This document shows positions 1 through 64,000 of a DNA stretch of 64,000 nucleotides, in pieces. Location: NCBI GenBank assembly GCA_963664395.2, contig OY761159.2:3456001-3520000 (forward strand), in the 5' to 3' direction. The first letter of the stretch is position 1, and every line of letters begins with the position of its first letter. Source of the stretch: Candidatus Binatia bacterium (lineage in GTDB: Bacteria; Desulfobacterota; Binatia; Bin18). The notes beneath the pieces were generated by a model. It saw only the letters and a program-made list of their open reading frames with translations. It was not told the DNA's origin and made no database searches. The translations under genes and the position numbers were made by a program.

Positions 1-1
1 A

Positions 2-2281
2 GGCGACCTCCCAACGTTCTCCAGAGCCGTAGAGTATGACATCGACACGGCCACCGGCACGGCCGAGTTCCACCGCGAGGTCCGGCTGGACCGCAGGTAC
101 GGCTATGCTCCTTTTACCGGCAGCGTCGACATACTGGAAAACGGGCACTGGCTGATCAACTGGGGCTATCTGCGCTATGCGGATCCCAGCCTGAGCGTGG
201 AGGAATATTCGATAGCCATCAGCGAGGTGGACGCTTCTGGCACCGAGTTGTTGCAAGTCAAAACTTGGGAGTGGGAGGGCACCTCTCGTTACAGCACGTT
301 CCGGGTGTACCGGGAATCCGAGGCCGACGTGGAAATCCCGCTGAATCTCCCGGTGACGCTGACGCTGGAGAGCGAGCGAGCGGCAGAGAGCGCCGGGGAG
401 ATGGTGTTCGAGGTCGAGCTGAGCGTGGCGAGTAGTGAGGAGATAACCGTAGACTATGAGACCGCGAATGGCACGGCGACGGCGGGCCAGGACTACACGG
501 CACAGAGCGGCACGCTGAGGTTCCCGGCGAACAGTACGACCCCACAGGAGATCTGCGTCCCCATCCTCAACGACGCCATGGACGAGGCCGAGGAAGAGAC
601 GTTTACAGTGCGGCTACGCAACGCGACGAACGCGACCTTGGCAGGTGGCGGGACAACCTTGACAGCGACGGGGACGATTACGGACGATGACGAGCCGGTG
701 GTGGCGGTGTCATTCAAAGCGGCACGCTACACGGTGGACGAAGGCAAGGCCGTCGAGGTCACGGTGCGGCTGAGTGCCGACCCGGAACGCCAGGTGGAGA
801 TTCCGTTGACGCGCACGCCTGGGAACAACGTGGAGCCGTCTGACTACTCGGGAGTGCCGGACATGGTCGTGTTCGAGAGCGGCGACCGTGAACGGAGTTT
901 TTCCTTTATTGCTCTGGCCGACCAGGAGGAGGAGGCCGCCGAGACGGTCACCATCGACTTAGGCGTGCCGCTGCCGACCGGGGTGGAGCTGGGCAGTCCC
1001 GCTACGACGGTCGTGATGATTGGGAGGCTGTCCCCACTACCGCCACCACCACCGCCTGGCGGTGGCGGGGAGGACCGCCGTGACCTGCATGGTAACACCC
1101 CCGCCCAAGCGACCCGTGTCCGGCTGGGCAGTTCCGCGCCCTGGGCGTCTTCCACGGACGGGCAGATCAACCCGGCCAGCGAGGTGGATTACTTCACCCT
1201 CATGGTGCCGCAGGCCGGCGTGCTGGTGGTCCAGACCACCGGCTCCACCGCGACCGTGGGCATGGCATGGCAGGCCGGCGTGGAGCTGGGCAGCGCGGAC
1301 AGGGGCGGCGTGCGCCAGAACTTCCGGCTCAGCGTACCGGTGGCAGCCGGGCCGGTGGTGATTGCCGTGGCCGGGCAGGGGAGTCGGACCGGGAGTTATA
1401 CCGTAGAGACCCGCCTGATGGTGGGGTATCTGGAGAACCCCGGGAATACCTCCTTTCAGAGCGGCATCGGCGTGCTGTCGGGCTGGGTGTGTGCGGCCGA
1501 GGAAGTTGAGATCACGCTCGGGGCGTTGACCCCGCAGATGGCCGCCTACGGCACCGAGCGACTGGACACGGCCAGCAAGTGTGGGGATACGGACACCGGG
1601 TTTGGGTTGCCGTTCAACTGGAACCTGCTGGGCGACGGGGCACATGAAGTGGTCGCCCTGGTCGATGGTGTGGAATTGGACCGGGCCACCGTGACGGTGA
1701 CGACGCTAGGGCAGGAGTTTCTGCGCGGTGTTGAAGGCACGTGTACGGTGTCCGACTTTCCGAGCCTGGGCAAGACGGTCACCCTCCTGTGGCAAGAGGC
1801 GAGGCAGAACTTCGCCATTGCGGACGGCGCAGCCCCGAGTGGGGAGACTCGTTCCGGGGCGGCGGACGTGGGGTATCTGGAGAATCCGAGCCCGAACTCG
1901 TTCCAGAGTGGGGTAGGGGTGCTCTCCGGCTGGGTGTGTGAGGCCGAGGAAGTGGAGATCATGCTGGGGGACTTAGCCCCGCAGATGGCGGCCTACGGCA
2001 CCGAGCGGCTGGACACGGCCAGCGAGTGTGGGGATACGGACAATGGGTTTGGCTTATTATTCAACTGGAACCTGCTGGGCGCCGGGGAGTATGTCGTGGT
2101 GGCCCGGGTGGATGGGGAAGAACTGGGCCGGACCACCGTGCGGGTGACGACCCTGGGGGCGGAGTTTCTGCGCGGAGTTGCGGGGGAATGTACGGTCGCA
2201 GACTTCCCCATGACAGGCGAGACGGTCACGCTGGAGTGGCAACAGAACAGTCAGAACTTTGTGATTACGGATTTCGAGTGA
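2..2281 (+). CDS. Large secreted/surface protein, 5'-partial: C-terminal part of an arylsulfotransferase (ASST)-like domain, two Calx-beta domains, Pro/Gly linker, PPC-like domain and a duplicated Cys-containing C-terminal domain
   Basis: The frame is open from base 2 (GDLPTFSRAVEYDID...GSVDILENGHWLINWG...STFRVYR, ASST-like motifs). Calx-beta motifs TVDYETANGTATAGQDY and ILNDAMDEAEEETFTVRL. Two copies of GYLENP..SFQSG.GVLSGWVC. Confidence 0.75.
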   Translation, partial: GDLPTFSRAVEYDIDTATGTAEFHREVRLDRRYGYAPFTGSVDILENGHWLINWGYLRYADPSLSVEEYSIAISEVDASGTELLQVKTWEWEGTSRYSTFRVYRESEADVEIPLNLPVTLTLESERAAESAGEMVFEVELSVASSEEITVDYETANGTATAGQDYTAQSGTLRFPANSTTPQEICVPILNDAMDEAEEETFTVRLRNATNATLAGGGTTLTATGTITDDDEPVVAVSFKAARYTVDEGKAVEVTVRLSADPERQVEIPLTRTPGNNVEPSDYSGVPDMVVFESGDRERSFSFIALADQEEEAAETVTIDLGVPLPTGVELGSPATTVVMIGRLSPLPPPPPPGGGGEDRRDLHGNTPAQATRVRLGSSAPWASSTDGQINPASEVDYFTLMVPQAGVLVVQTTGSTATVGMAWQAGVELGSADRGGVRQNFRLSVPVAAGPVVIAVAGQGSRTGSYTVETRLMVGYLENPGNTSFQSGIGVLSGWVCAAEEVEITLGALTPQMAAYGTERLDTASKCGDTDTGFGLPFNWNLLGDGAHEVVALVDGVELDRATVTVTTLGQEFLRGVEGTCTVSDFPSLGKTVTLLWQEARQNFAIADGAAPSGETRSGAADVGYLENPSPNSFQSGVGVLSGWVCEAEEVEIMLGDLAPQMAAYGTERLDTASECGDTDNGFGLLFNWNLLGAGEYVVVARVDGEELGRTTVRVTTLGAEFLRGVAGECTVADFPMTGETVTLEWQQNSQNFVITDFE
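1421..2272 (+). repeat. Intragenic tandem duplication of a ~135-aa domain (copies start at 1421 and 1868)
   Basis: GTGGGGTATCTGGAGAA at 1421 and 1868 (447 nt apart); the translations that follow are near-identical. Confidence 0.9.
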
Positions 2282-2322
2282 GTGGGACAACAGCGGGGCT
2301 GATGCGGGCTGCGTACGCAAGC

Positions 2323-3273
2323 CTAATGCAACACCCGCACTGGCGCACCCTGCAAAAAGGCCTGAATATCCTCCACTGTCTCGTCAAAGAAGACTTGATA
2401 CGTCTCCTGCGTCACATAGCCGATATGGGGCGTGATAACGGTGTTTGCCGTGCGTCGTAGCGGATGGTCCAGCGGCAATGGCTCCTCGTCAAACACATCC
2501 AAGCCTGCCCCTGCAATCGTTCCATCATGGAGGGCCGCGATAAGCGCTGCCTCGTCGACAATCGGTCCCCGTGAGGTGTTAATCAAATAAGCTGTGGGTT
2601 TCATCCGGTTGAGTTCCTGGTGTCCGATGAGACCACGCGAACGGGCGCTCAGGACCAGGTGAATCGAAAGAATGTCGGCGCGGGCCAGGAGTTCGTCTTT
2701 ACTTACTAAGGTCGCGCCGCACTCAGCCGCGCGTTCCGCGGTCAGATTTTGACTCCAGGCAATGACGTCCATCTGAAAGGCGTTGCCGACTCTTGCCACC
2801 TCTGACCCCAACCGTCCCAACCCCATCAGCCCGAGCGTTTTGCCATTCAGGCCCTGCCCTATACTGACCTGCCAGCTCCCCGCTTGGGTGGCGTGATCTT
2901 CGTCCGGAATATGCCGCAGGAGCGATAAAATCAGACCCCAGGTGAGTTCGGCGGTCGGATACAGGAGACCTCCGGTTCCGCACACCAGGACGTTACAGTC
3001 TGCGGCGGCCTGCATATCGATGGCGGCGTTGCGCATGCCCGTTGTGGTCAGCAATTGCAACCGTGACAACTGCTCCAGCAGCGTACGCGGGAAGGGCGTC
3101 CGTTCCCGCATCGCCATGACGATGTCGAAGTCCTTGAGCCGCTTGGCCACGGCGGTCTGGTCGGTGAGGTGATCGCGGAACACCGCGACCTCAACGTCCG
3201 CCGGCAGCACGCTCCAGTCGGTCATCTTTCGAGCAACGTCCTGATAATCATCCAGAACCGCAACGCGTAGCAT
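2323..3273 (-). CDS. D-isomer-specific 2-hydroxyacid dehydrogenase family protein
   Basis: GLGRLG Rossmann motif; LINTSRGPIVDE, GAGLDVF and TPHIG motifs. Confidence 0.9.
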   Translation of the reverse strand: MLRVAVLDDYQDVARKMTDWSVLPADVEVAVFRDHLTDQTAVAKRLKDFDIVMAMRERTPFPRTLLEQLSRLQLLTTTGMRNAAIDMQAAADCNVLVCGTGGLLYPTAELTWGLILSLLRHIPDEDHATQAGSWQVSIGQGLNGKTLGLMGLGRLGSEVARVGNAFQMDVIAWSQNLTAERAAECGATLVSKDELLARADILSIHLVLSARSRGLIGHQELNRMKPTAYLINTSRGPIVDEAALIAALHDGTIAGAGLDVFDEEPLPLDHPLRRTANTVITPHIGYVTQETYQVFFDETVEDIQAFLQGAPVRVLH

Positions 3274-3294
3274 ACATCTGTCTCCGGGTTGTTC

Positions 3295-4281
3295 TCATTT
3301 CTGAAGTCGAACGAATTTTTGCAGCACATGCCCGTCAAGGGGGATCAAGCCCTGTCTCCCGCCGGCGCTATAGTTCACTTCGCTGACGTACAGGTCACCG
3401 CGTGAGTCGGCCCAGATGCCGTGCGGCGCATAGAAATTGCCCGGCTCCAGGCCATGCCCGCCAAAGCGGTGTTGGACCTCCCCATCCAGCGTGAGCACGG
3501 TCACACACGCGGGGGGTTCGTGCGGCGGCACCGCGGCTCCCATATTATTCGGCATAGACGCGACTTTGAAACCCAGCTCGGCGACAAAGAGATTCTCGTC
3601 CGCGTCGATATACAGATCGTCCGGCCGATTCACATGCGTCCACTCGGTGACGTAGTCGCCCTCAGCGCTAAAAAGCTGAATGCGCGAGTTCTCCCGGTCG
3701 GCGACATACACCCGTCCGCGCCGGTCAACGGCAATCGCGTGGGGTATTTTGAATTGTCCGGGGCCACTGCCGGGCTCCCCCCAGGAGAACTGAAGTTCCC
3801 CCGCGGCCGAGAATTTATGCACCCGCGCGTTGCCATAGCCATCGGCGATATACATATCGCCTTGGGGTGAGAGGGCGACATTCGTGACCATATTGAACGG
3901 CCCGGCGGATTGTTGGACCGGCGTGGTCCAGGCCTCAAAGCCGGTCTCCGCGGGCTTGTCTTTCTCACCCAGCGTTTTGATGAGGGCGCCGTCCGGGGTG
4001 AAGAGACGGACCGTATGGTCGAAGTTGTCGGCACAATAGATGGTGTCATCAGGGCCAATAAAGATGCCGTGGGCGTTGGTAAAGATATCTTCCCCCCAGG
4101 CGTTCAGAAAATTGCCGTCCCGATCAAAAACGATCATGGGATGCGCGCCCCGGTTAAAGGCATACACCCGGTCCTGCGAGTCGGTCGCGACCCCGGCAAC
4201 CTCAACAAACGACCAGCCTTCGGGCAGTTGTTCCCAGCCTTCGATGACCTCGTATTCGACCTTATTCTGTCCCAGTGCCAT
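3295..4281 (-). CDS. NHL-repeat beta-propeller (peptidyl-alpha-hydroxyglycine alpha-amidating lyase-like)
   Basis: NHL repeats GQFKIPHAIAVD, YVADRENSRIQLF and YIADGYGNARVHKF. Confidence 0.85.
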   Translation of the reverse strand: MALGQNKVEYEVIEGWEQLPEGWSFVEVAGVATDSQDRVYAFNRGAHPMIVFDRDGNFLNAWGEDIFTNAHGIFIGPDDTIYCADNFDHTVRLFTPDGALIKTLGEKDKPAETGFEAWTTPVQQSAGPFNMVTNVALSPQGDMYIADGYGNARVHKFSAAGELQFSWGEPGSGPGQFKIPHAIAVDRRGRVYVADRENSRIQLFSAEGDYVTEWTHVNRPDDLYIDADENLFVAELGFKVASMPNNMGAAVPPHEPPACVTVLTLDGEVQHRFGGHGLEPGNFYAPHGIWADSRGDLYVSEVNYSAGGRQGLIPLDGHVLQKFVRLQK

Positions 4282-4291
4282 AGGTCCTCCT

Positions 4292-4738
4292 TTACGCCAC
4301 CCGCTGATCGAGTTGCAGCACGATACCGTCGGGGTCTTTGAAGAGTGTGGTCAGAACCTGTCCGCCCGACTCTTCGCCATAGGCCACGCTATCAAAGGTT
4401 GTGGGCGGCATAACGATAGGCACCCCGGCGGCCCGAACTTTTTTAAATGTGGCTTCGAGGTCGTCCACCCAAAAAGCAAAATGGTGAATGCCGACCTGAT
4501 TGAGGCTGAGCGCCCCACCGGAAACCGGTTGGTTCTCCGACAGGACGATAAAAGTGGCATCCGGTCCCTCGTCCCAACGCAGGTATACCCCGTGGCGCGG
4601 CTTGGGCAAGGCCCCGCCCGGATTCTCGAGCGGATCGTCCAGGCTGACCCGCAGCCCCAAGATGTCACGATAAAATGTGAGCGATTGCTCCATATTGCTG
4701 ACCCCAATGGCAATATGTGAGGTGTTGCGAATTTTCAT
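4292..4738 (-). CDS. VOC/glyoxalase family protein
   Basis: HIAIGVSNMEQSLTFYRDILG, HHFAFWVDDL and FKDPDG; AGGAGG RBS before ATG 4738. Confidence 0.85.
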   Translation of the reverse strand: MKIRNTSHIAIGVSNMEQSLTFYRDILGLRVSLDDPLENPGGALPKPRHGVYLRWDEGPDATFIVLSENQPVSGGALSLNQVGIHHFAFWVDDLEATFKKVRAAGVPIVMPPTTFDSVAYGEESGGQVLTTLFKDPDGIVLQLDQRVA

Positions 4739-4769
4739 CTTCCGCCTCCTTTTGCTCTCCGCTCGGCCC

Positions 4770-5549
4770 TTATGTACCTGACCAGCGTGGAGCGCGTTTT
4801 TCACGAAAGGCGCGCAAGCCTTCCTGCTGGTCTGCCGATAAAAAGCACTCGGTCGCCGCTTCATTCTCGCCCATGATCGCCGTCTCAATGTCAACGTCGC
4901 GGTTACGGGCAAAGCACTGTTTGACCTGGGAGACGGCAATCGGTCCACGGCTGACGAGGGTATCGACCAGGGTGTTGACACGCTCGTCGAGGGCGTCCGG
5001 TTTCACGCAGGCGGTGAGCAGGCCAATCCGCTCGGCCTCGGTAGCCTCGATAATATCCCCCGTCATACCGAGTTCTTTGGCCTTGGTCTCACCAATCAGG
5101 CGGGGCAGAATATACGTAGCGCCGTTGGTCATGGGTTGGTTGATATTGACCTCGGCCGACCCGATGCGAGCGGTGCTTGCGGCAATGCGGAAATCGCACA
5201 CCAGCGTCAGCTCGAAGCCCGCGCCAACAACCACGCCGTTAATGGCTGCGATGGTGGGCTTGGGCAGGGTGCGGATCAACGACCAAGTCGCCGCCAGCTC
5301 GTGCAGAAACGTCCGGAAGTCATCCAGACTTGTGTGCTCCATGACGCTGATGTCAGCGCCGGCGCAGAATCCCCGACCCGCCCCGGTGAAGACGACGGCC
5401 CGCACCTGTGTATCCTCTTGCGCGTCGCGACAGGCGTGCTTGAGACTGCGAACCAGCGTGGGCGAGAGGGCATTCAGCACGGTCGGGCGATTGAGGGTGA
5501 TCCAGGCCGCCTGGCCACGTTTTTCATACAGTATATCTTGCAGCTCCAT
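4770..5549 (-). CDS. Enoyl-CoA hydratase/isomerase family protein
   Basis: FCAGADI, AAINGVVVGAGFEL and C-terminal EGLRAFREKR. Confidence 0.9.
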   Translation of the reverse strand: MELQDILYEKRGQAAWITLNRPTVLNALSPTLVRSLKHACRDAQEDTQVRAVVFTGAGRGFCAGADISVMEHTSLDDFRTFLHELAATWSLIRTLPKPTIAAINGVVVGAGFELTLVCDFRIAASTARIGSAEVNINQPMTNGATYILPRLIGETKAKELGMTGDIIEATEAERIGLLTACVKPDALDERVNTLVDTLVSRGPIAVSQVKQCFARNRDVDIETAIMGENEAATECFLSADQQEGLRAFREKRAPRWSGT

Positions 5550-5615
5550 GGTGTTCCCTCCTGTCTGCAAGAGAACATGACATGGGGGGCTACAAATTAC
5601 CAGGCTCAGATCCCG

Positions 5616-7088
5616 TCAGGCGGAATGGACTTCCGCCTGACGGATGAGCTGGACCTTGCGTTCGTACAGGCTTTCCTCAAGCCCGACCGGATACTGTCCG
5701 GGCCGGTTCAAGCGGGTGATCTCGCCGGGAAGTTTGGCGAGCTGCTCCTGGGTACGCTGTCGGATGTGGGTCAGGGACGGACTGTCGTAGACGACTCTGC
5801 CCTGACGGAATACCGGAGCCAATAAGTCGGAAAAAGCCGTGTCCGCCGGAATCCTGCGGCGTGTGGTCGTATCCGTCATATCGACCATGGTGCAGCCATC
5901 TGTGAGGTCGGCCTCTTTGCCGTACATCACGTCGCACAGAAATCCTTTTTGCGTATGGTAACGGCGGACCTGGGGAATATCCGGATTGGTCACTTTCACC
6001 GTCTCTTCCGAAAGCTTGATCCGATCCTGCCAAGCGCCATCGGGAGCGCGGATCGCGGTCAGCTTATACACCCCGCCCAGGGCGGGCTGATCGTACGCGG
6101 TCACGAGTTTCGTCCCCACCCCCCATACGTCAATCGTGCTGCCCTGCGCCTTGAGCTGGGTGATCAGGTGTTCGTCCAGATCGCTGCTGCCGACAATGCG
6201 CGCGTTGGGAAAGCCGGTGTCGTCCAGTATTTTTCGGGCTTCGATGCTCAGTTGGGCCAGGTCCCCCGAATCGAGCCGGATGCCGATCATTTCATGGCCG
6301 TGTGCCCGCAGCCATTGCCCCACCTGGGCGGCTTTCCGTACACCTTCCACGGTGTTGTAGGTGTCCACGAGGAAGATGCAGTTATTGGGCATGGCCTCGG
6401 CATAGGTCTGAAACGCTTCCAGATCGTCATCAAAGACCATCACCCAGCTATGCGCGTGCGTTCCTCTGACCGGAATCCCGAACAGCTTGCCGGCCAGCAC
6501 ATTCGAGGTGGCGTCGCAGCCGCCAATATACGCGGCCCGGCTGGCGGCCAGACCGCCGTCGATTCCCTGCGCGCGGCGCAGGCCGAACTCCAGGACGGGT
6601 TCTCCGCCTGTCGCCAGGCAGATCCGAGCGGCTTTGGTCGCGACCAGCGTTTGGAAGTTGATCAGATTGAGCAGCGCCGTCTCGATGAGCTGACACTGAA
6701 TAAGCGGCCCTTGGACGCGGACCAACGGCTCGGGCGGGAAGACAAGCGTGCCTTCCGGGATCGCATCGACCTGGCAGCTGAAGGCCATGGACTGCAAAGA
6801 GTCAAGAAATGCCGGGTCGAACAGGGGTTTGCCATCCGTGCCACGCACCTCGGTCAGAAAGGCGGTGTCGTCCGCCTCGAACCGAAAATGGCTCAGAAAA
6901 TCCACCACATACTCAAGGCCGCAGGCGATGCTGAAGCTGCCCCCAAAAGGATTGTGACGGAAGAACAGGTTGAAGACGGCTTCCCTGTCTGCGAGTCCGG
7001 ACTTCCAATAGCCATACGCCATGGTGAGCTGGTAGAGATCGGTCAGCAGAGCCAGGGAGGGCCGGTACAGCCCGGACGGAATTTTCAT
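5616..7088 (-). CDS. pncB: Nicotinate phosphoribosyltransferase
   Basis: [34 protein letters not shown] and GGVYKL. Confidence 0.92.
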
Positions 7089-7135
7089 GATCGTGCAGCC
7101 ATCATCTAGCCGTCATTCTGGAAACGCGGCCTGTT

Positions 7136-7163
7136 TTTGCGGGCTGGAAGCCCGCACTCCCAG
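7136..7163. repeat. REP-like palindromic repeat, copy 1
   Basis: TTTGCGGGCTGGAAGCCCGCACTCCCAG; exact reverse complement at 10074-10101; internal hairpin GCGGGCT/AGCCCGC. Confidence 0.8.
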
Positions 7164-7199
7164 ACAGGAACCCCACACGGCGGACACACAGGTCGGTCC

Positions 7200-8789
7200 C
7201 TACATCTCAAGATTGGCCTCAATGAGCAGCGGCCCCGGATTTTTGAGGGCCGAGTGGAGTGCATCGTTGAGTTCTTCCGTGGTGTGCACCGCGCGCCCTT
7301 CCACGCCAAAGCCTTCGGATAATTTTACAAAGTCGAACTCAGGAGAATCGAGCGCCGTCAGCGACAGGCTGGCAGCCCCCGGTGTCATCTTGGCCCGTTC
7401 AAACTCCCAGCGCAGGATGGAATAGGCTTTGTTCTTACAAATAATACTGGTCACATTCTGTTTCTCGCGCGCCATGGTCCACAAGGACTGGATGGTATAC
7501 AGCGAAGAGCCGTCGCCTTCGAGGCAGATCGTCGGACGGTCCGGTTCGGCGGCCGCGGCGCCTACCGCACACGGCAGACCTTGGCCGATAGAACCACCAG
7601 TGAGCGCCATATACGTAAACGGCGGGGCGCCGCCGGCCAGGCCATGATAGGCAAACCCCGCGGTTGCGCCTTCATCCATGACGATGGCCCCCTCGGGCTG
7701 GGCCGCAGCCAGGGCTTTGCACATATTCGCGGGAGTTAAGGGGCCGCGTGGTACTTCCGGGCGGGGCAGGGCCGGAGCCTGCCGAACCGCGGGCGCATCG
7801 AGCGCATCCGCCACAGCCGTGAGTGCGGTCGCGGGGTCGATGTTGGCACTGCATAGCTGCATGATCTGCGCGTCCTCCGCGCACAAACTGCTGCGTGTAT
7901 TTGGATAGCCGAAAAACGCGACCGGTTCGTGCGCGCCGGCCAGAACGACTTTTTTATACGGCTCCAGGAGCTGACTGGCCGGCTCGGGTGCGTAGGGGAT
8001 TTTATCTGGAGAGATCAAGCCGATGCCCCGGTCCTGAATGGGAGGGAACGTCGGTGTGAGGACGCGACAGCCAGTGGCTCGCTCAATACGGTCTGCGGCT
8101 TGGAGACCCGAGGCGCGCAGGGCGCTTCCGCTCAGCACGAGCGCGGCCCGGCCCGAACGCAGCGCCTTTGTCGCGCGTTCAATCTCGTACACATTCGGCG
8201 GCGCGGGCGGGGGAATCGTTGGCCGCGCTGGTTTGGGCCGTCCTGGCTTGGCACTGACGGTTGCCCATTGTACATCGCCCGGCAGGATCAACGTGGTGGG
8301 GCCGGTTGGCAGTTGGGCCGCGCGGGTAATGACGTCAGCCATATCCCGCCCGACCATGTCCGGGCTTTTTGCGGTCAGGACAAACTGCGACATGGGCTGG
8401 GCCAGGGTTTCAATGTCGGCGGTCAGCGGCGCGTTTGCGGCAACATGCCACGTAGCATGTTCGCCCACGATGGAGACTACGGGCGAGTGGGCTTTACGGG
8501 CGTTATGCAAATTGGCCTGTCCGTTGGCCAGCCCTGGGCCCAAATGCAGTAAGGCCAAAGCCGGTCGTCCGGTGACCCGTGCATAGCCGTCAGCCGCCCC
8601 GGTACACACGCCTTCAAACACGGCCAAAATCGGCTTGATGGCCGGGCAGCGATCAAGGGCCTGGACGAGATACAGCTCGGTCGTGCCTGGGTTGGCGAAA
8701 CACACATCAATGCCGGCGGCCGCCGCGGTCTGAATGGCGACGTCTGCGCCGGTGAGGGGTTGTGAGCTTGATTGTGTCTCCATTGTCAT
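7200..8789 (-). CDS. Thiamine-pyrophosphate enzyme, acetolactate synthase large-subunit-like
   Basis: FANPGTTE, EGVCTGAADGYAR, LHLGPG and TPP-binding motif GDGSSLY. Start inferred at MTMETQ. Confidence 0.85.
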   Translation of the reverse strand: MTMETQSSSQPLTGADVAIQTAAAAGIDVCFANPGTTELYLVQALDRCPAIKPILAVFEGVCTGAADGYARVTGRPALALLHLGPGLANGQANLHNARKAHSPVVSIVGEHATWHVAANAPLTADIETLAQPMSQFVLTAKSPDMVGRDMADVITRAAQLPTGPTTLILPGDVQWATVSAKPGRPKPARPTIPPPAPPNVYEIERATKALRSGRAALVLSGSALRASGLQAADRIERATGCRVLTPTFPPIQDRGIGLISPDKIPYAPEPASQLLEPYKKVVLAGAHEPVAFFGYPNTRSSLCAEDAQIMQLCSANIDPATALTAVADALDAPAVRQAPALPRPEVPRGPLTPANMCKALAAAQPEGAIVMDEGATAGFAYHGLAGGAPPFTYMALTGGSIGQGLPCAVGAAAAEPDRPTICLEGDGSSLYTIQSLWTMAREKQNVTSIICKNKAYSILRWEFERAKMTPGAASLSLTALDSPEFDFVKLSEGFGVEGRAVHTTEELNDALHSALKNPGPLLIEANLEM

Positions 8790-8958
8790 GCCTGCTGCTC
8801 GCTTTCTTTGATCGTCCGAGGTTGTCTGAAATCCTGAAATTGTCCGTGTCATACCACAAAATGCCGGGAGTGTAAGCAAAGGGAGGGAAGAAGAGGGGTG
8901 AGGGGTGAGGGTGGCCACCGAGAGTTGCCTTCTTTGTGCCAGGGCATAGAATGCTGCT

Positions 8959-9228
8959 ATGCCTGAGCTGAGCAGGTTCTTCGGGATCATTATCGGTATG
9001 TATGCTGAATTCGGGGCTCCACATCACGATCCCCATTTCCATGCTTACTATCAAGACGACGTCGCAATCTATGGAATAGAAACGCTTGAGCCGATTGCAG
9101 GCTCCCTCCCGAGACGCCAGCAACGATGAGTGGAAGCGTGGGCCGAATTACACCAAGAAGAGCTGCTGGCTGACTGGCAACGCTTGCAGGAAGGTCGAAA
9201 GCCAAACCCTATTGATCCACTCAAATAA
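8959..9228 (+). pseudogene. DUF4160-family (putative toxin) gene interrupted by an in-frame TGA at 9127-9129
   Basis: Manual translation MPELSRFFGIIIGMY...HHDPHFHAYY...LPRRQQR*VEAWAELHQEELLADW...IDPLK*; lies directly upstream of the DUF2442 gene; not in the ORF track. Confidence 0.8.
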
Positions 9229-9240
9229 AAAGAGGGACAT

Positions 9241-9573
9241 ATGCGGCATTCCATATACAGGGTCAAATCATTTAAGAGATTGGCTCCTTATACGCTCCGT
9301 ATTTGCTTTGACGATGACACTGAACAAACGATTGACTTTCAACCTGTCCTCGCCGGCGAACTGTATGGACCACTACAGGACCCTGTCGCCTTCGAGCAGG
9401 TGAGAATAGACTCGGAAGTGCACACGCTTGTCTGGCCGAACGGCGCAGATTTCGACCCTGCGCTCTTACACGACTGGCCTTTACACCAGGCTGAATTTGT
9501 CGCCCGTGCCCGGCAGTGGGGAGCGACTGGAGAGAAAGAGCGTATTTCAACGAACAATTCTACCCCGATGTAA
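9241..9573 (+). CDS. DUF2442-family protein (putative antitoxin)
   Basis: YTLRICFDD...FEQVRID...TLVWPNGADFDP motif; paired with DUF4160. Confidence 0.8.
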   Translation: MRHSIYRVKSFKRLAPYTLRICFDDDTEQTIDFQPVLAGELYGPLQDPVAFEQVRIDSEVHTLVWPNGADFDPALLHDWPLHQAEFVARARQWGATGEKERISTNNSTPM

Positions 9574-9579
9574 TACTGT

Positions 9580-10062
9580 ATGGCGACTCCTCCACAATCA
9601 GACCACACTGAGCTGAAACTCGCGCGGCTGCGCGATGCGCAGCGTATCGCGCTCATGTCGCGTGATCTGGTTGAGCACGGTTTGCCGTGGGCGTGGACCG
9701 CCCGTCGGGTCGCCGCGCATATTCGTGGGCGCGACAGCAATGTCCTCACCGCCTGGCACGCGGGCAGGCTGGTTGGCTTCGCCATTATGCAGTTTTACGC
9801 CGAGCGGGCCCATCTGAACCTGCTTGCAGTCGAGCCTGCTGCCCGCCGGTTGGGGATAGGGCGGCGTCTGGTTGAGTGGCAAGAGCAGGTGGCCCGCGCC
9901 GGTGGTATCCCGGTCGTCAACCTGGAGGTGCGCGCCAATAACGTTGGAGCCCAAGCATTCTACTGCCGGCTGGGCTACCGCCAAATCAAACATCTGCCCG
10001 GCTATTACAGTGGCCGAGAGGCAGCCAGCCGCATGAGCCACGATTTACGCGGCCGTGTGTAG
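9580..10062 (+). CDS. GNAT N-acetyltransferase (RimI-like)
   Basis: LAVEPAARRLGIG, LEVRANNVGAQAFY and GYY. Confidence 0.8.
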   Translation: MATPPQSDHTELKLARLRDAQRIALMSRDLVEHGLPWAWTARRVAAHIRGRDSNVLTAWHAGRLVGFAIMQFYAERAHLNLLAVEPAARRLGIGRRLVEWQEQVARAGGIPVVNLEVRANNVGAQAFYCRLGYRQIKHLPGYYSGREAASRMSHDLRGRV

Positions 10063-10073
10063 GGGCTGCCTCA

Positions 10074-10101
10074 CTGGGAGTGCGGGCTTCCAGCCCGCAA
10101 A
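10074..10101. repeat. REP-like palindromic repeat, copy 2
   Basis: CTGGGAGTGCGGGCTTCCAGCCCGCAAA, the reverse complement of 7136-7163. Confidence 0.8.
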
Positions 10102-10208
10102 CAAAATGCGGCCAGGATGAGAAGGCTGGCCGCCCTCCAAAGAGAAAAGGCGGCCACCTTCGCAGGCCGAGGGCGACGTCCAAATCAGGCCGGGAGAAGT
10201 GTCCCTGT

Positions 10209-10907
10209 TCACTGCTCTTCATACCACTGGATTGCACCGCGTAGCCCGCGTTCTTTTCTGACGCGCAGAATCTCGTCATTGCCCGAGCCGAAGTGAAAAA
10301 TGGCGTCGTATTCGGCGCCTGACAGAACGGCGGTCCGAAAACCTTGCAGATCCATTAAGGTTTCAGCCGGAAAGGTCCGAGTGGCAAAGCCCATAGCCTC
10401 GGCCTCTTTGCCGCTGATCTGACTGCCCGGCAAAAACGCCATATACTTGGTTCGGTGCGGTCCGACCAGCCAGTTCCACATCGAACTCACAAAGCCCGCT
10501 CCGGCGGGCAGTGACGGAAAGCCGAGCCGGGCATTGTCGGCCATGAAAATGACATCCGAGCAGGCGCAGATCTGACTCGCCCCGGCCAGGCAGTAGCCGT
10601 GGACCATGGCAATCACCGGCTTGGGCAGCTCGCGCAGGCTGAGCCAGCGTTCAATCATTTTTTGCAGCTCGGTTCGGTCGGTATCGACGGTTTTTCCTCC
10701 CCCTCCAGCGGCTAGGTCATAGCCGGCCGAAAAAGCCCGTCCGGCGCCCCGAATGATGAGGACTTTGATCTCCTCATCCGCGCCAACCGAGGCGATTGCC
10801 TCAGAAAATTCGCCCAACAGCGTCGGGTTCATCGCGTTCAGCTTCTCGGGGCGATTGAGCGTCAGCGTTCCGACCCGATCCTGTTTGTCCAAGAGTACCA
10901 AGTCCAT
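10209..10907 (-). CDS. Enoyl-CoA hydratase/isomerase family protein (appears to have an internal in-frame deletion)
   Basis: LNRPEKLNAM, FSAGYDL and IAMVHGYCLAG; 232 aa. Confidence 0.8.
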   Translation of the reverse strand: MDLVLLDKQDRVGTLTLNRPEKLNAMNPTLLGEFSEAIASVGADEEIKVLIIRGAGRAFSAGYDLAAGGGGKTVDTDRTELQKMIERWLSLRELPKPVIAMVHGYCLAGASQICACSDVIFMADNARLGFPSLPAGAGFVSSMWNWLVGPHRTKYMAFLPGSQISGKEAEAMGFATRTFPAETLMDLQGFRTAVLSGAEYDAIFHFGSGNDEILRVRKERGLRGAIQWYEEQ

Positions 10908-10959
10908 AGTTGCCTCCTCATACACGGCCGACTCCAGCCCAGCATTCAGGGGCAGCAGA

Positions 10960-13023
<2,064 letters not shown>

Positions 13024-13062
13024 TCAAAAATCCGAATAGTAGGTCCTCATGAGGGCCGATAG

Positions 13063-14136
13063 TTACGGCTGATAGTTTCTGTCACAAGCCGGTTGCTGCA
13101 TGGTGACGCAATGCAGCGCCCCAAAGCCTACCACAAGATCAGTACACGGAATCCCTATCACTCTTCGATCTGGAAACAGTTCTTGGAGTATGGCTAGGGC
13201 GATGTCGTCATGGGGGTGGTCATAGGTTGGGACAAGAACGGTGCTATTGGCGATGTAGAAATTGGCATAACTGGCCGGCAGGCGTTCGGCTGCATACTCC
13301 ACCGGCCCGGGCATGGGGAGCGGCACCACGTGGAGCGGTTGTCCTCGTTGGTCGTGCATGGACCGCAGTCGATGCAGGTTGTCCTGGAGCGGTTTGTAGT
13401 TCGCGTCGGCTGGATCGTCTTCAACCGCACACACCACGGTCGTGGGAGTGACAAACCGGGCGATGTCGTCCACATGGCCGTCCGTATCATCCCCAACGAT
13501 CCCCTCTCCGAGCCAGCCAATGTGTTGAACGCCTAGAAACGCTTTCAGAATGTGCTCAATAGCGGAACGGGTGAGGGTCGGATTACGATTGGGGTTGAGT
13601 AAGCAGGATTCGGTCGTCAGCAACATGCCCCGACCGTTAACATCGATGGACCCGCCTTCAAGCACTATGTCCGGAGTAAACGGAACGAGGTCGAGACATT
13701 GGGCGATGCGTTCCGGAACGCTGTTGTCCCGGTCCCACGGCGGGTATTTGGCCCCCCAGGCGTTAAACGTCCAGTTTGTCAGGCCGAGTTCGATGATCTG
13801 CTCGTGCCGACGGGTCAGAAAGAGCGGACCGTGATCCCGGGTCCAAGCGTCGCTGGTCGGAATTTCGTACACACCAATACGAGCGAGGTCCACTCCGGCG
13901 GCGTCAAGGGTGTGGCGGACGTGCCCCGCGGTCGCGAAATCGTTCACACAAATATGCACCCGTTCGTCCCGGTGCAAGGCGGTGATCATCTGCAAATACA
14001 CAGCGGGAATGGCCGAGAGCCTACCAGGCCACGTTTCCCGATTATGCGGCCAAGCCAGCCAGGTGGCGGCATGCGGTTCCCATTCCGCCGGCATCCGAAA
14101 GCCGAGCTGTGCGGGTGTAGGCTGGTGGTATGTCAT
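13063..14136 (-). CDS. aguA: Agmatine deiminase
   Basis: RMPAEWEPH, WTRDHGP, LEGGSID, DDTDGHVD, ASYANF and GALHCVTMQQP. Confidence 0.92.
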   Translation of the reverse strand: MTYHQPTPAQLGFRMPAEWEPHAATWLAWPHNRETWPGRLSAIPAVYLQMITALHRDERVHICVNDFATAGHVRHTLDAAGVDLARIGVYEIPTSDAWTRDHGPLFLTRRHEQIIELGLTNWTFNAWGAKYPPWDRDNSVPERIAQCLDLVPFTPDIVLEGGSIDVNGRGMLLTTESCLLNPNRNPTLTRSAIEHILKAFLGVQHIGWLGEGIVGDDTDGHVDDIARFVTPTTVVCAVEDDPADANYKPLQDNLHRLRSMHDQRGQPLHVVPLPMPGPVEYAAERLPASYANFYIANSTVLVPTYDHPHDDIALAILQELFPDRRVIGIPCTDLVVGFGALHCVTMQQPACDRNYQP

Positions 14137-14188
14137 ACGAGCGGAATAGGCAGAATATATTGGTACACGCAATAAAGACCGGCCGGCC

Positions 14189-15082
14189 CTACGAGTCAAG
14201 AAAACGCTTGGTCAGGTCCGCGTAGGCGTCAATCCGGCGGTCGCGGAAAAATGGCCAATACTGACGAGTGGTGTTGAGCTGACTGAGTGCGCACGGAATA
14301 ATCAGGGTTTCTTCACTGTCGGCGCTTGCCTGCTTGAGTACACGGCCAAACGGATCGCTGACGAATGACCTGCCCCAGAAATTGAGCACCCCTTCCCGGC
14401 CGACGCGGTTGACCGCGGCGACATACAGTCCATTGGCGATCGCGTGGCTGCGCTGCATGATTTGCCAGGCTTCACGCTGGGCCTGATGCTCTTCTGCACC
14501 GTCGTCCGGATGGTCGCCAATCGCGCTTGGATAAAACAGGAGCTGGGCGCCGCTCAGCGCGGTGAGCCGTGCGCCCTCGGGAAACCACTGGTCCCAGCAG
14601 ATGAGCACCCCAATCCGCGCGTAGCGGGTGTGGAAGGTGCGAAAGCCGAGGTCGCCGGGGGTAAAGTAGAACTTCTCGTAATAGAGCGGGTCGTCCGGGA
14701 TATGCATCTTGCGGTACTGTCCGAGGAGCGTCCCGTCGGCATCGATAACCACTGCGCTGTTATGAAAAATCCCCTCGGCTCTTTTCTCGAATATCGGCAC
14801 GATCAAGACGACCTGATGGGCAGCGGCGAGCGGCCTCAGTCGCTCGGTGGTCGGCCCAGGGATCGGCTCGGCCAGAGCGAACCGCTCAACGTCTTCGCTC
14901 TGGCAAAAATAGCGCGACCCGAACAATTCCTGGAGGCAGATGATCTGCGCCCCCTGACCGGCGGCCTCACGGATAGCGTCAGCGGCCTTCTCCAGGTTTT
15001 CGCTTGGCCGGTCGCTACACGACATCTGGACCAAGCCGAGGCTGACCTGCTGTGCTTGGGCTGAAGAGGGTATGCTCGTCAC
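14189..15082 (-). CDS. aguB: N-carbamoylputrescine amidase (carbon-nitrogen hydrolase)
   Basis: LQELF, YRKMHIPDDPLYYEKFYFTPGD, ICWDQWFPE and FFRDRR; adjacent to aguA. Confidence 0.88.
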   Translation of the reverse strand: MTSIPSSAQAQQVSLGLVQMSCSDRPSENLEKAADAIREAAGQGAQIICLQELFGSRYFCQSEDVERFALAEPIPGPTTERLRPLAAAHQVVLIVPIFEKRAEGIFHNSAVVIDADGTLLGQYRKMHIPDDPLYYEKFYFTPGDLGFRTFHTRYARIGVLICWDQWFPEGARLTALSGAQLLFYPSAIGDHPDDGAEEHQAQREAWQIMQRSHAIANGLYVAAVNRVGREGVLNFWGRSFVSDPFGRVLKQASADSEETLIIPCALSQLNTTRQYWPFFRDRRIDAYADLTKRFLDS

Positions 15083-15143
15083 AACGAGGAATTGTAAGGG
15101 ATGGCGTTTCCGGGCTCAATGCCACCCACTCTCAGGCAGGCTT

Positions 15144-15172
15144 TTGACACGGAATGTGAAAATCCCTATATA
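15144..15172 (+). promoter_or_regulatory. Candidate sigma70 promoter for speA
   Basis: TTGACA (15144-15149), 17-nt spacer, TATATA (15167-15172). Confidence 0.5.
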
Positions 15173-15417
15173 CTTGAACGAGCTGGAAACTCAGACAAGT
15201 TGAGACCAAGAATATTGACTGGACTCGTCGTTCCTCCCTTGGCATTTCTGGACCTTCGGGTGAAATCTCCCTGTCGAGCATTTCTCGCGAATCTCTGCTT
15301 TCCCTTATCGACAACACCATTTTGATGTAACCCGTTGATACGAGGCGTGAGGAAGACAGCGGCCTCTCCTCTGCCGACAGATCAACGGCGCCCCGGATAT
15401 ATGACTGCCATAGGGGT

Positions 15418-17427
15418 GTGTCTTTCATGACTAGTATGACGAAGCGCGAAACAGCGGACACGAGACGGATTTTCCCGACCCCGGCGTGGGAAGCTGCGGG
15501 CGTGGTTGTGGATAGCCGAGCGTCGTCTGTCCACACGGCTCTGGAAGAGACTATCGCTCTCTACGGTATTCAGCACTGGGGAAGTGAGTACTTCAGCGTG
15601 AACACAAACGGGGAAGTCGTGTGTGCATTTCCCGCGTCGCAGCCTGCAACTACTCCGTTGAAAGAGATCATTGCCCGGCTTGAAGAACAGGGGATTTCAA
15701 CCCCCGTCGTGCTGCGTTTTCCGCAGATCATTGCGTACCAATTGAACAAGCTCGCCGGGGCCTTTCAAGCTGCGATAAAAGAATTTGGCTACCAGAAGGA
15801 TTACATCCCCGCCTATCCCATCAAAGTCAACCAAAAGAAAGAGGTGGTTCGAGATGTCCTGCACTTTGGGGACCCGTATCAAGTCGGCCTTGAGGTCGGC
15901 AGCAAAGCGGAGCTGGCAGTTGCCCTGGCCCTGACCCGTAATCGGCAATCGCCCGTTATTTGTAATGGAGTGAAGGACACCGACTATCTCAAACTGGCCC
16001 TCATCGGAAAGCAGATCGGCAAACGCGTCTTTATTGTATCGGAGAGCCTGTTTGAGTTGCACTCACTGATAGAGCTTAGCCAACGCCTGGGGATGCGGCC
16101 GTTTATCGGCCTCCGACTGAAATTAGCGGCCCGCGGAAGTGGGAAATGGGAGAAATCGAGTGGTGATCTGTCCAAGTTCGGGTTTACCACAACGGATCTC
16201 CTCAAATGTATCCGCCTCCTTCAAGAGGCCGATATGCTTGACTGCCTCAGTCTGCTGCATTTTCACATCGGCTCACAGGTCACGGAGATCAGACGAGTCA
16301 AATATGCGGTCAAAGAGGCCGCACGCACCTATGCCAAGTTGCGGCAAATCTGTCCGCAGCTCCACTATCTCGATGTAGGCGGCGGACTTGGGATCGATTA
16401 TGACGGCTCACGGACGGCCTCAGAGTCGAGTGTCAATTACTCTGTCCAAGAGTATGCCAACGACATTATTTACTCGATCAAGGAGGTATGTGAGAGCGAA
16501 GAGGTCGAAGAACCAACTGTGCTGACGGAGACCGGACGGATGATTGCCGCTCCGCACGCCATGCTGGTTTTCAATGCGGTAGATGAAATTGCGCTCTCGA
16601 ACGGTCCGGTCCATGTCGAGGACCACGGGGGGAAGCCCGAAGTCATTCAAGAGATGTACGACATTTATACCGGGACGAATGCCAAGAATTACCGGGAGTA
16701 TTATCACGACATCCTGGAGCAGCGCGAAGAAATGTTCTCGCTGTTTAACCTTGGTTATCTCTCGCTTGAAGACCGAGGGCTGGGTCAGGAACTCTTCTGG
16801 GGGACGTGTGAACGGGCGCTCAAGTTTGCCAAGTCGGTGAAGCATATGCCTGAAGAGTTTGAAGACCTGGAACAACGTCTGGCACACAAGTTCATTTGTA
16901 ATTTCTCTGTCTTCCAGTCCATTCCCGATTCCTGGGCGCTTGAGCAACTCTTTCCCATCATGCCGATTCACCGGCTGAATGAAGTGCCTGAGCGCAGGGG
17001 CTATTTGGCGGATTTAACCTGTGACTCGGATGGCAAGGTCGATAATTTTGTCGATCTCCACAACATTAAGGAATATCTGGAACTCCATAGGCTGAACGGA
17101 GAGCCGTATTACCTTGGCGTGTTCTTTACCGGGGCGTACCAAGATGTCATGGGTGACTACCATAATCTCTTCGGCCACGTACACGATGTGTCCGTAGTGG
17201 TGGATGAAAATGGGGCCGCTCGGATCACGAACATTACTCCAGGCCAGACGGTGGAAGATGTGCTGCGCGTCTTTCGTTATGAACGAGAAGAACTCCTTGC
17301 TGAATTTTGCAGTCGTATCCACGAAGGCCCTGCACGGAATGGCCGGCCTACGGAATCGGAGGAAAACCTGATTCGAGAGTATGAAGCGATTTTGGGAAGC
17401 TATACGTATCTGACACCTGATAAATGA
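15418..17427 (+). CDS. speA: Biosynthetic arginine decarboxylase (exact start uncertain)
   Basis: YPIKVNQ, GLEVGSKAEL, HFHIGSQ, DVGGGLGIDYDG, DLTCDSDG and GAYQ. Confidence 0.95.
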   Translation: MSFMTSMTKRETADTRRIFPTPAWEAAGVVVDSRASSVHTALEETIALYGIQHWGSEYFSVNTNGEVVCAFPASQPATTPLKEIIARLEEQGISTPVVLRFPQIIAYQLNKLAGAFQAAIKEFGYQKDYIPAYPIKVNQKKEVVRDVLHFGDPYQVGLEVGSKAELAVALALTRNRQSPVICNGVKDTDYLKLALIGKQIGKRVFIVSESLFELHSLIELSQRLGMRPFIGLRLKLAARGSGKWEKSSGDLSKFGFTTTDLLKCIRLLQEADMLDCLSLLHFHIGSQVTEIRRVKYAVKEAARTYAKLRQICPQLHYLDVGGGLGIDYDGSRTASESSVNYSVQEYANDIIYSIKEVCESEEVEEPTVLTETGRMIAAPHAMLVFNAVDEIALSNGPVHVEDHGGKPEVIQEMYDIYTGTNAKNYREYYHDILEQREEMFSLFNLGYLSLEDRGLGQELFWGTCERALKFAKSVKHMPEEFEDLEQRLAHKFICNFSVFQSIPDSWALEQLFPIMPIHRLNEVPERRGYLADLTCDSDGKVDNFVDLHNIKEYLELHRLNGEPYYLGVFFTGAYQDVMGDYHNLFGHVHDVSVVVDENGAARITNITPGQTVEDVLRVFRYEREELLAEFCSRIHEGPARNGRPTESEENLIREYEAILGSYTYLTPDK

Positions 17428-17472
17428 ACAGAGATGAAGATCTAGGCTGGACAAAGAAAAGGCCCCCGGCCT

Positions 17473-18450
17473 ATGGCACACATTCTTGATGGTAACGAAC
17501 CGCAGACAATCGCTCGCGCAGCTGAACGACTCCAGGCTGGAGATATCGTGGCTTTCCCCACAGAGACGGTCTACGGCCTGGGGGCGAACGCGCTGAATGA
17601 AAAAGCGGTTGCCACAGTCTTTGCTGCAAAGAACCGCCCCGAGTTTGACCCACTGATTGTCCATGTCGCACACAAAAAGGTTGTTTCAAAATATGCGACA
17701 GGAGTAGACGAACGCGCCCGGCAACTCATAGACACATTCTGGCCCGGCCCGCTGACACTCGTTCTCCCCAAGCGAGCCCTTATTCCAGACCTTGTGACCG
17801 CCGGCCTGGAGACCGTTGCTCTTCGTATGCCGTCGCATCCGGTTGCGCTCGCGCTCTTACGAACCGTCGATTTCCCGATTGCTGCACCAAGCGCCAACCC
17901 GTTCGGGTACGTGAGCCCGACAACCGCGGCGCATGTGCAAGACTCGCTCGGGGATGCTGTTGATCTCATTATTGATGGCGGGCGGTGCACGGTCGGCGTT
18001 GAATCAACGGTGTGTGCGTTGACCGAGTACCAGGCAGTGCTGCTCCGGCCCGGGGGCGTAACGCTCGAACAGATAGAGTCGGTCATTGGGCCAGTCCACG
18101 TGGGTGAACCAACGCAAGCGGATAAACGTTCGCCGGGCACGCTGCTGTCGCATTATGCGCCGAGGGTTCCGGTTCAACTCCTTGGGCCTGGAGACTCTCT
18201 TCCTCAGCCCAGGGCCGGAGAACGAGTCGGGCTGCTCAGTCTCAGCCCTCGGTCCGATGCGACCGGTTATACGATAACGGAATCGCTTTCAGGGGACGGG
18301 AATCTGATAGACGCGGCGGCCTACTTGTTTGCCGCGCTCAGACGGCTGGATACATATGGATTGGATCGAGTCGTCATCGAATCCGTTCCTGAGACTGGCA
18401 TTGGCCGGGCCATCATGGATCGCCTCCGCCGGGCAGCGGCGCGTGACTGA
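17473..18450 (+). CDS. sua5: L-threonylcarbamoyladenylate synthase, Sua5 type
   Basis: VAFPTETVYGLGA, FWPGPLT, AAPSAN, SPG..SHYAP and a SUA5 C-terminal domain. Confidence 0.92.
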   Translation: MAHILDGNEPQTIARAAERLQAGDIVAFPTETVYGLGANALNEKAVATVFAAKNRPEFDPLIVHVAHKKVVSKYATGVDERARQLIDTFWPGPLTLVLPKRALIPDLVTAGLETVALRMPSHPVALALLRTVDFPIAAPSANPFGYVSPTTAAHVQDSLGDAVDLIIDGGRCTVGVESTVCALTEYQAVLLRPGGVTLEQIESVIGPVHVGEPTQADKRSPGTLLSHYAPRVPVQLLGPGDSLPQPRAGERVGLLSLSPRSDATGYTITESLSGDGNLIDAAAYLFAALRRLDTYGLDRVVIESVPETGIGRAIMDRLRRAAARD

Positions 18451-19101
18451 TTACTTCAAGAGGCCCATCTGCGTGCTTGATACGTCCGCCGATTGGGAAT
18501 GATTGGAGTACGTCGTCCATGTCGGCGTGTACTGCTTCGATTGATTCCCCCAGGTGGACCAGCCTTCCCTGGGGCCACGTGCAAACAACTCAATAAACGG
18601 TCCGGGACTGCACGCTTCTATGATTGCGTACTGCTCGTCGGGCTTCCGGCTGTGCTCCCTCTTCCTGGAGAGCATGATATTTTCCTGTCTTCTGCCGGGT
18701 GCCAAGGTCCTGGCATGCTGCCCCTTCACGCCGAACAGCACCATCTCGGTGACGTTCCTGAAATAGAACCCGACTCCCCTTCTATCGGGGCCGCCGTCTT
18801 GTCTGACCTTGTACCAGATCAGATTCGTTTTGTACTGAAATCCCCAGCACTTCATGACCTGTAAGCCCTCCGCCAATAAGGCGTTGGGCACCCAGAGATA
18901 GAGATGGGCGGTCTCCTCCACCACGTCCCTGACGGGTAGGTTCTCAATTTCCTCAAACGTGAGCGTCGGATAGCGTGCCAGCCGTTTGTGCTCGGGTGCG
19001 ACCTTGCCGGTCTTGTTCTGAAATCGCCACGGTGGGTCGGCAAGCACGGTAGCGAACTTCCTTGTACCAACCTCTTCTCTGAAGTCTTCGGCCGCGCTCA
19101 T
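18451..19101 (-). CDS. MT-A70 family adenine methyltransferase (orphan)
   Basis: LADPPW catalytic motif, HLYLW, EHSRKP and ELFARG; AAGGAG RBS before ATG 19101. Confidence 0.88.
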   Translation of the reverse strand: MSAAEDFREEVGTRKFATVLADPPWRFQNKTGKVAPEHKRLARYPTLTFEEIENLPVRDVVEETAHLYLWVPNALLAEGLQVMKCWGFQYKTNLIWYKVRQDGGPDRRGVGFYFRNVTEMVLFGVKGQHARTLAPGRRQENIMLSRKREHSRKPDEQYAIIEACSPGPFIELFARGPREGWSTWGNQSKQYTPTWTTYSNHSQSADVSSTQMGLLK

Positions 19102-19206
19102 TCGCTTGACATCTCCTTGGCCGACTTTCTGCTGAAGGGTTCTGAGGAGGTACGGAGAGGGCGGCAAGCGACCTCTCCGCTACAAGAGAAAGGGGTGCGG
19201 TGTATA

Positions 19207-21435
19207 TTACAGCGCGTCGATAATGGCGTTGAAGGTCGCGCTGGGACGCATGGCCGGTTCGGCCCTGGCCGGGTCGGGGAAATAATATCCGCCGATGTCC
19301 ATCGGTTCGCCTTGGGCGGCGATCATTTCCTGTGTGATTGTGGCTTCGTTCTCCTTGAGCGTTTTGGCAACGCCGGCAAAACGGGCCCGCAGGGAGGCAT
19401 CTGTGTTCTGGGCCGCCAGGGCTTCCGACCAATACAGGGCGAGGTAGAAGGTGCTGCCGCGGTTATCGATCTCATGCACCTTGCGCGAGGGGGATTTGGC
19501 GTTTTCAAAATATTTGCTGACTGCCTGATCCAGGGTTTCCGCGAGAACCTTGGCCTTGTCGTTCCCGGTGTTGGCGGCGATCAACTCAAACGAGGGGACG
19601 AGGGCGCAGTATTCGCCCAGGGAGTCCCAGCGGAGGTGGCCTTCTTTGAGGAACTGTTGCACGTGCTTGGGGGCCGAGCCGCCGGCACCGGTCTCGAAGA
19701 GGCCGCCGCCTTCCATCAGCGGGACGATAGAGAGCATTCGGGCGCTGGTCCCGAGTTCGAGAATCGGGAACAGGTCGGTCAGATAGTCTCGCAACACATT
19801 GCCGGTCACGGCAATCGTATCTTCGCCTCCGCGAATCCGTTCCAGGGCAAACCGCATCCCGGCCTGCGGCTCCATGATGCGAATATCAAGACCGGTGGTG
19901 TCGTGCTCCGGCAGATAGCGGTTGACTTTTTTGATTATTTCCGTGTCATGCCCTCTGCGCTCGTCCAGCCAGAAAATCGCGGGCGAACCGGACGCTTTGG
20001 CTCTGGCGACCGCCAGCCGGACCCAGTCGCGGATCGGCGCGTCCTTGGTCTGGCTCATTCTGAAGATGTCCCCGCTTTCGACAGGCTGCTCCAGAAGGGT
20101 GGTGCCGGAACCGTCCACAACGCGAATCGTTCCGGCCGCGGGTGCTTCAAACGTTTTGTCGTGCGACCCGTACTCTTCGGCTTTTTGGGCCATCAGGCCG
20201 ACGTTGGAAACGCTGCCCATGGTCGCCGGGTCGAACTGTCCGTACTTTTTGGCGTTTTCCAGGATTTCTTTGTATACGGTGGCGTAGCACCGGTCCGGTA
20301 TCATGGCGATGGTGTCTTGCAGTTGGTCTTGTGTATTCCACATCCGGCCCCCATCGCGCACGACATTCGGCATGGAGGCGTCAATAATGATGTCATTGGG
20401 CACGTGGAGGTTGGTCGTGCCTCGGCGTGAGTCGACCATGGCCAGGGCGGGGCGTTTTTCGTACACCGCGGCGATGTCGGCTTCAATCTCGGCTTTTGTA
20501 TTGGCCGGCAGGCGGTCAAGTCTGGCCAGCACATCCGCGAGTCCGTTGTTGACATTCGCGCCGACCTCAGCGAGCGCGTCCGCGTGCTTTTCTAACGCCT
20601 CCCGGAAGTACACCGACACGCAATGCCCGAACATAATGGGATCGGAGACCTTCATCATGGTCGCCTTGAGATGCAAAGACAGCAGCACGCCGTCTCTTTT
20701 GGCTGCGTCCATCTGCTCGGCATAGAATGCGCGTAAGGCCTTCACGTTCATGACCGAGGTGTCAATCACCTCGCCTGCAAGCAGAGACAGCCCCTCTTTG
20801 AGGACGGTCACGTTTCCGTCCGCGGCAACACATTCGATCCGCACGTCAGTCGCGGCGGCCAGGGTGGTCGATTTTTCGCTTTCAAAAAAGTCTTTTGCCT
20901 GCATGTGGACGACTTGGGCTTTCGAGCCGCTTTCCGGCCACTGCTGCATCATTTTGTGGGGATTTTTCTGGGCGAATTTCTTGACCGAGGCTGCGGCCCT
21001 GCGGTCCGAGTTGCCTTCCCGCAGGACAGGATTCACGGCTGAACCGAGCACCACGGCAAAGCGTGCTTGTAATGCCCGCTCCTCAGCGGTTGTGGGCTCT
21101 TCCGGATAATCGGGGATAGCGTACCCCTTGGCTTGGAGTTCCTTGATCGCGTCTTTCAACTGAGGAATGGTTGCGCTGATATTCGGCAGCTTAATGATAT
21201 TGGCTTCCGGCGTCTTGGTCATTGCACCGAGTTGCGTCAGGTAATCCGGGATTTTTTGCTCTTCAGTGAGGGCGTCGGGAAAGTTGGCGATGATTCTGCC
21301 GACAAGGGAGATATCGCTTGTTTCGACCTCAATACCCGAACCTTTGGTATAGGCCCGCACGACCGGAAGGAGGGCAAAGGTTGCCAAGGCCGGTGCTTCA
21401 TCAATCTGGGTCCATGTGATTTTCGCTGTAGTCAT
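19207..21435 (-). CDS. icd: Monomeric NADP-dependent isocitrate dehydrogenase
   Basis: 742 aa; [29 protein letters not shown] and [12 protein letters not shown]. Confidence 0.95.
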
Positions 21436-21598
21436 GTTCGCTCCTTAACTGTCCCATGACGGTATGTGAGCATGGGATTATACCAAATCGCGGGTCTATC
21501 GTAAGGGTGGGGGCGGTGTGACACCGCCCGTCGCATTGCAAAGCGTGGGGGAAGATAGTAGACAGTGAAAGTTGTTCAGCCAGCGGAAGGAGGCGGGT

Positions 21599-22663
21599 AT
21601 GCGACGAATGCTGCTCCTTTGTTCTCTTGTGTGTGTTCTTGGTTTCTTCTCAGCGTGTCATGAAGCGGTTGAGGAAGTCCCGCTGAGTACCAGCCTGATT
21701 ACTATTACTGATAAATTTTTTGACGTAGAGGCCCTCTCGGCTGACACAGCGGTGGTTGTCGGCTATGCGGGCAAGATTCTCCGCACCGCCGATGGCGGCC
21801 AAAGCTGGCAGGTCAAGGACAGCGGGACGAATGCCGCGCTGTACAGTATTGCTTTTCCTGATGAGCACAATGGCTGGGTCAGTGGGCAGGATGGCACCCT
21901 GCTGCACTCCAAGGATGGGGGCGAGACCTGGCAGCGGCAGGACAGCCAACTGAGTGATCCGATATTTGGCCTTTCTTTCATCGATACCCACCACGGCTGG
22001 GCCGCGGCTGATCGGGCGACGTATCTGAAAACGACAAACGGCGGAGAGTCCTGGGAGTCGGGCTATATCCAGCCCTCGCTCGAAGGAGTCGGAGCGGATG
22101 CAACCCTGGCCCTGGTGGACCCCATCTTCTACGCTGTGCAGTTTCTTGACGAAAACTCTGGCTGGATTGTTGGCGAGTTTGGCAAGATTCACCACACCAC
22201 AGATGGCGGGCAGCACTGGGTGGAGCAGCAGAACAGCCTGCTCGGACAGTTGGGATTTACCGATGCCTTAAACCTCCCCACCTTCTTTGGGCTCTCCTTT
22301 TCCGACGCGAACAATGGCGTGGTTGTCGGACTTGAGGGGAAAATTGCGACCACATCCAATGCCGGTCAGCAGTGGAACTTTACCGGACAAGCCGGCCCTG
22401 GTGGAGCCCTATTCGATACTGAACCACTCTATGCGCCACATTTAATAGGGACTGAGGGCCGTGGCTGGATCGTGGGTGGAGCCGGCCGGGTCCTGCGCCT
22501 TCAAGCTGGAGAATGGACACCGACGAGTATTGGCATGCCTATCGCAACCTGGCTGCGTGCGGTCGATTTCTACGATGCCGAGCATGGCTGGATTGTGGGT
22601 GGGTATGGAGCCATCTTACGGACGACGGACGGCGGCAAGAGCTGGCTGCGTGTTTTTGGATAA
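21599..22663 (+). CDS. YCF48-related BNR/Asp-box beta-propeller lipoprotein
   Basis: Signal peptide ending FSAC; repeated T.DGG..W Asp-boxes and GWIVG. Confidence 0.8.
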   Translation: MRRMLLLCSLVCVLGFFSACHEAVEEVPLSTSLITITDKFFDVEALSADTAVVVGYAGKILRTADGGQSWQVKDSGTNAALYSIAFPDEHNGWVSGQDGTLLHSKDGGETWQRQDSQLSDPIFGLSFIDTHHGWAAADRATYLKTTNGGESWESGYIQPSLEGVGADATLALVDPIFYAVQFLDENSGWIVGEFGKIHHTTDGGQHWVEQQNSLLGQLGFTDALNLPTFFGLSFSDANNGVVVGLEGKIATTSNAGQQWNFTGQAGPGGALFDTEPLYAPHLIGTEGRGWIVGGAGRVLRLQAGEWTPTSIGMPIATWLRAVDFYDAEHGWIVGGYGAILRTTDGGKSWLRVFG

Positions 22664-22705
22664 CAACCGATTATTCAAATTCTTCAAATTGGGGAGTAAA
22701 AGTAT

Positions 22706-23500
22706 ATGACCGATACGGCGTTTGATATTGCAGGCAAAGTGACCGTTGTCACCGGCGGTGGAACCGGCATTGGTGCGGAGATCGCGGCTGAGTTCTGCCG
22801 ACGGGGCGCTCCGGTCATGATTACGAGCCGGACGATGGATCATTTAGGGCCGGTGGCTGAAGGGATACGGAAGAACGGCGGCGAGGTCGAAACTATTGTG
22901 TGTGATGTCCGCAAAAACGATCAGGTTGAGGCCGTTATCAAGAAGACAGTAGAGAAGTGGGGCCAGGTCGATATCTTGATCAATAATGCCGGGGCGAGCT
23001 TTGTTGCCAACGCACACGAGATTTCCGCGAATGGATTCAGCGCCATTGTGGCTATTAATCTGAACGGCACCTTCCTCTTCTCCAAGGCGGCCGCCTTGGT
23101 GATGATGGAAAAGAAGACCGGCGGCAATATTATTAATATTGCGTCTGATGCCGGGGTGTTCGGTTCGGCCACGATGTCCCACTATGGGGCGGCAAAGGCG
23201 GGCATTATCAATCTGACCCGCTCGCTGGCCATTGAATGGGCAGACTATGGCATTCGGGTGAACTGTATCTCGCCCGGTCCGATTGAAACGCCAGGGGTCA
23301 AAGAAGTCCTGTGGCCTACAAAGGAGCTGCAAGATAAGGCAACCGGCTCAACCGCACTGAATCGCTTTGGGACGGGACTCGAAGTGGCGTGGCCCTGTGT
23401 TTTCCTGGCTTCAAAAGCCGGTGGGTATATTAATGGTGTCAACCTCCAAGTCGACGGCTGCATGACACGGGCCGGCATACCCGAGAGTCGGCTCAATTAG
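22706..23500 (+). CDS. SDR family oxidoreductase (2,4-dienoyl-CoA reductase-like)
   Basis: TGGGTGIG, NNAG and YGAAK. Confidence 0.88.
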   Translation: MTDTAFDIAGKVTVVTGGGTGIGAEIAAEFCRRGAPVMITSRTMDHLGPVAEGIRKNGGEVETIVCDVRKNDQVEAVIKKTVEKWGQVDILINNAGASFVANAHEISANGFSAIVAINLNGTFLFSKAAALVMMEKKTGGNIINIASDAGVFGSATMSHYGAAKAGIINLTRSLAIEWADYGIRVNCISPGPIETPGVKEVLWPTKELQDKATGSTALNRFGTGLEVAWPCVFLASKAGGYINGVNLQVDGCMTRAGIPESRLN

Positions 23501-23544
23501 GCTGGATTACACCAGAAACCGGAGTATTGAACGGAGTATTGAAT

Positions 23545-24945
23545 ATGGTCGGTATTGTTTCGTATGGGTCGTATATCCCTTCGTATCGTCTCCCGCGCGA
23601 TGTGATTGCCAAAGAGTGGGATTCTCCGTCGTTAGGCGGGGAGCGGGCGCTGGCGAGTTTTGACGAGGATAGCCTGACCCTGGCAATGAATGCGAGTATT
23701 GACGCCCTGGGAGATCGCAATCCTAAAGATATCGCGGGGATATTTTTTGCCTCAACGACCTCGCCCTACCGAGAGAAGCAGGCCGCCGCCACCGTTGCCA
23801 CCGTCCTGGATACGGGTAAAGAGCTGCGGACCATGGATTTTACAGATTCGCTGCGCGCCGGTACCTCAGCGCTCATAACCGCGTTGGATTTAGCCAAAGC
23901 CGGCGAACTGTTCGTGGTCTGTGCCGGCGACTCGCGCATGGGCGAGCCTGACACGTTGCAGGAACAGAACTACGGGGATGCCGGTGGTGCAGTTGTCATT
24001 GGTACAGAAAACGTGATTGCGGAGTTGGTTGGTACCTACACGGTGAGTGAAGAATTCATAGGGACGTGGCGGACCGAAGAGCAGGACTATCTCAAATCGT
24101 TTCCGGGCGGGTTTGAGAACAAATTTGGCTATAATAGATTTGTTGCAGCCACCGTCCAGGGCATCCTGCAAAAATGTCATCTCGAAGCTAAGGACATTGC
24201 CACCGCGGCTATTGCCGCCCCGACGCAAAAGGCATTGCAGAGCGCATTGCGCAGCCAAGGGCTGGACATGAAGACCCAAGTCCAGGAAACGTTTTGGAAT
24301 ACGATTGGCGACGCCGGAACAGCGCAGCCCTTGGTGCTTTTAGCCGCGGTATTGGAACGAGCTAAGCCCGGCGATCTGATACTCGTTGTCGGTTACGGTG
24401 ATGGGGGTGATGCCGCGATCTTTCGGGCCACGGCTGCGATTGCCGATTTTCAGGTTGTGCGCAGCGTATACTCGCAGATTGAAATCAAGCGGACGCTAAA
24501 ATCGTATGGGAAGTATGCGCGTTTCAGGAAGCTGATGCGTAAAGATTACTCGACAGAAGACGCCTCAACCCCTGTGGTGCTTCTGCGTGATCAAAAACAG
24601 ATCCTGCCGCTCTACGGGGGGAAATGCCCGGCCTGTGGCGTCATCCAGTTTCCCATTCACCGCATCTGTACGGAATGCGGCTATCGTGACGGACTTGAAG
24701 AGGTCAAGCTGTCCCGGCGGGGGACGCTCTTTACCTTTACGAACGATTATCTGACCGAGACGCCCGACCCGCCAACAACGCACGCCGTGGTCGATCTTGA
24801 GGGCGGCGGTCGTGTCTTTGTCCAACTGACGGATTGCGAGGCGGACAGGGTTGAAATCGGCATGCCGCTTGAGTTGACATTCCGGAAATATCATGAAGGC
24901 TACGGGATCAAGAATTATTTTTGGAAGGCCAGACCCGCGGAATAG
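23545..24945 (+). CDS. HMG-CoA-synthase/KASIII-like domain fused to a DUF35 (Zn-ribbon + OB-fold) domain
   Basis: N-terminal YGSYIP..RL, DEDSLT and GDAGGA; C-terminal CPAC...CTEC and an OB-fold ending YFWKA. Confidence 0.8.
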   Translation: MVGIVSYGSYIPSYRLPRDVIAKEWDSPSLGGERALASFDEDSLTLAMNASIDALGDRNPKDIAGIFFASTTSPYREKQAAATVATVLDTGKELRTMDFTDSLRAGTSALITALDLAKAGELFVVCAGDSRMGEPDTLQEQNYGDAGGAVVIGTENVIAELVGTYTVSEEFIGTWRTEEQDYLKSFPGGFENKFGYNRFVAATVQGILQKCHLEAKDIATAAIAAPTQKALQSALRSQGLDMKTQVQETFWNTIGDAGTAQPLVLLAAVLERAKPGDLILVVGYGDGGDAAIFRATAAIADFQVVRSVYSQIEIKRTLKSYGKYARFRKLMRKDYSTEDASTPVVLLRDQKQILPLYGGKCPACGVIQFPIHRICTECGYRDGLEEVKLSRRGTLFTFTNDYLTETPDPPTTHAVVDLEGGGRVFVQLTDCEADRVEIGMPLELTFRKYHEGYGIKNYFWKARPAE

Positions 24946-24993
24946 AAAGTCTGAAAGTCGAAAAGACGGAGCACGTCCTCGAAAGGAGGCAGT

Positions 24994-26139
24994 ATGAACA
25001 TTCGGGATAAGGTGGCAGTGATTGGTGCCGGCTGTAGTAAGTTTGGTGAGAACTACGACAAAAGCGCCGAAGACATGATTGTCGAGGCAGCCCTTGAGGC
25101 ATACAAGGACGCGGGCATTGATCCGAGTCAGATTCAAGCCGCCTGGGTTGGGACGCTCAGCTCGGCCAGTGCCGGAAACGCCTTGGCCGACCCGCTCAAA
25201 CTGTTCAATATTCCGATTACCCGCGTAGAAAACTACTGCGCCTCCGGCATGGATGCGTTCCGTAATGCGTGCATGGCAGTTGCCTCCGGGATGTATGATG
25301 TGGTTTTGGTACTGGGTTTTGAGAAGCTGCGTGACTCCGGTCAGCGCGGTCTGGGGACGTTTGGCTCCCATCCGGTTGTGGGCTATGGCACAACGGCCCC
25401 GTCGCTGTTTGCCATGGCAGCTACCCGCTACTTTGAGACGTATGGCATTGATAAGACCGCCTTGGCCAAAGTCGCAATAAAGAATCATCATAACGGGACG
25501 ATGAGCCCCAAGGCCCACTTTCGGATGGAAGTGTCGGAAGATCAAGTCGTCAATGCTCCCCTGATTTGTAGCCCCTTAGGTCTGCTTGACTGCTGCCCGA
25601 CTACGGACGGTGCGGCGGCGGTGATCATCTGCAAGGAAGCACTCGCCAAGTCTTTCCGACCCGACTCGCTGAAAGTAAAGGGGGTCGGTCTCTCCGTCAC
25701 CTCGGGTGAGCCGTATATGAAACCGAGCTTCGCCTACACCGGCTTTCCGGCCACCGCGCAGGCGGCCCAATCGGCCTATGAGCAAGCTGGCATGACGGCC
25801 AAGGATATGGATCTGGTTGAATGCCATGACTGCTTTACCATCACCGAGATCCTGAATTATGAAGACTTGGGCCTGTGTGAAAAGGGTGAAGGCTGGCGCT
25901 ATGTGGCCGAAGGCCGCGCCGACATTGATGGGGGAGCGGTTCCCGTGAACCCGTCCGGTGGGTTGAAATCGTTTGGCCATCCTATTGGGGCAACTGGCAT
26001 TCGCATGATTTACGAAGTATCTCAGCATTTGTGGGATAAAGCTGGTGATCGACAAGTCAAGGATGCTGAAGTTGGTTTGGCACACAACCTGGGTGGTCCG
26101 GGTTCGGTCGGCTGTGTGACCATTTTGGCGAATAGCTAA
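24994..26139 (+). CDS. Thiolase (acetyl-CoA acetyltransferase, archaeal/SCP2-like type)
   Basis: RVENYCASG, TDGAAA, ECHDCF and GHPIGATG. Confidence 0.88.
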   Translation: MNIRDKVAVIGAGCSKFGENYDKSAEDMIVEAALEAYKDAGIDPSQIQAAWVGTLSSASAGNALADPLKLFNIPITRVENYCASGMDAFRNACMAVASGMYDVVLVLGFEKLRDSGQRGLGTFGSHPVVGYGTTAPSLFAMAATRYFETYGIDKTALAKVAIKNHHNGTMSPKAHFRMEVSEDQVVNAPLICSPLGLLDCCPTTDGAAAVIICKEALAKSFRPDSLKVKGVGLSVTSGEPYMKPSFAYTGFPATAQAAQSAYEQAGMTAKDMDLVECHDCFTITEILNYEDLGLCEKGEGWRYVAEGRADIDGGAVPVNPSGGLKSFGHPIGATGIRMIYEVSQHLWDKAGDRQVKDAEVGLAHNLGGPGSVGCVTILANS

Positions 26140-26158
26140 ATCAAACGTAAACAGTAGG

Positions 26159-26197
26159 GAACGAGGACTGGGAGCCACTCAGTCCTCGTTCTTTTTT
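26159..26197 (+). terminator. Intrinsic terminator after the thiolase gene
   Basis: 12-bp stem GAACGAGGACTG/CAGTCCTCGTTC followed by a T run. Confidence 0.75.
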
Positions 26198-26208
26198 GTG
26201 GGGGCTGC

Positions 26209-27330
26209 ATGGATTTTGGTTTTAGTGAAGAGCAGGGTCTGCTGCGTCAATCAGCCGCAGACTTTTTACGCAACGAGTGTCCCATGTCCTATGTCCGCCA
26301 AATGATGGAGGACGAGCGGGGCTATGCGGATGAGGTGTGGAACAAGATGGCCGAGCTGGGCTGGATGGGGCTGATTGCGCCGGAAGAATACGGTGGCGCC
26401 GGGCTGTCCCTGGTTGATCTGGTCGTTGTGCTGGAAGAGATGGGCAAAGTCCTTCTGCCGGGACCCTTCTTTTCGAGTGTTGCGCTGGGTGGGCTGTGTG
26501 TGCAGGCGGCTGGGAGTGAAGAGCAGAAAAAGACACTGCTGTCCGGTATGGCCTCTGGGCACACCAAGCTGACCGTGGCCCTGCTCGAAGAAAATGCGCG
26601 CTGGGATGAGGCCGGCGTCAACCTCAGCGCGGAGAAGGACGGCAGTGGGTATGTGTTGAATGGGCTGAAATTATTTGTGTCTGATGCCCATGTTGTCGAT
26701 CACATCATCTGTGCCGCGCGAACGTCTGAAGGCGTGACGCTGTTTCTGCTTGACCGTCAACAGGCCGGCCTTGGAACGCGCCTGCTGAAAACCATGGATC
26801 AGACGCGTAGGTTGTGTGAAGTGACCCTGGAAAACGTGCACGTCGGCACTGAAGCTCTGCTGGGAGAGTCCGGACAAGGCTGGGATTTCTTGTCTCGGGT
26901 CATGAATCAGAGCAAAGTGGCCCTGAGCGCCGAAATGTGTGGAGGCGCACAACAGGTGCTGGACATGAGTGTGGAATACGCCAAAGTGCGCGAGCAGTTT
27001 GGTCGCCCGATTGGGTCGTTTCAAGCCATCCAGCATAAATGCGCCGATATGCTGGTGCAGGTCGAGGGGGCAAAGTCGGCCACGTATTACGCCGCCTGGG
27101 CCGTCTCACAGGATACGCCCGATGCAGCGCTTGCCGCTGCCATGGCCAAAGCGTATTGCAGCGATGCCTACCGTAAGGTGACGAGTGAAGGGATACAGGT
27201 CCACGGCGGCATTGGTTTTACCTGGGAGCATGACATGCATCTGTATTTCAAGCGCGCCAAGGGCTCAGAGGTGACCTTTGGCGATGCGACCTGGAATCGT
27301 GAATTAGTGGCGCAGCATACGCTGGATTAG
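26209..27330 (+). CDS. Acyl-CoA dehydrogenase family protein
   Basis: REQFGRPIGSFQAIQH and IQVHGGIGFTWE. Confidence 0.92.
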   Translation: MDFGFSEEQGLLRQSAADFLRNECPMSYVRQMMEDERGYADEVWNKMAELGWMGLIAPEEYGGAGLSLVDLVVVLEEMGKVLLPGPFFSSVALGGLCVQAAGSEEQKKTLLSGMASGHTKLTVALLEENARWDEAGVNLSAEKDGSGYVLNGLKLFVSDAHVVDHIICAARTSEGVTLFLLDRQQAGLGTRLLKTMDQTRRLCEVTLENVHVGTEALLGESGQGWDFLSRVMNQSKVALSAEMCGGAQQVLDMSVEYAKVREQFGRPIGSFQAIQHKCADMLVQVEGAKSATYYAAWAVSQDTPDAALAAAMAKAYCSDAYRKVTSEGIQVHGGIGFTWEHDMHLYFKRAKGSEVTFGDATWNRELVAQHTLD

Positions 27331-27364
27331 GAGCATTTGGCCAACCCTCAGCGACTCACCGGTA

Positions 27365-27562
27365 TCAACTGGAGAACAGGAATTGCAGACAGACCATTCC
27401 CGTTAAGCTCAAAACGAAAAAGAGCAACATTCCGCCTAAGAGCGCCAGCGGCCGGAGCGGCTTGCGCGAGGGAAACCAGCGACGGCCGGCAAGGAGCAAC
27501 CACAGGCTGAAGATCCACACGATGCATAGAACAATACCGATTATGTGAGACACAAGAGGCAT
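27365..27562 (-). CDS. Small hypothetical two-TM membrane protein
   Basis: 65 aa with two hydrophobic segments around a basic loop; fills an intergenic gap. Confidence 0.45.
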   Translation of the reverse strand: MPLVSHIIGIVLCIVWIFSLWLLLAGRRWFPSRKPLRPLALLGGMLLFFVLSLTGMVCLQFLFSS

Positions 27563-27747
27563 GGAGGTGGCAGCATATACCGACAGCGAACGCTACGGCA
27601 ACGAACCTGAAGCGAGACTGAAGTACTGTTGCTGAAAAAGCGCCGGAGCGAATCGGCAGAAGGGCGAACCGAGCGTTCGGACTTGGTGCGATTGCGTTGC
27701 ATTGTGACTGGTTTCATAATATAGATTTCCACTCAGGGAGGTGAAGC

Positions 27748-28335
27748 GTGCAAATCCTCGTTGAAAATATTGTCTCGTCTCCGACCGAAGTACAGTTTCA
27801 TGAGGATGCTCAGACGCTGAATCGATTCCTGAGCCACCGCCCAGGGCGGGATGGGGGCGAATATCAGTTGACGAGTCCATTACAGGTTGGCATGCACTAT
27901 ATGCGTTCCGGTGAAGACCTCTTGTTTTATGGTATGCTGAGTGGTGACCTCGCTGGGCAGTGCGCCCGTTGTCTCGACGAATTTCCGCTGTCGTTGAGTC
28001 GTCCCTTCTCATGTGTGCTGCTGCCTGCCCGTCCGTCAAGTTCTCTCGGCCGCGAAATGGAACTGAACCAAGAAGACTTGGCCGCGAGCTTTTATAGCGG
28101 GGGTAGTGTTGATGTGTCGCTCTTGGTTCGGGAGCAGTTTTTCTTATCACTGCCGAGTCGCCCGCTGTGTCAGGAGACGTGCAAGGGGTTGTGTGAGCAG
28201 TGTGGGGTGAATCTCAACGGTGAGACATGCCCCTGCCGCCCTCTGTGGACAGACCGCCGTCTCGCCGTCCTGGCTCCCTTACGCCTGCCCACGCAGAGGT
28301 CGTCTTCTCAGAAGACAGCAAAAGCCCACTCGTAG
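27748..28335 (+). CDS. yceD: DUF177/YceD family protein
   Basis: CARCL and [18 protein letters not shown]; directly upstream of rpmF. Confidence 0.88.
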
Positions 28336-28363
28336 TTTGTATTTGTATATTAAGGAAGAAGCT

Positions 28364-28546
28364 ATGGCTGTACCAAAACGTAAAACGTCAAAGTCAAAAC
28401 GTAACCAACGTCGTTCTCACCACGCTCTTGTCGCCCCGCAGTGGTCAACCTGTGCCCAATGCGGAGACCCTGTGCTGCCGCACCGCATCTGTGGGGTCTG
28501 TGGCTATTACCGAGGGCGGCAAGTGATTACAATTGAAGAAGAGTAA
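28364..28546 (+). CDS. rpmF: 50S ribosomal protein L32
   Basis: [19 protein letters not shown] and CAQC...[10 protein letters not shown]. Confidence 0.95.
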
Positions 28547-28714
28547 GGTCGTCCGGCTTACGCGTGTGGTGAATCTGATGAAGCCGTATTGCGCGGAGGA
28601 TGTCCAGGCCGCAGCAGCCGTCTGCGGCTACTACGGGCGTGACCTGCCCGGCGCCTCAACTGGATCGCCACCGCCAGCAGGAACTCTGATAAGAACGGCT
28701 GTGAGTGGCCGACT

Positions 28715-29893
28715 ATGTATATCGCGCTAGATGCTATGGGGGGAGATCTTGCTCCCCAGGCCGTTGTGGCAGGGGCCGTCCAAGCCGCCCACGAGTACGG
28801 CGTCTCACTCCTCTTGGTTGGTGATCAAGAAAAGATCCGACAGGAGTTGAGCCGGAACGGGCAGCGAGAGTCCTCTCAGCTTGCCATCCAGCATGCGAGC
28901 GAAGTCATTGAGATGGGAGATTCTCCTGTCGCGGCCCTCCGGCGTAAACGTGACTCATCATTGCGTGTGGCCTTTACCCACGTCAAAGCGGGTAAGGCTG
29001 GCGCTGTCGTGAGTGCGGGGAATTCGGGCGCTGTCCTTGGTCTTGCGGTCACCATGCTGGGCTGCCTGCCCGACGTGGACCGCCCGGCTATTTTGACCGT
29101 TGTTCCGGCCTTAACCGGCCGCACCTGCTTGGTTGACGCCGGGGCCAATGTTGAGTGTAAACCTTTGCACTTGGTGCAATTCGCGATTATGGGCGAAGTC
29201 TACGCCCGAGTCGTGCGTGGCATTGAGAGTCCGAGTGTCGGGGTCCTGAGTAACGGCAAGGAAGAGTCGAAAGGGACAGAAACAACGCGTGCAGCCCACG
29301 CCGTCCTCGAAGGGCTCCCTCTCAACTATATCGGTTATATTGAAGGCCGAGATCTGAATAGCGGCGAGGTCGACGTCGTGGTCACCGACGGATTTACCGG
29401 TAATATAGCGCTCAAGACGATGGAAGGGTTTTATGACTTCACTCAAGGCCAGCTCCGTTCCCTCTTCTCGTCGAGCTGGCGCGGGAACCTCGCCTTCCTG
29501 CTGCTCAAGCGTTCGTTTGCCGATTTGCGGGCACGCATTGATTACGACGAAGTCGGAGGCGCGCCACTGCTGGGAACGGACGGAGTGACCATTATCGCGC
29601 ATGGGTCGTCCTCACCCAAAGCGATCAAGAACGCTATTCGGGTTGCCCACGAATCGCTTCAGCGAGGAGTCAACCAGCACATCATAGAAAGCTTGCACGA
29701 TTTACCAGACACGGAAGCGCTCATCGCTGGGGATGGCCGCAGGCGCAAAATATGGTCGCAACTGCGCCGGAAATTCCGCTATACAAAAGATGCCGGAGAA
29801 GAGTCTGGAGCAACCGTCAAGCCTGACAAGACCGGCTCAGTCAATCAGATCGACACAAGGAATGAGACGGATCCGCCGGGGACTGCCGAATGA
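28715..29893 (+). CDS. plsX: Phosphate acyltransferase
   Basis: IALDAMGGD, SAGNSGA, DAGAN, DGFTGN and HGSS. Confidence 0.95.
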   Translation: MYIALDAMGGDLAPQAVVAGAVQAAHEYGVSLLLVGDQEKIRQELSRNGQRESSQLAIQHASEVIEMGDSPVAALRRKRDSSLRVAFTHVKAGKAGAVVSAGNSGAVLGLAVTMLGCLPDVDRPAILTVVPALTGRTCLVDAGANVECKPLHLVQFAIMGEVYARVVRGIESPSVGVLSNGKEESKGTETTRAAHAVLEGLPLNYIGYIEGRDLNSGEVDVVVTDGFTGNIALKTMEGFYDFTQGQLRSLFSSSWRGNLAFLLLKRSFADLRARIDYDEVGGAPLLGTDGVTIIAHGSSSPKAIKNAIRVAHESLQRGVNQHIIESLHDLPDTEALIAGDGRRRKIWSQLRRKFRYTKDAGEESGATVKPDKTGSVNQIDTRNETDPPGTAE

Positions 29894-30828
29894 GCCGTCC
29901 GCTGGCCTTTCTTTTCCCCGGGCAGGGGTCTCAGACTGTCGGTATGGGCCGGGCCTTGGTTGAGCGGTTCCCTGTGGCGGCTGAAGTGTTTGCCGAGGCT
30001 GATGCAGCACTGGGTTTCTCGTTGTCCAGGCTGTGTTTTGAGGGGCCGGAAGAAGACCTCGCCCTGACCCAAAACACCCAGCCGGCCATCGTCACAACTA
30101 GTGTTGCGGCCTGGCGTGTCTCGGTGCAGGAAGGTGATTTGCAGCCGGCCTGTGTTGCCGGCCATAGTTTGGGCGAGTATGCAGCCTTGGTCGCGGCTGG
30201 CGCGCTCGACTTCGCTGATGCGGTGCGTATCGTGCGAGAGCGTGGTCGCCTGATGCAGACGGCGGTGCCGCGAGGTGTAGGCGCAATGGCGGCACTGTTT
30301 GGCCTGTCTGAGCAGATTGTCGCAGAGGTGTGCGCTGAAGCGGCTCAAGGCGAAGTCGTCTCTCCGGCTAATCTCAATGGTGGCGGGCAAGTTGTGATAG
30401 CCGGTCATGCCGGAGCGGTTCAAAGAGCAGTGGTTGGTGCCAGGGACCGGGGGGCAAAACGAGCAGTCGAGCTTGCGGTCAGCGCGCCTTTCCATTGTGC
30501 GCTCATGGCACCAGCGGCCGAGGGGCTCGCGCGGGTCCTTGACTCGGTCGTCGTTCGCCCGCCGACGGTCGGCGTGATTGCGAATGTCACCGCAGAAGCC
30601 CACCGTGATGCCCGGCAGGTCAAAGACTTGCTGGTACGCCAAGTCACCGCTCCCGTCCGGTGGGAAGAGAGCATGCAGCGGGTGCGGGACCTCGGCTGTG
30701 CGGGGGCAGTGGAACTGGGAGCGGGGCGGGTGCTCAGTGGCTTGTTCAAACGCATTGATCGAAAATTCCGGTGCGTTTCAATCAGCGACCCCGACAGCTT
30801 GGCCATAAGCCTGGAGTCGTTGCACTAA
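29890..30828 (+). CDS. fabD: Malonyl-CoA:ACP transacylase
   Basis: FPGQGSQ, GHSLGEY and VSAPFH. Confidence 0.95.
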   Translation: MSRPLAFLFPGQGSQTVGMGRALVERFPVAAEVFAEADAALGFSLSRLCFEGPEEDLALTQNTQPAIVTTSVAAWRVSVQEGDLQPACVAGHSLGEYAALVAAGALDFADAVRIVRERGRLMQTAVPRGVGAMAALFGLSEQIVAEVCAEAAQGEVVSPANLNGGGQVVIAGHAGAVQRAVVGARDRGAKRAVELAVSAPFHCALMAPAAEGLARVLDSVVVRPPTVGVIANVTAEAHRDARQVKDLLVRQVTAPVRWEESMQRVRDLGCAGAVELGAGRVLSGLFKRIDRKFRCVSISDPDSLAISLESLH

Positions 30829-31595
30829 TGGGTTCAGACGCAGGCGGCTGTGCCTGTTTGGACGGACGCGTCGCCCTTGTGACCGGGGCCTCACGCGGTA
30901 TTGGCCGCGCGGTCGCGGAACGCCTGGCCCGAGACGGTGCGACTGTGGTGATTAACTATGTCCGGAATCAAGCAGCCGCTGAGGACGTGCTCGCCGGTAT
31001 TGAGGCCCAAGAGGGCCGGGCCGAAGTCTGTCAATTCGATATTGCAGACGGGGCTGCAGTCACAACAGCAACGCAAGCTATTCTTGAGCGTTGGGGAAAG
31101 ATCGACATTCTGGTCAATAATGCTGGAATGTCGATTGATACGCTCCTTGTACGGCTCAAGGAAGACGAGTGGGAAACGGTACTCAATACGAATTTGACCG
31201 GTGTCTTTCGTTGTACGAAGGCGGTCACGCGCTCCATGATGAAGCAGCGCTTTGGGCGTATCATTAATATGGCGTCAGTTGTCGCCCAAACGGGTAATGC
31301 TGGACAGGCGGCTTATTCAGCCGCAAAAGCCGGCATCATTGGTTTTACCAAGACGATGGCGAAAGAGCTCGCCTCACGCTCGATTACGGTGAATGCCGTC
31401 GCCCCAGGGTTTATTGAGACCGATATGACAAGGTCCTTGCCAGAAGAGGCAAAAACAGGATATCTGAGCCATATTCCCGCTGGCCGTTGGGGAACGGTCG
31501 AGGAAGTTGCCGACACGGTCGCGTTCTTGGCGAACCCCCGAGCGGGCTATATCACTGGGCAGGTTATTAATGTAAATGGCGGCCTGTATATGTAA
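30828..31595 (+). CDS. fabG: 3-oxoacyl-ACP reductase
   Basis: TGASRGIG, GNAGQAAYSAAKAG and VAPGFIETDMT; fab operon position. Confidence 0.93.
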   Translation: MGSDAGGCACLDGRVALVTGASRGIGRAVAERLARDGATVVINYVRNQAAAEDVLAGIEAQEGRAEVCQFDIADGAAVTTATQAILERWGKIDILVNNAGMSIDTLLVRLKEDEWETVLNTNLTGVFRCTKAVTRSMMKQRFGRIINMASVVAQTGNAGQAAYSAAKAGIIGFTKTMAKELASRSITVNAVAPGFIETDMTRSLPEEAKTGYLSHIPAGRWGTVEEVADTVAFLANPRAGYITGQVINVNGGLYM

Positions 31596-31658
31596 CTGGA
31601 GTTGGTTCGGCCAACTCCTCAGATATCGCCGAGCGAAAAGAGAGAGGAGGTCCCGGCT

Positions 31659-32108
31659 ATGGCAGCAACTTTGACCGAGGCACGCGTCAAGGAACTTATC
31701 TGTGAAGAATTGGGAGCGAGTGAGGAAGAGGTTAAGCTGGCTTCTTCGTCTATCAAACTCCTTACCGAAGAGATTAGCGAAGATGTTCGTTCGCCCGAGA
31801 GACGCGTCAAAGAACTTATCTGTGAGAACTTAGGAGCGAGTGAGGAAGAGGTTAAGCTGGATTCTTCGTTTATCGAAGATCTTGGCGCAGACTCTCTGGA
31901 TATTGTCGAACTCGTGATGGCGCTGGAAGAAGAGTACGATACCGAAATCTCTGACGAACAGGCGGAAAAGATTCGGACGGTCCAGAACGTCATCGATCAT
32001 ATCAATGAACACAAGATCAATGACCCCAAGTTCAATGATAATCTTATCGCCCGCAGTATCAGGCGCTTCATCCAAAAGGAGAAACCCAAGATCGAAAGCC
32101 ACCAATAG
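31659..32108 (+). CDS. acpP: Acyl carrier protein with a duplicated N-terminal segment and a C-terminal extension
   Basis: [22 protein letters not shown]; follows fabG; AGGAGG RBS. Confidence 0.88.
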
Positions 32109-32145
32109 CCTGCCGTACACGGGCTCAGGAGTGTCCGGACCGAAA

Positions 32146-32186
32146 GAATCGCAGCGGTCTCTCTTCGGAGCCCTGCGATTTTTCTA
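32146..32186 (+). terminator. Candidate intrinsic terminator after acpP
   Basis: AATCGCAG...CTGCGATT stem followed by a T-rich tract. Confidence 0.5.
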
Positions 32187-32257
32187 TGTCTGTGAGGCGT
32201 GATGAGGGCGGGAACAGTTCGACCCTGAGGGGTGCTGGAGGGATAAGGAGCGCTGGT

Positions 32258-33517
32258 ATGATAAGTGATCTGGCCCATCAAGACCCCGATGTCTACGCCG
32301 CTATTCAAAAGGAGACGCAACGCCAGGAGTACAATCTTGAGCTCATCGCGTCAGAGAATGTGGTGAGTGAGGCTGTGCTGGAGGCGCAGGGGTCGGTACT
32401 CACGAATAAGTATGCAGAAGGCTATCCCCGGAAGCGCTACTACGGTGGCTGCGAGTATGTGGATGTGGTCGAACAGCTCGCCATTGACCGAGCCCAGGCG
32501 TTATTTGGTGCCGAGCATGTCAATGTCCAGCCGCACTCCGGTGCCCAGGCCAATATGGCGGCGTATTTCTCTCAGCTCCAACCAGGAGATACCATCCTGA
32601 GCATGAACCTGTCGCACGGTGGACATCTCACCCACGGCAGTCCGGTCAATTTCTCCGGGAAATTCTTTCGGGTCATACCGTATGGCGTCCGAGAGGATAC
32701 TCAACTCATTGACTACGCTGAGATTGCTGCACTGGCTCGTCAACATCGGCCCAAGATGATTGTGGCTGGACACAGTGCCTATCCACGCCAGATTGACGCT
32801 GCGCCCTTTCGACATATTGCCGATGAGGTAGGGGCCCTGTTGATGGTCGATATGGCCCACTTTGCCGGGCTGGTTGCTGCTGGGCTGCATCCCTCCCCTG
32901 TGCCGTATGCCGATCTTGTGACGACGACGACGCATAAGACGCTTCGAGGACCACGCGGTGGGATGATTCTGTGCCGCCAGGACTTGGCCAAAAGCGTGGA
33001 TTCGTCCGTCTTCCCTGGCAACCAGGGTGGGCCGCTTATGCATGTGATTGCGGCCAAGGCCGTAGCCCTGAAGGAAGCGGCCACGCCAGAGTTTCGCGCC
33101 TATCAGCAGCAGATTATCACCAACGCGAAAGCCCTGGCTGACAGCCTCACGCGGCGTGGGTTTTGCCTTGTCTCGGGCGGCACGGATAACCATCTGATGC
33201 TGCTTGATCTGCGCGAGACCGAGCTGACAGGCAAAGTCGCTCAGGAAACCTTGGATCAGGCTCGGATTACGGTCAATAAAAATGCGGTCCCCTTTGATAC
33301 GCGTACTCCCTTTGTGACAAGTGGGGTTCGTATCGGCACTCCGGCGGTGACGAGTCGGGGTATGAAAGAGGCCGAGATGGATCACATTGCCGCCCTCATT
33401 GCCCGCGCTCTGCAGCGGGTTGGCGATGCGCCGGGATTGGCGGCCATTGGTGAAGAGGTCCGTGCGCTGTGCCAGCAGTTCCCCGTCTATGAACACCGCA
33501 TTGCGCGGGCCGCATAA
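32258..33517 (+). CDS. glyA: Serine hydroxymethyltransferase
   Basis: [28 protein letters not shown] and SGGTDNH. Confidence 0.97.
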
Positions 33518-33588
33518 GCTGAAACGAGACAAAGAGGAGGGCAGGAGTCGTGCGGTGAGCTCTTGAGCGTCGCTCCCTCCTGCATCAT

Positions 33589-34098
33589 ATGAAGTGTCCC
33601 TTTTGTTCTCACCTGGAAAGTCGCGTCATTGACTCGCGTTTGAGCCGGGACGGTGATGTCACCCGTCGGCGGCGTGAGTGTGAGGAATGTGAGCGACGTT
33701 TTACGACCTATGAACGGGTTGAAGAAATTCTCCCTCTGGTCGTAAAGAAGGATGGGCGGCGGGAGACGTATGACCGGATGAAAATTATCACTGGTCTCAA
33801 AAAGGCGTGTGAAAAACGTCCGATCAGCATTGAGATCATAGAAAATATTGCGGATCACATAGAGCGGACACTCCAGGGACGAGGCGAGAAAGAAATATCG
33901 GGCGCCGTTATTGGTGAAGAAGTCATGCGCCGCTTGTATGATCTGGACAAGGTTGCGTATGTCCGGTTTTCTTCCGTGTATCGCTCTTTTCAAGATATTG
34001 ATGAGTTCATGTCCGAGCTCAAGGACTTAATTCGGGAACGCAGTACGGACGATGACAAACGGTCGCGAGGCGCGAAGCAGGAAAAGACAAGATCATGA
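33589..34098 (+). CDS. nrdR: Transcriptional repressor NrdR
   Basis: MKCPFC, RRRREC..C..RFTTYE and an ATP cone. Confidence 0.96.
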
Positions 34099-35186
34099 AC
34101 ACTGATGAAGTGTTTATGCAGCGCGCGGTGGACTTAGCCACGCGGGCGCAGGGGCGTACGAGTCCGAATCCCATCGTTGGTGCCGTTATTGTCCGCGGCC
34201 GTCGTATTATTGGCGAGGGGTATCACCGTCGGGCGGGACTGCCGCACGCTGAGATTGAAGCGCTGCGCAAAGCAACCCACGCGGTCCGTGGTACGACGGT
34301 CTACGTCAATCTGGAACCGTGCTCGCACTACGGCAGAACTCCCCCCTGTGCAAATGCCCTGATTGAGGCCGGCGTCGCGCGAGTGGTTGTTGGCATGACC
34401 GATCCGAACCCCTGTGTCCGTGGACGCGGTATTCGGCGCCTGCGTCGTGCTGGAATTGCGGTTACGACCGGTGTGCTCAAAGCGGTCTGCCAGCGCGCAA
34501 ACGAAGATTTTGCGGTTGCGATTCAAACCGGACGGCCCTTTGTCACCTTAAAATTGGCCGCTTCCCTCGACGGACGGATCGCTACCGCGAGTGGAGATGC
34601 CCGCTGGATTAGTGGGGATACGTCACGCCGCACAGTCCATGAGTTGCGCAACCATGTGGACGCAATACTGGTTGGAGCAGAAACGGTCAAAGCCGATGAT
34701 CCCCAGTTGACGTGTCGAATCCGTGGGGGGCGAGATCCCCTGCGCGTCATTCTTGACGGACGGCTCAGGATCAGCCCACAGGCTCAAGTGTGTTGTCTCT
34801 CTTCCAAAGCCGCGACTGTGATTGCAACGACACGCCGCGCCGCCCAACTCCGTGGGGCCGCCTTTGAGCAGCGCGGCGTTGAGGTCTTGGCCTTTCCCGG
34901 GAAGGGGGGGAAGATTTTGCTCCGACCGGTGCTCGAAACACTGGCTCAGCGCGGTGCGAAGCACGTCCTGATTGAGGGGGGCGGACAGATTGCGGCGGCA
35001 GCCTTGCGCGAAGGACTGGTGAATAAGCTCTTATTTTTTTATGGCGCCGTCCTGCTCGGCGGCGATGGGCGGGCCATGCTCGCTCCGTTAGGGGTTGGGC
35101 GGGTTGCCGAGGGAATAAAACTCCATACAATGCGGGTAGATCGAATTGGGCAGGATATGGTGGTATCAGGATACATTCGGACATAA
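34095..35186 (+). CDS. ribD: Bifunctional riboflavin deaminase/reductase
   Basis: PNPIVG, HAE, LEPCSH..RTPPC, ASLDG and IEGG. Confidence 0.95.
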
Positions 35187-35195
35187 GGAGTAGCT

Positions 35196-36419
35196 ATGTC
35201 AATCGCGTTATCACCAGTAGAAGAGGCGCTCCAACAGCTCAGCCAAGGAAAGATGGTTGTCTTGGTTGAAAACGACACTAGTGAAGGAGAAGCCGACCTG
35301 TGTCTGGCTGCTGATTCGACCACACCGGCTGGAGTCAACTTCATGGCAACCCATGGCCGTGGGTTGATTTGTTTGGCTCTGACAGAAGAGAAAATACGCG
35401 AGCTCGGGATTCCTATGCTCGGGCATGGACACGAAGGGAGTCGCCCCCGGGTCTTTGGTGCCTCGATTGAAGCCCGCCGTGGCGTCACAACTGGGATATC
35501 AGCCTACGACCGCGCGGTGACCATCACGACTGCGGTACGGGATGACGCTCGCCCGGCTGACCTCGTTATGCCAGGCCATGTCTTCCCGCTCTTTGCTCAC
35601 CGGGGTGGCGTGTTGGCTTGGCGTGGTTTATCTGAAGCCAGTATTGATCTGGTCCGACTGGCCGGCGTCAAGCCGGCGGCCACCTTATGCACAATTCTGC
35701 GCGACGATGGAGAGCTTGCCCAGGGCCAAGAGGTCGAAGCCTTTGCGCGCGAGCACGCCCTCCCGATTGTGAGCATAGCCAGCCTGACAACCTATCGTTT
35801 ACGGACAGAATCCGTCATTCACCGGGTGGGTGAGGGGGAAATCACGAGTCCGTTTGGCGGGAAATTTTTAGCCATCGTCTATCGAACCGAAGTCGATAGC
35901 CATGAACATATTGCCCTGGTCAAAGGGGAGATTGCTATCCCGGAGCCGATCTCTGTCCGGATTCATTCGCAATGTTTAACCGGTGATGTGTTTGGTTCCG
36001 AACGCTGTGATTGTGGCGAACAGCTCACGTATGCCATGGAGTATATTGCCGAGAAAGGCCGTGGTGTCGTTATCTATTTGCAGCAAGAGGGCCGCGGGAT
36101 TGGTCTGGCCAATAAGATCCGTGCCTATGCACTCCAGGATAAAGGGCTGGACACGGTTGAAGCCAACCTCCATCTTGGATTTGAGGAGGATCTCCGAGAT
36201 TATGGCATTGGGGCCCAGATTCTCCGTGATTTGCGTGTTTCGCAGGTGCGTTTGCTGACGAATAATCCGCAGAAAATTAGTGGGCTCGAAGAATACGGGG
36301 TGAAGGTCATTGAACGACAACCCATTGAGATGCCGCCCCACAAGGGTAATATTCACTATCTCCAGGCCAAGAAAGACAAACTGGGGCATTTATTCTCTGA
36401 GCTCAAACCGTTGCTCTAA
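35196..36419 (+). CDS. ribBA: RibB-RibA fusion: intact GTP cyclohydrolase II and a degenerate DHBP synthase domain
   Basis: RIHSQCLTGDVFGSERCDCG, QEGRGIGL and LLTNNP; N-domain shows GLICL, TTGISAYDR and PGHVFPL. Confidence 0.9.
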   Translation: MSIALSPVEEALQQLSQGKMVVLVENDTSEGEADLCLAADSTTPAGVNFMATHGRGLICLALTEEKIRELGIPMLGHGHEGSRPRVFGASIEARRGVTTGISAYDRAVTITTAVRDDARPADLVMPGHVFPLFAHRGGVLAWRGLSEASIDLVRLAGVKPAATLCTILRDDGELAQGQEVEAFAREHALPIVSIASLTTYRLRTESVIHRVGEGEITSPFGGKFLAIVYRTEVDSHEHIALVKGEIAIPEPISVRIHSQCLTGDVFGSERCDCGEQLTYAMEYIAEKGRGVVIYLQQEGRGIGLANKIRAYALQDKGLDTVEANLHLGFEEDLRDYGIGAQILRDLRVSQVRLLTNNPQKISGLEEYGVKVIERQPIEMPPHKGNIHYLQAKKDKLGHLFSELKPLL

Positions 36420-36460
36420 TCGCGTCAATTGGATGAACCATTGCTTGAATAGGGGAATAT

Positions 36461-36937
36461 ATGGCCCGGATCATTACTGGCAAGCTTGATGCCACGGGGA
36501 TGCGGTTCGGCGTCGTCGTGTCGCAGTTCAATAGTTTGATCACCGAGCGGTTACAGGCTGGCGTGATTGATGCCTTCTGCCGCCATGGCGCGCGGGACGA
36601 AGACATTGATGTGGTGTTGGTGCCTGGGGCGTTTGACATCCCCCTGTTTGCGAAGCAGATGGCAACCAGCGGGCGCTACAAGGCCGTGGTGTGTGTTGGG
36701 GCGATCATCAAAGGCGAGACGCCCCACTTCGATTATATTGCCGCTGCCATGACCCAGGGCATTAAAGAAATCATGCTCTCCTCCGGCGTGCCCGTCACAT
36801 TTGGGGTGTTGACCACGGACTCGGTTGAGCAGGCGCTTGACCGGGCGGGAGCAAAACTTGGGAATAAGGGCTGGGAAGCCGCGCTGTCCGCTATTGAGAT
36901 GGTCCACGCCCTCAGGGCGTTGCAGGACATCGAGTAA
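36461..36937 (+). CDS. ribH: 6,7-dimethyl-8-ribityllumazine synthase
   Basis: VPGAFDIP, IKGETPHFDY and NKGWEAA. Confidence 0.95.
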   Translation: MARIITGKLDATGMRFGVVVSQFNSLITERLQAGVIDAFCRHGARDEDIDVVLVPGAFDIPLFAKQMATSGRYKAVVCVGAIIKGETPHFDYIAAAMTQGIKEIMLSSGVPVTFGVLTTDSVEQALDRAGAKLGNKGWEAALSAIEMVHALRALQDIE

Positions 36938-36944
36938 GTATTGT

Positions 36945-37388
36945 ATGGGAGCCCGCGGAACCCGACGCCAGAAGCGTGAGTATGCCCTCCAAATCTTGTA
37001 CCAGATTGATGTCAGCGGGGTGACCCCGCGGCAGGCGCTCGCGCTATTCGAGCAGTGCTTTGCCCAAGCAACCGAGGTCCGGGGGTTTACCGCAGATTTG
37101 GTGAACGGGACATGGAGCGAGCGGCGGCAGCTTGACAGTATGATAGCCGATGCCGCCGAACACTGGCGGATCGGTCGTTTGCCCAAGGTTGATTTGAATC
37201 TTTTACGCCTCGGCGCGTATGAATTGGGAGCCTACCCCGACTTATCTGCGGGGGTAACGATTAACGAAGCAATTGAAATTGCTCGCCGCTATTGCAGTGA
37301 TGATGCGCCGACCTTTGTCAATGGTGTGCTCGATCGGATAGCAGGTGTTGTTGGGAAGAAAGCACAGCCGCATGAGTCTCTCGAATAA
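36945..37388 (+). CDS. nusB: Transcription antitermination factor NusB
   Basis: [18 protein letters not shown] and FVNGVLD. Confidence 0.93.
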
Positions 37389-40086
37389 GCCGTCCAACGG
37401 AGCCGCGCCGGAAACGCCCGCAGGCGGCAAAGTGCGCTATCAGCCCAGCGTCATCGAGCCCAAATGGCAGCGTTATTGGCTGGAGCACAAGACTTTTCGT
37501 GCTGAGATCGATCGGCACAAGCAAAAATACTACATCCTGGATATGTTCCCATATCCGAGTGCCGCCGGCCTGCACGTCGGACACCCTGAAGGCTATACCG
37601 CAACCGATATCCTGGCCCGCTATAAGCGCATGCGGGGATATAATGTCCTGCATCCCATGGGCTGGGATGCGTTCGGACTGCCGGCGGAACAATATGCGAT
37701 TGAGACGGGCACGCATCCGCGTGAAACAACGGCCCGCAATATCGATACCTTTCGGCGTCAAATCCAAGCCCTGGGCTTTTCCTACGATTGGGACCGGGAG
37801 ATTGCTACTTGTGCGCCTGATTACTATCGCTGGACGCAATGGATTTTCCTCAAACTCTATGAGCGCGGTCTGGCCTATATGGCAGAGGTAGCGGTCAATT
37901 GGTGTCCGGCCCTGGGCACGGTACTGGCCAATGAAGAAGTGATAGACGGCAAGAGTGAGCGCGGCGGACACGAGGTCATCCGCAAGCCCATGCGGCAGTG
38001 GATGCTGCGGATTACGGCCTATGCGGAACGGCTGTTAGCCGGACTCGACGACCTGGATTGGCCGGAAAATGTCAAGGAAATGCAGCGCAACTGGATCGGG
38101 CGGAGTGAGGGCGCCCGTATTCGTTTCCGGCTGTGTCACGGCGATGGTACTGCGTTTGCGGAAGAGGATGCCTTTTTCGATGTCTTTACCACGCGCCCGG
38201 ATACGCTGTTTGGCGCGACCTATTGTGTCCTGGCCCCGGAACATCCCTTGGTTGAGCGTATCACCACCCCGAAAAATCGGGACGCGGTTGCGGCGTATAC
38301 ACAAGAGGCGCTACGCAAGTCCGACCTGGCCCGCACGGAATTGGTGAAAGAAAAGACCGGGGTCAACACGGGCGGCTATGCATTGAACCCCGTTAATGGC
38401 GAGCCGATTCCGATTTGGGTCGCCGACTATGTCCTGTTCACCTATGGAACCGGGGCGATTATGGCTGTGCCGGGCGGAGACGAGCGAGACTGGGCTTTTG
38501 CCCGCCAGTTTGACATCCCGATTGTTGAAGTGGTCCAGGGTGGGGATATCGAAACCGGAGCCTATACCGGAGACGGACCCCATGTGAACTCGGGCTTTTT
38601 GGATGGTCTCGACGTAGCCGCAGCCAAGAAAAAGATGCAGGCCTGGCTGGAGGAAAACGGACACGGCGAAGGCACGGTGAACTATAAGCTGCGGGACTGG
38701 CTGTTCAGTCGCCAGCGGTATTGGGGCGAGCCGTTTCCGATTCTCCATATAGACGGACAACCTCAGCCGCTTGCGCCACATGACCTGCCCGTACTCCTAC
38801 CCGAAGTCGAGAGTTTTCGACCAACCGGAACCGGCGAGCCGCCGCTGGCCGCGGCTCGGGGGTGGGTGGAGACGACCGAACCGGCATCGGGTCAGCCGGC
38901 GTTACGGGAAACAAACACTATGCCCCAGTGGGCCGGGAGCTGCTGGTACTTTTTGCGTTTCCTGGACCCGCAGAATGCGGACAAGCCGTGGGACGCGGAC
39001 CCGGAGCAATACTGGATGCCGGTGGATTTATATGTAGGGGGAGTGGAGCATGCCGTGCTGCACTTGTTGTATGCCCGTTTTTGGCACCATGTCCTGTATG
39101 ACTGTGGCCTTGTATCCACCCCTGAACCGTTCCAGCGCTTGGTCAATCAAGGTATGATCCTGGGCTTCAGTTATCGGTACTACCAAGACGAGCAGGGTCA
39201 TCGCTATGCGGCGCACGCCGTTGAGAAGATCACTCGAGACGGCAGCGAGGGGGCCGAGTACTCGCTCAAGGCGGACCCGACGAAACACCTCAGTGTGGAG
39301 TATGTGCCGGTAGACCAAGTGGTGTGGCGAGACGACAAGCCCTATCACCCGGATGATACGGACCTGGAACTGGAGCCCCAAACCGACAAAATGTCGAAAT
39401 CGCGGGGCAATGTCGTGAATCCTGATGTCGTGATTGCGGAGTATGGGGCCGATGCGTTGCGCTGCTATGAGATGTTTATGGGGCCGCTGGAACAGGTCAA
39501 GCCATGGAATACGCGCTCCGTTGCCGGGGTGTATCGTTTCCTGCACCGGGCCTGGGCGTTGATTGTCGCCGACACCGGCAGCCTGCGCTCGGACATTGCC
39601 GACATGGAACCGCAGCCCGACGCAGCGCTCACCCGCCTCTTTCATAAAACGGTGAAAAAGGTCAGGGAAGACATCGAAGGTATGCGCTTCCACACCGCGC
39701 TGAGCGCCCTGATGGTGTTTGTGAACGACGCGCAAAAGGCGGCTCGCCTGCCGCGGGTGCTGGCTGAGGGCTTTGTGCTGTTGCTCGCTCCCTTTGCGCC
39801 CCATCTGGGCGAAGAATTGTGGCAGCGTCTTGGGCACGCGGATACCCTGACATACGAAACCTGGCCGGCGTACGACCCGGAGCTCACTCAGGATGATACG
39901 GTCACCATCGCGGTACAGGTCAACGGAAAATTCCGGGCGACCATCGAACTTGCCGCTGACGCGGATAAAGAAGCGACCTTAGGCGCGGCTCGAAACCAAG
40001 ACAAAGTGGCCGCATATTTAGCCGGCAAGACCATCCGGCGCGAAATCGTTGTGCCGGGGCGACTGGTGAACTTCGTTATCGCCTAG
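37372..40086 (+). CDS. leuS: Leucine--tRNA ligase
   Basis: MFPYPS..GLHVGH, KMSKS and editing-domain FTTRPDT. Confidence 0.97.
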
Positions 40087-40120
40087 CGTCTTGTTGAAGA
40101 CTTCCCGGCGCAGGTCTTTC

Positions 40121-40699
40121 ATGAAGAAAGTGTGTTCCATTTTGATCGCCGTGTGTGCCTGCCTGTGGAGCGCGTGTGGCTATCATTTTTCTGGGGTCAC
40201 CTCCTTGCCGCAGGGCATCGACAGTGTGAGCTTTGCTGAATTCTCCAATCATACGCTTGAGACCGGTGTGGAAAAGGAACTCCAGTGGGCCATTGAGCGA
40301 GAGTTTCGGACGCATAGGAATATTCGGATAACCGACATTGGCGAAGGTGTGGTCTCCGTCCAACTCCAGAGGTTAGACCTGCGTCCGTTTTCATTTGACC
40401 GCCGCGCTCAGGTCCTTGAGTACGAAATGGTGCTTGCCCTCGATATCCAGCTCACCGACCGAGGGAGCGGGAAAGTCCTGTGGCAGGCAAACGATCTGCG
40501 GGTGACGGAATATTACAGCGCTATTCCCCAGGTCTTGGTGACGACCTCGCCTGAATTTCTGCAGGGAACGCTCGACCCTGGAGACCTGCCTGGCCTCACG
40601 GACGTGCAGTTCTCGGAGACGCAACGCCGCCTCACCATTACGCGCCTCTTTGCAGCGGCAGCACGTGAAGTCTATTTTCGCTTGGGCGACAATTTCTAA
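40121..40699 (+). CDS. lptE: LPS-assembly lipoprotein LptE
   Basis: Lipobox SACGY, FSNHTLETGVE; canonical position after leuS. Confidence 0.8.
   Translation: MKKVCSILIAVCACLWSACGYHFSGVTSLPQGIDSVSFAEFSNHTLETGVEKELQWAIEREFRTHRNIRITDIGEGVVSVQLQRLDLRPFSFDRRAQVLEYEMVLALDIQLTDRGSGKVLWQANDLRVTEYYSAIPQVLVTTSPEFLQGTLDPGDLPGLTDVQFSETQRRLTITRLFAAAAREVYFRLGDNF
40661..40699 (+). repeat. Left direct repeat (attL-like); the last 13 codons of lptE
   Basis: GCACGTGAAGTCTATTTTCGCTTGGGCGACAATTTCTAA; 37/39 identical to 51954-51992. Confidence 0.9.
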
Positions 40700-40949
40700 C
40701 TGTTTTTACTCTACCTCTGTATTGGTGGAGTTGCTGTTCCGCGTCCACGGATGAGGATTCCGATTCAGGGCGGCCCTGCTCCCCTCTCGGGAGGGGTGGC
40801 CGTAGGCCGGGGTGGGTCTCCCCCCAGGTACGCCCATATTTGAGAGATAAGAGCTGAGCAGCGGTCAAGTGAGCTTGACTCATACATGCCGATTGTTACC
40901 ATCTCGCATTTCCAGCAGTCGGTCCTTTTCCCGAGAGAGGAAATATCAC

Positions 40950-41414
40950 ATGCCCCGCAACGACCAAGTCATGCGCCAGTTGGTGCTGTTGCAGAAGTTA
41001 GACGGCTCCCGAGGAGCGACGCTACAAGAGTTGGCCGCATCCCTGCCTGAAGATTTATCGCGCCATCCGCGGACTATTCGGCGCGACCTCGAAGCTCTGG
41101 AACTCCGTTTTCCTCTGGTCATAGAGCAGAGAAACGGTCAAACGCGCTGGCGTCTCATGGACGGCTATCGCACGGCGCTTCCCCTGACGCTATCGGCAAC
41201 GGAACTCATGGCTCTGGTCTTCAGCCGAGATTTGCTGAAACCCCTGGAGGGGACTGAAATCAAGGCATCTCTGGACTCGGCCCTCAACAAGGCTGCGGCA
41301 GCGCTGCCGACTGACGGGGTGCGGCACCCTGAGCAGCCCCAGGGACATTTTTCTGTTGGGCTGGGCTCTCACAAGAACTACCGTCAACATCGACGTACCA
41401 TAGACCAACTCTCA
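40950..41414 (+). pseudogene. HTH-WYL (PafBC-like) transcriptional regulator, truncated before the WYL domain
   Basis: wHTH TLQELA...RTIRRDLEALE and linker LSATELMAL...LDSALNK. The family-like sequence ends at TIDQL, where a REP-like palindrome begins. Confidence 0.75.
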
Positions 41415-41417
41415 TAT

Positions 41418-41451
41418 CCCCTCTCCCCCTGGGAGAGGGTTAGGGTGAGGG
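41418..41451. repeat. REP-like palindrome at the WYL truncation point
   Basis: CCCCTCTCCCCCTGGGAGAGGGTTAGGGTGAGGG (stem CCCTCTCCC/GGGAGAGGG); a related element lies at 40779-40817. Confidence 0.6.
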
Positions 41452-41468
41452 AGAAAGGAACGCAGCGT

Positions 41469-41594
41469 ATGCCCTCGATTGATTTAGCGTTTCGCCTGAC
41501 TGGATCAGCCGTTCCGGTTGACCACGGCTATGCGTTGTACGCCGCGCTAGGCCGGATGCTGCTCTCAACCTTCAGCAAAATATCCGCCTCTTAA
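41469..41594 (+). pseudogene. cas6: N-terminal remnant of a Myxan-type (type I-B) Cas6/Cmx6
   Basis: MPSIDLAFRLTGSAVPVDHGYALYAALGR with its own RBS (GAAAGGA); matches the DL.F...G..+P.DHGY.LY.AL N-terminus I recall for Cas6/Cmx6. Confidence 0.7.
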
Positions 41595-41611
41595 ATAGAA
41601 GGACCATTTTT

Positions 41612-42598
41612 ATGGATGATTTCTCACCGTCTGATCTCAAAACCATTCTCCACTCAAAACGTGCCAATATGTACTACCTTCAACACTGTCGGGTATTGGT
41701 TAATGGCGGCCGAGTGGAATACGTAACCGATCAGGGTAAACAGTCGCTCTACTGGAATATTCCAATCGCCAATACGACATCTTTGCTTTTGGGGACGGGC
41801 ACCTCAATAACACAAGCAGCTATGCGCGAATTAGCCAAGGCTGGAGTATTGGTCGGGTTTTGCGGCGGTGGAGGCGCACCGCTGTTTGCGGCAAACGAAG
41901 TCGAAGTAGAAGTAGAAGTGTCTTGGCTTAGTCCACAGAGTGAGTATCGGCCTACGGAGTATTTACAGCACTGGGTCAGCTTCTGGTTTGACGAAGGCAG
42001 CCGTGTTGCCGCTGCGAAAGCGTTTCAACGCGTGCGCTTTGAACAGATTAGAAAACACTGGTTTGACTCAACAATGCAACGGGAAAGCGCATTTGGTCTC
42101 AGCGCCGCTGATCTCATTGCGATTCTTGATACGACACAAAAATCGCTGGAATCGTGTCAAACAACCAATGCCATTCTTTCGCTGGAGGCCCAGATTACAA
42201 AGCGCCTGTACAGACTCGCGGTCAATGCTGTTGGCTATGGAGAGTTCGTCCGCGCAAAACGTGGCTCAGGCTCCGATCTGGCCAATCGATATCTTGACCA
42301 TGGGAATTATCTCGCTTACGGATTAGCGGCCACCGCGGCTTGGGTACTTGGCTTACCTCATGGTCTCGCTGTACTGCACGGAAAAACCAGGCGTGGAGGG
42401 CTGGTTTTTGATATTGCCGATCTGGTGAAGGACGCTCTGGTCCTCCCGCAATCCTTCATTTCTGCAATGGCCGGTCAAGATGAACAAGAATTTCGCCAAG
42501 CCTGCATCCAACGATTCAACCAAGCCGAAGCGTTAGACACCATGATAGACTCAATCAAGTCTGCTGCCATTGAGTTCAGTAAAGTGCCGAAGCCATGA
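41612..42598 (+). CDS. cas1: Type I-F CRISPR-associated endonuclease Cas1
   Basis: ILHSKRANMYYLQHCRV, YWNIPIANT, LDHGNYLAYG and HGKTRRGGLVFD. Confidence 0.97.
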   Translation: MDDFSPSDLKTILHSKRANMYYLQHCRVLVNGGRVEYVTDQGKQSLYWNIPIANTTSLLLGTGTSITQAAMRELAKAGVLVGFCGGGGAPLFAANEVEVEVEVSWLSPQSEYRPTEYLQHWVSFWFDEGSRVAAAKAFQRVRFEQIRKHWFDSTMQRESAFGLSAADLIAILDTTQKSLESCQTTNAILSLEAQITKRLYRLAVNAVGYGEFVRAKRGSGSDLANRYLDHGNYLAYGLAATAAWVLGLPHGLAVLHGKTRRGGLVFDIADLVKDALVLPQSFISAMAGQDEQEFRQACIQRFNQAEALDTMIDSIKSAAIEFSKVPKP

Positions 42599-45500
42599 AT
42601 ATATTACTGATCTCTCAGTGCAATAAAAAAGCCTTGGTCGAAACGAGACGTGTTCTGGACCAATTTGCAGAACGCAAGGGTGAGCGTACCTGGCAAACAG
42701 CGATCACGCTGCAAGGTTTGCAGACACTCCGCAAAATGTTGAAAAAGTCAGCGCGGAGGAATACCGCCGTGGCCTGCCACAGAATCGGCGGGAAGAATTA
42801 TAGTGAATTGCTGTGGGTTGTGGGCAACACCAATAGGTTCAATACCGAAGGCACCATACCAACCAATTTCACCAGTCGGGACGTACTGAAGACGGATGAT
42901 GAGAACCAATGGCACACGGCAGAAGACATCGCCTTGCTTGCCGCGCTTGCCGCGCTGTTTCACGATTTTGGTAAAGCAAATGCGCTGTTCCAGAAAAAGC
43001 TGAAAGAACACAGAAACCTCTCGGAACCTTATCGTCACGAATGGGTGAGTTTAAGAATGTTCCAGTCTTTTGTTCGTGAAGATATGGACGAACAATGGCT
43101 GAGTCGATTGACCAAAGTTTCGAGTGAAGATGACGCACCCCTTTTGCAGTATCTCGAAACAATACAAGACCATCCAGACACGTTTCGTGCCCAACCATTC
43201 ACCGCCATGCCTCGCCTCGCTCAGGCTGTAGGCTGGCTCATCCTCACCCATCATAAATTACCCCGCTCGGTCGATCCTGTAGTAAACCTCAAGTGGATTT
43301 CCAACTTTCTGCACCAATCACTGTTGCCGAATTGGAATTCACCCCAAATCGCGACATATAAAGGCCACGATCTGACGGCTGCCATGAGAAAGGAATTACA
43401 CCAAGTCTGGCACTTCCCGGCAGGTACTCCATTTAGAAGCGACACGTGGTGCTCAAAAGCGCAGCGGATAGCTCGACGGCTGCTTGGCCGTCAGAGTATT
43501 TTTGTGCGTGACTGGCTTGATGACAGCTTCAGCATACATGTTTCGCGCATGGCGCTGATGCTGGCCGACCACCATTATTCGTCTTGTCCCAGCACCCCTG
43601 CCTATGGCGATGCCCGTTATACAGCGTATGCAAACACCGACAGAAAAACACGTCAATTAAAACAACAACTCGATGAACACCTGGTAGGCGTCTACAAACA
43701 TAGTTTGTGGCTTGTGCGCACCCTCCCAGGGCTGAGGAACACCCTGCCGGCAATCGGGCGGCATTCTGCCTTCAAGAGACGCACGCGGGACGGACGATTT
43801 CTCTGGCAGAACAAGGCCTATGACCTGGCCTATTCCCTGAAGGACCAGGCTCAGGCAGGCGGTTTTTTTGGGGTCAACATGGCGTCAACCGGTTGTGGCA
43901 AGACTTTCGCCAACGCGCGAATCATGTACGCCCTGGCTAATGAAAAACGCGGCTGTCGGTTTAGTGTTGCGTTGGGTTTACGAACCCTGACGCTACAGAC
44001 CGGCGACGCCTTCCGGCAGATATTGAATTTGGACGAAGACGATATGGCAGTTCTGATCGGTTCCGCTGCGGTCCGTAAACTCCATGAAGAGAAAAAGAAA
44101 GATGAAGATAATTTCAGCGGCTCAGAATCTGCTGATCCACTATTGGATACGGACTATCACGTGAGATATGAGGGGGCGCTTGCTGATAGTGCCCTCAGAC
44201 GCTGGTTAGAAGCCTCACCAAAACTCAACAGCATGGTCAGTGCGCCTATACTGGTCAGCACCATAGATCATCTCATGCCGGCGACGGAAGGCACTCGCGG
44301 CGGCAGGCAGATTGCCCCTATGCTCCGCCTGCTTACCTCAGACCTTGTGTTGGATGAGCCGGATGAATTTGGGCTGGCGGATGTGCCGGCGCTGACCCGC
44401 CTAGTGTATTGGGCTGGAATGCTGGGCAGCAAAGTCGTTCTGTCTTCCGCAACTCTGGCGCCCGCTCTCGTTGAAGGACTCTTCAAGTCGTATAGCGCCG
44501 GGCGGAATGCCTATAACAACAGTTGCGGGGACCCCCATCATCAGCCGCCTGTCTGCTGTGCCTGGTTTGATGAGACGAAGGCCGAGCACGCAACAATTGC
44601 CAATGCGGAAGATTTTTGTCAGCAGCACTCCGTCTTCACAGATAAACGTGCGGCTAGACTGGCGAACCTCCCTCCAAAACGAAAAGCCGAATTGTTGCCG
44701 CTGCCTGGCCAGACACAGAGCGCTCATGATGCGATAGCCACCTTCGGTGAGGCCATATCTGAAGGCATGCGGCAACTACATCAGCAACACTATCAGGAGA
44801 ATCGGGAGAACAATAAAAAGGTCAGCATCGGCTTGGTACGTATGGCCAACATCAGGCCACTCGTTGCAGTGGCGAAGTACCTGCTTCAATCGTCACCCCC
44901 GACTGATACGACTGTCCACTACTGCATTTACCACAGCCGGTTTCCACTGATTGTTCGTTCTGAAACCGAAGGTATTCTCGATGCGGTACTGAACAGAAAA
45001 GACCCGAAGAATATCTGGCAATTCCCCACCATCAAAAACGCGCTCAAGAGCACCGATACCACACACCATATATTTGTCGTGTTAGCCTCGCCCGTAGCCG
45101 AAGTAGGACGCGACCACGATTACGATTGGGCCATAGCCGAACCAAGCTCCATGCGCTCAATAGTGCAACTGTCCGGGCGTGTTCTGCGTCATAGAGATAC
45201 GCTGCCGGGAAAGCCGAACGTGCTCCTGCTGGAAAAGAACTACAGAGGCATGACAGGCAAACGGCCTGCTTTTTGTCGTCCCGGTTTCGAGCATAAAGAC
45301 AGGCCGCTTCAAACACGGAAATTGTCAAACAATTTACTCCCCGAGCAATATCGCGTGATCGACGCACGGCCCTGCCTCGTTCCGAGACCCCCCCTCCTTC
45401 CTACTCAAAACCTGGCTGATATGGAGCACAGAGAAATTTCTTTAACTTTCGACGACCCTGAAGATCCGCGTACCCCTCACGCCTTACAATGGCTCAAGCC

Positions 45501-45867
45501 CCATGCCACGCTGACCGGCGAGCTACAGCAACGCACCCCGTTTCGGCTATCGCTCAAAGAAGACGACTATTTTCTACAGCTTGAGGAAGATGATGAAGAA
45601 TTTACCGTTATGAAGTGGCATGAAACGGGCGAAGCAAAAGAATGCAACGAGATAGAATCCATCCCGCTTGAACTGAAGTCCGGGAATACAATCTGGGGGC
45701 ACGTCAGTTATACGGACGCCATGAATCGTCTGGCACAGCGGGAAGATATTGAGATGGAAGAACTCAGCCGTATCTACGGAGTCTTTTCACTGCCACAGAA
45801 TAAACGGACCGGCCGGCCTTGGTGCTATACCCCGGAACTCGGTTTCTATAAACCGCTGACGGACTGA
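42595..45867 (+). CDS. cas3: Type I-F Cas2-Cas3 fusion nuclease/helicase
   Basis: N-terminal Cas2 (ETRRVLDQFAER..RTWQT), HD motif FHDFGKA, MASTGCGKT, DEPD and EVGRDHDYDW. Confidence 0.96.
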   Translation: MNILLISQCNKKALVETRRVLDQFAERKGERTWQTAITLQGLQTLRKMLKKSARRNTAVACHRIGGKNYSELLWVVGNTNRFNTEGTIPTNFTSRDVLKTDDENQWHTAEDIALLAALAALFHDFGKANALFQKKLKEHRNLSEPYRHEWVSLRMFQSFVREDMDEQWLSRLTKVSSEDDAPLLQYLETIQDHPDTFRAQPFTAMPRLAQAVGWLILTHHKLPRSVDPVVNLKWISNFLHQSLLPNWNSPQIATYKGHDLTAAMRKELHQVWHFPAGTPFRSDTWCSKAQRIARRLLGRQSIFVRDWLDDSFSIHVSRMALMLADHHYSSCPSTPAYGDARYTAYANTDRKTRQLKQQLDEHLVGVYKHSLWLVRTLPGLRNTLPAIGRHSAFKRRTRDGRFLWQNKAYDLAYSLKDQAQAGGFFGVNMASTGCGKTFANARIMYALANEKRGCRFSVALGLRTLTLQTGDAFRQILNLDEDDMAVLIGSAAVRKLHEEKKKDEDNFSGSESADPLLDTDYHVRYEGALADSALRRWLEASPKLNSMVSAPILVSTIDHLMPATEGTRGGRQIAPMLRLLTSDLVLDEPDEFGLADVPALTRLVYWAGMLGSKVVLSSATLAPALVEGLFKSYSAGRNAYNNSCGDPHHQPPVCCAWFDETKAEHATIANAEDFCQQHSVFTDKRAARLANLPPKRKAELLPLPGQTQSAHDAIATFGEAISEGMRQLHQQHYQENRENNKKVSIGLVRMANIRPLVAVAKYLLQSSPPTDTTVHYCIYHSRFPLIVRSETEGILDAVLNRKDPKNIWQFPTIKNALKSTDTTHHIFVVLASPVAEVGRDHDYDWAIAEPSSMRSIVQLSGRVLRHRDTLPGKPNVLLLEKNYRGMTGKRPAFCRPGFEHKDRPLQTRKLSNNLLPEQYRVIDARPCLVPRPPLLPTQNLADMEHREISLTFDDPEDPRTPHALQWLKPHATLTGELQQRTPFRLSLKEDDYFLQLEEDDEEFTVMKWHETGEAKECNEIESIPLELKSGNTIWGHVSYTDAMNRLAQREDIEMEELSRIYGVFSLPQNKRTGRPWCYTPELGFYKPLTD

Positions 45868-45911
45868 AACCGGTATGTTCACCGCCGGACGGACCGCTAA
45901 GAAAGGATTTT

Positions 45912-47177
45912 ATGGACGGACTTGCCACACACATTCTGGAATATATCCAGGAGCGTAGAGATGAGAAACTGAAAAAAGAAAAGGACGCTGCCAAGCAACT
46001 GGAAATTACAGCTAAGCACGAGCCTGAAACCTGGCTGAGCGATGCGGCCCGGCGAGCAAAACATCTCACCCTTGCCACTCATTCTCCTAAATATGTTCAC
46101 CCGGACGCTAATGGCACCAGCATCAACTCTATGAGTTCGGACAAAGTCGGTGACGGATACATCTCCACGCAGAGCGTGTCGGAGATTCCATACGACGTGG
46201 TTGGGACCGCCGCTGCACAGGCTGTCGGGAATTTCCTCTTGCTTGAGCACGAAGGGCAAATCCTGATTGACACCTTACGGCGGGGCGAGAATGCGCCGCT
46301 CCTCGCAATTGCACCCGATGCGGATACGGCCCAAGAGTGGGCGGATGGGTTTTTGTCAGTGCTGGCGTCGTCGGAGCCGAGCGCTCACAAGTTTTCAAAG
46401 CAGTGTTATTGGCCGGTGAAAATCGATGAATACCATATCCTCATTCCTCTCTACGCCACCTCACTGGCGCACACGCTCCACTCTACTATTCAACACGCAC
46501 GATTCTCCGACGAAGCCAAAGCAACCCGTGAACTTCGTCGAAAGGAAGAGTATTCCGAGCAGGAAGATATCCGTTATCTGGACATTGCCGTTCAGGGCTT
46601 TGGCGGAACGAAACCCCAAAACATCAGCCAACTGAACAGTCAGCGTGGCGGCAAAGCCTATCTTGTTTCGTGCGAACCGCCGGATTGGCAACAGCAGGCC
46701 ACCCCACCCCTGCACATCAGTTCCATTTTTCACCAGCGCTTTGAACGCAGTTTGTATCGTGAACACATTCAGCCGTTACACGATTTTCTCCAGCGCGTCG
46801 CCGACAAGCCCAATAATGACAGAATCAAAAAACAACGCGCCCAACGTCTGGATGAAATTGTCTACGAGATTTTGAATCTGGCCGCGTTTATCCAGAACTT
46901 ACCGCCTGGGTGGAGTAAGGACCCTGCCTGCCAGTTGAAACATGAGGAACAATTCTGGCTCGATCCTGGTAGGTCCGAGACGGATGAGGAGTTCCGGGCT
47001 CAGCGGGACGCAACGGACTGGCCGGTCCAGGTCGCGCAGAACTTCGCCATCTGGCTCAGTCAAAAACTTGAGAGCGACACGCTTGCCTTCGGCGCGATCG
47101 AACAGCGTGAATTGCGATCTCTTCTGGAACCTGAACTACGGCACAATTTTATGACAGCGGAGGAGGAAGGACTGTAA
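45912..47177 (+). CDS. csy1: Type I-F Cas8f (Csy1)
   Basis: WLSDAARRA, ATH..K..HPD and FGGTKPQNISQLNS.RGG. Confidence 0.93.
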   Translation: MDGLATHILEYIQERRDEKLKKEKDAAKQLEITAKHEPETWLSDAARRAKHLTLATHSPKYVHPDANGTSINSMSSDKVGDGYISTQSVSEIPYDVVGTAAAQAVGNFLLLEHEGQILIDTLRRGENAPLLAIAPDADTAQEWADGFLSVLASSEPSAHKFSKQCYWPVKIDEYHILIPLYATSLAHTLHSTIQHARFSDEAKATRELRRKEEYSEQEDIRYLDIAVQGFGGTKPQNISQLNSQRGGKAYLVSCEPPDWQQQATPPLHISSIFHQRFERSLYREHIQPLHDFLQRVADKPNNDRIKKQRAQRLDEIVYEILNLAAFIQNLPPGWSKDPACQLKHEEQFWLDPGRSETDEEFRAQRDATDWPVQVAQNFAIWLSQKLESDTLAFGAIEQRELRSLLEPELRHNFMTAEEEGL

Positions 47178-48103
47178 TGGATTTTGTGATTATATTACGA
47201 AACCTGAAGGTCCACGGAGCCAATGCCATTACCGGCTTTACCTGGGGTTTTCCGGCGATCACTCACTTTCTGGGTTATACGCATGCCTTACAACGAAAGT
47301 TGCCGGAAAAGTTCGACCTCAGTTTTGACGGCTGCGGCCTCGTTTGCCACACACACCAAGTGCATGCGCATAAACCCTCTCCCTATGCTGACTCTCGTTT
47401 TGCGTTGAGTAGAAATCCGCTCGACAAGAGCGGTAAGTCCGCTTCATTTGTCGAAGAGGGCAAGATGAATATGGAAGTCACGCTTCTCATATCGGTTACG
47501 GAAAATTCTCAGGTTGATGTAGAGGGAAGAGAAGAACTCATTGGCTTTTTGTCACAGCAATCGGCAAGGCAGCGCTTGGCCGGTGGCCTTATTACGAACG
47601 CGCCAACCGTTGAGATTGCGGATGTCCAGGACGAGAAGCACAGCAAGAGATTGCTCCGCAGCCTGTTGCCGGGTTTTACGCTGGTGAGTCGTCACGATGT
47701 ATTGCTTGCCGAGCAGGACCGACAACGGAAGGCCAACACACCGGAGCCGGAATTGGCGGCTTGGTTGTCGTTTTCTTCCCTGCGGTATGCCGCCGATCAG
47801 GACAAAACAAAGGATGGGAAGACTCCGTGGCGATTACAGGAAAAATCCTACAAAGGCTGGGTCAAGCCAATCGCCATTGGCTACAAGCGCATTTCGCAGT
47901 TGTATGAACCCGGCGCAATCGCTAAAACACGCGATGCTTCTTCGCCGGCCTGTTTTGTTGAAAATCTTTATTCCATAGGGCAATGGCTCAGCCCGCACAG
48001 AATCAGAGAACTGAGCCACCTGTTCTGGCAGTATGAATACACCGAGTCAGGTGCATACGTATGCAGCAATAATTACCGACCCGCAATTGACTACATAGAC
48101 TGA
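47177..48103 (+). CDS. csy2: Type I-F Cas5f (Csy2)
   Basis: [26 protein letters not shown] and GQWLSPHRI. Confidence 0.93.
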
Positions 48104-48128
48104 GAGATTGACGAGGAGGAGAGTGAAT

Positions 48129-49157
48129 ATGGCACAGTTAAAGACCGCATCAGTTTTGGCGTTCGAGCGTAAATTGGCGAATTCCGATGGCCTGATGTAT
48201 TCGGGCAGTTGGGAGAATCGAGACAAGGTGGAGTCCTGGTCTCCGGTGACGCTCCACGAGAAATCAATACGCGGCACCATCTCAAATCGCCAGAAAAACG
48301 CTATTGCTTCAGACCCCTTGAAACTCGACAACGAAATCCAAAAGCCCAATTTGCAGACAGTCGATGTGGCCGTATTACCGTTCCAACATGACACGCTGAA
48401 AGTGTCGTTCACGCTACGGATATTAGCCGGGCTGGACCAGCCGTCAGCCTGTAACAGCCAGGACTATCAGGAGGCATTGGGTAAAACGATCAATACGTAT
48501 ATCGCCGAGCACGGTTTTGCCGAATTATCCAAACGCTACGCCACAAACATTGCCAATGGCCGCTTCCTGTGGCGGAACCGGGTGGGAGCCGAGGCGGTCA
48601 ATGTCAGTGTGACCCGGTATCGAGACCGGGAACCGCTGGGCAAATGGCGCTTTGACAGTAACAGCATCTCCTTACGTAAATTCGACACGACGGACACACA
48701 GGTATCCGAGCTTGCAGCCGCCATTGAAGCCGGCCTGAAGGGAGACGAGTTTACGTTTTTGAAGATAGAAGGCTTTGCCCGTCTCGGCGAGGGACAGGAG
48801 GTGTTTCCCTCACAAGAACTCATTTTAGACGGACGCAACAACAGGGAGGGCAAGAAGAGTAAAACGCTCTACCAAGTCGGGGACATCGCCGGTCTTCATT
48901 CTCAAAAAATTGGCAACGCCCTGCGAACAATCGATACCTGGTATCCCGAAGCGGACCAATTCGGCCCCATATCGGTCGAACCTTTTGGCTCCGTCACCAA
49001 TCGCGGGAAGGCATATCGCCAGCCCAAAGACAAGCTGGATTTCTACACACTTCTTGACGGTTGGGTATTAAGGGGAAAGACACCTGCGGTAGAGCAGCAA
49101 CATTATGTTATGGCGGTGCTGGTTCGAGGCGGCGTGTTCGGAGAAAAATCAGAGTGA
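48129..49157 (+). CDS. csy3: Type I-F Cas7f (Csy3)
   Basis: [41 protein letters not shown] and LVRGGVFG. Confidence 0.95.
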
Positions 49158-49166
49158 GTTGACACA

Positions 49167-49718
49167 ATGGACCACCACGTTGATATCACAGTGCTTCCCG
49201 ACCCGGAATTTCCAGAAACCACATTGATGAATGCACTTTTTGCCAAGTTGCACCGGGCGTTGGGCAAACACGGTCACGGCAAAATAGGGGTGAGTTTTCC
49301 AGACCACAGCAAGACGCTTGGGGCACGCCTCCGTCTGCATAGCAGCAAAGGAGCGCTTGAAGAGTTCATGCAAACGAGTTGGATCACTGGCATGACGGAT
49401 TATTGTCATGTCGGTGATGTTCAACACGTGCCCCCTCTGACCTTATTTTGCACAGTCAGGCGAGTCCAAGCGAAAAGCGCCTCCAATAAACGGAAACGTT
49501 CGGTGGCAAAGGGCTGGTTGGATGAATCCGAAGCGCAGAAGCGTATTCCTGATTCTCAGCAGCGAACGCTTGATCTGCCCTACGCTCAACTACGCAGCTT
49601 ATCGAATGGGAATATGATGCGCATTTATATTGAGCATGGTGAGCTGGTCCAACAATCGGTAGAAGGGCCATTTTCCGCCCATGGTCTCAGCAGCACTACT
49701 ACCGTACCCTGGTTTTAA
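49167..49718 (+). CDS. cas6f: Type I-F Cas6f (Csy4) endoribonuclease
   Basis: LPDPEF, KLHRAL (catalytic His), IGVSFP, RRVQAK and GLS..TTVPWF. Confidence 0.95.
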   Translation: MDHHVDITVLPDPEFPETTLMNALFAKLHRALGKHGHGKIGVSFPDHSKTLGARLRLHSSKGALEEFMQTSWITGMTDYCHVGDVQHVPPLTLFCTVRRVQAKSASNKRKRSVAKGWLDESEAQKRIPDSQQRTLDLPYAQLRSLSNGNMMRIYIEHGELVQQSVEGPFSAHGLSSTTTVPWF

Positions 49719-49847
49719 CCCTTTTTTTCCAGGTATCCATAACATCTTGATTTACCTACAGATTTTTTAGGGGTTCGTATTAAGGTAAAATTACTGCGTT
49801 TTACCCGAACTCCTGAAAAATCAACAGCTTACGCGTATATTCCTACG
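49719..49847 (+). promoter_or_regulatory. Type I-F CRISPR leader with two IHF-consensus sites
   Basis: AT-rich; begins CCCTTTTTTT; WATCAANNNNTTR matches at 49819-49831 (+, AATCAACAGCTTA) and 49740-49752 (-, AATCAAGATGTTA). Confidence 0.8.
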
Positions 49848-51531
49848 GTTCACTGCCGGACAGGCAGCTAAGAAATAGCCCAACCGGGATACTGTGATCG
49901 GAACATCGTTCACTGCCGGACAGGCAGCTAAGAAAATTGGGGGGCACCAGTCCCGAGACGGTAAGTGTTCACTGCCGGACAGGCAGCTAAGAAAAGAACA
50001 AACGGACGGGCTAGACCAGCGGTTCACTGCCGGACAGGCAGCTAAGAAATAAGAGGGCAGCCTTGGAGCGCTAACCCGTTCACTGCCGGACAGGCAGCTA
50101 GTCGTTCACTGCCGGACAGGCAGCTAAGAAAAGCTAAGAAATCCATGGCCACGATACTGCCGGACAGGCAGCGAAAACAAACTGTTCACTGCCGGACAGG
50201 CAGCTAAGAAATACGTCAATGCAGGAACCCGCCGAACGAAGAGTTCACTGCCGGACAGGCAGCTAAGAAAACTACACGTCCGCCACGTCCTCCCCCGTCG
50301 TTCACTGCCGGACAGGCAGCTCCACCGTCCTAGGTTCACTGCCGGACAGGCAGCTAACGGCCTTCCAAGACGTCGTTCACTGCCGGACAGGCAGCTAAGA
50401 AAGAAGATGGCGCATACGTTGTCATTGAATGTTCACTGCCGGACAGGCAGCTAAGAAAAAAGCCGCGTTCCGATCGCATAGAGGAGATAGGTTCACTGCC
50501 GGACAGGCAGCTAAGAAAACCTACATGGACATCCTGAGGCCGACGGCACGGTGTTCACTGCCGGACAGGCAGCTAAGAAATTACATGTTGCGGGCACGGC
50601 ATGCTTTTGAGTTGTTCACTGCCGGACAGGCAGCTAAGAAAACCAGAGCAATGCGCGTACATGGGCCGACCTCGTTCACTGCCGGACAGGCAGCTAAGAA
50701 ATTAGCCTGGGCCGCTCTCGCTGGTATGGTATCGTTCACTGCCGGACAGGCAGCTAAGAAAAAGGGGTACGACCTGGGCCAAAAAGGCACCCAGTTCACT
50801 GCCGGACAGGCAGCGAAATCACCGAACGCTGCACCCGTTGCTGTCCCGCCGTTCACTGCCGGACAGGCAGCTAAGAAAATGCACACTGCCGGACAGGCAG
50901 CTAAGAAAATGAGCAACGCCGAGTCGCCTCCAGGTTCACTGCCGGACAGGCAGCTAAGGGTAGCGTTCACTGCCGGACAGGCAGCTAAGAAAAAGAGAGA
51001 AAGCTAATCTTTTTCTGTCGGAGGTTCACTGCCGGACAGGCAGCTAAGAAAATAAATATACAAGACTGCGCGGCAGCCGAACCGTTCACTGCCGGACAGG
51101 CAGCTAAGAAAAGCAGTACGACCTTGATCGAGAATAAAGCGACGTTCACTGCCGGACAGGCAGCTAAGAAATTGATACCCAGACGATATCCGGCCTTATT
51201 CGGGTTCACTGCCGTACAGGCAGCTAAGAAATACAACACCAACGTCGTTCATTACGACCGGAAGTTCACTGCCGTACAGGCAGCTAAGAAAAACGATGGG
51301 GGATGTGTCAGGGTTGAGGGGCTGTTCACTGCCGTACAGGCAGCTAAGAAATAATACGGCAGACCTGGAGAGCCAGGCATGACGTTCACTGCCGTACAGG
51401 CAGCTAAGAAAAAGAGAGAAAGCTCTATCTTTTTCTGTCGGAGGTTCACTGCCGTACAGGCAGCTAAGAAAAAGAACGGCCCCCACGGGTAGGACGGCCT
51501 GTAGTTCACTGCCGGACAGGCAGCTAAGAAA
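49848..51531 (+). CRISPR. Type I-F CRISPR array, ~32 repeats / 31 spacers, many units partly deleted
   Basis: 28-nt repeat GTTCACTGCCGGACAGGCAGCTAAGAAA (variant ...CCGTACAGG... in five trailer-side repeats); modal spacer 32 nt. Confidence 0.98.
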
Positions 51532-51915
51532 TTACTGACAAAACTTCTCCATCAAGAAGGGCATCGTCTCCATGTTCACGCATGTGGCGAAATGCGTCAT
51601 CCCAGCGGCTCCGGGGCTGTCTGGCCGGACGCCAATTCTAAGGAAGTCAACTACTTAGGCCGTCGTGCAGCCCCAAAATCAAAGTCGATTGGAAATTTTC
51701 CCCGGAAAGGGGGGGATAAAGGGGCGGTACAGGGCCTTTGAAGCCCCGAAAAAAGGGCCGAATTACGATCAGGCCCTCCCTTGGCCGGCTTTTACAGAAA
51801 TTCGGCCTCTGGATGCCGGATCACGTCCGGCATGACAAGAGCGTAGCGGCATGGCTACAGCGTGAAACACTCTCGTTGAGTGAAAAAATCACCGGCCTTG
51901 CCTGACAGGGAATGC

Positions 51916-51950
51916 CTGCTGGATACCAATATCGTCTCGGAACCGCTACG
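51916..51950 (+). pseudogene. Short N-terminal fragment of a PIN-domain (VapC-like) toxin
   Basis: Translates as LLDTNIVSEPLR, the typical PIN beta1 motif, and is cut off by the right direct repeat. Confidence 0.5.
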
Positions 51951-51953
51951 GCG

Positions 51954-51992
51954 GCACGCGAAGTCTATTTTCGCCTGGGCGACAATTTCTAA
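51954..51992 (+). repeat. Right direct repeat (attR-like); displaced copy of the lptE 3' end
   Basis: GCACGCGAAGTCTATTTTCGCCTGGGCGACAATTTCTAA; both differences from the left copy are synonymous. Confidence 0.9.
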
Positions 51993-52000
51993 TGGAAATG

Positions 52001-52023
52001 GAAAAGGGGCCAAAGTGCCCCTT
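52001..52023. terminator. Hairpin between the displaced lptE end and the convergent rpsT (probable rpsT terminator)
   Basis: AAGGGGC-CAAAGT-GCCCCTT stem-loop preceded by an A-rich tract (T-rich on the minus strand). Confidence 0.55.
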
Positions 52024-52033
52024 GACGACGGAG

Positions 52034-52306
52034 TTAGGCCGAAGCGGCGGTCTTGTGTTTGTGGACGAGTTTTGAAAGCTGACCCACATGACGGTCTGCG
52101 GCTTTTTTGGGAATAAGACGTTTCTGACCCGCCCGATGGAGTGCGCTGACCGCCGTCCGCAGAGAACTCTCGACTGCGTCGCTCTCTCCCCTCACGACCG
52201 CTGCTTCTACTTGTTTCATGAAGGTCTTCACCCGTGATTTTGCTGCGTGGTTACGGACTTTCCGAACCTCGCTCTGACGATGTCGTTTCTTTTCTCCTGA
52301 TGCCAC
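52034..52306 (-). CDS. rpsT: 30S ribosomal protein S20
   Basis: KRHRQSE...RNHAAKSRVKT and LIPKKAADR; basic, 90 aa. Confidence 0.88.
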   Translation of the reverse strand: MASGEKKRHRQSEVRKVRNHAAKSRVKTFMKQVEAAVVRGESDAVESSLRTAVSALHRAGQKRLIPKKAADRHVGQLSKLVHKHKTAASA

Positions 52307-52516
52307 GTAATACTCCTCTCTTGAACATTATTCCTACCATGGGTAGGGAGACTGATCAATGTCGGGCAAGAGCTGGTGGCCGAGGAGGACGGCCGGGCAA
52401 AAGGGCAAAGGTGGACACCGTGCTGGCCCGGTCGCTGACGCATTTTTTGTTGCGTTCCGCATTCCCAATCTTCTCCGGCGTCTCGTCGGTGAGGGGGCAA
52501 AGATGAACTACCGGCC

Positions 52517-53359
52517 TTACTGGGTATCCTGCCCCAACGCCTGCTTGGCCTCCTGCCACAATTCCTCCAGCCGCGTCAGTGAGGTCTGATGGATATCCTC
52601 CCGGCTGTGTGCGAGTTGCTCTTCGATGTAACGAAAGCGTTTGTTGAAACGCCCGTTGGCTTTGCGCAGGGCAGACTCGGCATCCAGGTCAAGATGGCGG
52701 GCCAGGCTCGTCAAAGCAAGCAACAGGTCTCCGAGCTCATGTTCCTGGTGCTGTGTGTGAGTGGTTGCCAGTGCTGCTTCCAATTCCTTGTACTCTTCCG
52801 CCACCTTTTCAAAAACCGCGGTGGCTGACGGCCAGTCAAAGCCGACTCGGGTGGCCTTTTCGCCTAAACGCTGAGCCTGGATTAAGGCTGGCGCGCCTTT
52901 GGGAACACCCGCCAGGATGGATTGATCCGCGGTTCCTTTTTTGTCCTTTTTTGCCTCTTTTTCTTTTTTTTCTTGGGCTTTAATTTTGGCCCAGTTCCGA
53001 CTGACCTCTTCGGCGCTCTCGACTTTCAGGTCACTGAACACGTGCGGATGGCGGCGGGTCATTTTATCGGTAATGGCTTGGGCAACATCGTCAATAGTAA
53101 ATTCACCAGCTTCGGCCATCAACTGAGAGTGAAAAACGATCTGGAGGAGTAAATCGCCCAATTCCTCTTTCAGCTCAGTCCAGTCTTCAGCCTCAAGCGC
53201 CTCCAGCACTTCGTAGGTCTCTTCGACGAGGTAGGGCTTGAGTGTCTGCGGCGTTTGCTCTTTATCCCACGGGCAGCCGTTTGGACTGCGGAGGGTCGCC
53301 ATAATTTCGACGAGTCGATCAAATGCGGGATGGGTAGGGCCTGCCATGGCAGACGGCAT
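52517..53359 (-). CDS. mazG: Nucleoside triphosphate pyrophosphohydrolase MazG
   Basis: LRSPNGCPWD.EQT, EETYE, EELGDLLLQ, RRHPHVF and GFDW. Confidence 0.95.
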   Translation of the reverse strand: MPSAMAGPTHPAFDRLVEIMATLRSPNGCPWDKEQTPQTLKPYLVEETYEVLEALEAEDWTELKEELGDLLLQIVFHSQLMAEAGEFTIDDVAQAITDKMTRRHPHVFSDLKVESAEEVSRNWAKIKAQEKKEKEAKKDKKGTADQSILAGVPKGAPALIQAQRLGEKATRVGFDWPSATAVFEKVAEEYKELEAALATTHTQHQEHELGDLLLALTSLARHLDLDAESALRKANGRFNKRFRYIEEQLAHSREDIHQTSLTRLEELWQEAKQALGQDTQ

Positions 53360-53435
53360 AAAGGAAAAGCGGACAGAAGGCAAGAACCGAGCCGGACTGA
53401 AGCACGTAGGCTGATGGGCCATATCCCGTGCAACC

Positions 53436-54072
53436 CTAATCAATCACTTTTTTCGTTGTCCGAAAATGCAGCTTGGCAACTTGGCTCAACGTCGCCGCGT
53501 CATACTGCTCCACAAAAGCTTTGCCGGCGCTGATGACTTGCATACTTGCGCCTTTGGGCAAAGTGATCGCAAAGCGGCTGCTTAAATCCTGCAAGCGCCG
53601 TAAGAACTCTGCCCGTGCGACAATTGAGGCTGCTGCCACAGCCAGCTCTTGTTCGGCGCGCGGCTTTTGAATGAGCTTGACCGTGCGGCCTTTTTGCATG
53701 AGGGCATTATTGAGAAAGCGCGCATTCCCGAATTGGTCGGCAATCACCTGTTCACACGTGACTGTTTCCAAGAGATTTTCTATGGCGCGGGCATGTCCCC
53801 AGGCGAGCATGGTGTTGAGATTCTTGAGCGACGCATACAGGCTGTTATAGCGCTCAGGGACCAATGGTCACGAGGGTGGTCGTACACAGCGTGCGGATGT
53901 GGGCGGCCAATATGCCGGCGCGTTTATCGGACAGGGTCTTGCTATCCCGCACTCCCAAGTCGCGGAGCTGTGCTTCTTGGTCTGGAGTAACGTGTGCCCC
54001 GGCGATGACCAGCGGGCCGAAATAATCACCCTTGCCGGATTCATCAATCCCAATCGTACCAGCTGTAGTCAT
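53436..54072 (-). pseudogene. rnhC: Ribonuclease HIII split by a +1 frameshift at CCC-TGA (pseudogene, sequencing error or recoded gene)
   Basis: Upstream ORF has IGIDESGKGDYFGPLV and GVRDSK; downstream ORF has PERYN, LAWGHA, DQF, VAAASIVAR, LPKGAS and AKLHF. Confidence 0.85.
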
Positions 54073-54728
54073 GCTGCGTCGGGAGAGTGGAGTGCGGTTT
54101 CCGGACGATGCTGCTCGTCACGAATGATGACTGAACTCCCTTGGACGGCCACCCGGCCTGCGGCAAAGAGCTTGATGGCAGCCGGGTAGATGCGGTGTTC
54201 CTGGGCCAGAATCCGCGCGCTCAAACTGTCTTCCGTATCGTCAGGATATACGGGCACGGCGGCCTGTATGATAATTGGGCCATGATCCATTTCTTCATCA
54301 ACCAGGTGGACGGTTGCGCCAGCAATCCGCACTCCTCGTGCCAGCGCTTGGCGTTGAGCGTGCAGACCGGGGAAGGCCGGCAGGAGGGCTGGGTGGATAT
54401 TCAAAATACGCTGTGGGAACGCCTGAATAAAATGTGCCGAGAGCAGACGCATAAAGCCGGCCAGAACGACCAGCTCAACCTCATGTTCTTTCAAGAGGCT
54501 GACCAGATGTTGGTCAAACTGTTCCCGAGAAGCAAAGTCCGTGTGAGCAATCACCTCTGTTGAGAGACCGTGCCGCTGTGCGCGCACCAGGCCATAGGCA
54601 TCACGCCGGTTACTCATCACAACACGGATTTGGGCAGGCAGGTCTTTACGCTCGATGGTATCGATAAGGGCCTGTAGGTTGGTACCGCCCCCGGAAATGA
54701 GAACCCCAAGAGAAAGAGGTGTCGTCAT
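54069..54728 (-). CDS. purN: Phosphoribosylglycinamide formyltransferase
   Basis: ISGGGTNLQA, LAGFMR, NIHPALLP and DHGPII. Confidence 0.96.
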   Translation of the reverse strand: MTTPLSLGVLISGGGTNLQALIDTIERKDLPAQIRVVMSNRRDAYGLVRAQRHGLSTEVIAHTDFASREQFDQHLVSLLKEHEVELVVLAGFMRLLSAHFIQAFPQRILNIHPALLPAFPGLHAQRQALARGVRIAGATVHLVDEEMDHGPIIIQAAVPVYPDDTEDSLSARILAQEHRIYPAAIKLFAAGRVAVQGSSVIIRDEQHRPETALHSPDAA

Positions 54729-54743
54729 GTGTCGGCTACGCTC

Positions 54744-55535
54744 TTATAGATCAACGACTCGGGCTACAGTGAAAACATCAACCCTGCGCGCCCCATTCTG
54801 GTACAGGGTTCGGGCACACTCTTCAACCGTAGCGCCGGATGTATATACATCGTCCACAAGAAGCAAGCGTTTTCCCTTCGCCTGGGTGTTCACCTGAAAG
54901 GCTCCTCGGACATTGGCGCGCCGGTCCTCTCTACTCAGCTTCGTCTGGGGTGGGGTAGGCCGGGTGCGACTGAGCAGCCAGGGATCAACTGGCGCTTTGA
55001 TACGCTGTCCAATGGCACGGGCAAAGATGAGAGATTGATTGAACCCCCGCCAGCGCAGTTTGGTAATGTGCAGGGGAACCGGCACAATGCTGTCATAGTC
55101 TTCCCCTCCTTGCGGCTCCGTTTGCGGCTGCTCCGCTTGCGGCTCCTGCGCGAGAGGAAAATGATGCGCCGTTAACCCTGCGAGTGCCTTTCCGGCTCTC
55201 ATATTACGGCCATATTTGAATCGGAGGAGGCTCTGACGTAGGGGCTGAGGTGAGTCGATTGGCGTCCGATACGCAGCCCACGCACGCGCCTGGCGAAAAA
55301 TGGGTGGTTGTGTCAAGCACTGGTGACACACATGATCGGGTCCGACTCCGGAGGCAAAGGGCCGGCCGCAACAGGTGCAGAGCGGGGAGCGGATGAATTG
55401 AATCCAGCGCTGACACTTCAGGCAGAATGCTTGGCCCGGAGGAGGACAGACGTGGCAGTTGAGACAGCGCCACGGATACAGCAGGGTGAGTGCTGTCCGA
55501 GCTGCGGTGTTGATCCGCTGAAGCCCGGCTTGCAT
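54744..55535 (-). CDS. comF: ComF family protein (double Zn ribbon + PRTase fold)
   Basis: Four CxxC pairs, VPVPLH, RGFNQS and LLVDDVYTSGAT. Confidence 0.9.
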   Translation of the reverse strand: MQAGLQRINTAARTALTLLYPWRCLNCHVCPPPGQAFCLKCQRWIQFIRSPLCTCCGRPFASGVGPDHVCHQCLTQPPIFRQARAWAAYRTPIDSPQPLRQSLLRFKYGRNMRAGKALAGLTAHHFPLAQEPQAEQPQTEPQGGEDYDSIVPVPLHITKLRWRGFNQSLIFARAIGQRIKAPVDPWLLSRTRPTPPQTKLSREDRRANVRGAFQVNTQAKGKRLLLVDDVYTSGATVEECARTLYQNGARRVDVFTVARVVDL

Positions 55536-55824
55536 GTAACCCTTCTGAATACTTATGATTTTCCCTCTCCCTGGCGATTTCTTGTCGTATGAAAATTTTT
55601 TTGTGGACTTGTTTTGGGAGCGGCGCTCGTATATTGGTAGCTGCACTATACGCAGATTTTTTCTTGGCCCTGCTCCATTAGGGATACGGCTGATAGGTAG
55701 CGCTCCTAATCCATAACAGAGGGACGAGACCTCCCTCTTCCAGTATTCCGCCAGAGCCAAAAGCGCTACCCTAACGCTACCCTGCCAAGCCGAGACAGGT
55801 GTGGGCCAGAGAGAGGAATTGGTC

Positions 55825-56271
55825 ATGGCGAATACCCAACGTGCAATCGCGCCAATGTTGCGATTGCCCGCTGCTCTGGACGAAAGACCTTATCTTGTCG
55901 GGTATCAGTGCCCCGATTGTGACGCAACCTATATCGGTGGGAACCGGGTCGGGTGCGGTAAGTGTACGTATATCGGAGATTTGCCCGAGGTGCAGCTCAG
56001 CGATCACGGCACGCTCTACGTCTATTCTATTGTGCACCAGTCCGCACCGGGTATCCCTGTCCCGTACGTATCCGCAATTGTTGACCTCCCGGAAGGGGTG
56101 AGCGTTCGGTGCAATTTAGTCGATATCGAGCCCGATCCTCAAAAGATTGAATTCGGCATGCCCGTAGACATGGTGACGCGTAAGGTGCGGGAACGGAAAG
56201 AAAAAAATGCCGATGGAGATGAACAAACAATTGACATTATTGCTTTCTTTTTCAAGCCGCGCAAAAATTGA
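55825..56271 (+). CDS. DUF35 Zn-ribbon/OB-fold protein
   Basis: CPDC...CGKC, GTLYVYSIVH and VPYVSAIVDL.EG; upstream of a thiolase. Confidence 0.85.
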   Translation: MANTQRAIAPMLRLPAALDERPYLVGYQCPDCDATYIGGNRVGCGKCTYIGDLPEVQLSDHGTLYVYSIVHQSAPGIPVPYVSAIVDLPEGVSVRCNLVDIEPDPQKIEFGMPVDMVTRKVRERKEKNADGDEQTIDIIAFFFKPRKN

Positions 56272-56303
56272 AGGCAGGCCGATAACCGCAAAGGGGTGTA
56301 GGT

Positions 56304-57440
56304 ATGAGAGACGTATATGTGCTCGGTGTTGGCATGATCAAGTTTGGACGCTACCCGGACAAGGACGTGTCCCAAATGGGAGCAGAAGCGGGAGTCCTCG
56401 CACTCAAAGATGCCGGGGCATCCATCAAGGATGTTGAGTTGCTTGTGTGCGGGAACTTGTTCCAAGCCAGTGCCATGAATGCCCAGAAGATTCTGCAGCA
56501 AATTGGCCAAACCGGTATCCCTGCCCTGAATGTAGCCAATGCGTGCGCGACTGGTTCGACAGCCTTTCGCGAGGCCTATATCGGTGTCGCGTCGGGTATG
56601 TACGATGTCAGCATGGCCGTTGGTGTTGAGCAGATGGGTAAGATGGGCCTGCTCGGTGGCGGAGCACGGAGCGGAGGAGAGAGCGTCGAAGGTGTGTTGG
56701 GCAGTGGCCTCATGCCAGCCGTCTTTGGTCAGGCCGGCGTAGAACATATGCGCAAGCACGGAACGACGGCTGAGCATTTCGCGAAAATCTCGGTGAAGAA
56801 TCATAAACATTCAGTCCACAACCCCTTGTCCCAATATCAGGTTGAAGTGTCGCTCAATGATGTGATGAATGCCCGTATGGTTGCCTATCCCAATACGCTG
56901 TATATGTGTTGTCCGACTGGAGATGGGGCCGCCGCCGCGATCTTAATGTCAGAAGACAAGATGAAGCAGTTCACCAGTAAGCCGGTAAAAGTCGCGACTT
57001 CTGTCTTAACCTCGGACCCGTATACCGATCGGGATCTGACGATGCCGGATGTCAATACGTTGACTCAGAATGCGGCAAAAGAAGCCTATGAAAAAGCCGG
57101 CATTGGACCGCAAGACCTGAGTCTGGTCGAACTCCACGATTGTTTTGCCACAGCTGAGCTGTTGCATTATGAAAACTTGGGCCTGTGTGCTGAAGGCGAA
57201 GCCGGACGGATGATTGATGAAGGACGGACCGAGCTGGGTGGAGATATTCCAGTCAACGTGAGTGGGGGCCTGCTCTCCAAGGGTCATCCGCTTGGGGCAA
57301 CCGGGATCGCGAATATCTATGAAATCGTGACGCAGCTTCGAGGCCGGGGGGGCGCGCGCCAAGTTGAAGGCGCAAAGGCCGGTCTCGCCCATGTGATCGG
57401 CCTTGGGTCGGCCTGTACGATCCATATCCTGACTGCCTAG
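56304..57440 (+). CDS. Thiolase family protein (SCP2/lipid-transfer type)
   Basis: VANACATGS, DGAAA, VELHDCF and SKGHPLGATG. Confidence 0.88.
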   Translation: MRDVYVLGVGMIKFGRYPDKDVSQMGAEAGVLALKDAGASIKDVELLVCGNLFQASAMNAQKILQQIGQTGIPALNVANACATGSTAFREAYIGVASGMYDVSMAVGVEQMGKMGLLGGGARSGGESVEGVLGSGLMPAVFGQAGVEHMRKHGTTAEHFAKISVKNHKHSVHNPLSQYQVEVSLNDVMNARMVAYPNTLYMCCPTGDGAAAAILMSEDKMKQFTSKPVKVATSVLTSDPYTDRDLTMPDVNTLTQNAAKEAYEKAGIGPQDLSLVELHDCFATAELLHYENLGLCAEGEAGRMIDEGRTELGGDIPVNVSGGLLSKGHPLGATGIANIYEIVTQLRGRGGARQVEGAKAGLAHVIGLGSACTIHILTA

Positions 57441-57554
57441 TTGCCGGGTTGTACGATTGTTTTGTGTAGGGGTTGTGCATAAGAGTCACCAACTCCTACC
57501 GTGCCTGTGCGGAACGTACCTGCACGACAGAAGACGGACCGTGTGAGGGGGGAT

Positions 57555-58043
57555 ATGGACCTACCAATTGTAAAAAAGCTGAGAAAAGAGCTTGACGAGT
57601 TATACCGCGAGCTCAATGTCCGCATTCCAAAAGACCTCCAAGAGGCTGCCGCTCATGGTGATCTGAGTGAAAATGCCGAGTATGACGCGGCTCGGGCGCG
57701 TCAAGATTATGTCCAAGCCCGCATCGCCCAACTCACTGGACGGATGCAGCAACTCTCGCTGTATGATCTATCGAGTATTCCAAAAGCTTCGATTGCCTAT
57801 GGCAGCCGGGTAAAACTTGAAGAAGTCGGTTCGGGTGATGTTGTTGAGTATCAGATTGTTTTTCCCGAAGAAGTTGACCCCGCTGTGGGACAAATTTCAC
57901 TCCACTCTCCGATTGGTCAGGCTCTCTTGCACAAGGAGCTCGACGACGAGGTAGAGATAGTAACCCCTCAGGGGAAGCAGTCCTACACTATTATTGATCT
58001 GGCAACACTGCGTGATATTGAGAACGGTAGAGAGAAGGAATGA
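57555..58043 (+). CDS. greA: Transcription elongation factor GreA/GreB
   Basis: AAAHGDLSENAEYDAA and ISLHSPIGQALL. Confidence 0.88.
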   Translation: MDLPIVKKLRKELDELYRELNVRIPKDLQEAAAHGDLSENAEYDAARARQDYVQARIAQLTGRMQQLSLYDLSSIPKASIAYGSRVKLEEVGSGDVVEYQIVFPEEVDPAVGQISLHSPIGQALLHKELDDEVEIVTPQGKQSYTIIDLATLRDIENGREKE

Positions 58044-58106
58044 GGTGGGATACGCCTCTTGCGTGATGGGAGCGGATCGTTTAGCGTAGTGGAGGAAAGC
58101 GAGGGG

Positions 58107-58134
58107 AAAGTGGGCGGGAGCCCACTTTTTTTTT
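58107..58134 (+). promoter_or_regulatory. Terminator-like hairpin immediately upstream of rimP
   Basis: AAAGTGGGC-GGGA-GCCCACTTT followed by a T run ending 4 nt before the rimP ATG. Confidence 0.7.
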
Positions 58135-58138
58135 CAAT

Positions 58139-58669
58139 ATGCAACCCTCAGTCCAAGAGATTATTCAGCAGATTGAGAAAATTAGCACTCCTCTAGCCGA
58201 GGATGAAGGCTTTGAGCTGTGGGGTGTGGCTCTGTTGACCGAGGGAGGCCGTTGGGTACTGCGGGTTTTGCTTGAAAGCGAAAATGGGGTGACGCTTGAC
58301 GATTGTACGCGAGTCCATCGACAACTTAACGATTTGCTTGATGTTCATGACCCTATTCCATGGCGCTATACACTTGAGGTGTCTTCTCCGGGCATTAACC
58401 GTCCGCTCTTTCGCCTCAGCCATTATCAACGCTACCTGGGACAACCGATCCGCTTACAGACGAAGACCGCCCAGGATGGTAAGCGGGCTTTCATTGGCCC
58501 TATATGTGAAGTAGAAGAGAGCGCTATTAGCCTAGTTGACCAAGAAAGAGGAAAGGTTCGTATTGGCTGGGCAGATGTGGCGCGTGCCCATGTTGATCTT
58601 CCCCCACCCCTGCCTGGTAAAAGTCCTGGGAAGAAGAAACGCAAAAGCGGACGACGTCAGATGAGGTAA
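58139..58669 (+). CDS. rimP: Ribosome maturation factor RimP
   Basis: GVTLDDC and YTLEVSSPGINRPL. Confidence 0.93.
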   Translation: MQPSVQEIIQQIEKISTPLAEDEGFELWGVALLTEGGRWVLRVLLESENGVTLDDCTRVHRQLNDLLDVHDPIPWRYTLEVSSPGINRPLFRLSHYQRYLGQPIRLQTKTAQDGKRAFIGPICEVEESAISLVDQERGKVRIGWADVARAHVDLPPPLPGKSPGKKKRKSGRRQMR

Positions 58670-58674
58670 CCGTT

Positions 58675-60081
58675 ATGCCGTCAGACTTGAATCGTGTGAT
58701 CGAACAAGTCAGTAGAGAAAAAGGGATGGACCGGAACGTCATTGTTGAGGCGCTTGAGAGTGCCATGCTGTCTGCGGCCCGTCGGACCTTTGGGCAAAAG
58801 CAGATCGAAGCGAAGTTTAATGAGGAAATAGGTGAGGTTGAACTCTTTGAAATTAAAACTGTTGTCGGGAGCGTGACAGACGCGGAAACCGAAATAGGAA
58901 TGACTGACGCGCAAGAGACACTCGACCCTGAGGCGCAGATTGGCGACGAGCTGCTCAGCAAGCTCCCGACGGCTTCTTTTGGACGCATTGCAGCCCAAGT
59001 GGCAAAACAGAGCGTCATCCAGAAGGTGCGCGAAGCAGAGCGCGAGCTGATCTATAATGAATTTAAGAATCGTAAAGGCGAAATCTTCTCGGGGATCGTC
59101 CAACGAGTCGAACGGCGTAACATCATTGTCAATTTGGGTCGCACTGATGCGATTCTGCCCGAAAAGGAGCAGATTCCATGGGAGCGCTACCGTCAGGGAG
59201 ACCGTATACGGGCGTATATCCTTGATGTCGATATGGCGCAAAAAGGCCCCCAGATAGTTCTCTCTCGAACCCACCCCGGATTCTTGATCAAGCTGTTCGA
59301 ACAAGAGGCCCCGGAGGTGTACGAAGGGATTGTGGAAATCAAAGGTGCAGCCCGAGAACCGGGGGCGCGCGCAAAGATAGGTGTGTACTCAACCGACTCG
59401 GATGTCGATCCTGTTGGAGCCTGTGTTGGGATGAAGGGGACGCGTGTCCAGGCGGTTGTCCAAGAACTCCGGGGAGAACGGATAGACATCGTTCCGTGGA
59501 CGTCTGACCCAGCTGAATATGTCTGTCGAGCCATCCTGCCGGCCAAGGTTGCCAAAATTATTCTTGATGAAGATGAAAACACGATGGAAGTGATCGTCCC
59601 GGATGATCAGCTCTCTCTTGCCATTGGGAAGAAGGGCCAAAATGTCCGCCTGGCTTCACGTCTGACAAACTGGAAGCTGGACGTCCGGTCTGAGTCAGAA
59701 GTAGAGTTGGAACATGCCCAAGTACTTGAAGTGTTGAATGCCATCCCGGGGATAGGGGAGTCGAACGCAGATATTACGGCAGAGCTCTTGTATCAGCAAG
59801 GCTTTAAGTCGGCCCAAGAGATAGCAGGTGTCGATATTGATGCGCTGCTTGAAATCGAAGGGATCGGACCAGAGCGGGCTCCTGCGATTTGGGAAGCGGC
59901 CAGGCAGCAGGCGGAGAAAGTAGCGGCGGAACAAGAGGCTGGGCTCGGTGATCAGGGCACAGCGGCTGTTGCTGTGCCGGAAGCACAGGTCGGAAGCACA
60001 GGTGCCGGAAGCACAGGTGCCGGAAGCACAGGTGCCGGAAGCACAGGTGCCGGAAGAACCCGCCGAGGCAAGCGACAGTGA
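58675..60081 (+). CDS. nusA: Transcription termination factor NusA (C-terminal tail apparently frameshifted)
   Basis: FGRIAAQ.AKQ, LSRTHP, DPVGACVG and SLAIGKKGQNVRLA. Confidence 0.96.
   Translation: MPSDLNRVIEQVSREKGMDRNVIVEALESAMLSAARRTFGQKQIEAKFNEEIGEVELFEIKTVVGSVTDAETEIGMTDAQETLDPEAQIGDELLSKLPTASFGRIAAQVAKQSVIQKVREAERELIYNEFKNRKGEIFSGIVQRVERRNIIVNLGRTDAILPEKEQIPWERYRQGDRIRAYILDVDMAQKGPQIVLSRTHPGFLIKLFEQEAPEVYEGIVEIKGAAREPGARAKIGVYSTDSDVDPVGACVGMKGTRVQAVVQELRGERIDIVPWTSDPAEYVCRAILPAKVAKIILDEDENTMEVIVPDDQLSLAIGKKGQNVRLASRLTNWKLDVRSESEVELEHAQVLEVLNAIPGIGESNADITAELLYQQGFKSAQEIAGVDIDALLEIEGIGPERAPAIWEAARQQAEKVAAEQEAGLGDQGTAAVAVPEAQVGSTGAGSTGAGSTGAGSTGAGRTRRGKRQ
59974..60056 (+). repeat. 15-bp tandem repeat (GTGCCGGAAGCACAG) x5 plus a partial copy in the nusA tail
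   Basis: Units start at 59974, 59989 (13 nt, lacks 2 nt), 60002, 60017, 60032 and 60047 (partial). Confidence 0.92.
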
Positions 60082-60123
60082 GGGAGACGGCGCAGAGACG
60101 ACAGCGGAAGTCTCTGAGGACGC

Positions 60124-60390
60124 ATGAAGCACAACGAGCCGATTCGGACCTGTCTGGGATGTAGCCGGCGAGAGAAGAAAAGCCGGTTATTACGGTTGAC
60201 GGTGACGTCTGAGGGGCGGATCGTTCCCGATCAAAGACGGGGTCGAGGTGGGTATCTTCATTCAAGCCGAGAATGTGTTAATGCTTTTGTCAATACACGG
60301 ACGAAGAATTGTCGTTCATTACGAGCGGTATTCTCCCGGGAGGTACGGGCCAGCTACGCTGCCCTGATTGAATCCAGCCTGTCGGTGTGA
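60124..60390 (+). CDS. ylxR: YlxR (DUF448) family protein
   Basis: PIRTCLGC, LLRL and GRGGYLH; between nusA and infB. Confidence 0.88.
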   Translation: MKHNEPIRTCLGCSRREKKSRLLRLTVTSEGRIVPDQRRGRGGYLHSSRECVNAFVNTRTKNCRSLRAVFSREVRASYAALIESSLSV

Positions 60391-60410
60391 AGAGACGGCG
60401 ATGAGGTCAT

Positions 60411-63272
60411 ATGTCACGGAAGCGTATCCATGAATTAGCCAAGGAATGGGGAGTCGGAACGCGGCAAGTTCTTACTCAGCTTGAAGCGCAGGGTATCCAT
60501 CGGAAAAAAGCCCAGAGCATGCTCTCGGAACAAGAGGCCGCCGCCGTGCATCAGGCTATTCAGCCACCCGCGGCTCCCTCGCTGGTGCTCGGGGAAGAAA
60601 AAGTCGTTGCCGAGCGTGTTGTCACCGAGCTTGACCAGCAAAGAGAGCATGTCGTTACGGCTCGGGAAGAGATTCGCGAGAATCGAATTCGCCCAAACGT
60701 TATTCGACGCCGAAAGCGCGTCGAAGTCCTGAACGCTGATACGGCTACGTGGTCTGAATCCGCACCTGTCGCATTTTCAGCGCCAACGGTCGAAGAGCCG
60801 CTTCCGACGTTTGCTCCTACAGCGTTTGATCTCCCGGTACAAGATCCAGCTCCGAGCATGCCTGAATCCCACTCTGCCGAGGCACCCGCCGTTGAGCCCC
60901 CTCCTGCAGCAGTGGATGCGCTCCACCAACAGGAGTCCCCTGGCGACGTTGCTGACCTATCCGTACCAGTGTCGGTTGACGGCGGAACAGCGAGCGCAGA
61001 GGAAGGAAAGGGGTCTCCTGAACAAGCGGCGCCCAGTTCCGTAATCACCAGCGGTGACATCCCTGCCGAGGCACAGCAACGCGCGGTTGTGACAGCAGCA
61101 CCCACTCCAGGAGACGCCAGTAAAAATTTGGTCCCAGCGTCAATGAACCTCAGCAGCGAGGGTCCTCGTTCGGCACGTGTGCTTGGACGGATTGATCTTG
61201 GCAAATTCGCCGTGCCCCCTGCCCCGCGGCGGGATGGTTTCACCCGGCCGGGCTCTTCTACCCCCTTTGCTACCGATGCCGGCATCCGTGAGCCTACGAG
61301 TGGTGAAGGAACAGCTGCTCCTGGGAAAAAGCGAGGCAAGAAGCGCAAGGTCATCCGGAACGCAGAGTCGCTCGATGTCCAAGAGCGAGCGACGCACGTC
61401 GCGCGCGGGGCCAAAAAGAGACGGCTGCTTCCGAGCAAGGATCAGCGCCAGACCGAAATTACGGTTCCCAAGGCCAGCAAGCGAGTTGTTCGTATATCCG
61501 AAGTGATTACCGTTGGAGATTTGGCCCATAGCCTCGGAGTGAAGGTTGGGGAGGTCATTAAAAAGTTGATGGGTCTTGGGGTCATGGCGACCATTAATCA
61601 GATCCTCGATCATGATACGGCTTCGCTTGTGGCTGCTGACTTCGAATATACGGTCGAGAATGTTGCCTTTGATGCGGAGTCTGTTCTGGAAGACGAGCAC
61701 GAAGCTCCAGAGGATGAGGGCGCGCTCGAGACTCGGCCGCCGGTTGTGACCATCATGGGGCATGTAGACCATGGGAAAACGTCGCTGTTGGATAAAATCC
61801 GGCAGACGAATGTCACCGCTCACGAACAAGGCGGGATCACTCAACACATTGGGGCATATAGCGTGCCGGTCGAAAACCGCAGTGTGACGTTTCTTGACAC
61901 CCCGGGCCATGAGGCATTCACGTCTATGCGTGCCCGTGGAGCGAAGGCAACGGATATTGTCACGCTCGTAGTGGCTGCGGACGATGGCGTCATGCCCCAG
62001 ACGATCGAGGCCATTAATCACGCCCGGGCAGCCGAGGTGCCCATTATTGTTGCGGTGAATAAAATAGACAAACCAGGCGCAGATAGTGAACGGGTAAAGC
62101 GCGAATTGATATCTCATGGTCTGGTCGCAGAGGATATGGGCGGGGACATTATTTTCGCTCCGATTTCAGCACTCACCGGAGAGGGGATTGAGCATCTCTT
62201 GGAAATGCTTATTCTCCAGGCTGACATCATGGAGCTGCGAGCAAATCCGAACAAATTTGCTCGCGGGGTCATTGTGGAAGCCCAGCTTGATCGGGGTCGT
62301 GGGCCGGTCGCTACCGTGCTGGTCCAAGAGGGAGAGTTGAAAGTCGGTGACTCATTCGTGTGTGGTACGAAACACGGCCGGGTCAGGGCAATGCTTGATA
62401 GTTTGGGCAAGAAGGTGCCAGTTGCCTCTCCCTCGATGCCTGTAGAGATTCTTGGTCTGACCGGAGTGCCTGAGGCGGGGGATACGTTTGTCGCTATTGG
62501 TGATGAAGCCAAGGCGCGCCAGATTGCAGAACACCGCACCGAGAAGCGACGTGAGAGCCAATTGACAAAGAGTAGCCGGACCTCACTTGAAGACTTTTAT
62601 CAACAAGCCCAAGCCGGAGAAGTGCAAGAGCTTCGGGTTATTATTAAAGCAGATGTCCAAGGCTCCGCCGAAGCTGTGCGCGATGCCCTGACTCGGTTGT
62701 CTACCGACGAGGTAAGGCTCACCGTGCTCCACGCGTCTGTTGGCGGCATCTCCGAATCCGATGTCTTACTCGCCTCAGCCTCGAAGGGCGTTATTATCGG
62801 ATTTAATGTCCGTCCCGAGGTCAAGGCCGCTCAGCTTGCGGACCGAGAGGGCATCGATCTGCGACTGTACGGCATTATTTATAATGCCATTGCTGATGTT
62901 CGTGCGGCTATGGAGGGCATGCTTACTCCGACCTATAAAGAAAAGCCGCTTGGTCGAGCAGAAGTCCGAGAGGTCTTCTCGGTTTCAAAAATGGGACTGA
63001 TTGCCGGTTGCATGGTTGTGGAAGGCGGGGTCACTCGCGGTGCTCAGGTCCGGGTTGTGCGTGATCACGTTGTGGTCCACACCGGTCGCCTTTCGACGCT
63101 GCGTCGATTTAAGAACGATGTGCGAGAGGTCGCAGCGGGAACGGAATGCGGGGCCAGTGTCGAAAATTTTCAGGACGTCAAAGTGGGCGATGTCTTGGAG
63201 GTGTATGAGCTCGAAGAAGTCGCGCGCCACCTCGAACCACGCTCCCAAGAAGTGGAACGCCGCGCTTCGTAG
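60411..63272 (+). CDS. infB: Translation initiation factor IF-2
   Basis: [29 protein letters not shown] and NKID. Confidence 0.97.
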
Positions 63273-63361
63273 TCGGTACAGGGGGAAAGCGGGGAGTTGG
63301 TGCGGACAGGCGACTCTGGCCTGCCGCCTATCCGCTCCCGTGTCATATCGGGAGGTGGCCG

Positions 63362-63649
63362 ATGGTTGTGGGCGTGCTCCGACTGATCCTCTACTGTCAT
63401 GCGAGTCATTCCTTAAAAGAGAAACGTGGCGTCGTTCGGAAGATAAAGAGCCGCGTCCGGAACGAATTCAACGTTTCAGTCGCAGAGTGCGCCGAGCAAG
63501 ACCAGTGGCAAACCATTGTTCTCGCGGTCTGCCAAGTCGGCTCCGATCATGCCTATGTTGAGGGAACATTACAGGCAGTGACGAACTTTATTGAACGGCT
63601 GCATGTGGCTGAGCTGGGTGAGACGCAGGTCGAAATCCTGCATTGCTAA
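63362..63649 (+). CDS. DUF503 (YlxP-like) protein
   Basis: MVVGVL...SLKEKR..V...FNVSVAE; between infB and rbfA. Confidence 0.88.
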   Translation: MVVGVLRLILYCHASHSLKEKRGVVRKIKSRVRNEFNVSVAECAEQDQWQTIVLAVCQVGSDHAYVEGTLQAVTNFIERLHVAELGETQVEILHC

Positions 63650-63693
63650 AGGCGATGTGGTGATCTCAATGCGCCGCCTGAATAAATATTATT

Positions 63694-64000
63694 ATGCCTG
63701 TCCGTCGTCCTGAACGTGTGAGTGGCCTGCTCCTCCACGCTGTTGCCGATATTGTGTTGCGAGAAGTGAGAGACCCCAGAGTAAGCGGGGTGACCGTCAC
63801 TGCCGCGACACTGAGTCCTGATCTCCGCCTGGCGCGTATTTTCGTGCGGACCCTCCAGGGCAACACGGACGAAACACGGGCCGACGCACTGGCCGGTCTC
63901 CAGAGTGCGGCTGGCTATATCCGCCGTCAGGTGGCAGCTCGTTTGCAACTCCGTTATACCCCAACGCTTAAATTTACCTATGACAATACACCGGATGAGG
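63694..64000 (+). CDS. rbfA: Ribosome-binding factor A (3'-partial)
   Basis: Manual translation MPVRRPERV...VRDPRV..VTVT...LSPDLRLARIFV...AAGYIR...LRYTPTLKFTYD; runs off the window end. Confidence 0.92.
   Translation, partial: MPVRRPERVSGLLLHAVADIVLREVRDPRVSGVTVTAATLSPDLRLARIFVRTLQGNTDETRADALAGLQSAAGYIRRQVAARLQLRYTPTLKFTYDNTPDE

Follow-up and report, generated by a model that had tools for sequence, protein, structure and literature searches.

Tn7-like I-F3 CRISPR-associated transposons have tnsABC and tniQ but neither cas1 nor cas2-3. Among integrative islands, SGI1 integrates at the 3′ end of trmE (PMC8409611), and its tandem integration has been described (PMC2297512). The defence hotspots cDHS1 and cDHS2 of Pseudomonas aeruginosa and those of the Escherichia coli pan-genome combine fixed core flanks with highly variable defence cargo; many occupied sites have no recognisable mobile-element genes, and transfer via the flanks is proposed as a possibility (PMC10250203, PMC10121019, PMC5635113). 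How complete CRISPR-Cas loci move between or within chromosomes is poorly understood, and it is least understood in uncultured symbionts.

We analysed a window of 64,000 nt from a sponge-associated Candidatus Binatia MAG (5,036,955 bases; estimated contamination 5.4%) and compared it with assembled short-read contigs of four public metagenome runs, including X7 and X2. In this window leuS (37345..40086, + strand; Pfam tRNA-synt_1_2, tRNA-synt_1 and Anticodon_1) is followed by lptE (40091..40699, + strand; Pfam LptE, E=2.4e-08), an order found in every relative examined; lptE homologues occurred in 40 of the 41 genomes searched. A repeat search showed that the last 44 nt of this functional copy (40656-40699) recur 11293 nt away at 51949-51992, forming a two-copy direct repeat, D7, with 41 of 44 positions identical (93%). 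The first-pass annotation had reported a 39-nt lptE end recurring with two synonymous differences. We found that pair at 40661-40699 and 51954-51992; the extended repeat has three differences, all at synonymous third positions (GCA/GCG at 40660, CGT/CGC at 40666 and TTG/CTG at 40682). With the last 70 nt of lptE as query, the two D7 places were the only matches in the whole assembly. The downstream copy (51949..51992, + strand) is a native lptE end cut on its 5′ side, an lptE′ remnant that by alignment has lost about 75 nt relative to the one in G004. Only 41 nt (51993-52033) separate it from the convergent stop of rpsT (52034..52306, − strand; Pfam Ribosomal_S20p, E=2.7e-19), and within them lies a hairpin (52004..52023; RNA fold −12.3 kcal/mol) that is likely a two-way terminator. 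The hairpin is conserved in relatives with an empty site, and the hairpin and rpsT context after the downstream copy is exactly theirs. Removing the interval would, as the same annotation noted, leave the two stops about 40 nt apart with the hairpin between them.

Of the 28 genomes of the genus, all of them MAGs, 27 were scored for the lptE-rpsT gap. The gap was empty in 11 (15-50 nt, hairpin only) and occupied in 16 (142-18,989 nt, or 0.14-19 kb). All loci examined had constant flanks: leuS-lptE preceded the gap, and rpsT followed it, with murJ and/or mazG next. This one 40-nt gap holds four CRISPR-Cas subtypes within a single genus, namely type I-F in this genome, I-B in G022, I-E in G019 and I-C in G014, and remnants of an I-C accessory module occur in four further genomes. 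Cargo other than CRISPR comprises a PIN/Phd pair in G005, HTH_37 in G012 and small ORFs elsewhere. The expectation that relatives would show empty sites and variable cargo was therefore borne out. Turnover is recent, since the sister genomes G007 and G022 (100% support, distance about 0.047) differ by a 9.8-kb system at this site, which is empty in G007. Other junctions are used in G014, where the I-C system directly follows the native lptE stop, and in G006, where the insert lies beyond the terminator.

Comparison of the inserts places the I-F block (40852-51618) inside what appears to be an older scaffold. Its left end module (40700..40775) is unique in this genome; in G004 and G005 it matches the first 98-131 nt past the lptE stop with 81–86% identity, and in G041 the identity is 91% over 73 nt. 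The core of this module (40721-40773) also occurs inside the gaps of G012, G018, G006 and G023, and within the genus the module is confined to the lptE-rpsT locus, save one weak match in G002. The right end module (51909..51948) has counterparts immediately before the remnants of G004 (93% identical) and G005 (90%). Together with the remnant it is homologous in this genome, G004, G005, G041 and G019, and it could be aligned with G012, G016, G018 and G023, where this homologous stretch bears further deletions. G004, G005 and G041 have both end modules and the remnant in inserts of 1.1-1.4 kb without cas genes. The repeats had been taken to bound the unit that brought CRISPR-Cas; they belong instead to a scaffold shared with cas-less relatives. 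A dead lptE end is present at 8 of the 16 occupied sites (seven genomes besides this one). The remnants with an intact 5′ edge (n=7) all begin at one point some 75 nt ahead of the stop, and two different upstream sequences abut this one start. In G018, the lptE end and the left module are present twice, in tandem. The interval also contains REP-like short repeats of family R1 (40776..40825; 42 other matches in the genome) and family R2 (51803..51877; 33 other matches), and an R2 copy follows the I-F array in G004 as well.

The type I-F block (40852..51618, + strand) consists of a regulator remnant, cas genes, a CRISPR array and a mazE fragment. Its homology to the G021 locus extends from 40852 to 51618, with 41611-50881 being 82.6% identical over 9.4 kb. 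The truncated WYL-type regulator (40869..41413, + strand) has retained its HTH end but neither the WCX domain nor the remainder of the WYL domain. Its ORF gave no WYL or WCX Pfam match, and its residues 11-194 are 66–71% identical (tblastn) to full-length HTH_11-WYL-WCX proteins of 327-334 aa, which precede cas1 in G021 and G004. Next comes a short palindromic repeat (41419..41451) that is very abundant in metagenomes: the 451-nt bin containing it had a depth above 900 in three of the four runs and of 138.6 in the fourth, and every run showed loose ends to either side of it. A cas6′ N-terminal remnant (41470..41594, + strand; positions 1-28 of 191 of Pfam Cas6, PF09559, E=4.8e-05) is also found before cas1 in G004 and has a full-length homologue at the lptE site of G022. 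The remaining cas genes, all on the + strand, are cas1 (41612..42598; Pfam Cas_Cas1), the cas2-3 fusion (42595..45867; Pfam Cas3_I-F_Cas2, Cas3-like_C_2 and Cas3-like_C), csy1 (cas8f; 45912..47177; Pfam Cas_Csy1, E=1.5e-121), csy2 (cas5f; 47177..48103; Cas_Csy2, E=1.2e-92), csy3 (cas7f; 48108..49157; Cas_Csy3, E=8e-149) and csy4 (cas6f; 49167..49718; Cas_Csy4, E=4e-61). Csy1-4 and the I-F Cas2 domain of Cas3 gave near full-length Pfam matches. Just upstream of csy1 lies a degenerate CRISPR-repeat-like sequence (45876..45903, + strand; 24/28 matches to the array repeat) that is also present in G021 and G004. The array of 28-nt repeats (49848..51531, + strand) contains 25 full Rfam CRISPR-DR4 matches above the gathering score and five partial ones. 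The mazE antitoxin gene fragment (51545..51618, − strand) is 81% identical over 74 nt to DNA downstream of the G021 I-F array, and 79% over 67 nt to the mazE of this genome at the GT87-LPG synthase locus, a gene with a Pfam MazE_antitoxin match that adjoins a PemK_toxin gene.

Csy3 occurs in 5 of 301 genomes of the class, all in this genus. In four relatives a homologous I-F block is found elsewhere, at the GT87/LPG-synthase locus (G021, G022 and G007) or at an amidase locus (G004), without flanking repeats at either. Both of these loci lack an I-F block in this genome, and the block here bears a mazE fragment from one of them (GT87-LPG synthase). The idea of an element family delivering CRISPR-Cas between lptE repeats was not supported by these observations. 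The I-F and I-C blocks of the lptE-rpsT site also occur at other fixed sites, and no recombinase gene was found at lptE-rpsT.

We scanned ORFs of at least 70 aa that were not overlapped by a longer ORF, 14 from the window and 59 from the inserts of ten relatives. Pfam detected no integrase, transposase or resolvase family among them, and the 34 scanned ORFs without a Pfam match had no PHROG match; hallmark genes of known mobile elements were absent from the inserts scanned. The first-pass annotation was thus right that no integrase is on board, and the ten relatives' inserts have none either. A Tn7-like I-F3 transposon was rejected, as cas1 and cas2-3 are present and the 14 ORFs include no Tns or transposase family. 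Neither a circular form nor an excision product was seen among the assembled contigs of the public runs, although contigs cannot show rare forms.

The alleles of the dead and working lptE ends bear on how the site was founded and, with the purely synonymous differences between the two copies here, speak for a copy of foreign origin. Over its last ~55 nt, the G004 remnant departs from the empty sister G002 at only 2 positions, against 6 for the working copy of G004. The initial 17 nt of the remnants belong to a different allele type. A TAG stop occurs at 4 of 6 empty sites among close relatives and in the remnants of G041 and G005 (CAG in the G004 remnant), and the 13 working copies with an insert directly after the stop (excluding the I-C system of G014) end in TAA or TGA. 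The incoming type reaches further 3′ in the G041 and G005 remnants than in G004, which suggests that the crossover switch points differ between them, with few informative sites and gene conversion possible. Crossover points that are apparently unlike between genomes would fit homologous recombination better than an integrase. Dead lptE ends that recur with the same start, together with the G018 tandem, argue that recombination has targeted the lptE 3′ end more than once. Two bases found in no relative are present in both copies here, so that conversion or a very close donor would be needed.

We favour, with moderate confidence, the reading that the site is an integrase-less, core-gene-flanked defence hotspot, founded by one or more crossovers in the lptE 3′ end and later remodelled. 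In this genome the interval would be what fills a variable, long-lived site that separates the convergent essential genes lptE and rpsT. Foreign DNA bearing an lptE end of its own (the last ~75 nt) would recombine with the chromosome inside that stretch by a single reciprocal Campbell-type crossover, for which host homologous recombination would suffice. The left product would be a working hybrid lptE; on the right, the native lptE end would lie dead next to the old terminator. Such a founding crossover would have taken place at least twice in the genus. The scaffold of left module, right module and remnant may then have acted as a permissive landing pad whose content was exchanged, deleted, tandem-duplicated or, between the repeat copies, lost with precision. 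Here a complete type I-F block, derived from or common to another chromosomal locus, would have been placed in the scaffold as one unit. Against the crossover model, informative positions are few (3 here, about a dozen in relatives), and gene conversion could blur or mimic the pattern. The arrangement in G041 and G005 fits variable crossover points and later conversion alike, and two sequences at one remnant start are what an att boundary would give, as a site-specific recombinase working in trans might produce.

Three other accounts seem to us unlikely to a similar degree. The first-pass annotation regarded lptE as an attachment site, and an integrative element family could use the lptE 3′ end as attB and carry CRISPR-Cas as cargo, its insertion and excision driven by a tyrosine or serine recombinase that was lost or acts in trans. 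The direct repeats with the gene restored, the precise empty sites scattered through the tree, the common remnant start in seven genomes with its two abutting sequences and the G018 tandem all agree with this, as does a within-species variant in X2, represented by a single contig of depth 5 with 4 differences over 1200 nt, whose sequence diverges precisely at the lptE stop. To that extent the suggestion held. What weakens it is that none of the 16 occupied sites yielded a recombinase family, that apparent crossover points vary among genomes, and that G014 and G006 use other junctions. Moreover, the I-F block lies within the older scaffold here and at repeat-less sites in four relatives, the left module was not found in the viral and JGI metagenome collections, and no further lptE-end copy exists outside this locus in the 28 genomes of the genus, so that no resident attP-bearing element was found.

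It is similarly doubtful that lptE was never repeatedly targeted and that a single ancient illegitimate or one-sided homologous insertion, duplicating the lptE end once, was followed by vertical descent, deletion, unequal crossing-over of the two copies and allele replacement via the conserved flanks. The homology of right module and remnant across genomes, and the shared left module, point that way; scaffold divergence (80–93%) is similar to that of the flanking genes, and recombination between direct repeats of 44-75 nt can yield both tandem and empty forms. However, the remnant here follows its own lptE allele and not the other remnants, the three differences are all synonymous, as between two working alleles, and a single accident does not readily give one remnant start abutted by two different sequences or empty and occupied sites interspersed down to sister species. 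An equally tentative possibility is that defence cassettes home via a carried ~75-nt lptE arm, moving in and out by crossover without a recombinase of their own, and that I-F and I-C blocks hop among a few sites by an undescribed mechanism, perhaps aided by the abundant REP-like repeats at their borders. An assembly artefact, with the second copy or the island's placement being a chimera of the long-read MAG assembly, is very improbable: despite the estimated contamination, an irregular leader-proximal half of the array and small indels in X7 contigs at 50276, 50294, 50601 and 50814, a check of the second copy found X7 contigs spanning the left (39500-40816) and right (51808-52307) junctions with 0 differences and a contig from another study's run, X2, spanning the right one (51807-52360, 8 differences), and homologous scaffolds with remnants exist in seven other genomes; X7 is possibly the source sample, so its support is not fully independent.

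Under the favoured reading of a hotspot founded by crossover, the duplicated lptE end would be a readable scar that reveals the course of the founding events, at least. The site could then be a natural model for integrase-free immune-system turnover, and the gap also suggests a neutral insertion site for this lineage.

Because core-flanked hotspots without mobility genes have already been described in Pseudomonas and E. coli, the finding extends that picture and does not overturn it. Like those hotspots, the lptE-rpsT site has fixed core flanks, variable defence cargo and no mobility hallmark genes. Unlike cDHS1, cDHS2 and the E. coli hotspots, it is bordered by two essential genes that converge at a distance of about 40 nt, and CRISPR-Cas dominates its cargo. 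It also has a duplicated gene end with a common boundary, a feature absent from the descriptions of those hotspots on which we draw. With islands of the SGI1 type it has in common a duplicated target 3′ end, an intact gene and a tandem arrangement; those islands encode an integrase themselves and known plasmids mobilise them, whereas here the occupied sites lack a recombinase and crossover points seem to vary. As in Tn7-like I-F3 elements, a type I-F system stands just downstream of a conserved gene. The system itself resembles type I-F1 of Yersinia and Pseudomonas in having cas1, a cas2-3 fusion, csy1-4 and an adjacent array of 28-nt CRISPR-DR4 repeats, and it departs from that type in the truncated WYL regulator and the cas6 remnant of an I-B-like system that precede it and in the repeat-like sequence upstream of csy1.

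We found that the final 44 nt of the lptE open reading frame (40656-40699) recur at 51949-51992, with 41 of 44 positions identical at an offset of 11,293 nt (repeat search, family D7), and that these two copies, both at this locus, are the only ones in the whole 5.04 Mb assembly of this genome (G000). All three mismatches (40660, 40666 and 40682) are synonymous third positions in the frame read from the sequence, and both copies agree with the first-pass annotation, which had described a 39-nt core with two differences, both synonymous. The interval lies between leuS (37345-40086) and lptE (40091-40699) on one side and rpsT (52034-52306, minus strand) and mazG (52517-53443, minus strand) on the other, all assigned by Pfam. 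That annotation had also placed a convergent rpsT stop about 40 nt away with a hairpin, and the second copy indeed lies 41 nt from the rpsT stop, with a hairpin of -12.3 kcal/mol. The downstream copy is the native one: the short motif, hairpin and rpsT that come after it are those of relatives where the gap between the lptE and rpsT stops is empty; the working copy is followed by a 76-nt left module (40700-40775) that is unique in the genome. As a side observation, rpsT and mazG are 210 nt apart in this genome (52307-52516) and murJ, about 1.75 kb, intervenes in most relatives; the sole murJ-like match in the assembly, at C1:2.65 Mb, is a paralogue with 35% identity, and murJ may have been lost, the assembly being 95.9% complete.

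Contigs from public metagenome runs were aligned to 39500-53000. The runs containing the stretch include sponge metagenomes. Contigs of run X7, which may be the source sample, span the left and right junctions with 0 differences, and the right junction is also spanned by a contig of X2, a run from another study; an assembly chimera as the origin of the second copy is very unlikely. Neither an empty-site joint (40699-51993) nor a circle junction was among the 15 joints listed, of 29 in all, for four runs' contigs, which are blind to rare forms. Listed joints with just 22-30 nt on one side, such as 41109-50612 in run X10, were set aside as repeat or cross-organism artefacts. A 1532-nt contig of X2 matches 39500-40699 with 4 differences and then continues for 239 nt with no match in 39500-53000; this single contig, at depth 5, suggests a near-identical strain with other DNA from the exact lptE stop onward.

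The interval contains a complete type I-F system (Pfam): cas1 (41612-42598), cas2-3 (42595-45867), csy1 to csy4 (45912-49718) and a CRISPR array of 28-nt repeats (49848-51531; 25 full and 5 partial matches to Rfam CRISPR-DR4). Upstream of cas1, a WYL-type regulator gene that has been truncated (40869-41413) is followed by a short palindromic repeat (41419-41451) and by a 41-codon N-terminal remnant of cas6 (cas6'), and a mazE fragment (51545-51618) lies 3' of the array. A 40-nt right module (51909-51948) then precedes the second lptE end, hereafter the remnant. G+C is 0.50-0.54 within the interval and 0.55-0.60 outside it. An Rfam scan of 39900-52600 (E up to 0.1) returned CRISPR-DR4 only, with no match for the end modules or for a repeat-like site at 45876.

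Several further features of this block were observed. Three REP-like families border or interrupt it: a genome-wide short repeat directly after the left module (40776-40825; 42 other copies in the genome), the palindromic repeat upstream of cas1, and a second genome-wide short repeat (51803-51877; 33 other copies), of which a copy also lies 3' of the I-F array at a different locus in the relative G004. The 451-nt bin containing the palindromic repeat has a depth above 900 in three of four metagenome runs and of 138.6 in the fourth. Between cas2-3 and csy1, a degenerate CRISPR repeat (45876-45903) matches the array repeat at 24 of 28 positions, with some 8 nt separating its end from the start of csy1. 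G021 and G004 have it too, in G004 with the stem preserved through changes on both sides, and G022 and G007 lack it; it could serve as a site for Cas6f binding or for self-regulation. The array is irregular in its leader-proximal half (50072-50960), with truncated repeats, spacer-less repeats and short spacers, and two copies of one spacer, near 50993 and 51412, differ at 2 positions. Small indels at 50276, 50294, 50601 and 50814 distinguish X7 contigs from the window, and X10 contigs carry different spacers between the same array repeats; the irregularity may reflect long-read assembly errors or true array heterogeneity.

We then scored the lptE-rpsT gap in 27 of the 28 genomes of the genus in the collection, G015 having no lptE match. 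Eleven gaps are empty, with 15-50 nt between the stops and the same hairpin in the close relatives among them, and 16 are occupied by 142 to 18,989 nt. The first-pass annotation had named empty sites and alternative cargo in relatives as its test, and both were found. Besides type I-F in this genome, the cargo comprises type I-E (G019, 19 kb), type I-C (G014, 8.4 kb), type I-B of the Myxan kind (G022, 9.8 kb), a PIN/Phd pair (G005) and an HTH_37 protein (G012); the other occupied gaps hold small ORFs with no family matches. In G022, cas6 and cas3 of the I-B system are each split into two ORFs (L033 1236-1900 and 2186-4123), which could be decay or sequencing error. Occupied genomes are interspersed with empty ones on a leuS+lptE tree; the empty G007 and the I-B-bearing G022 are sisters (100% support, distance about 0.047). 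Of the 81 mismatches between these two over 1900 nt, 6 lie in the final 55 nt, which hints only weakly at a breakpoint.

Dead lptE ends were present at eight of the 16 occupied sites (G000, G004, G005, G012, G016, G018, G019 and G041), and in the seven remnants with an intact 5' edge the homology begins at one common point, about 75 nt before the stop. The proposal that the end of lptE is a repeated target of recombination is thus borne out. In this genome the remnant lacks its 5' part: alignment of the right ends indicates that a deletion of about 75 nt took the beginning of the remnant with it, and 51909-51948 aligns with the right module of G004. We had considered 51927-51948 as a decayed part of the remnant and rejected this, since the alignment places that stretch in the right module. 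A larger deletion has removed the terminal remnant wholly in G012, G016, G018 and G023.

The first-pass annotation held that no integrase is on board, and the scans agree. Among ORFs of at least 70 aa, excluding those overlapped by longer ones, Pfam matches included no integrase, resolvase or transposase family for 14 ORFs of the window, 59 insert ORFs of ten relatives, or 41 ORFs around the I-F loci of four relatives. The 34 insert ORFs with no Pfam match gave 0 PHROG matches, and PADLOC recognized among them only Cas8 and Cas5 of G022.

The idea that the lptE repeats are the ends of an element delivering CRISPR-Cas did not survive. The scaffold of left module, right module and remnant also occurs in G004, G005 and G041, whose 1.1-1.4 kb inserts at the site carry no cas gene, and the I-F block occurs elsewhere at loci without such repeats. 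Csy3 was found in five of 301 genomes of the class, all five within this genus. The block lies between a glycosyltransferase cluster and LPG synthase/modCBA in G021, G022 and G007, and between an amidase and a hydrolase in G004, with no flanking direct repeats at E up to 0.05 in any of the four; both loci are without an I-F block in this genome. A full-length WYL regulator precedes cas1 in G021 and G004, and the palindromic repeat and cas6 remnant also occur in the G004 block. The same arrangement at other loci therefore indicates that regulator, cas6' and I-F genes travel as one block. We rejected replacement in place of a G022-like I-B system by an I-F cassette, a reading drawn from the WYL gene and cas6 remnant, as G004 has WYL-cas6'-cas1 at another locus. 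The counterpart in this genome of the G021/G022/G007 locus (L097, C1:4790200-4793600) holds two I-E-like repeats and a mazE/PemK pair, which makes it a second landing site for CRISPR. In the window, the 74 nt that come next after the array are 81% identical to DNA downstream of the G021 I-F array and 79% to this genome's own mazE at L097, so that the block 40852-51618 arrived with a piece of that other locus. The I-F systems of G022 (L094 5425-8617) and G007 (L095 9326-9351) look broken: in G022, cas2-3 is interrupted by about 3.2 kb and csy1 is in pieces, and in G007, cas2-3 lacks residues ~210-960.

Type I-C behaves in the same way. G002, empty at lptE, carries an I-C system with 82-83% identity to the one in G014; it lies at a fourth locus, next to a CoA-transferase (L098 and L099; G002:C6:1200100-1226000; 11 repeats). 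The small-ORF module preceding it is also found in the lptE gaps of G006, G012, G018 and G023, where the cas genes have been lost. A 123-aa ORF without a known family precedes the G002 system and persists on its own in the lptE gaps of four relatives; it may have an accessory or regulatory role in the I-C block. The outer edge of the small-ORF module forms the core of the left module in the window, and the site is therefore a palimpsest in which three or more layers can be told apart: an old scaffold, traces of a module of I-C type, and the I-F block. The left module, searched as a 29-letter degenerate pattern, had no match in JGI metagenome contigs or viral contigs.

Several observations suggest that the working lptE end is foreign. 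The three synonymous differences in this genome are what two working alleles would show, and would not be expected had a dead copy decayed; taking about 1/4 of random changes as synonymous, we estimate the chance of all three being so as near 0.02. Compared with the empty sister G002 over the last ~55 nt, the G004 remnant has 2 differences and the working copy 6. Over their first 17 nt the remnants represent a different allele type, found in the working gene of G023 only. Stop codons divide along the same line: TAG at four of six empty sites of close relatives (TAA in G043 and G021), TAG in the remnants of G041 and G005 (CAG in G004), and TAA or TGA in the 13 working copies with inserted DNA directly after the stop, the G014 I-C insertion excepted. 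Such a reciprocal pattern is expected if the chromosomal lptE end recombined, in one crossover, with incoming DNA that had an lptE end of its own. In G018 the lptE end and left module form a tandem pair whose right ends differ, which means either two or more such events or subsequent unequal crossing-over. The point of allele switching seems to differ between G004 and G041/G005, which speaks for homologous recombination over an integrase, a picture that gene conversion could mimic. Two bases common to both copies in this genome and absent from every relative require either conversion or a very close donor.

Junction types also differ among relatives: the I-C system of G014 directly follows the native TAG stop with no duplication, and the G006 insert lies beyond the hairpin. 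In G022, G006 and G014, rpsT has a CRISPR repeat directly beside it. The gap takes DNA by more than one route, and a permissive site fits better than one att mechanism. Of the reading of lptE as an att site, the repeated target, the empty sites with alternative cargo and the lack of an integrase stand, and the repeats as ends of a CRISPR-Cas-delivering element do not.

The feature is genuine, with good support, and we class it as a defence hotspot that lies between core genes and lacks an integrase. The literature searched, at title and abstract level, yielded no description of lptE as an attachment site. PMC8409611 describes SGI1 at trmE, an island that restores the 3' end of a protein gene; such islands share the duplicated gene end with the lptE site but carry an integrase. 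The closest described phenomenon is the defence hotspot flanked by core genes, for which a section of PMC10250203 proposes homologous recombination through the flanks as a possible route of transfer. In E. coli, according to portions of PMC10121019, one hotspot has no detectable mobile element in 68% of occupied cases, and the I-E CRISPR-Cas locus occupies a fixed hotspot. Within this class of loci, the lptE-rpsT hotspot is unusual in how clearly its founding scar can be read and in how strongly it concentrates CRISPR-Cas subtypes, and the way in which whole CRISPR-Cas blocks move among a few landing sites is its point of greatest interest.
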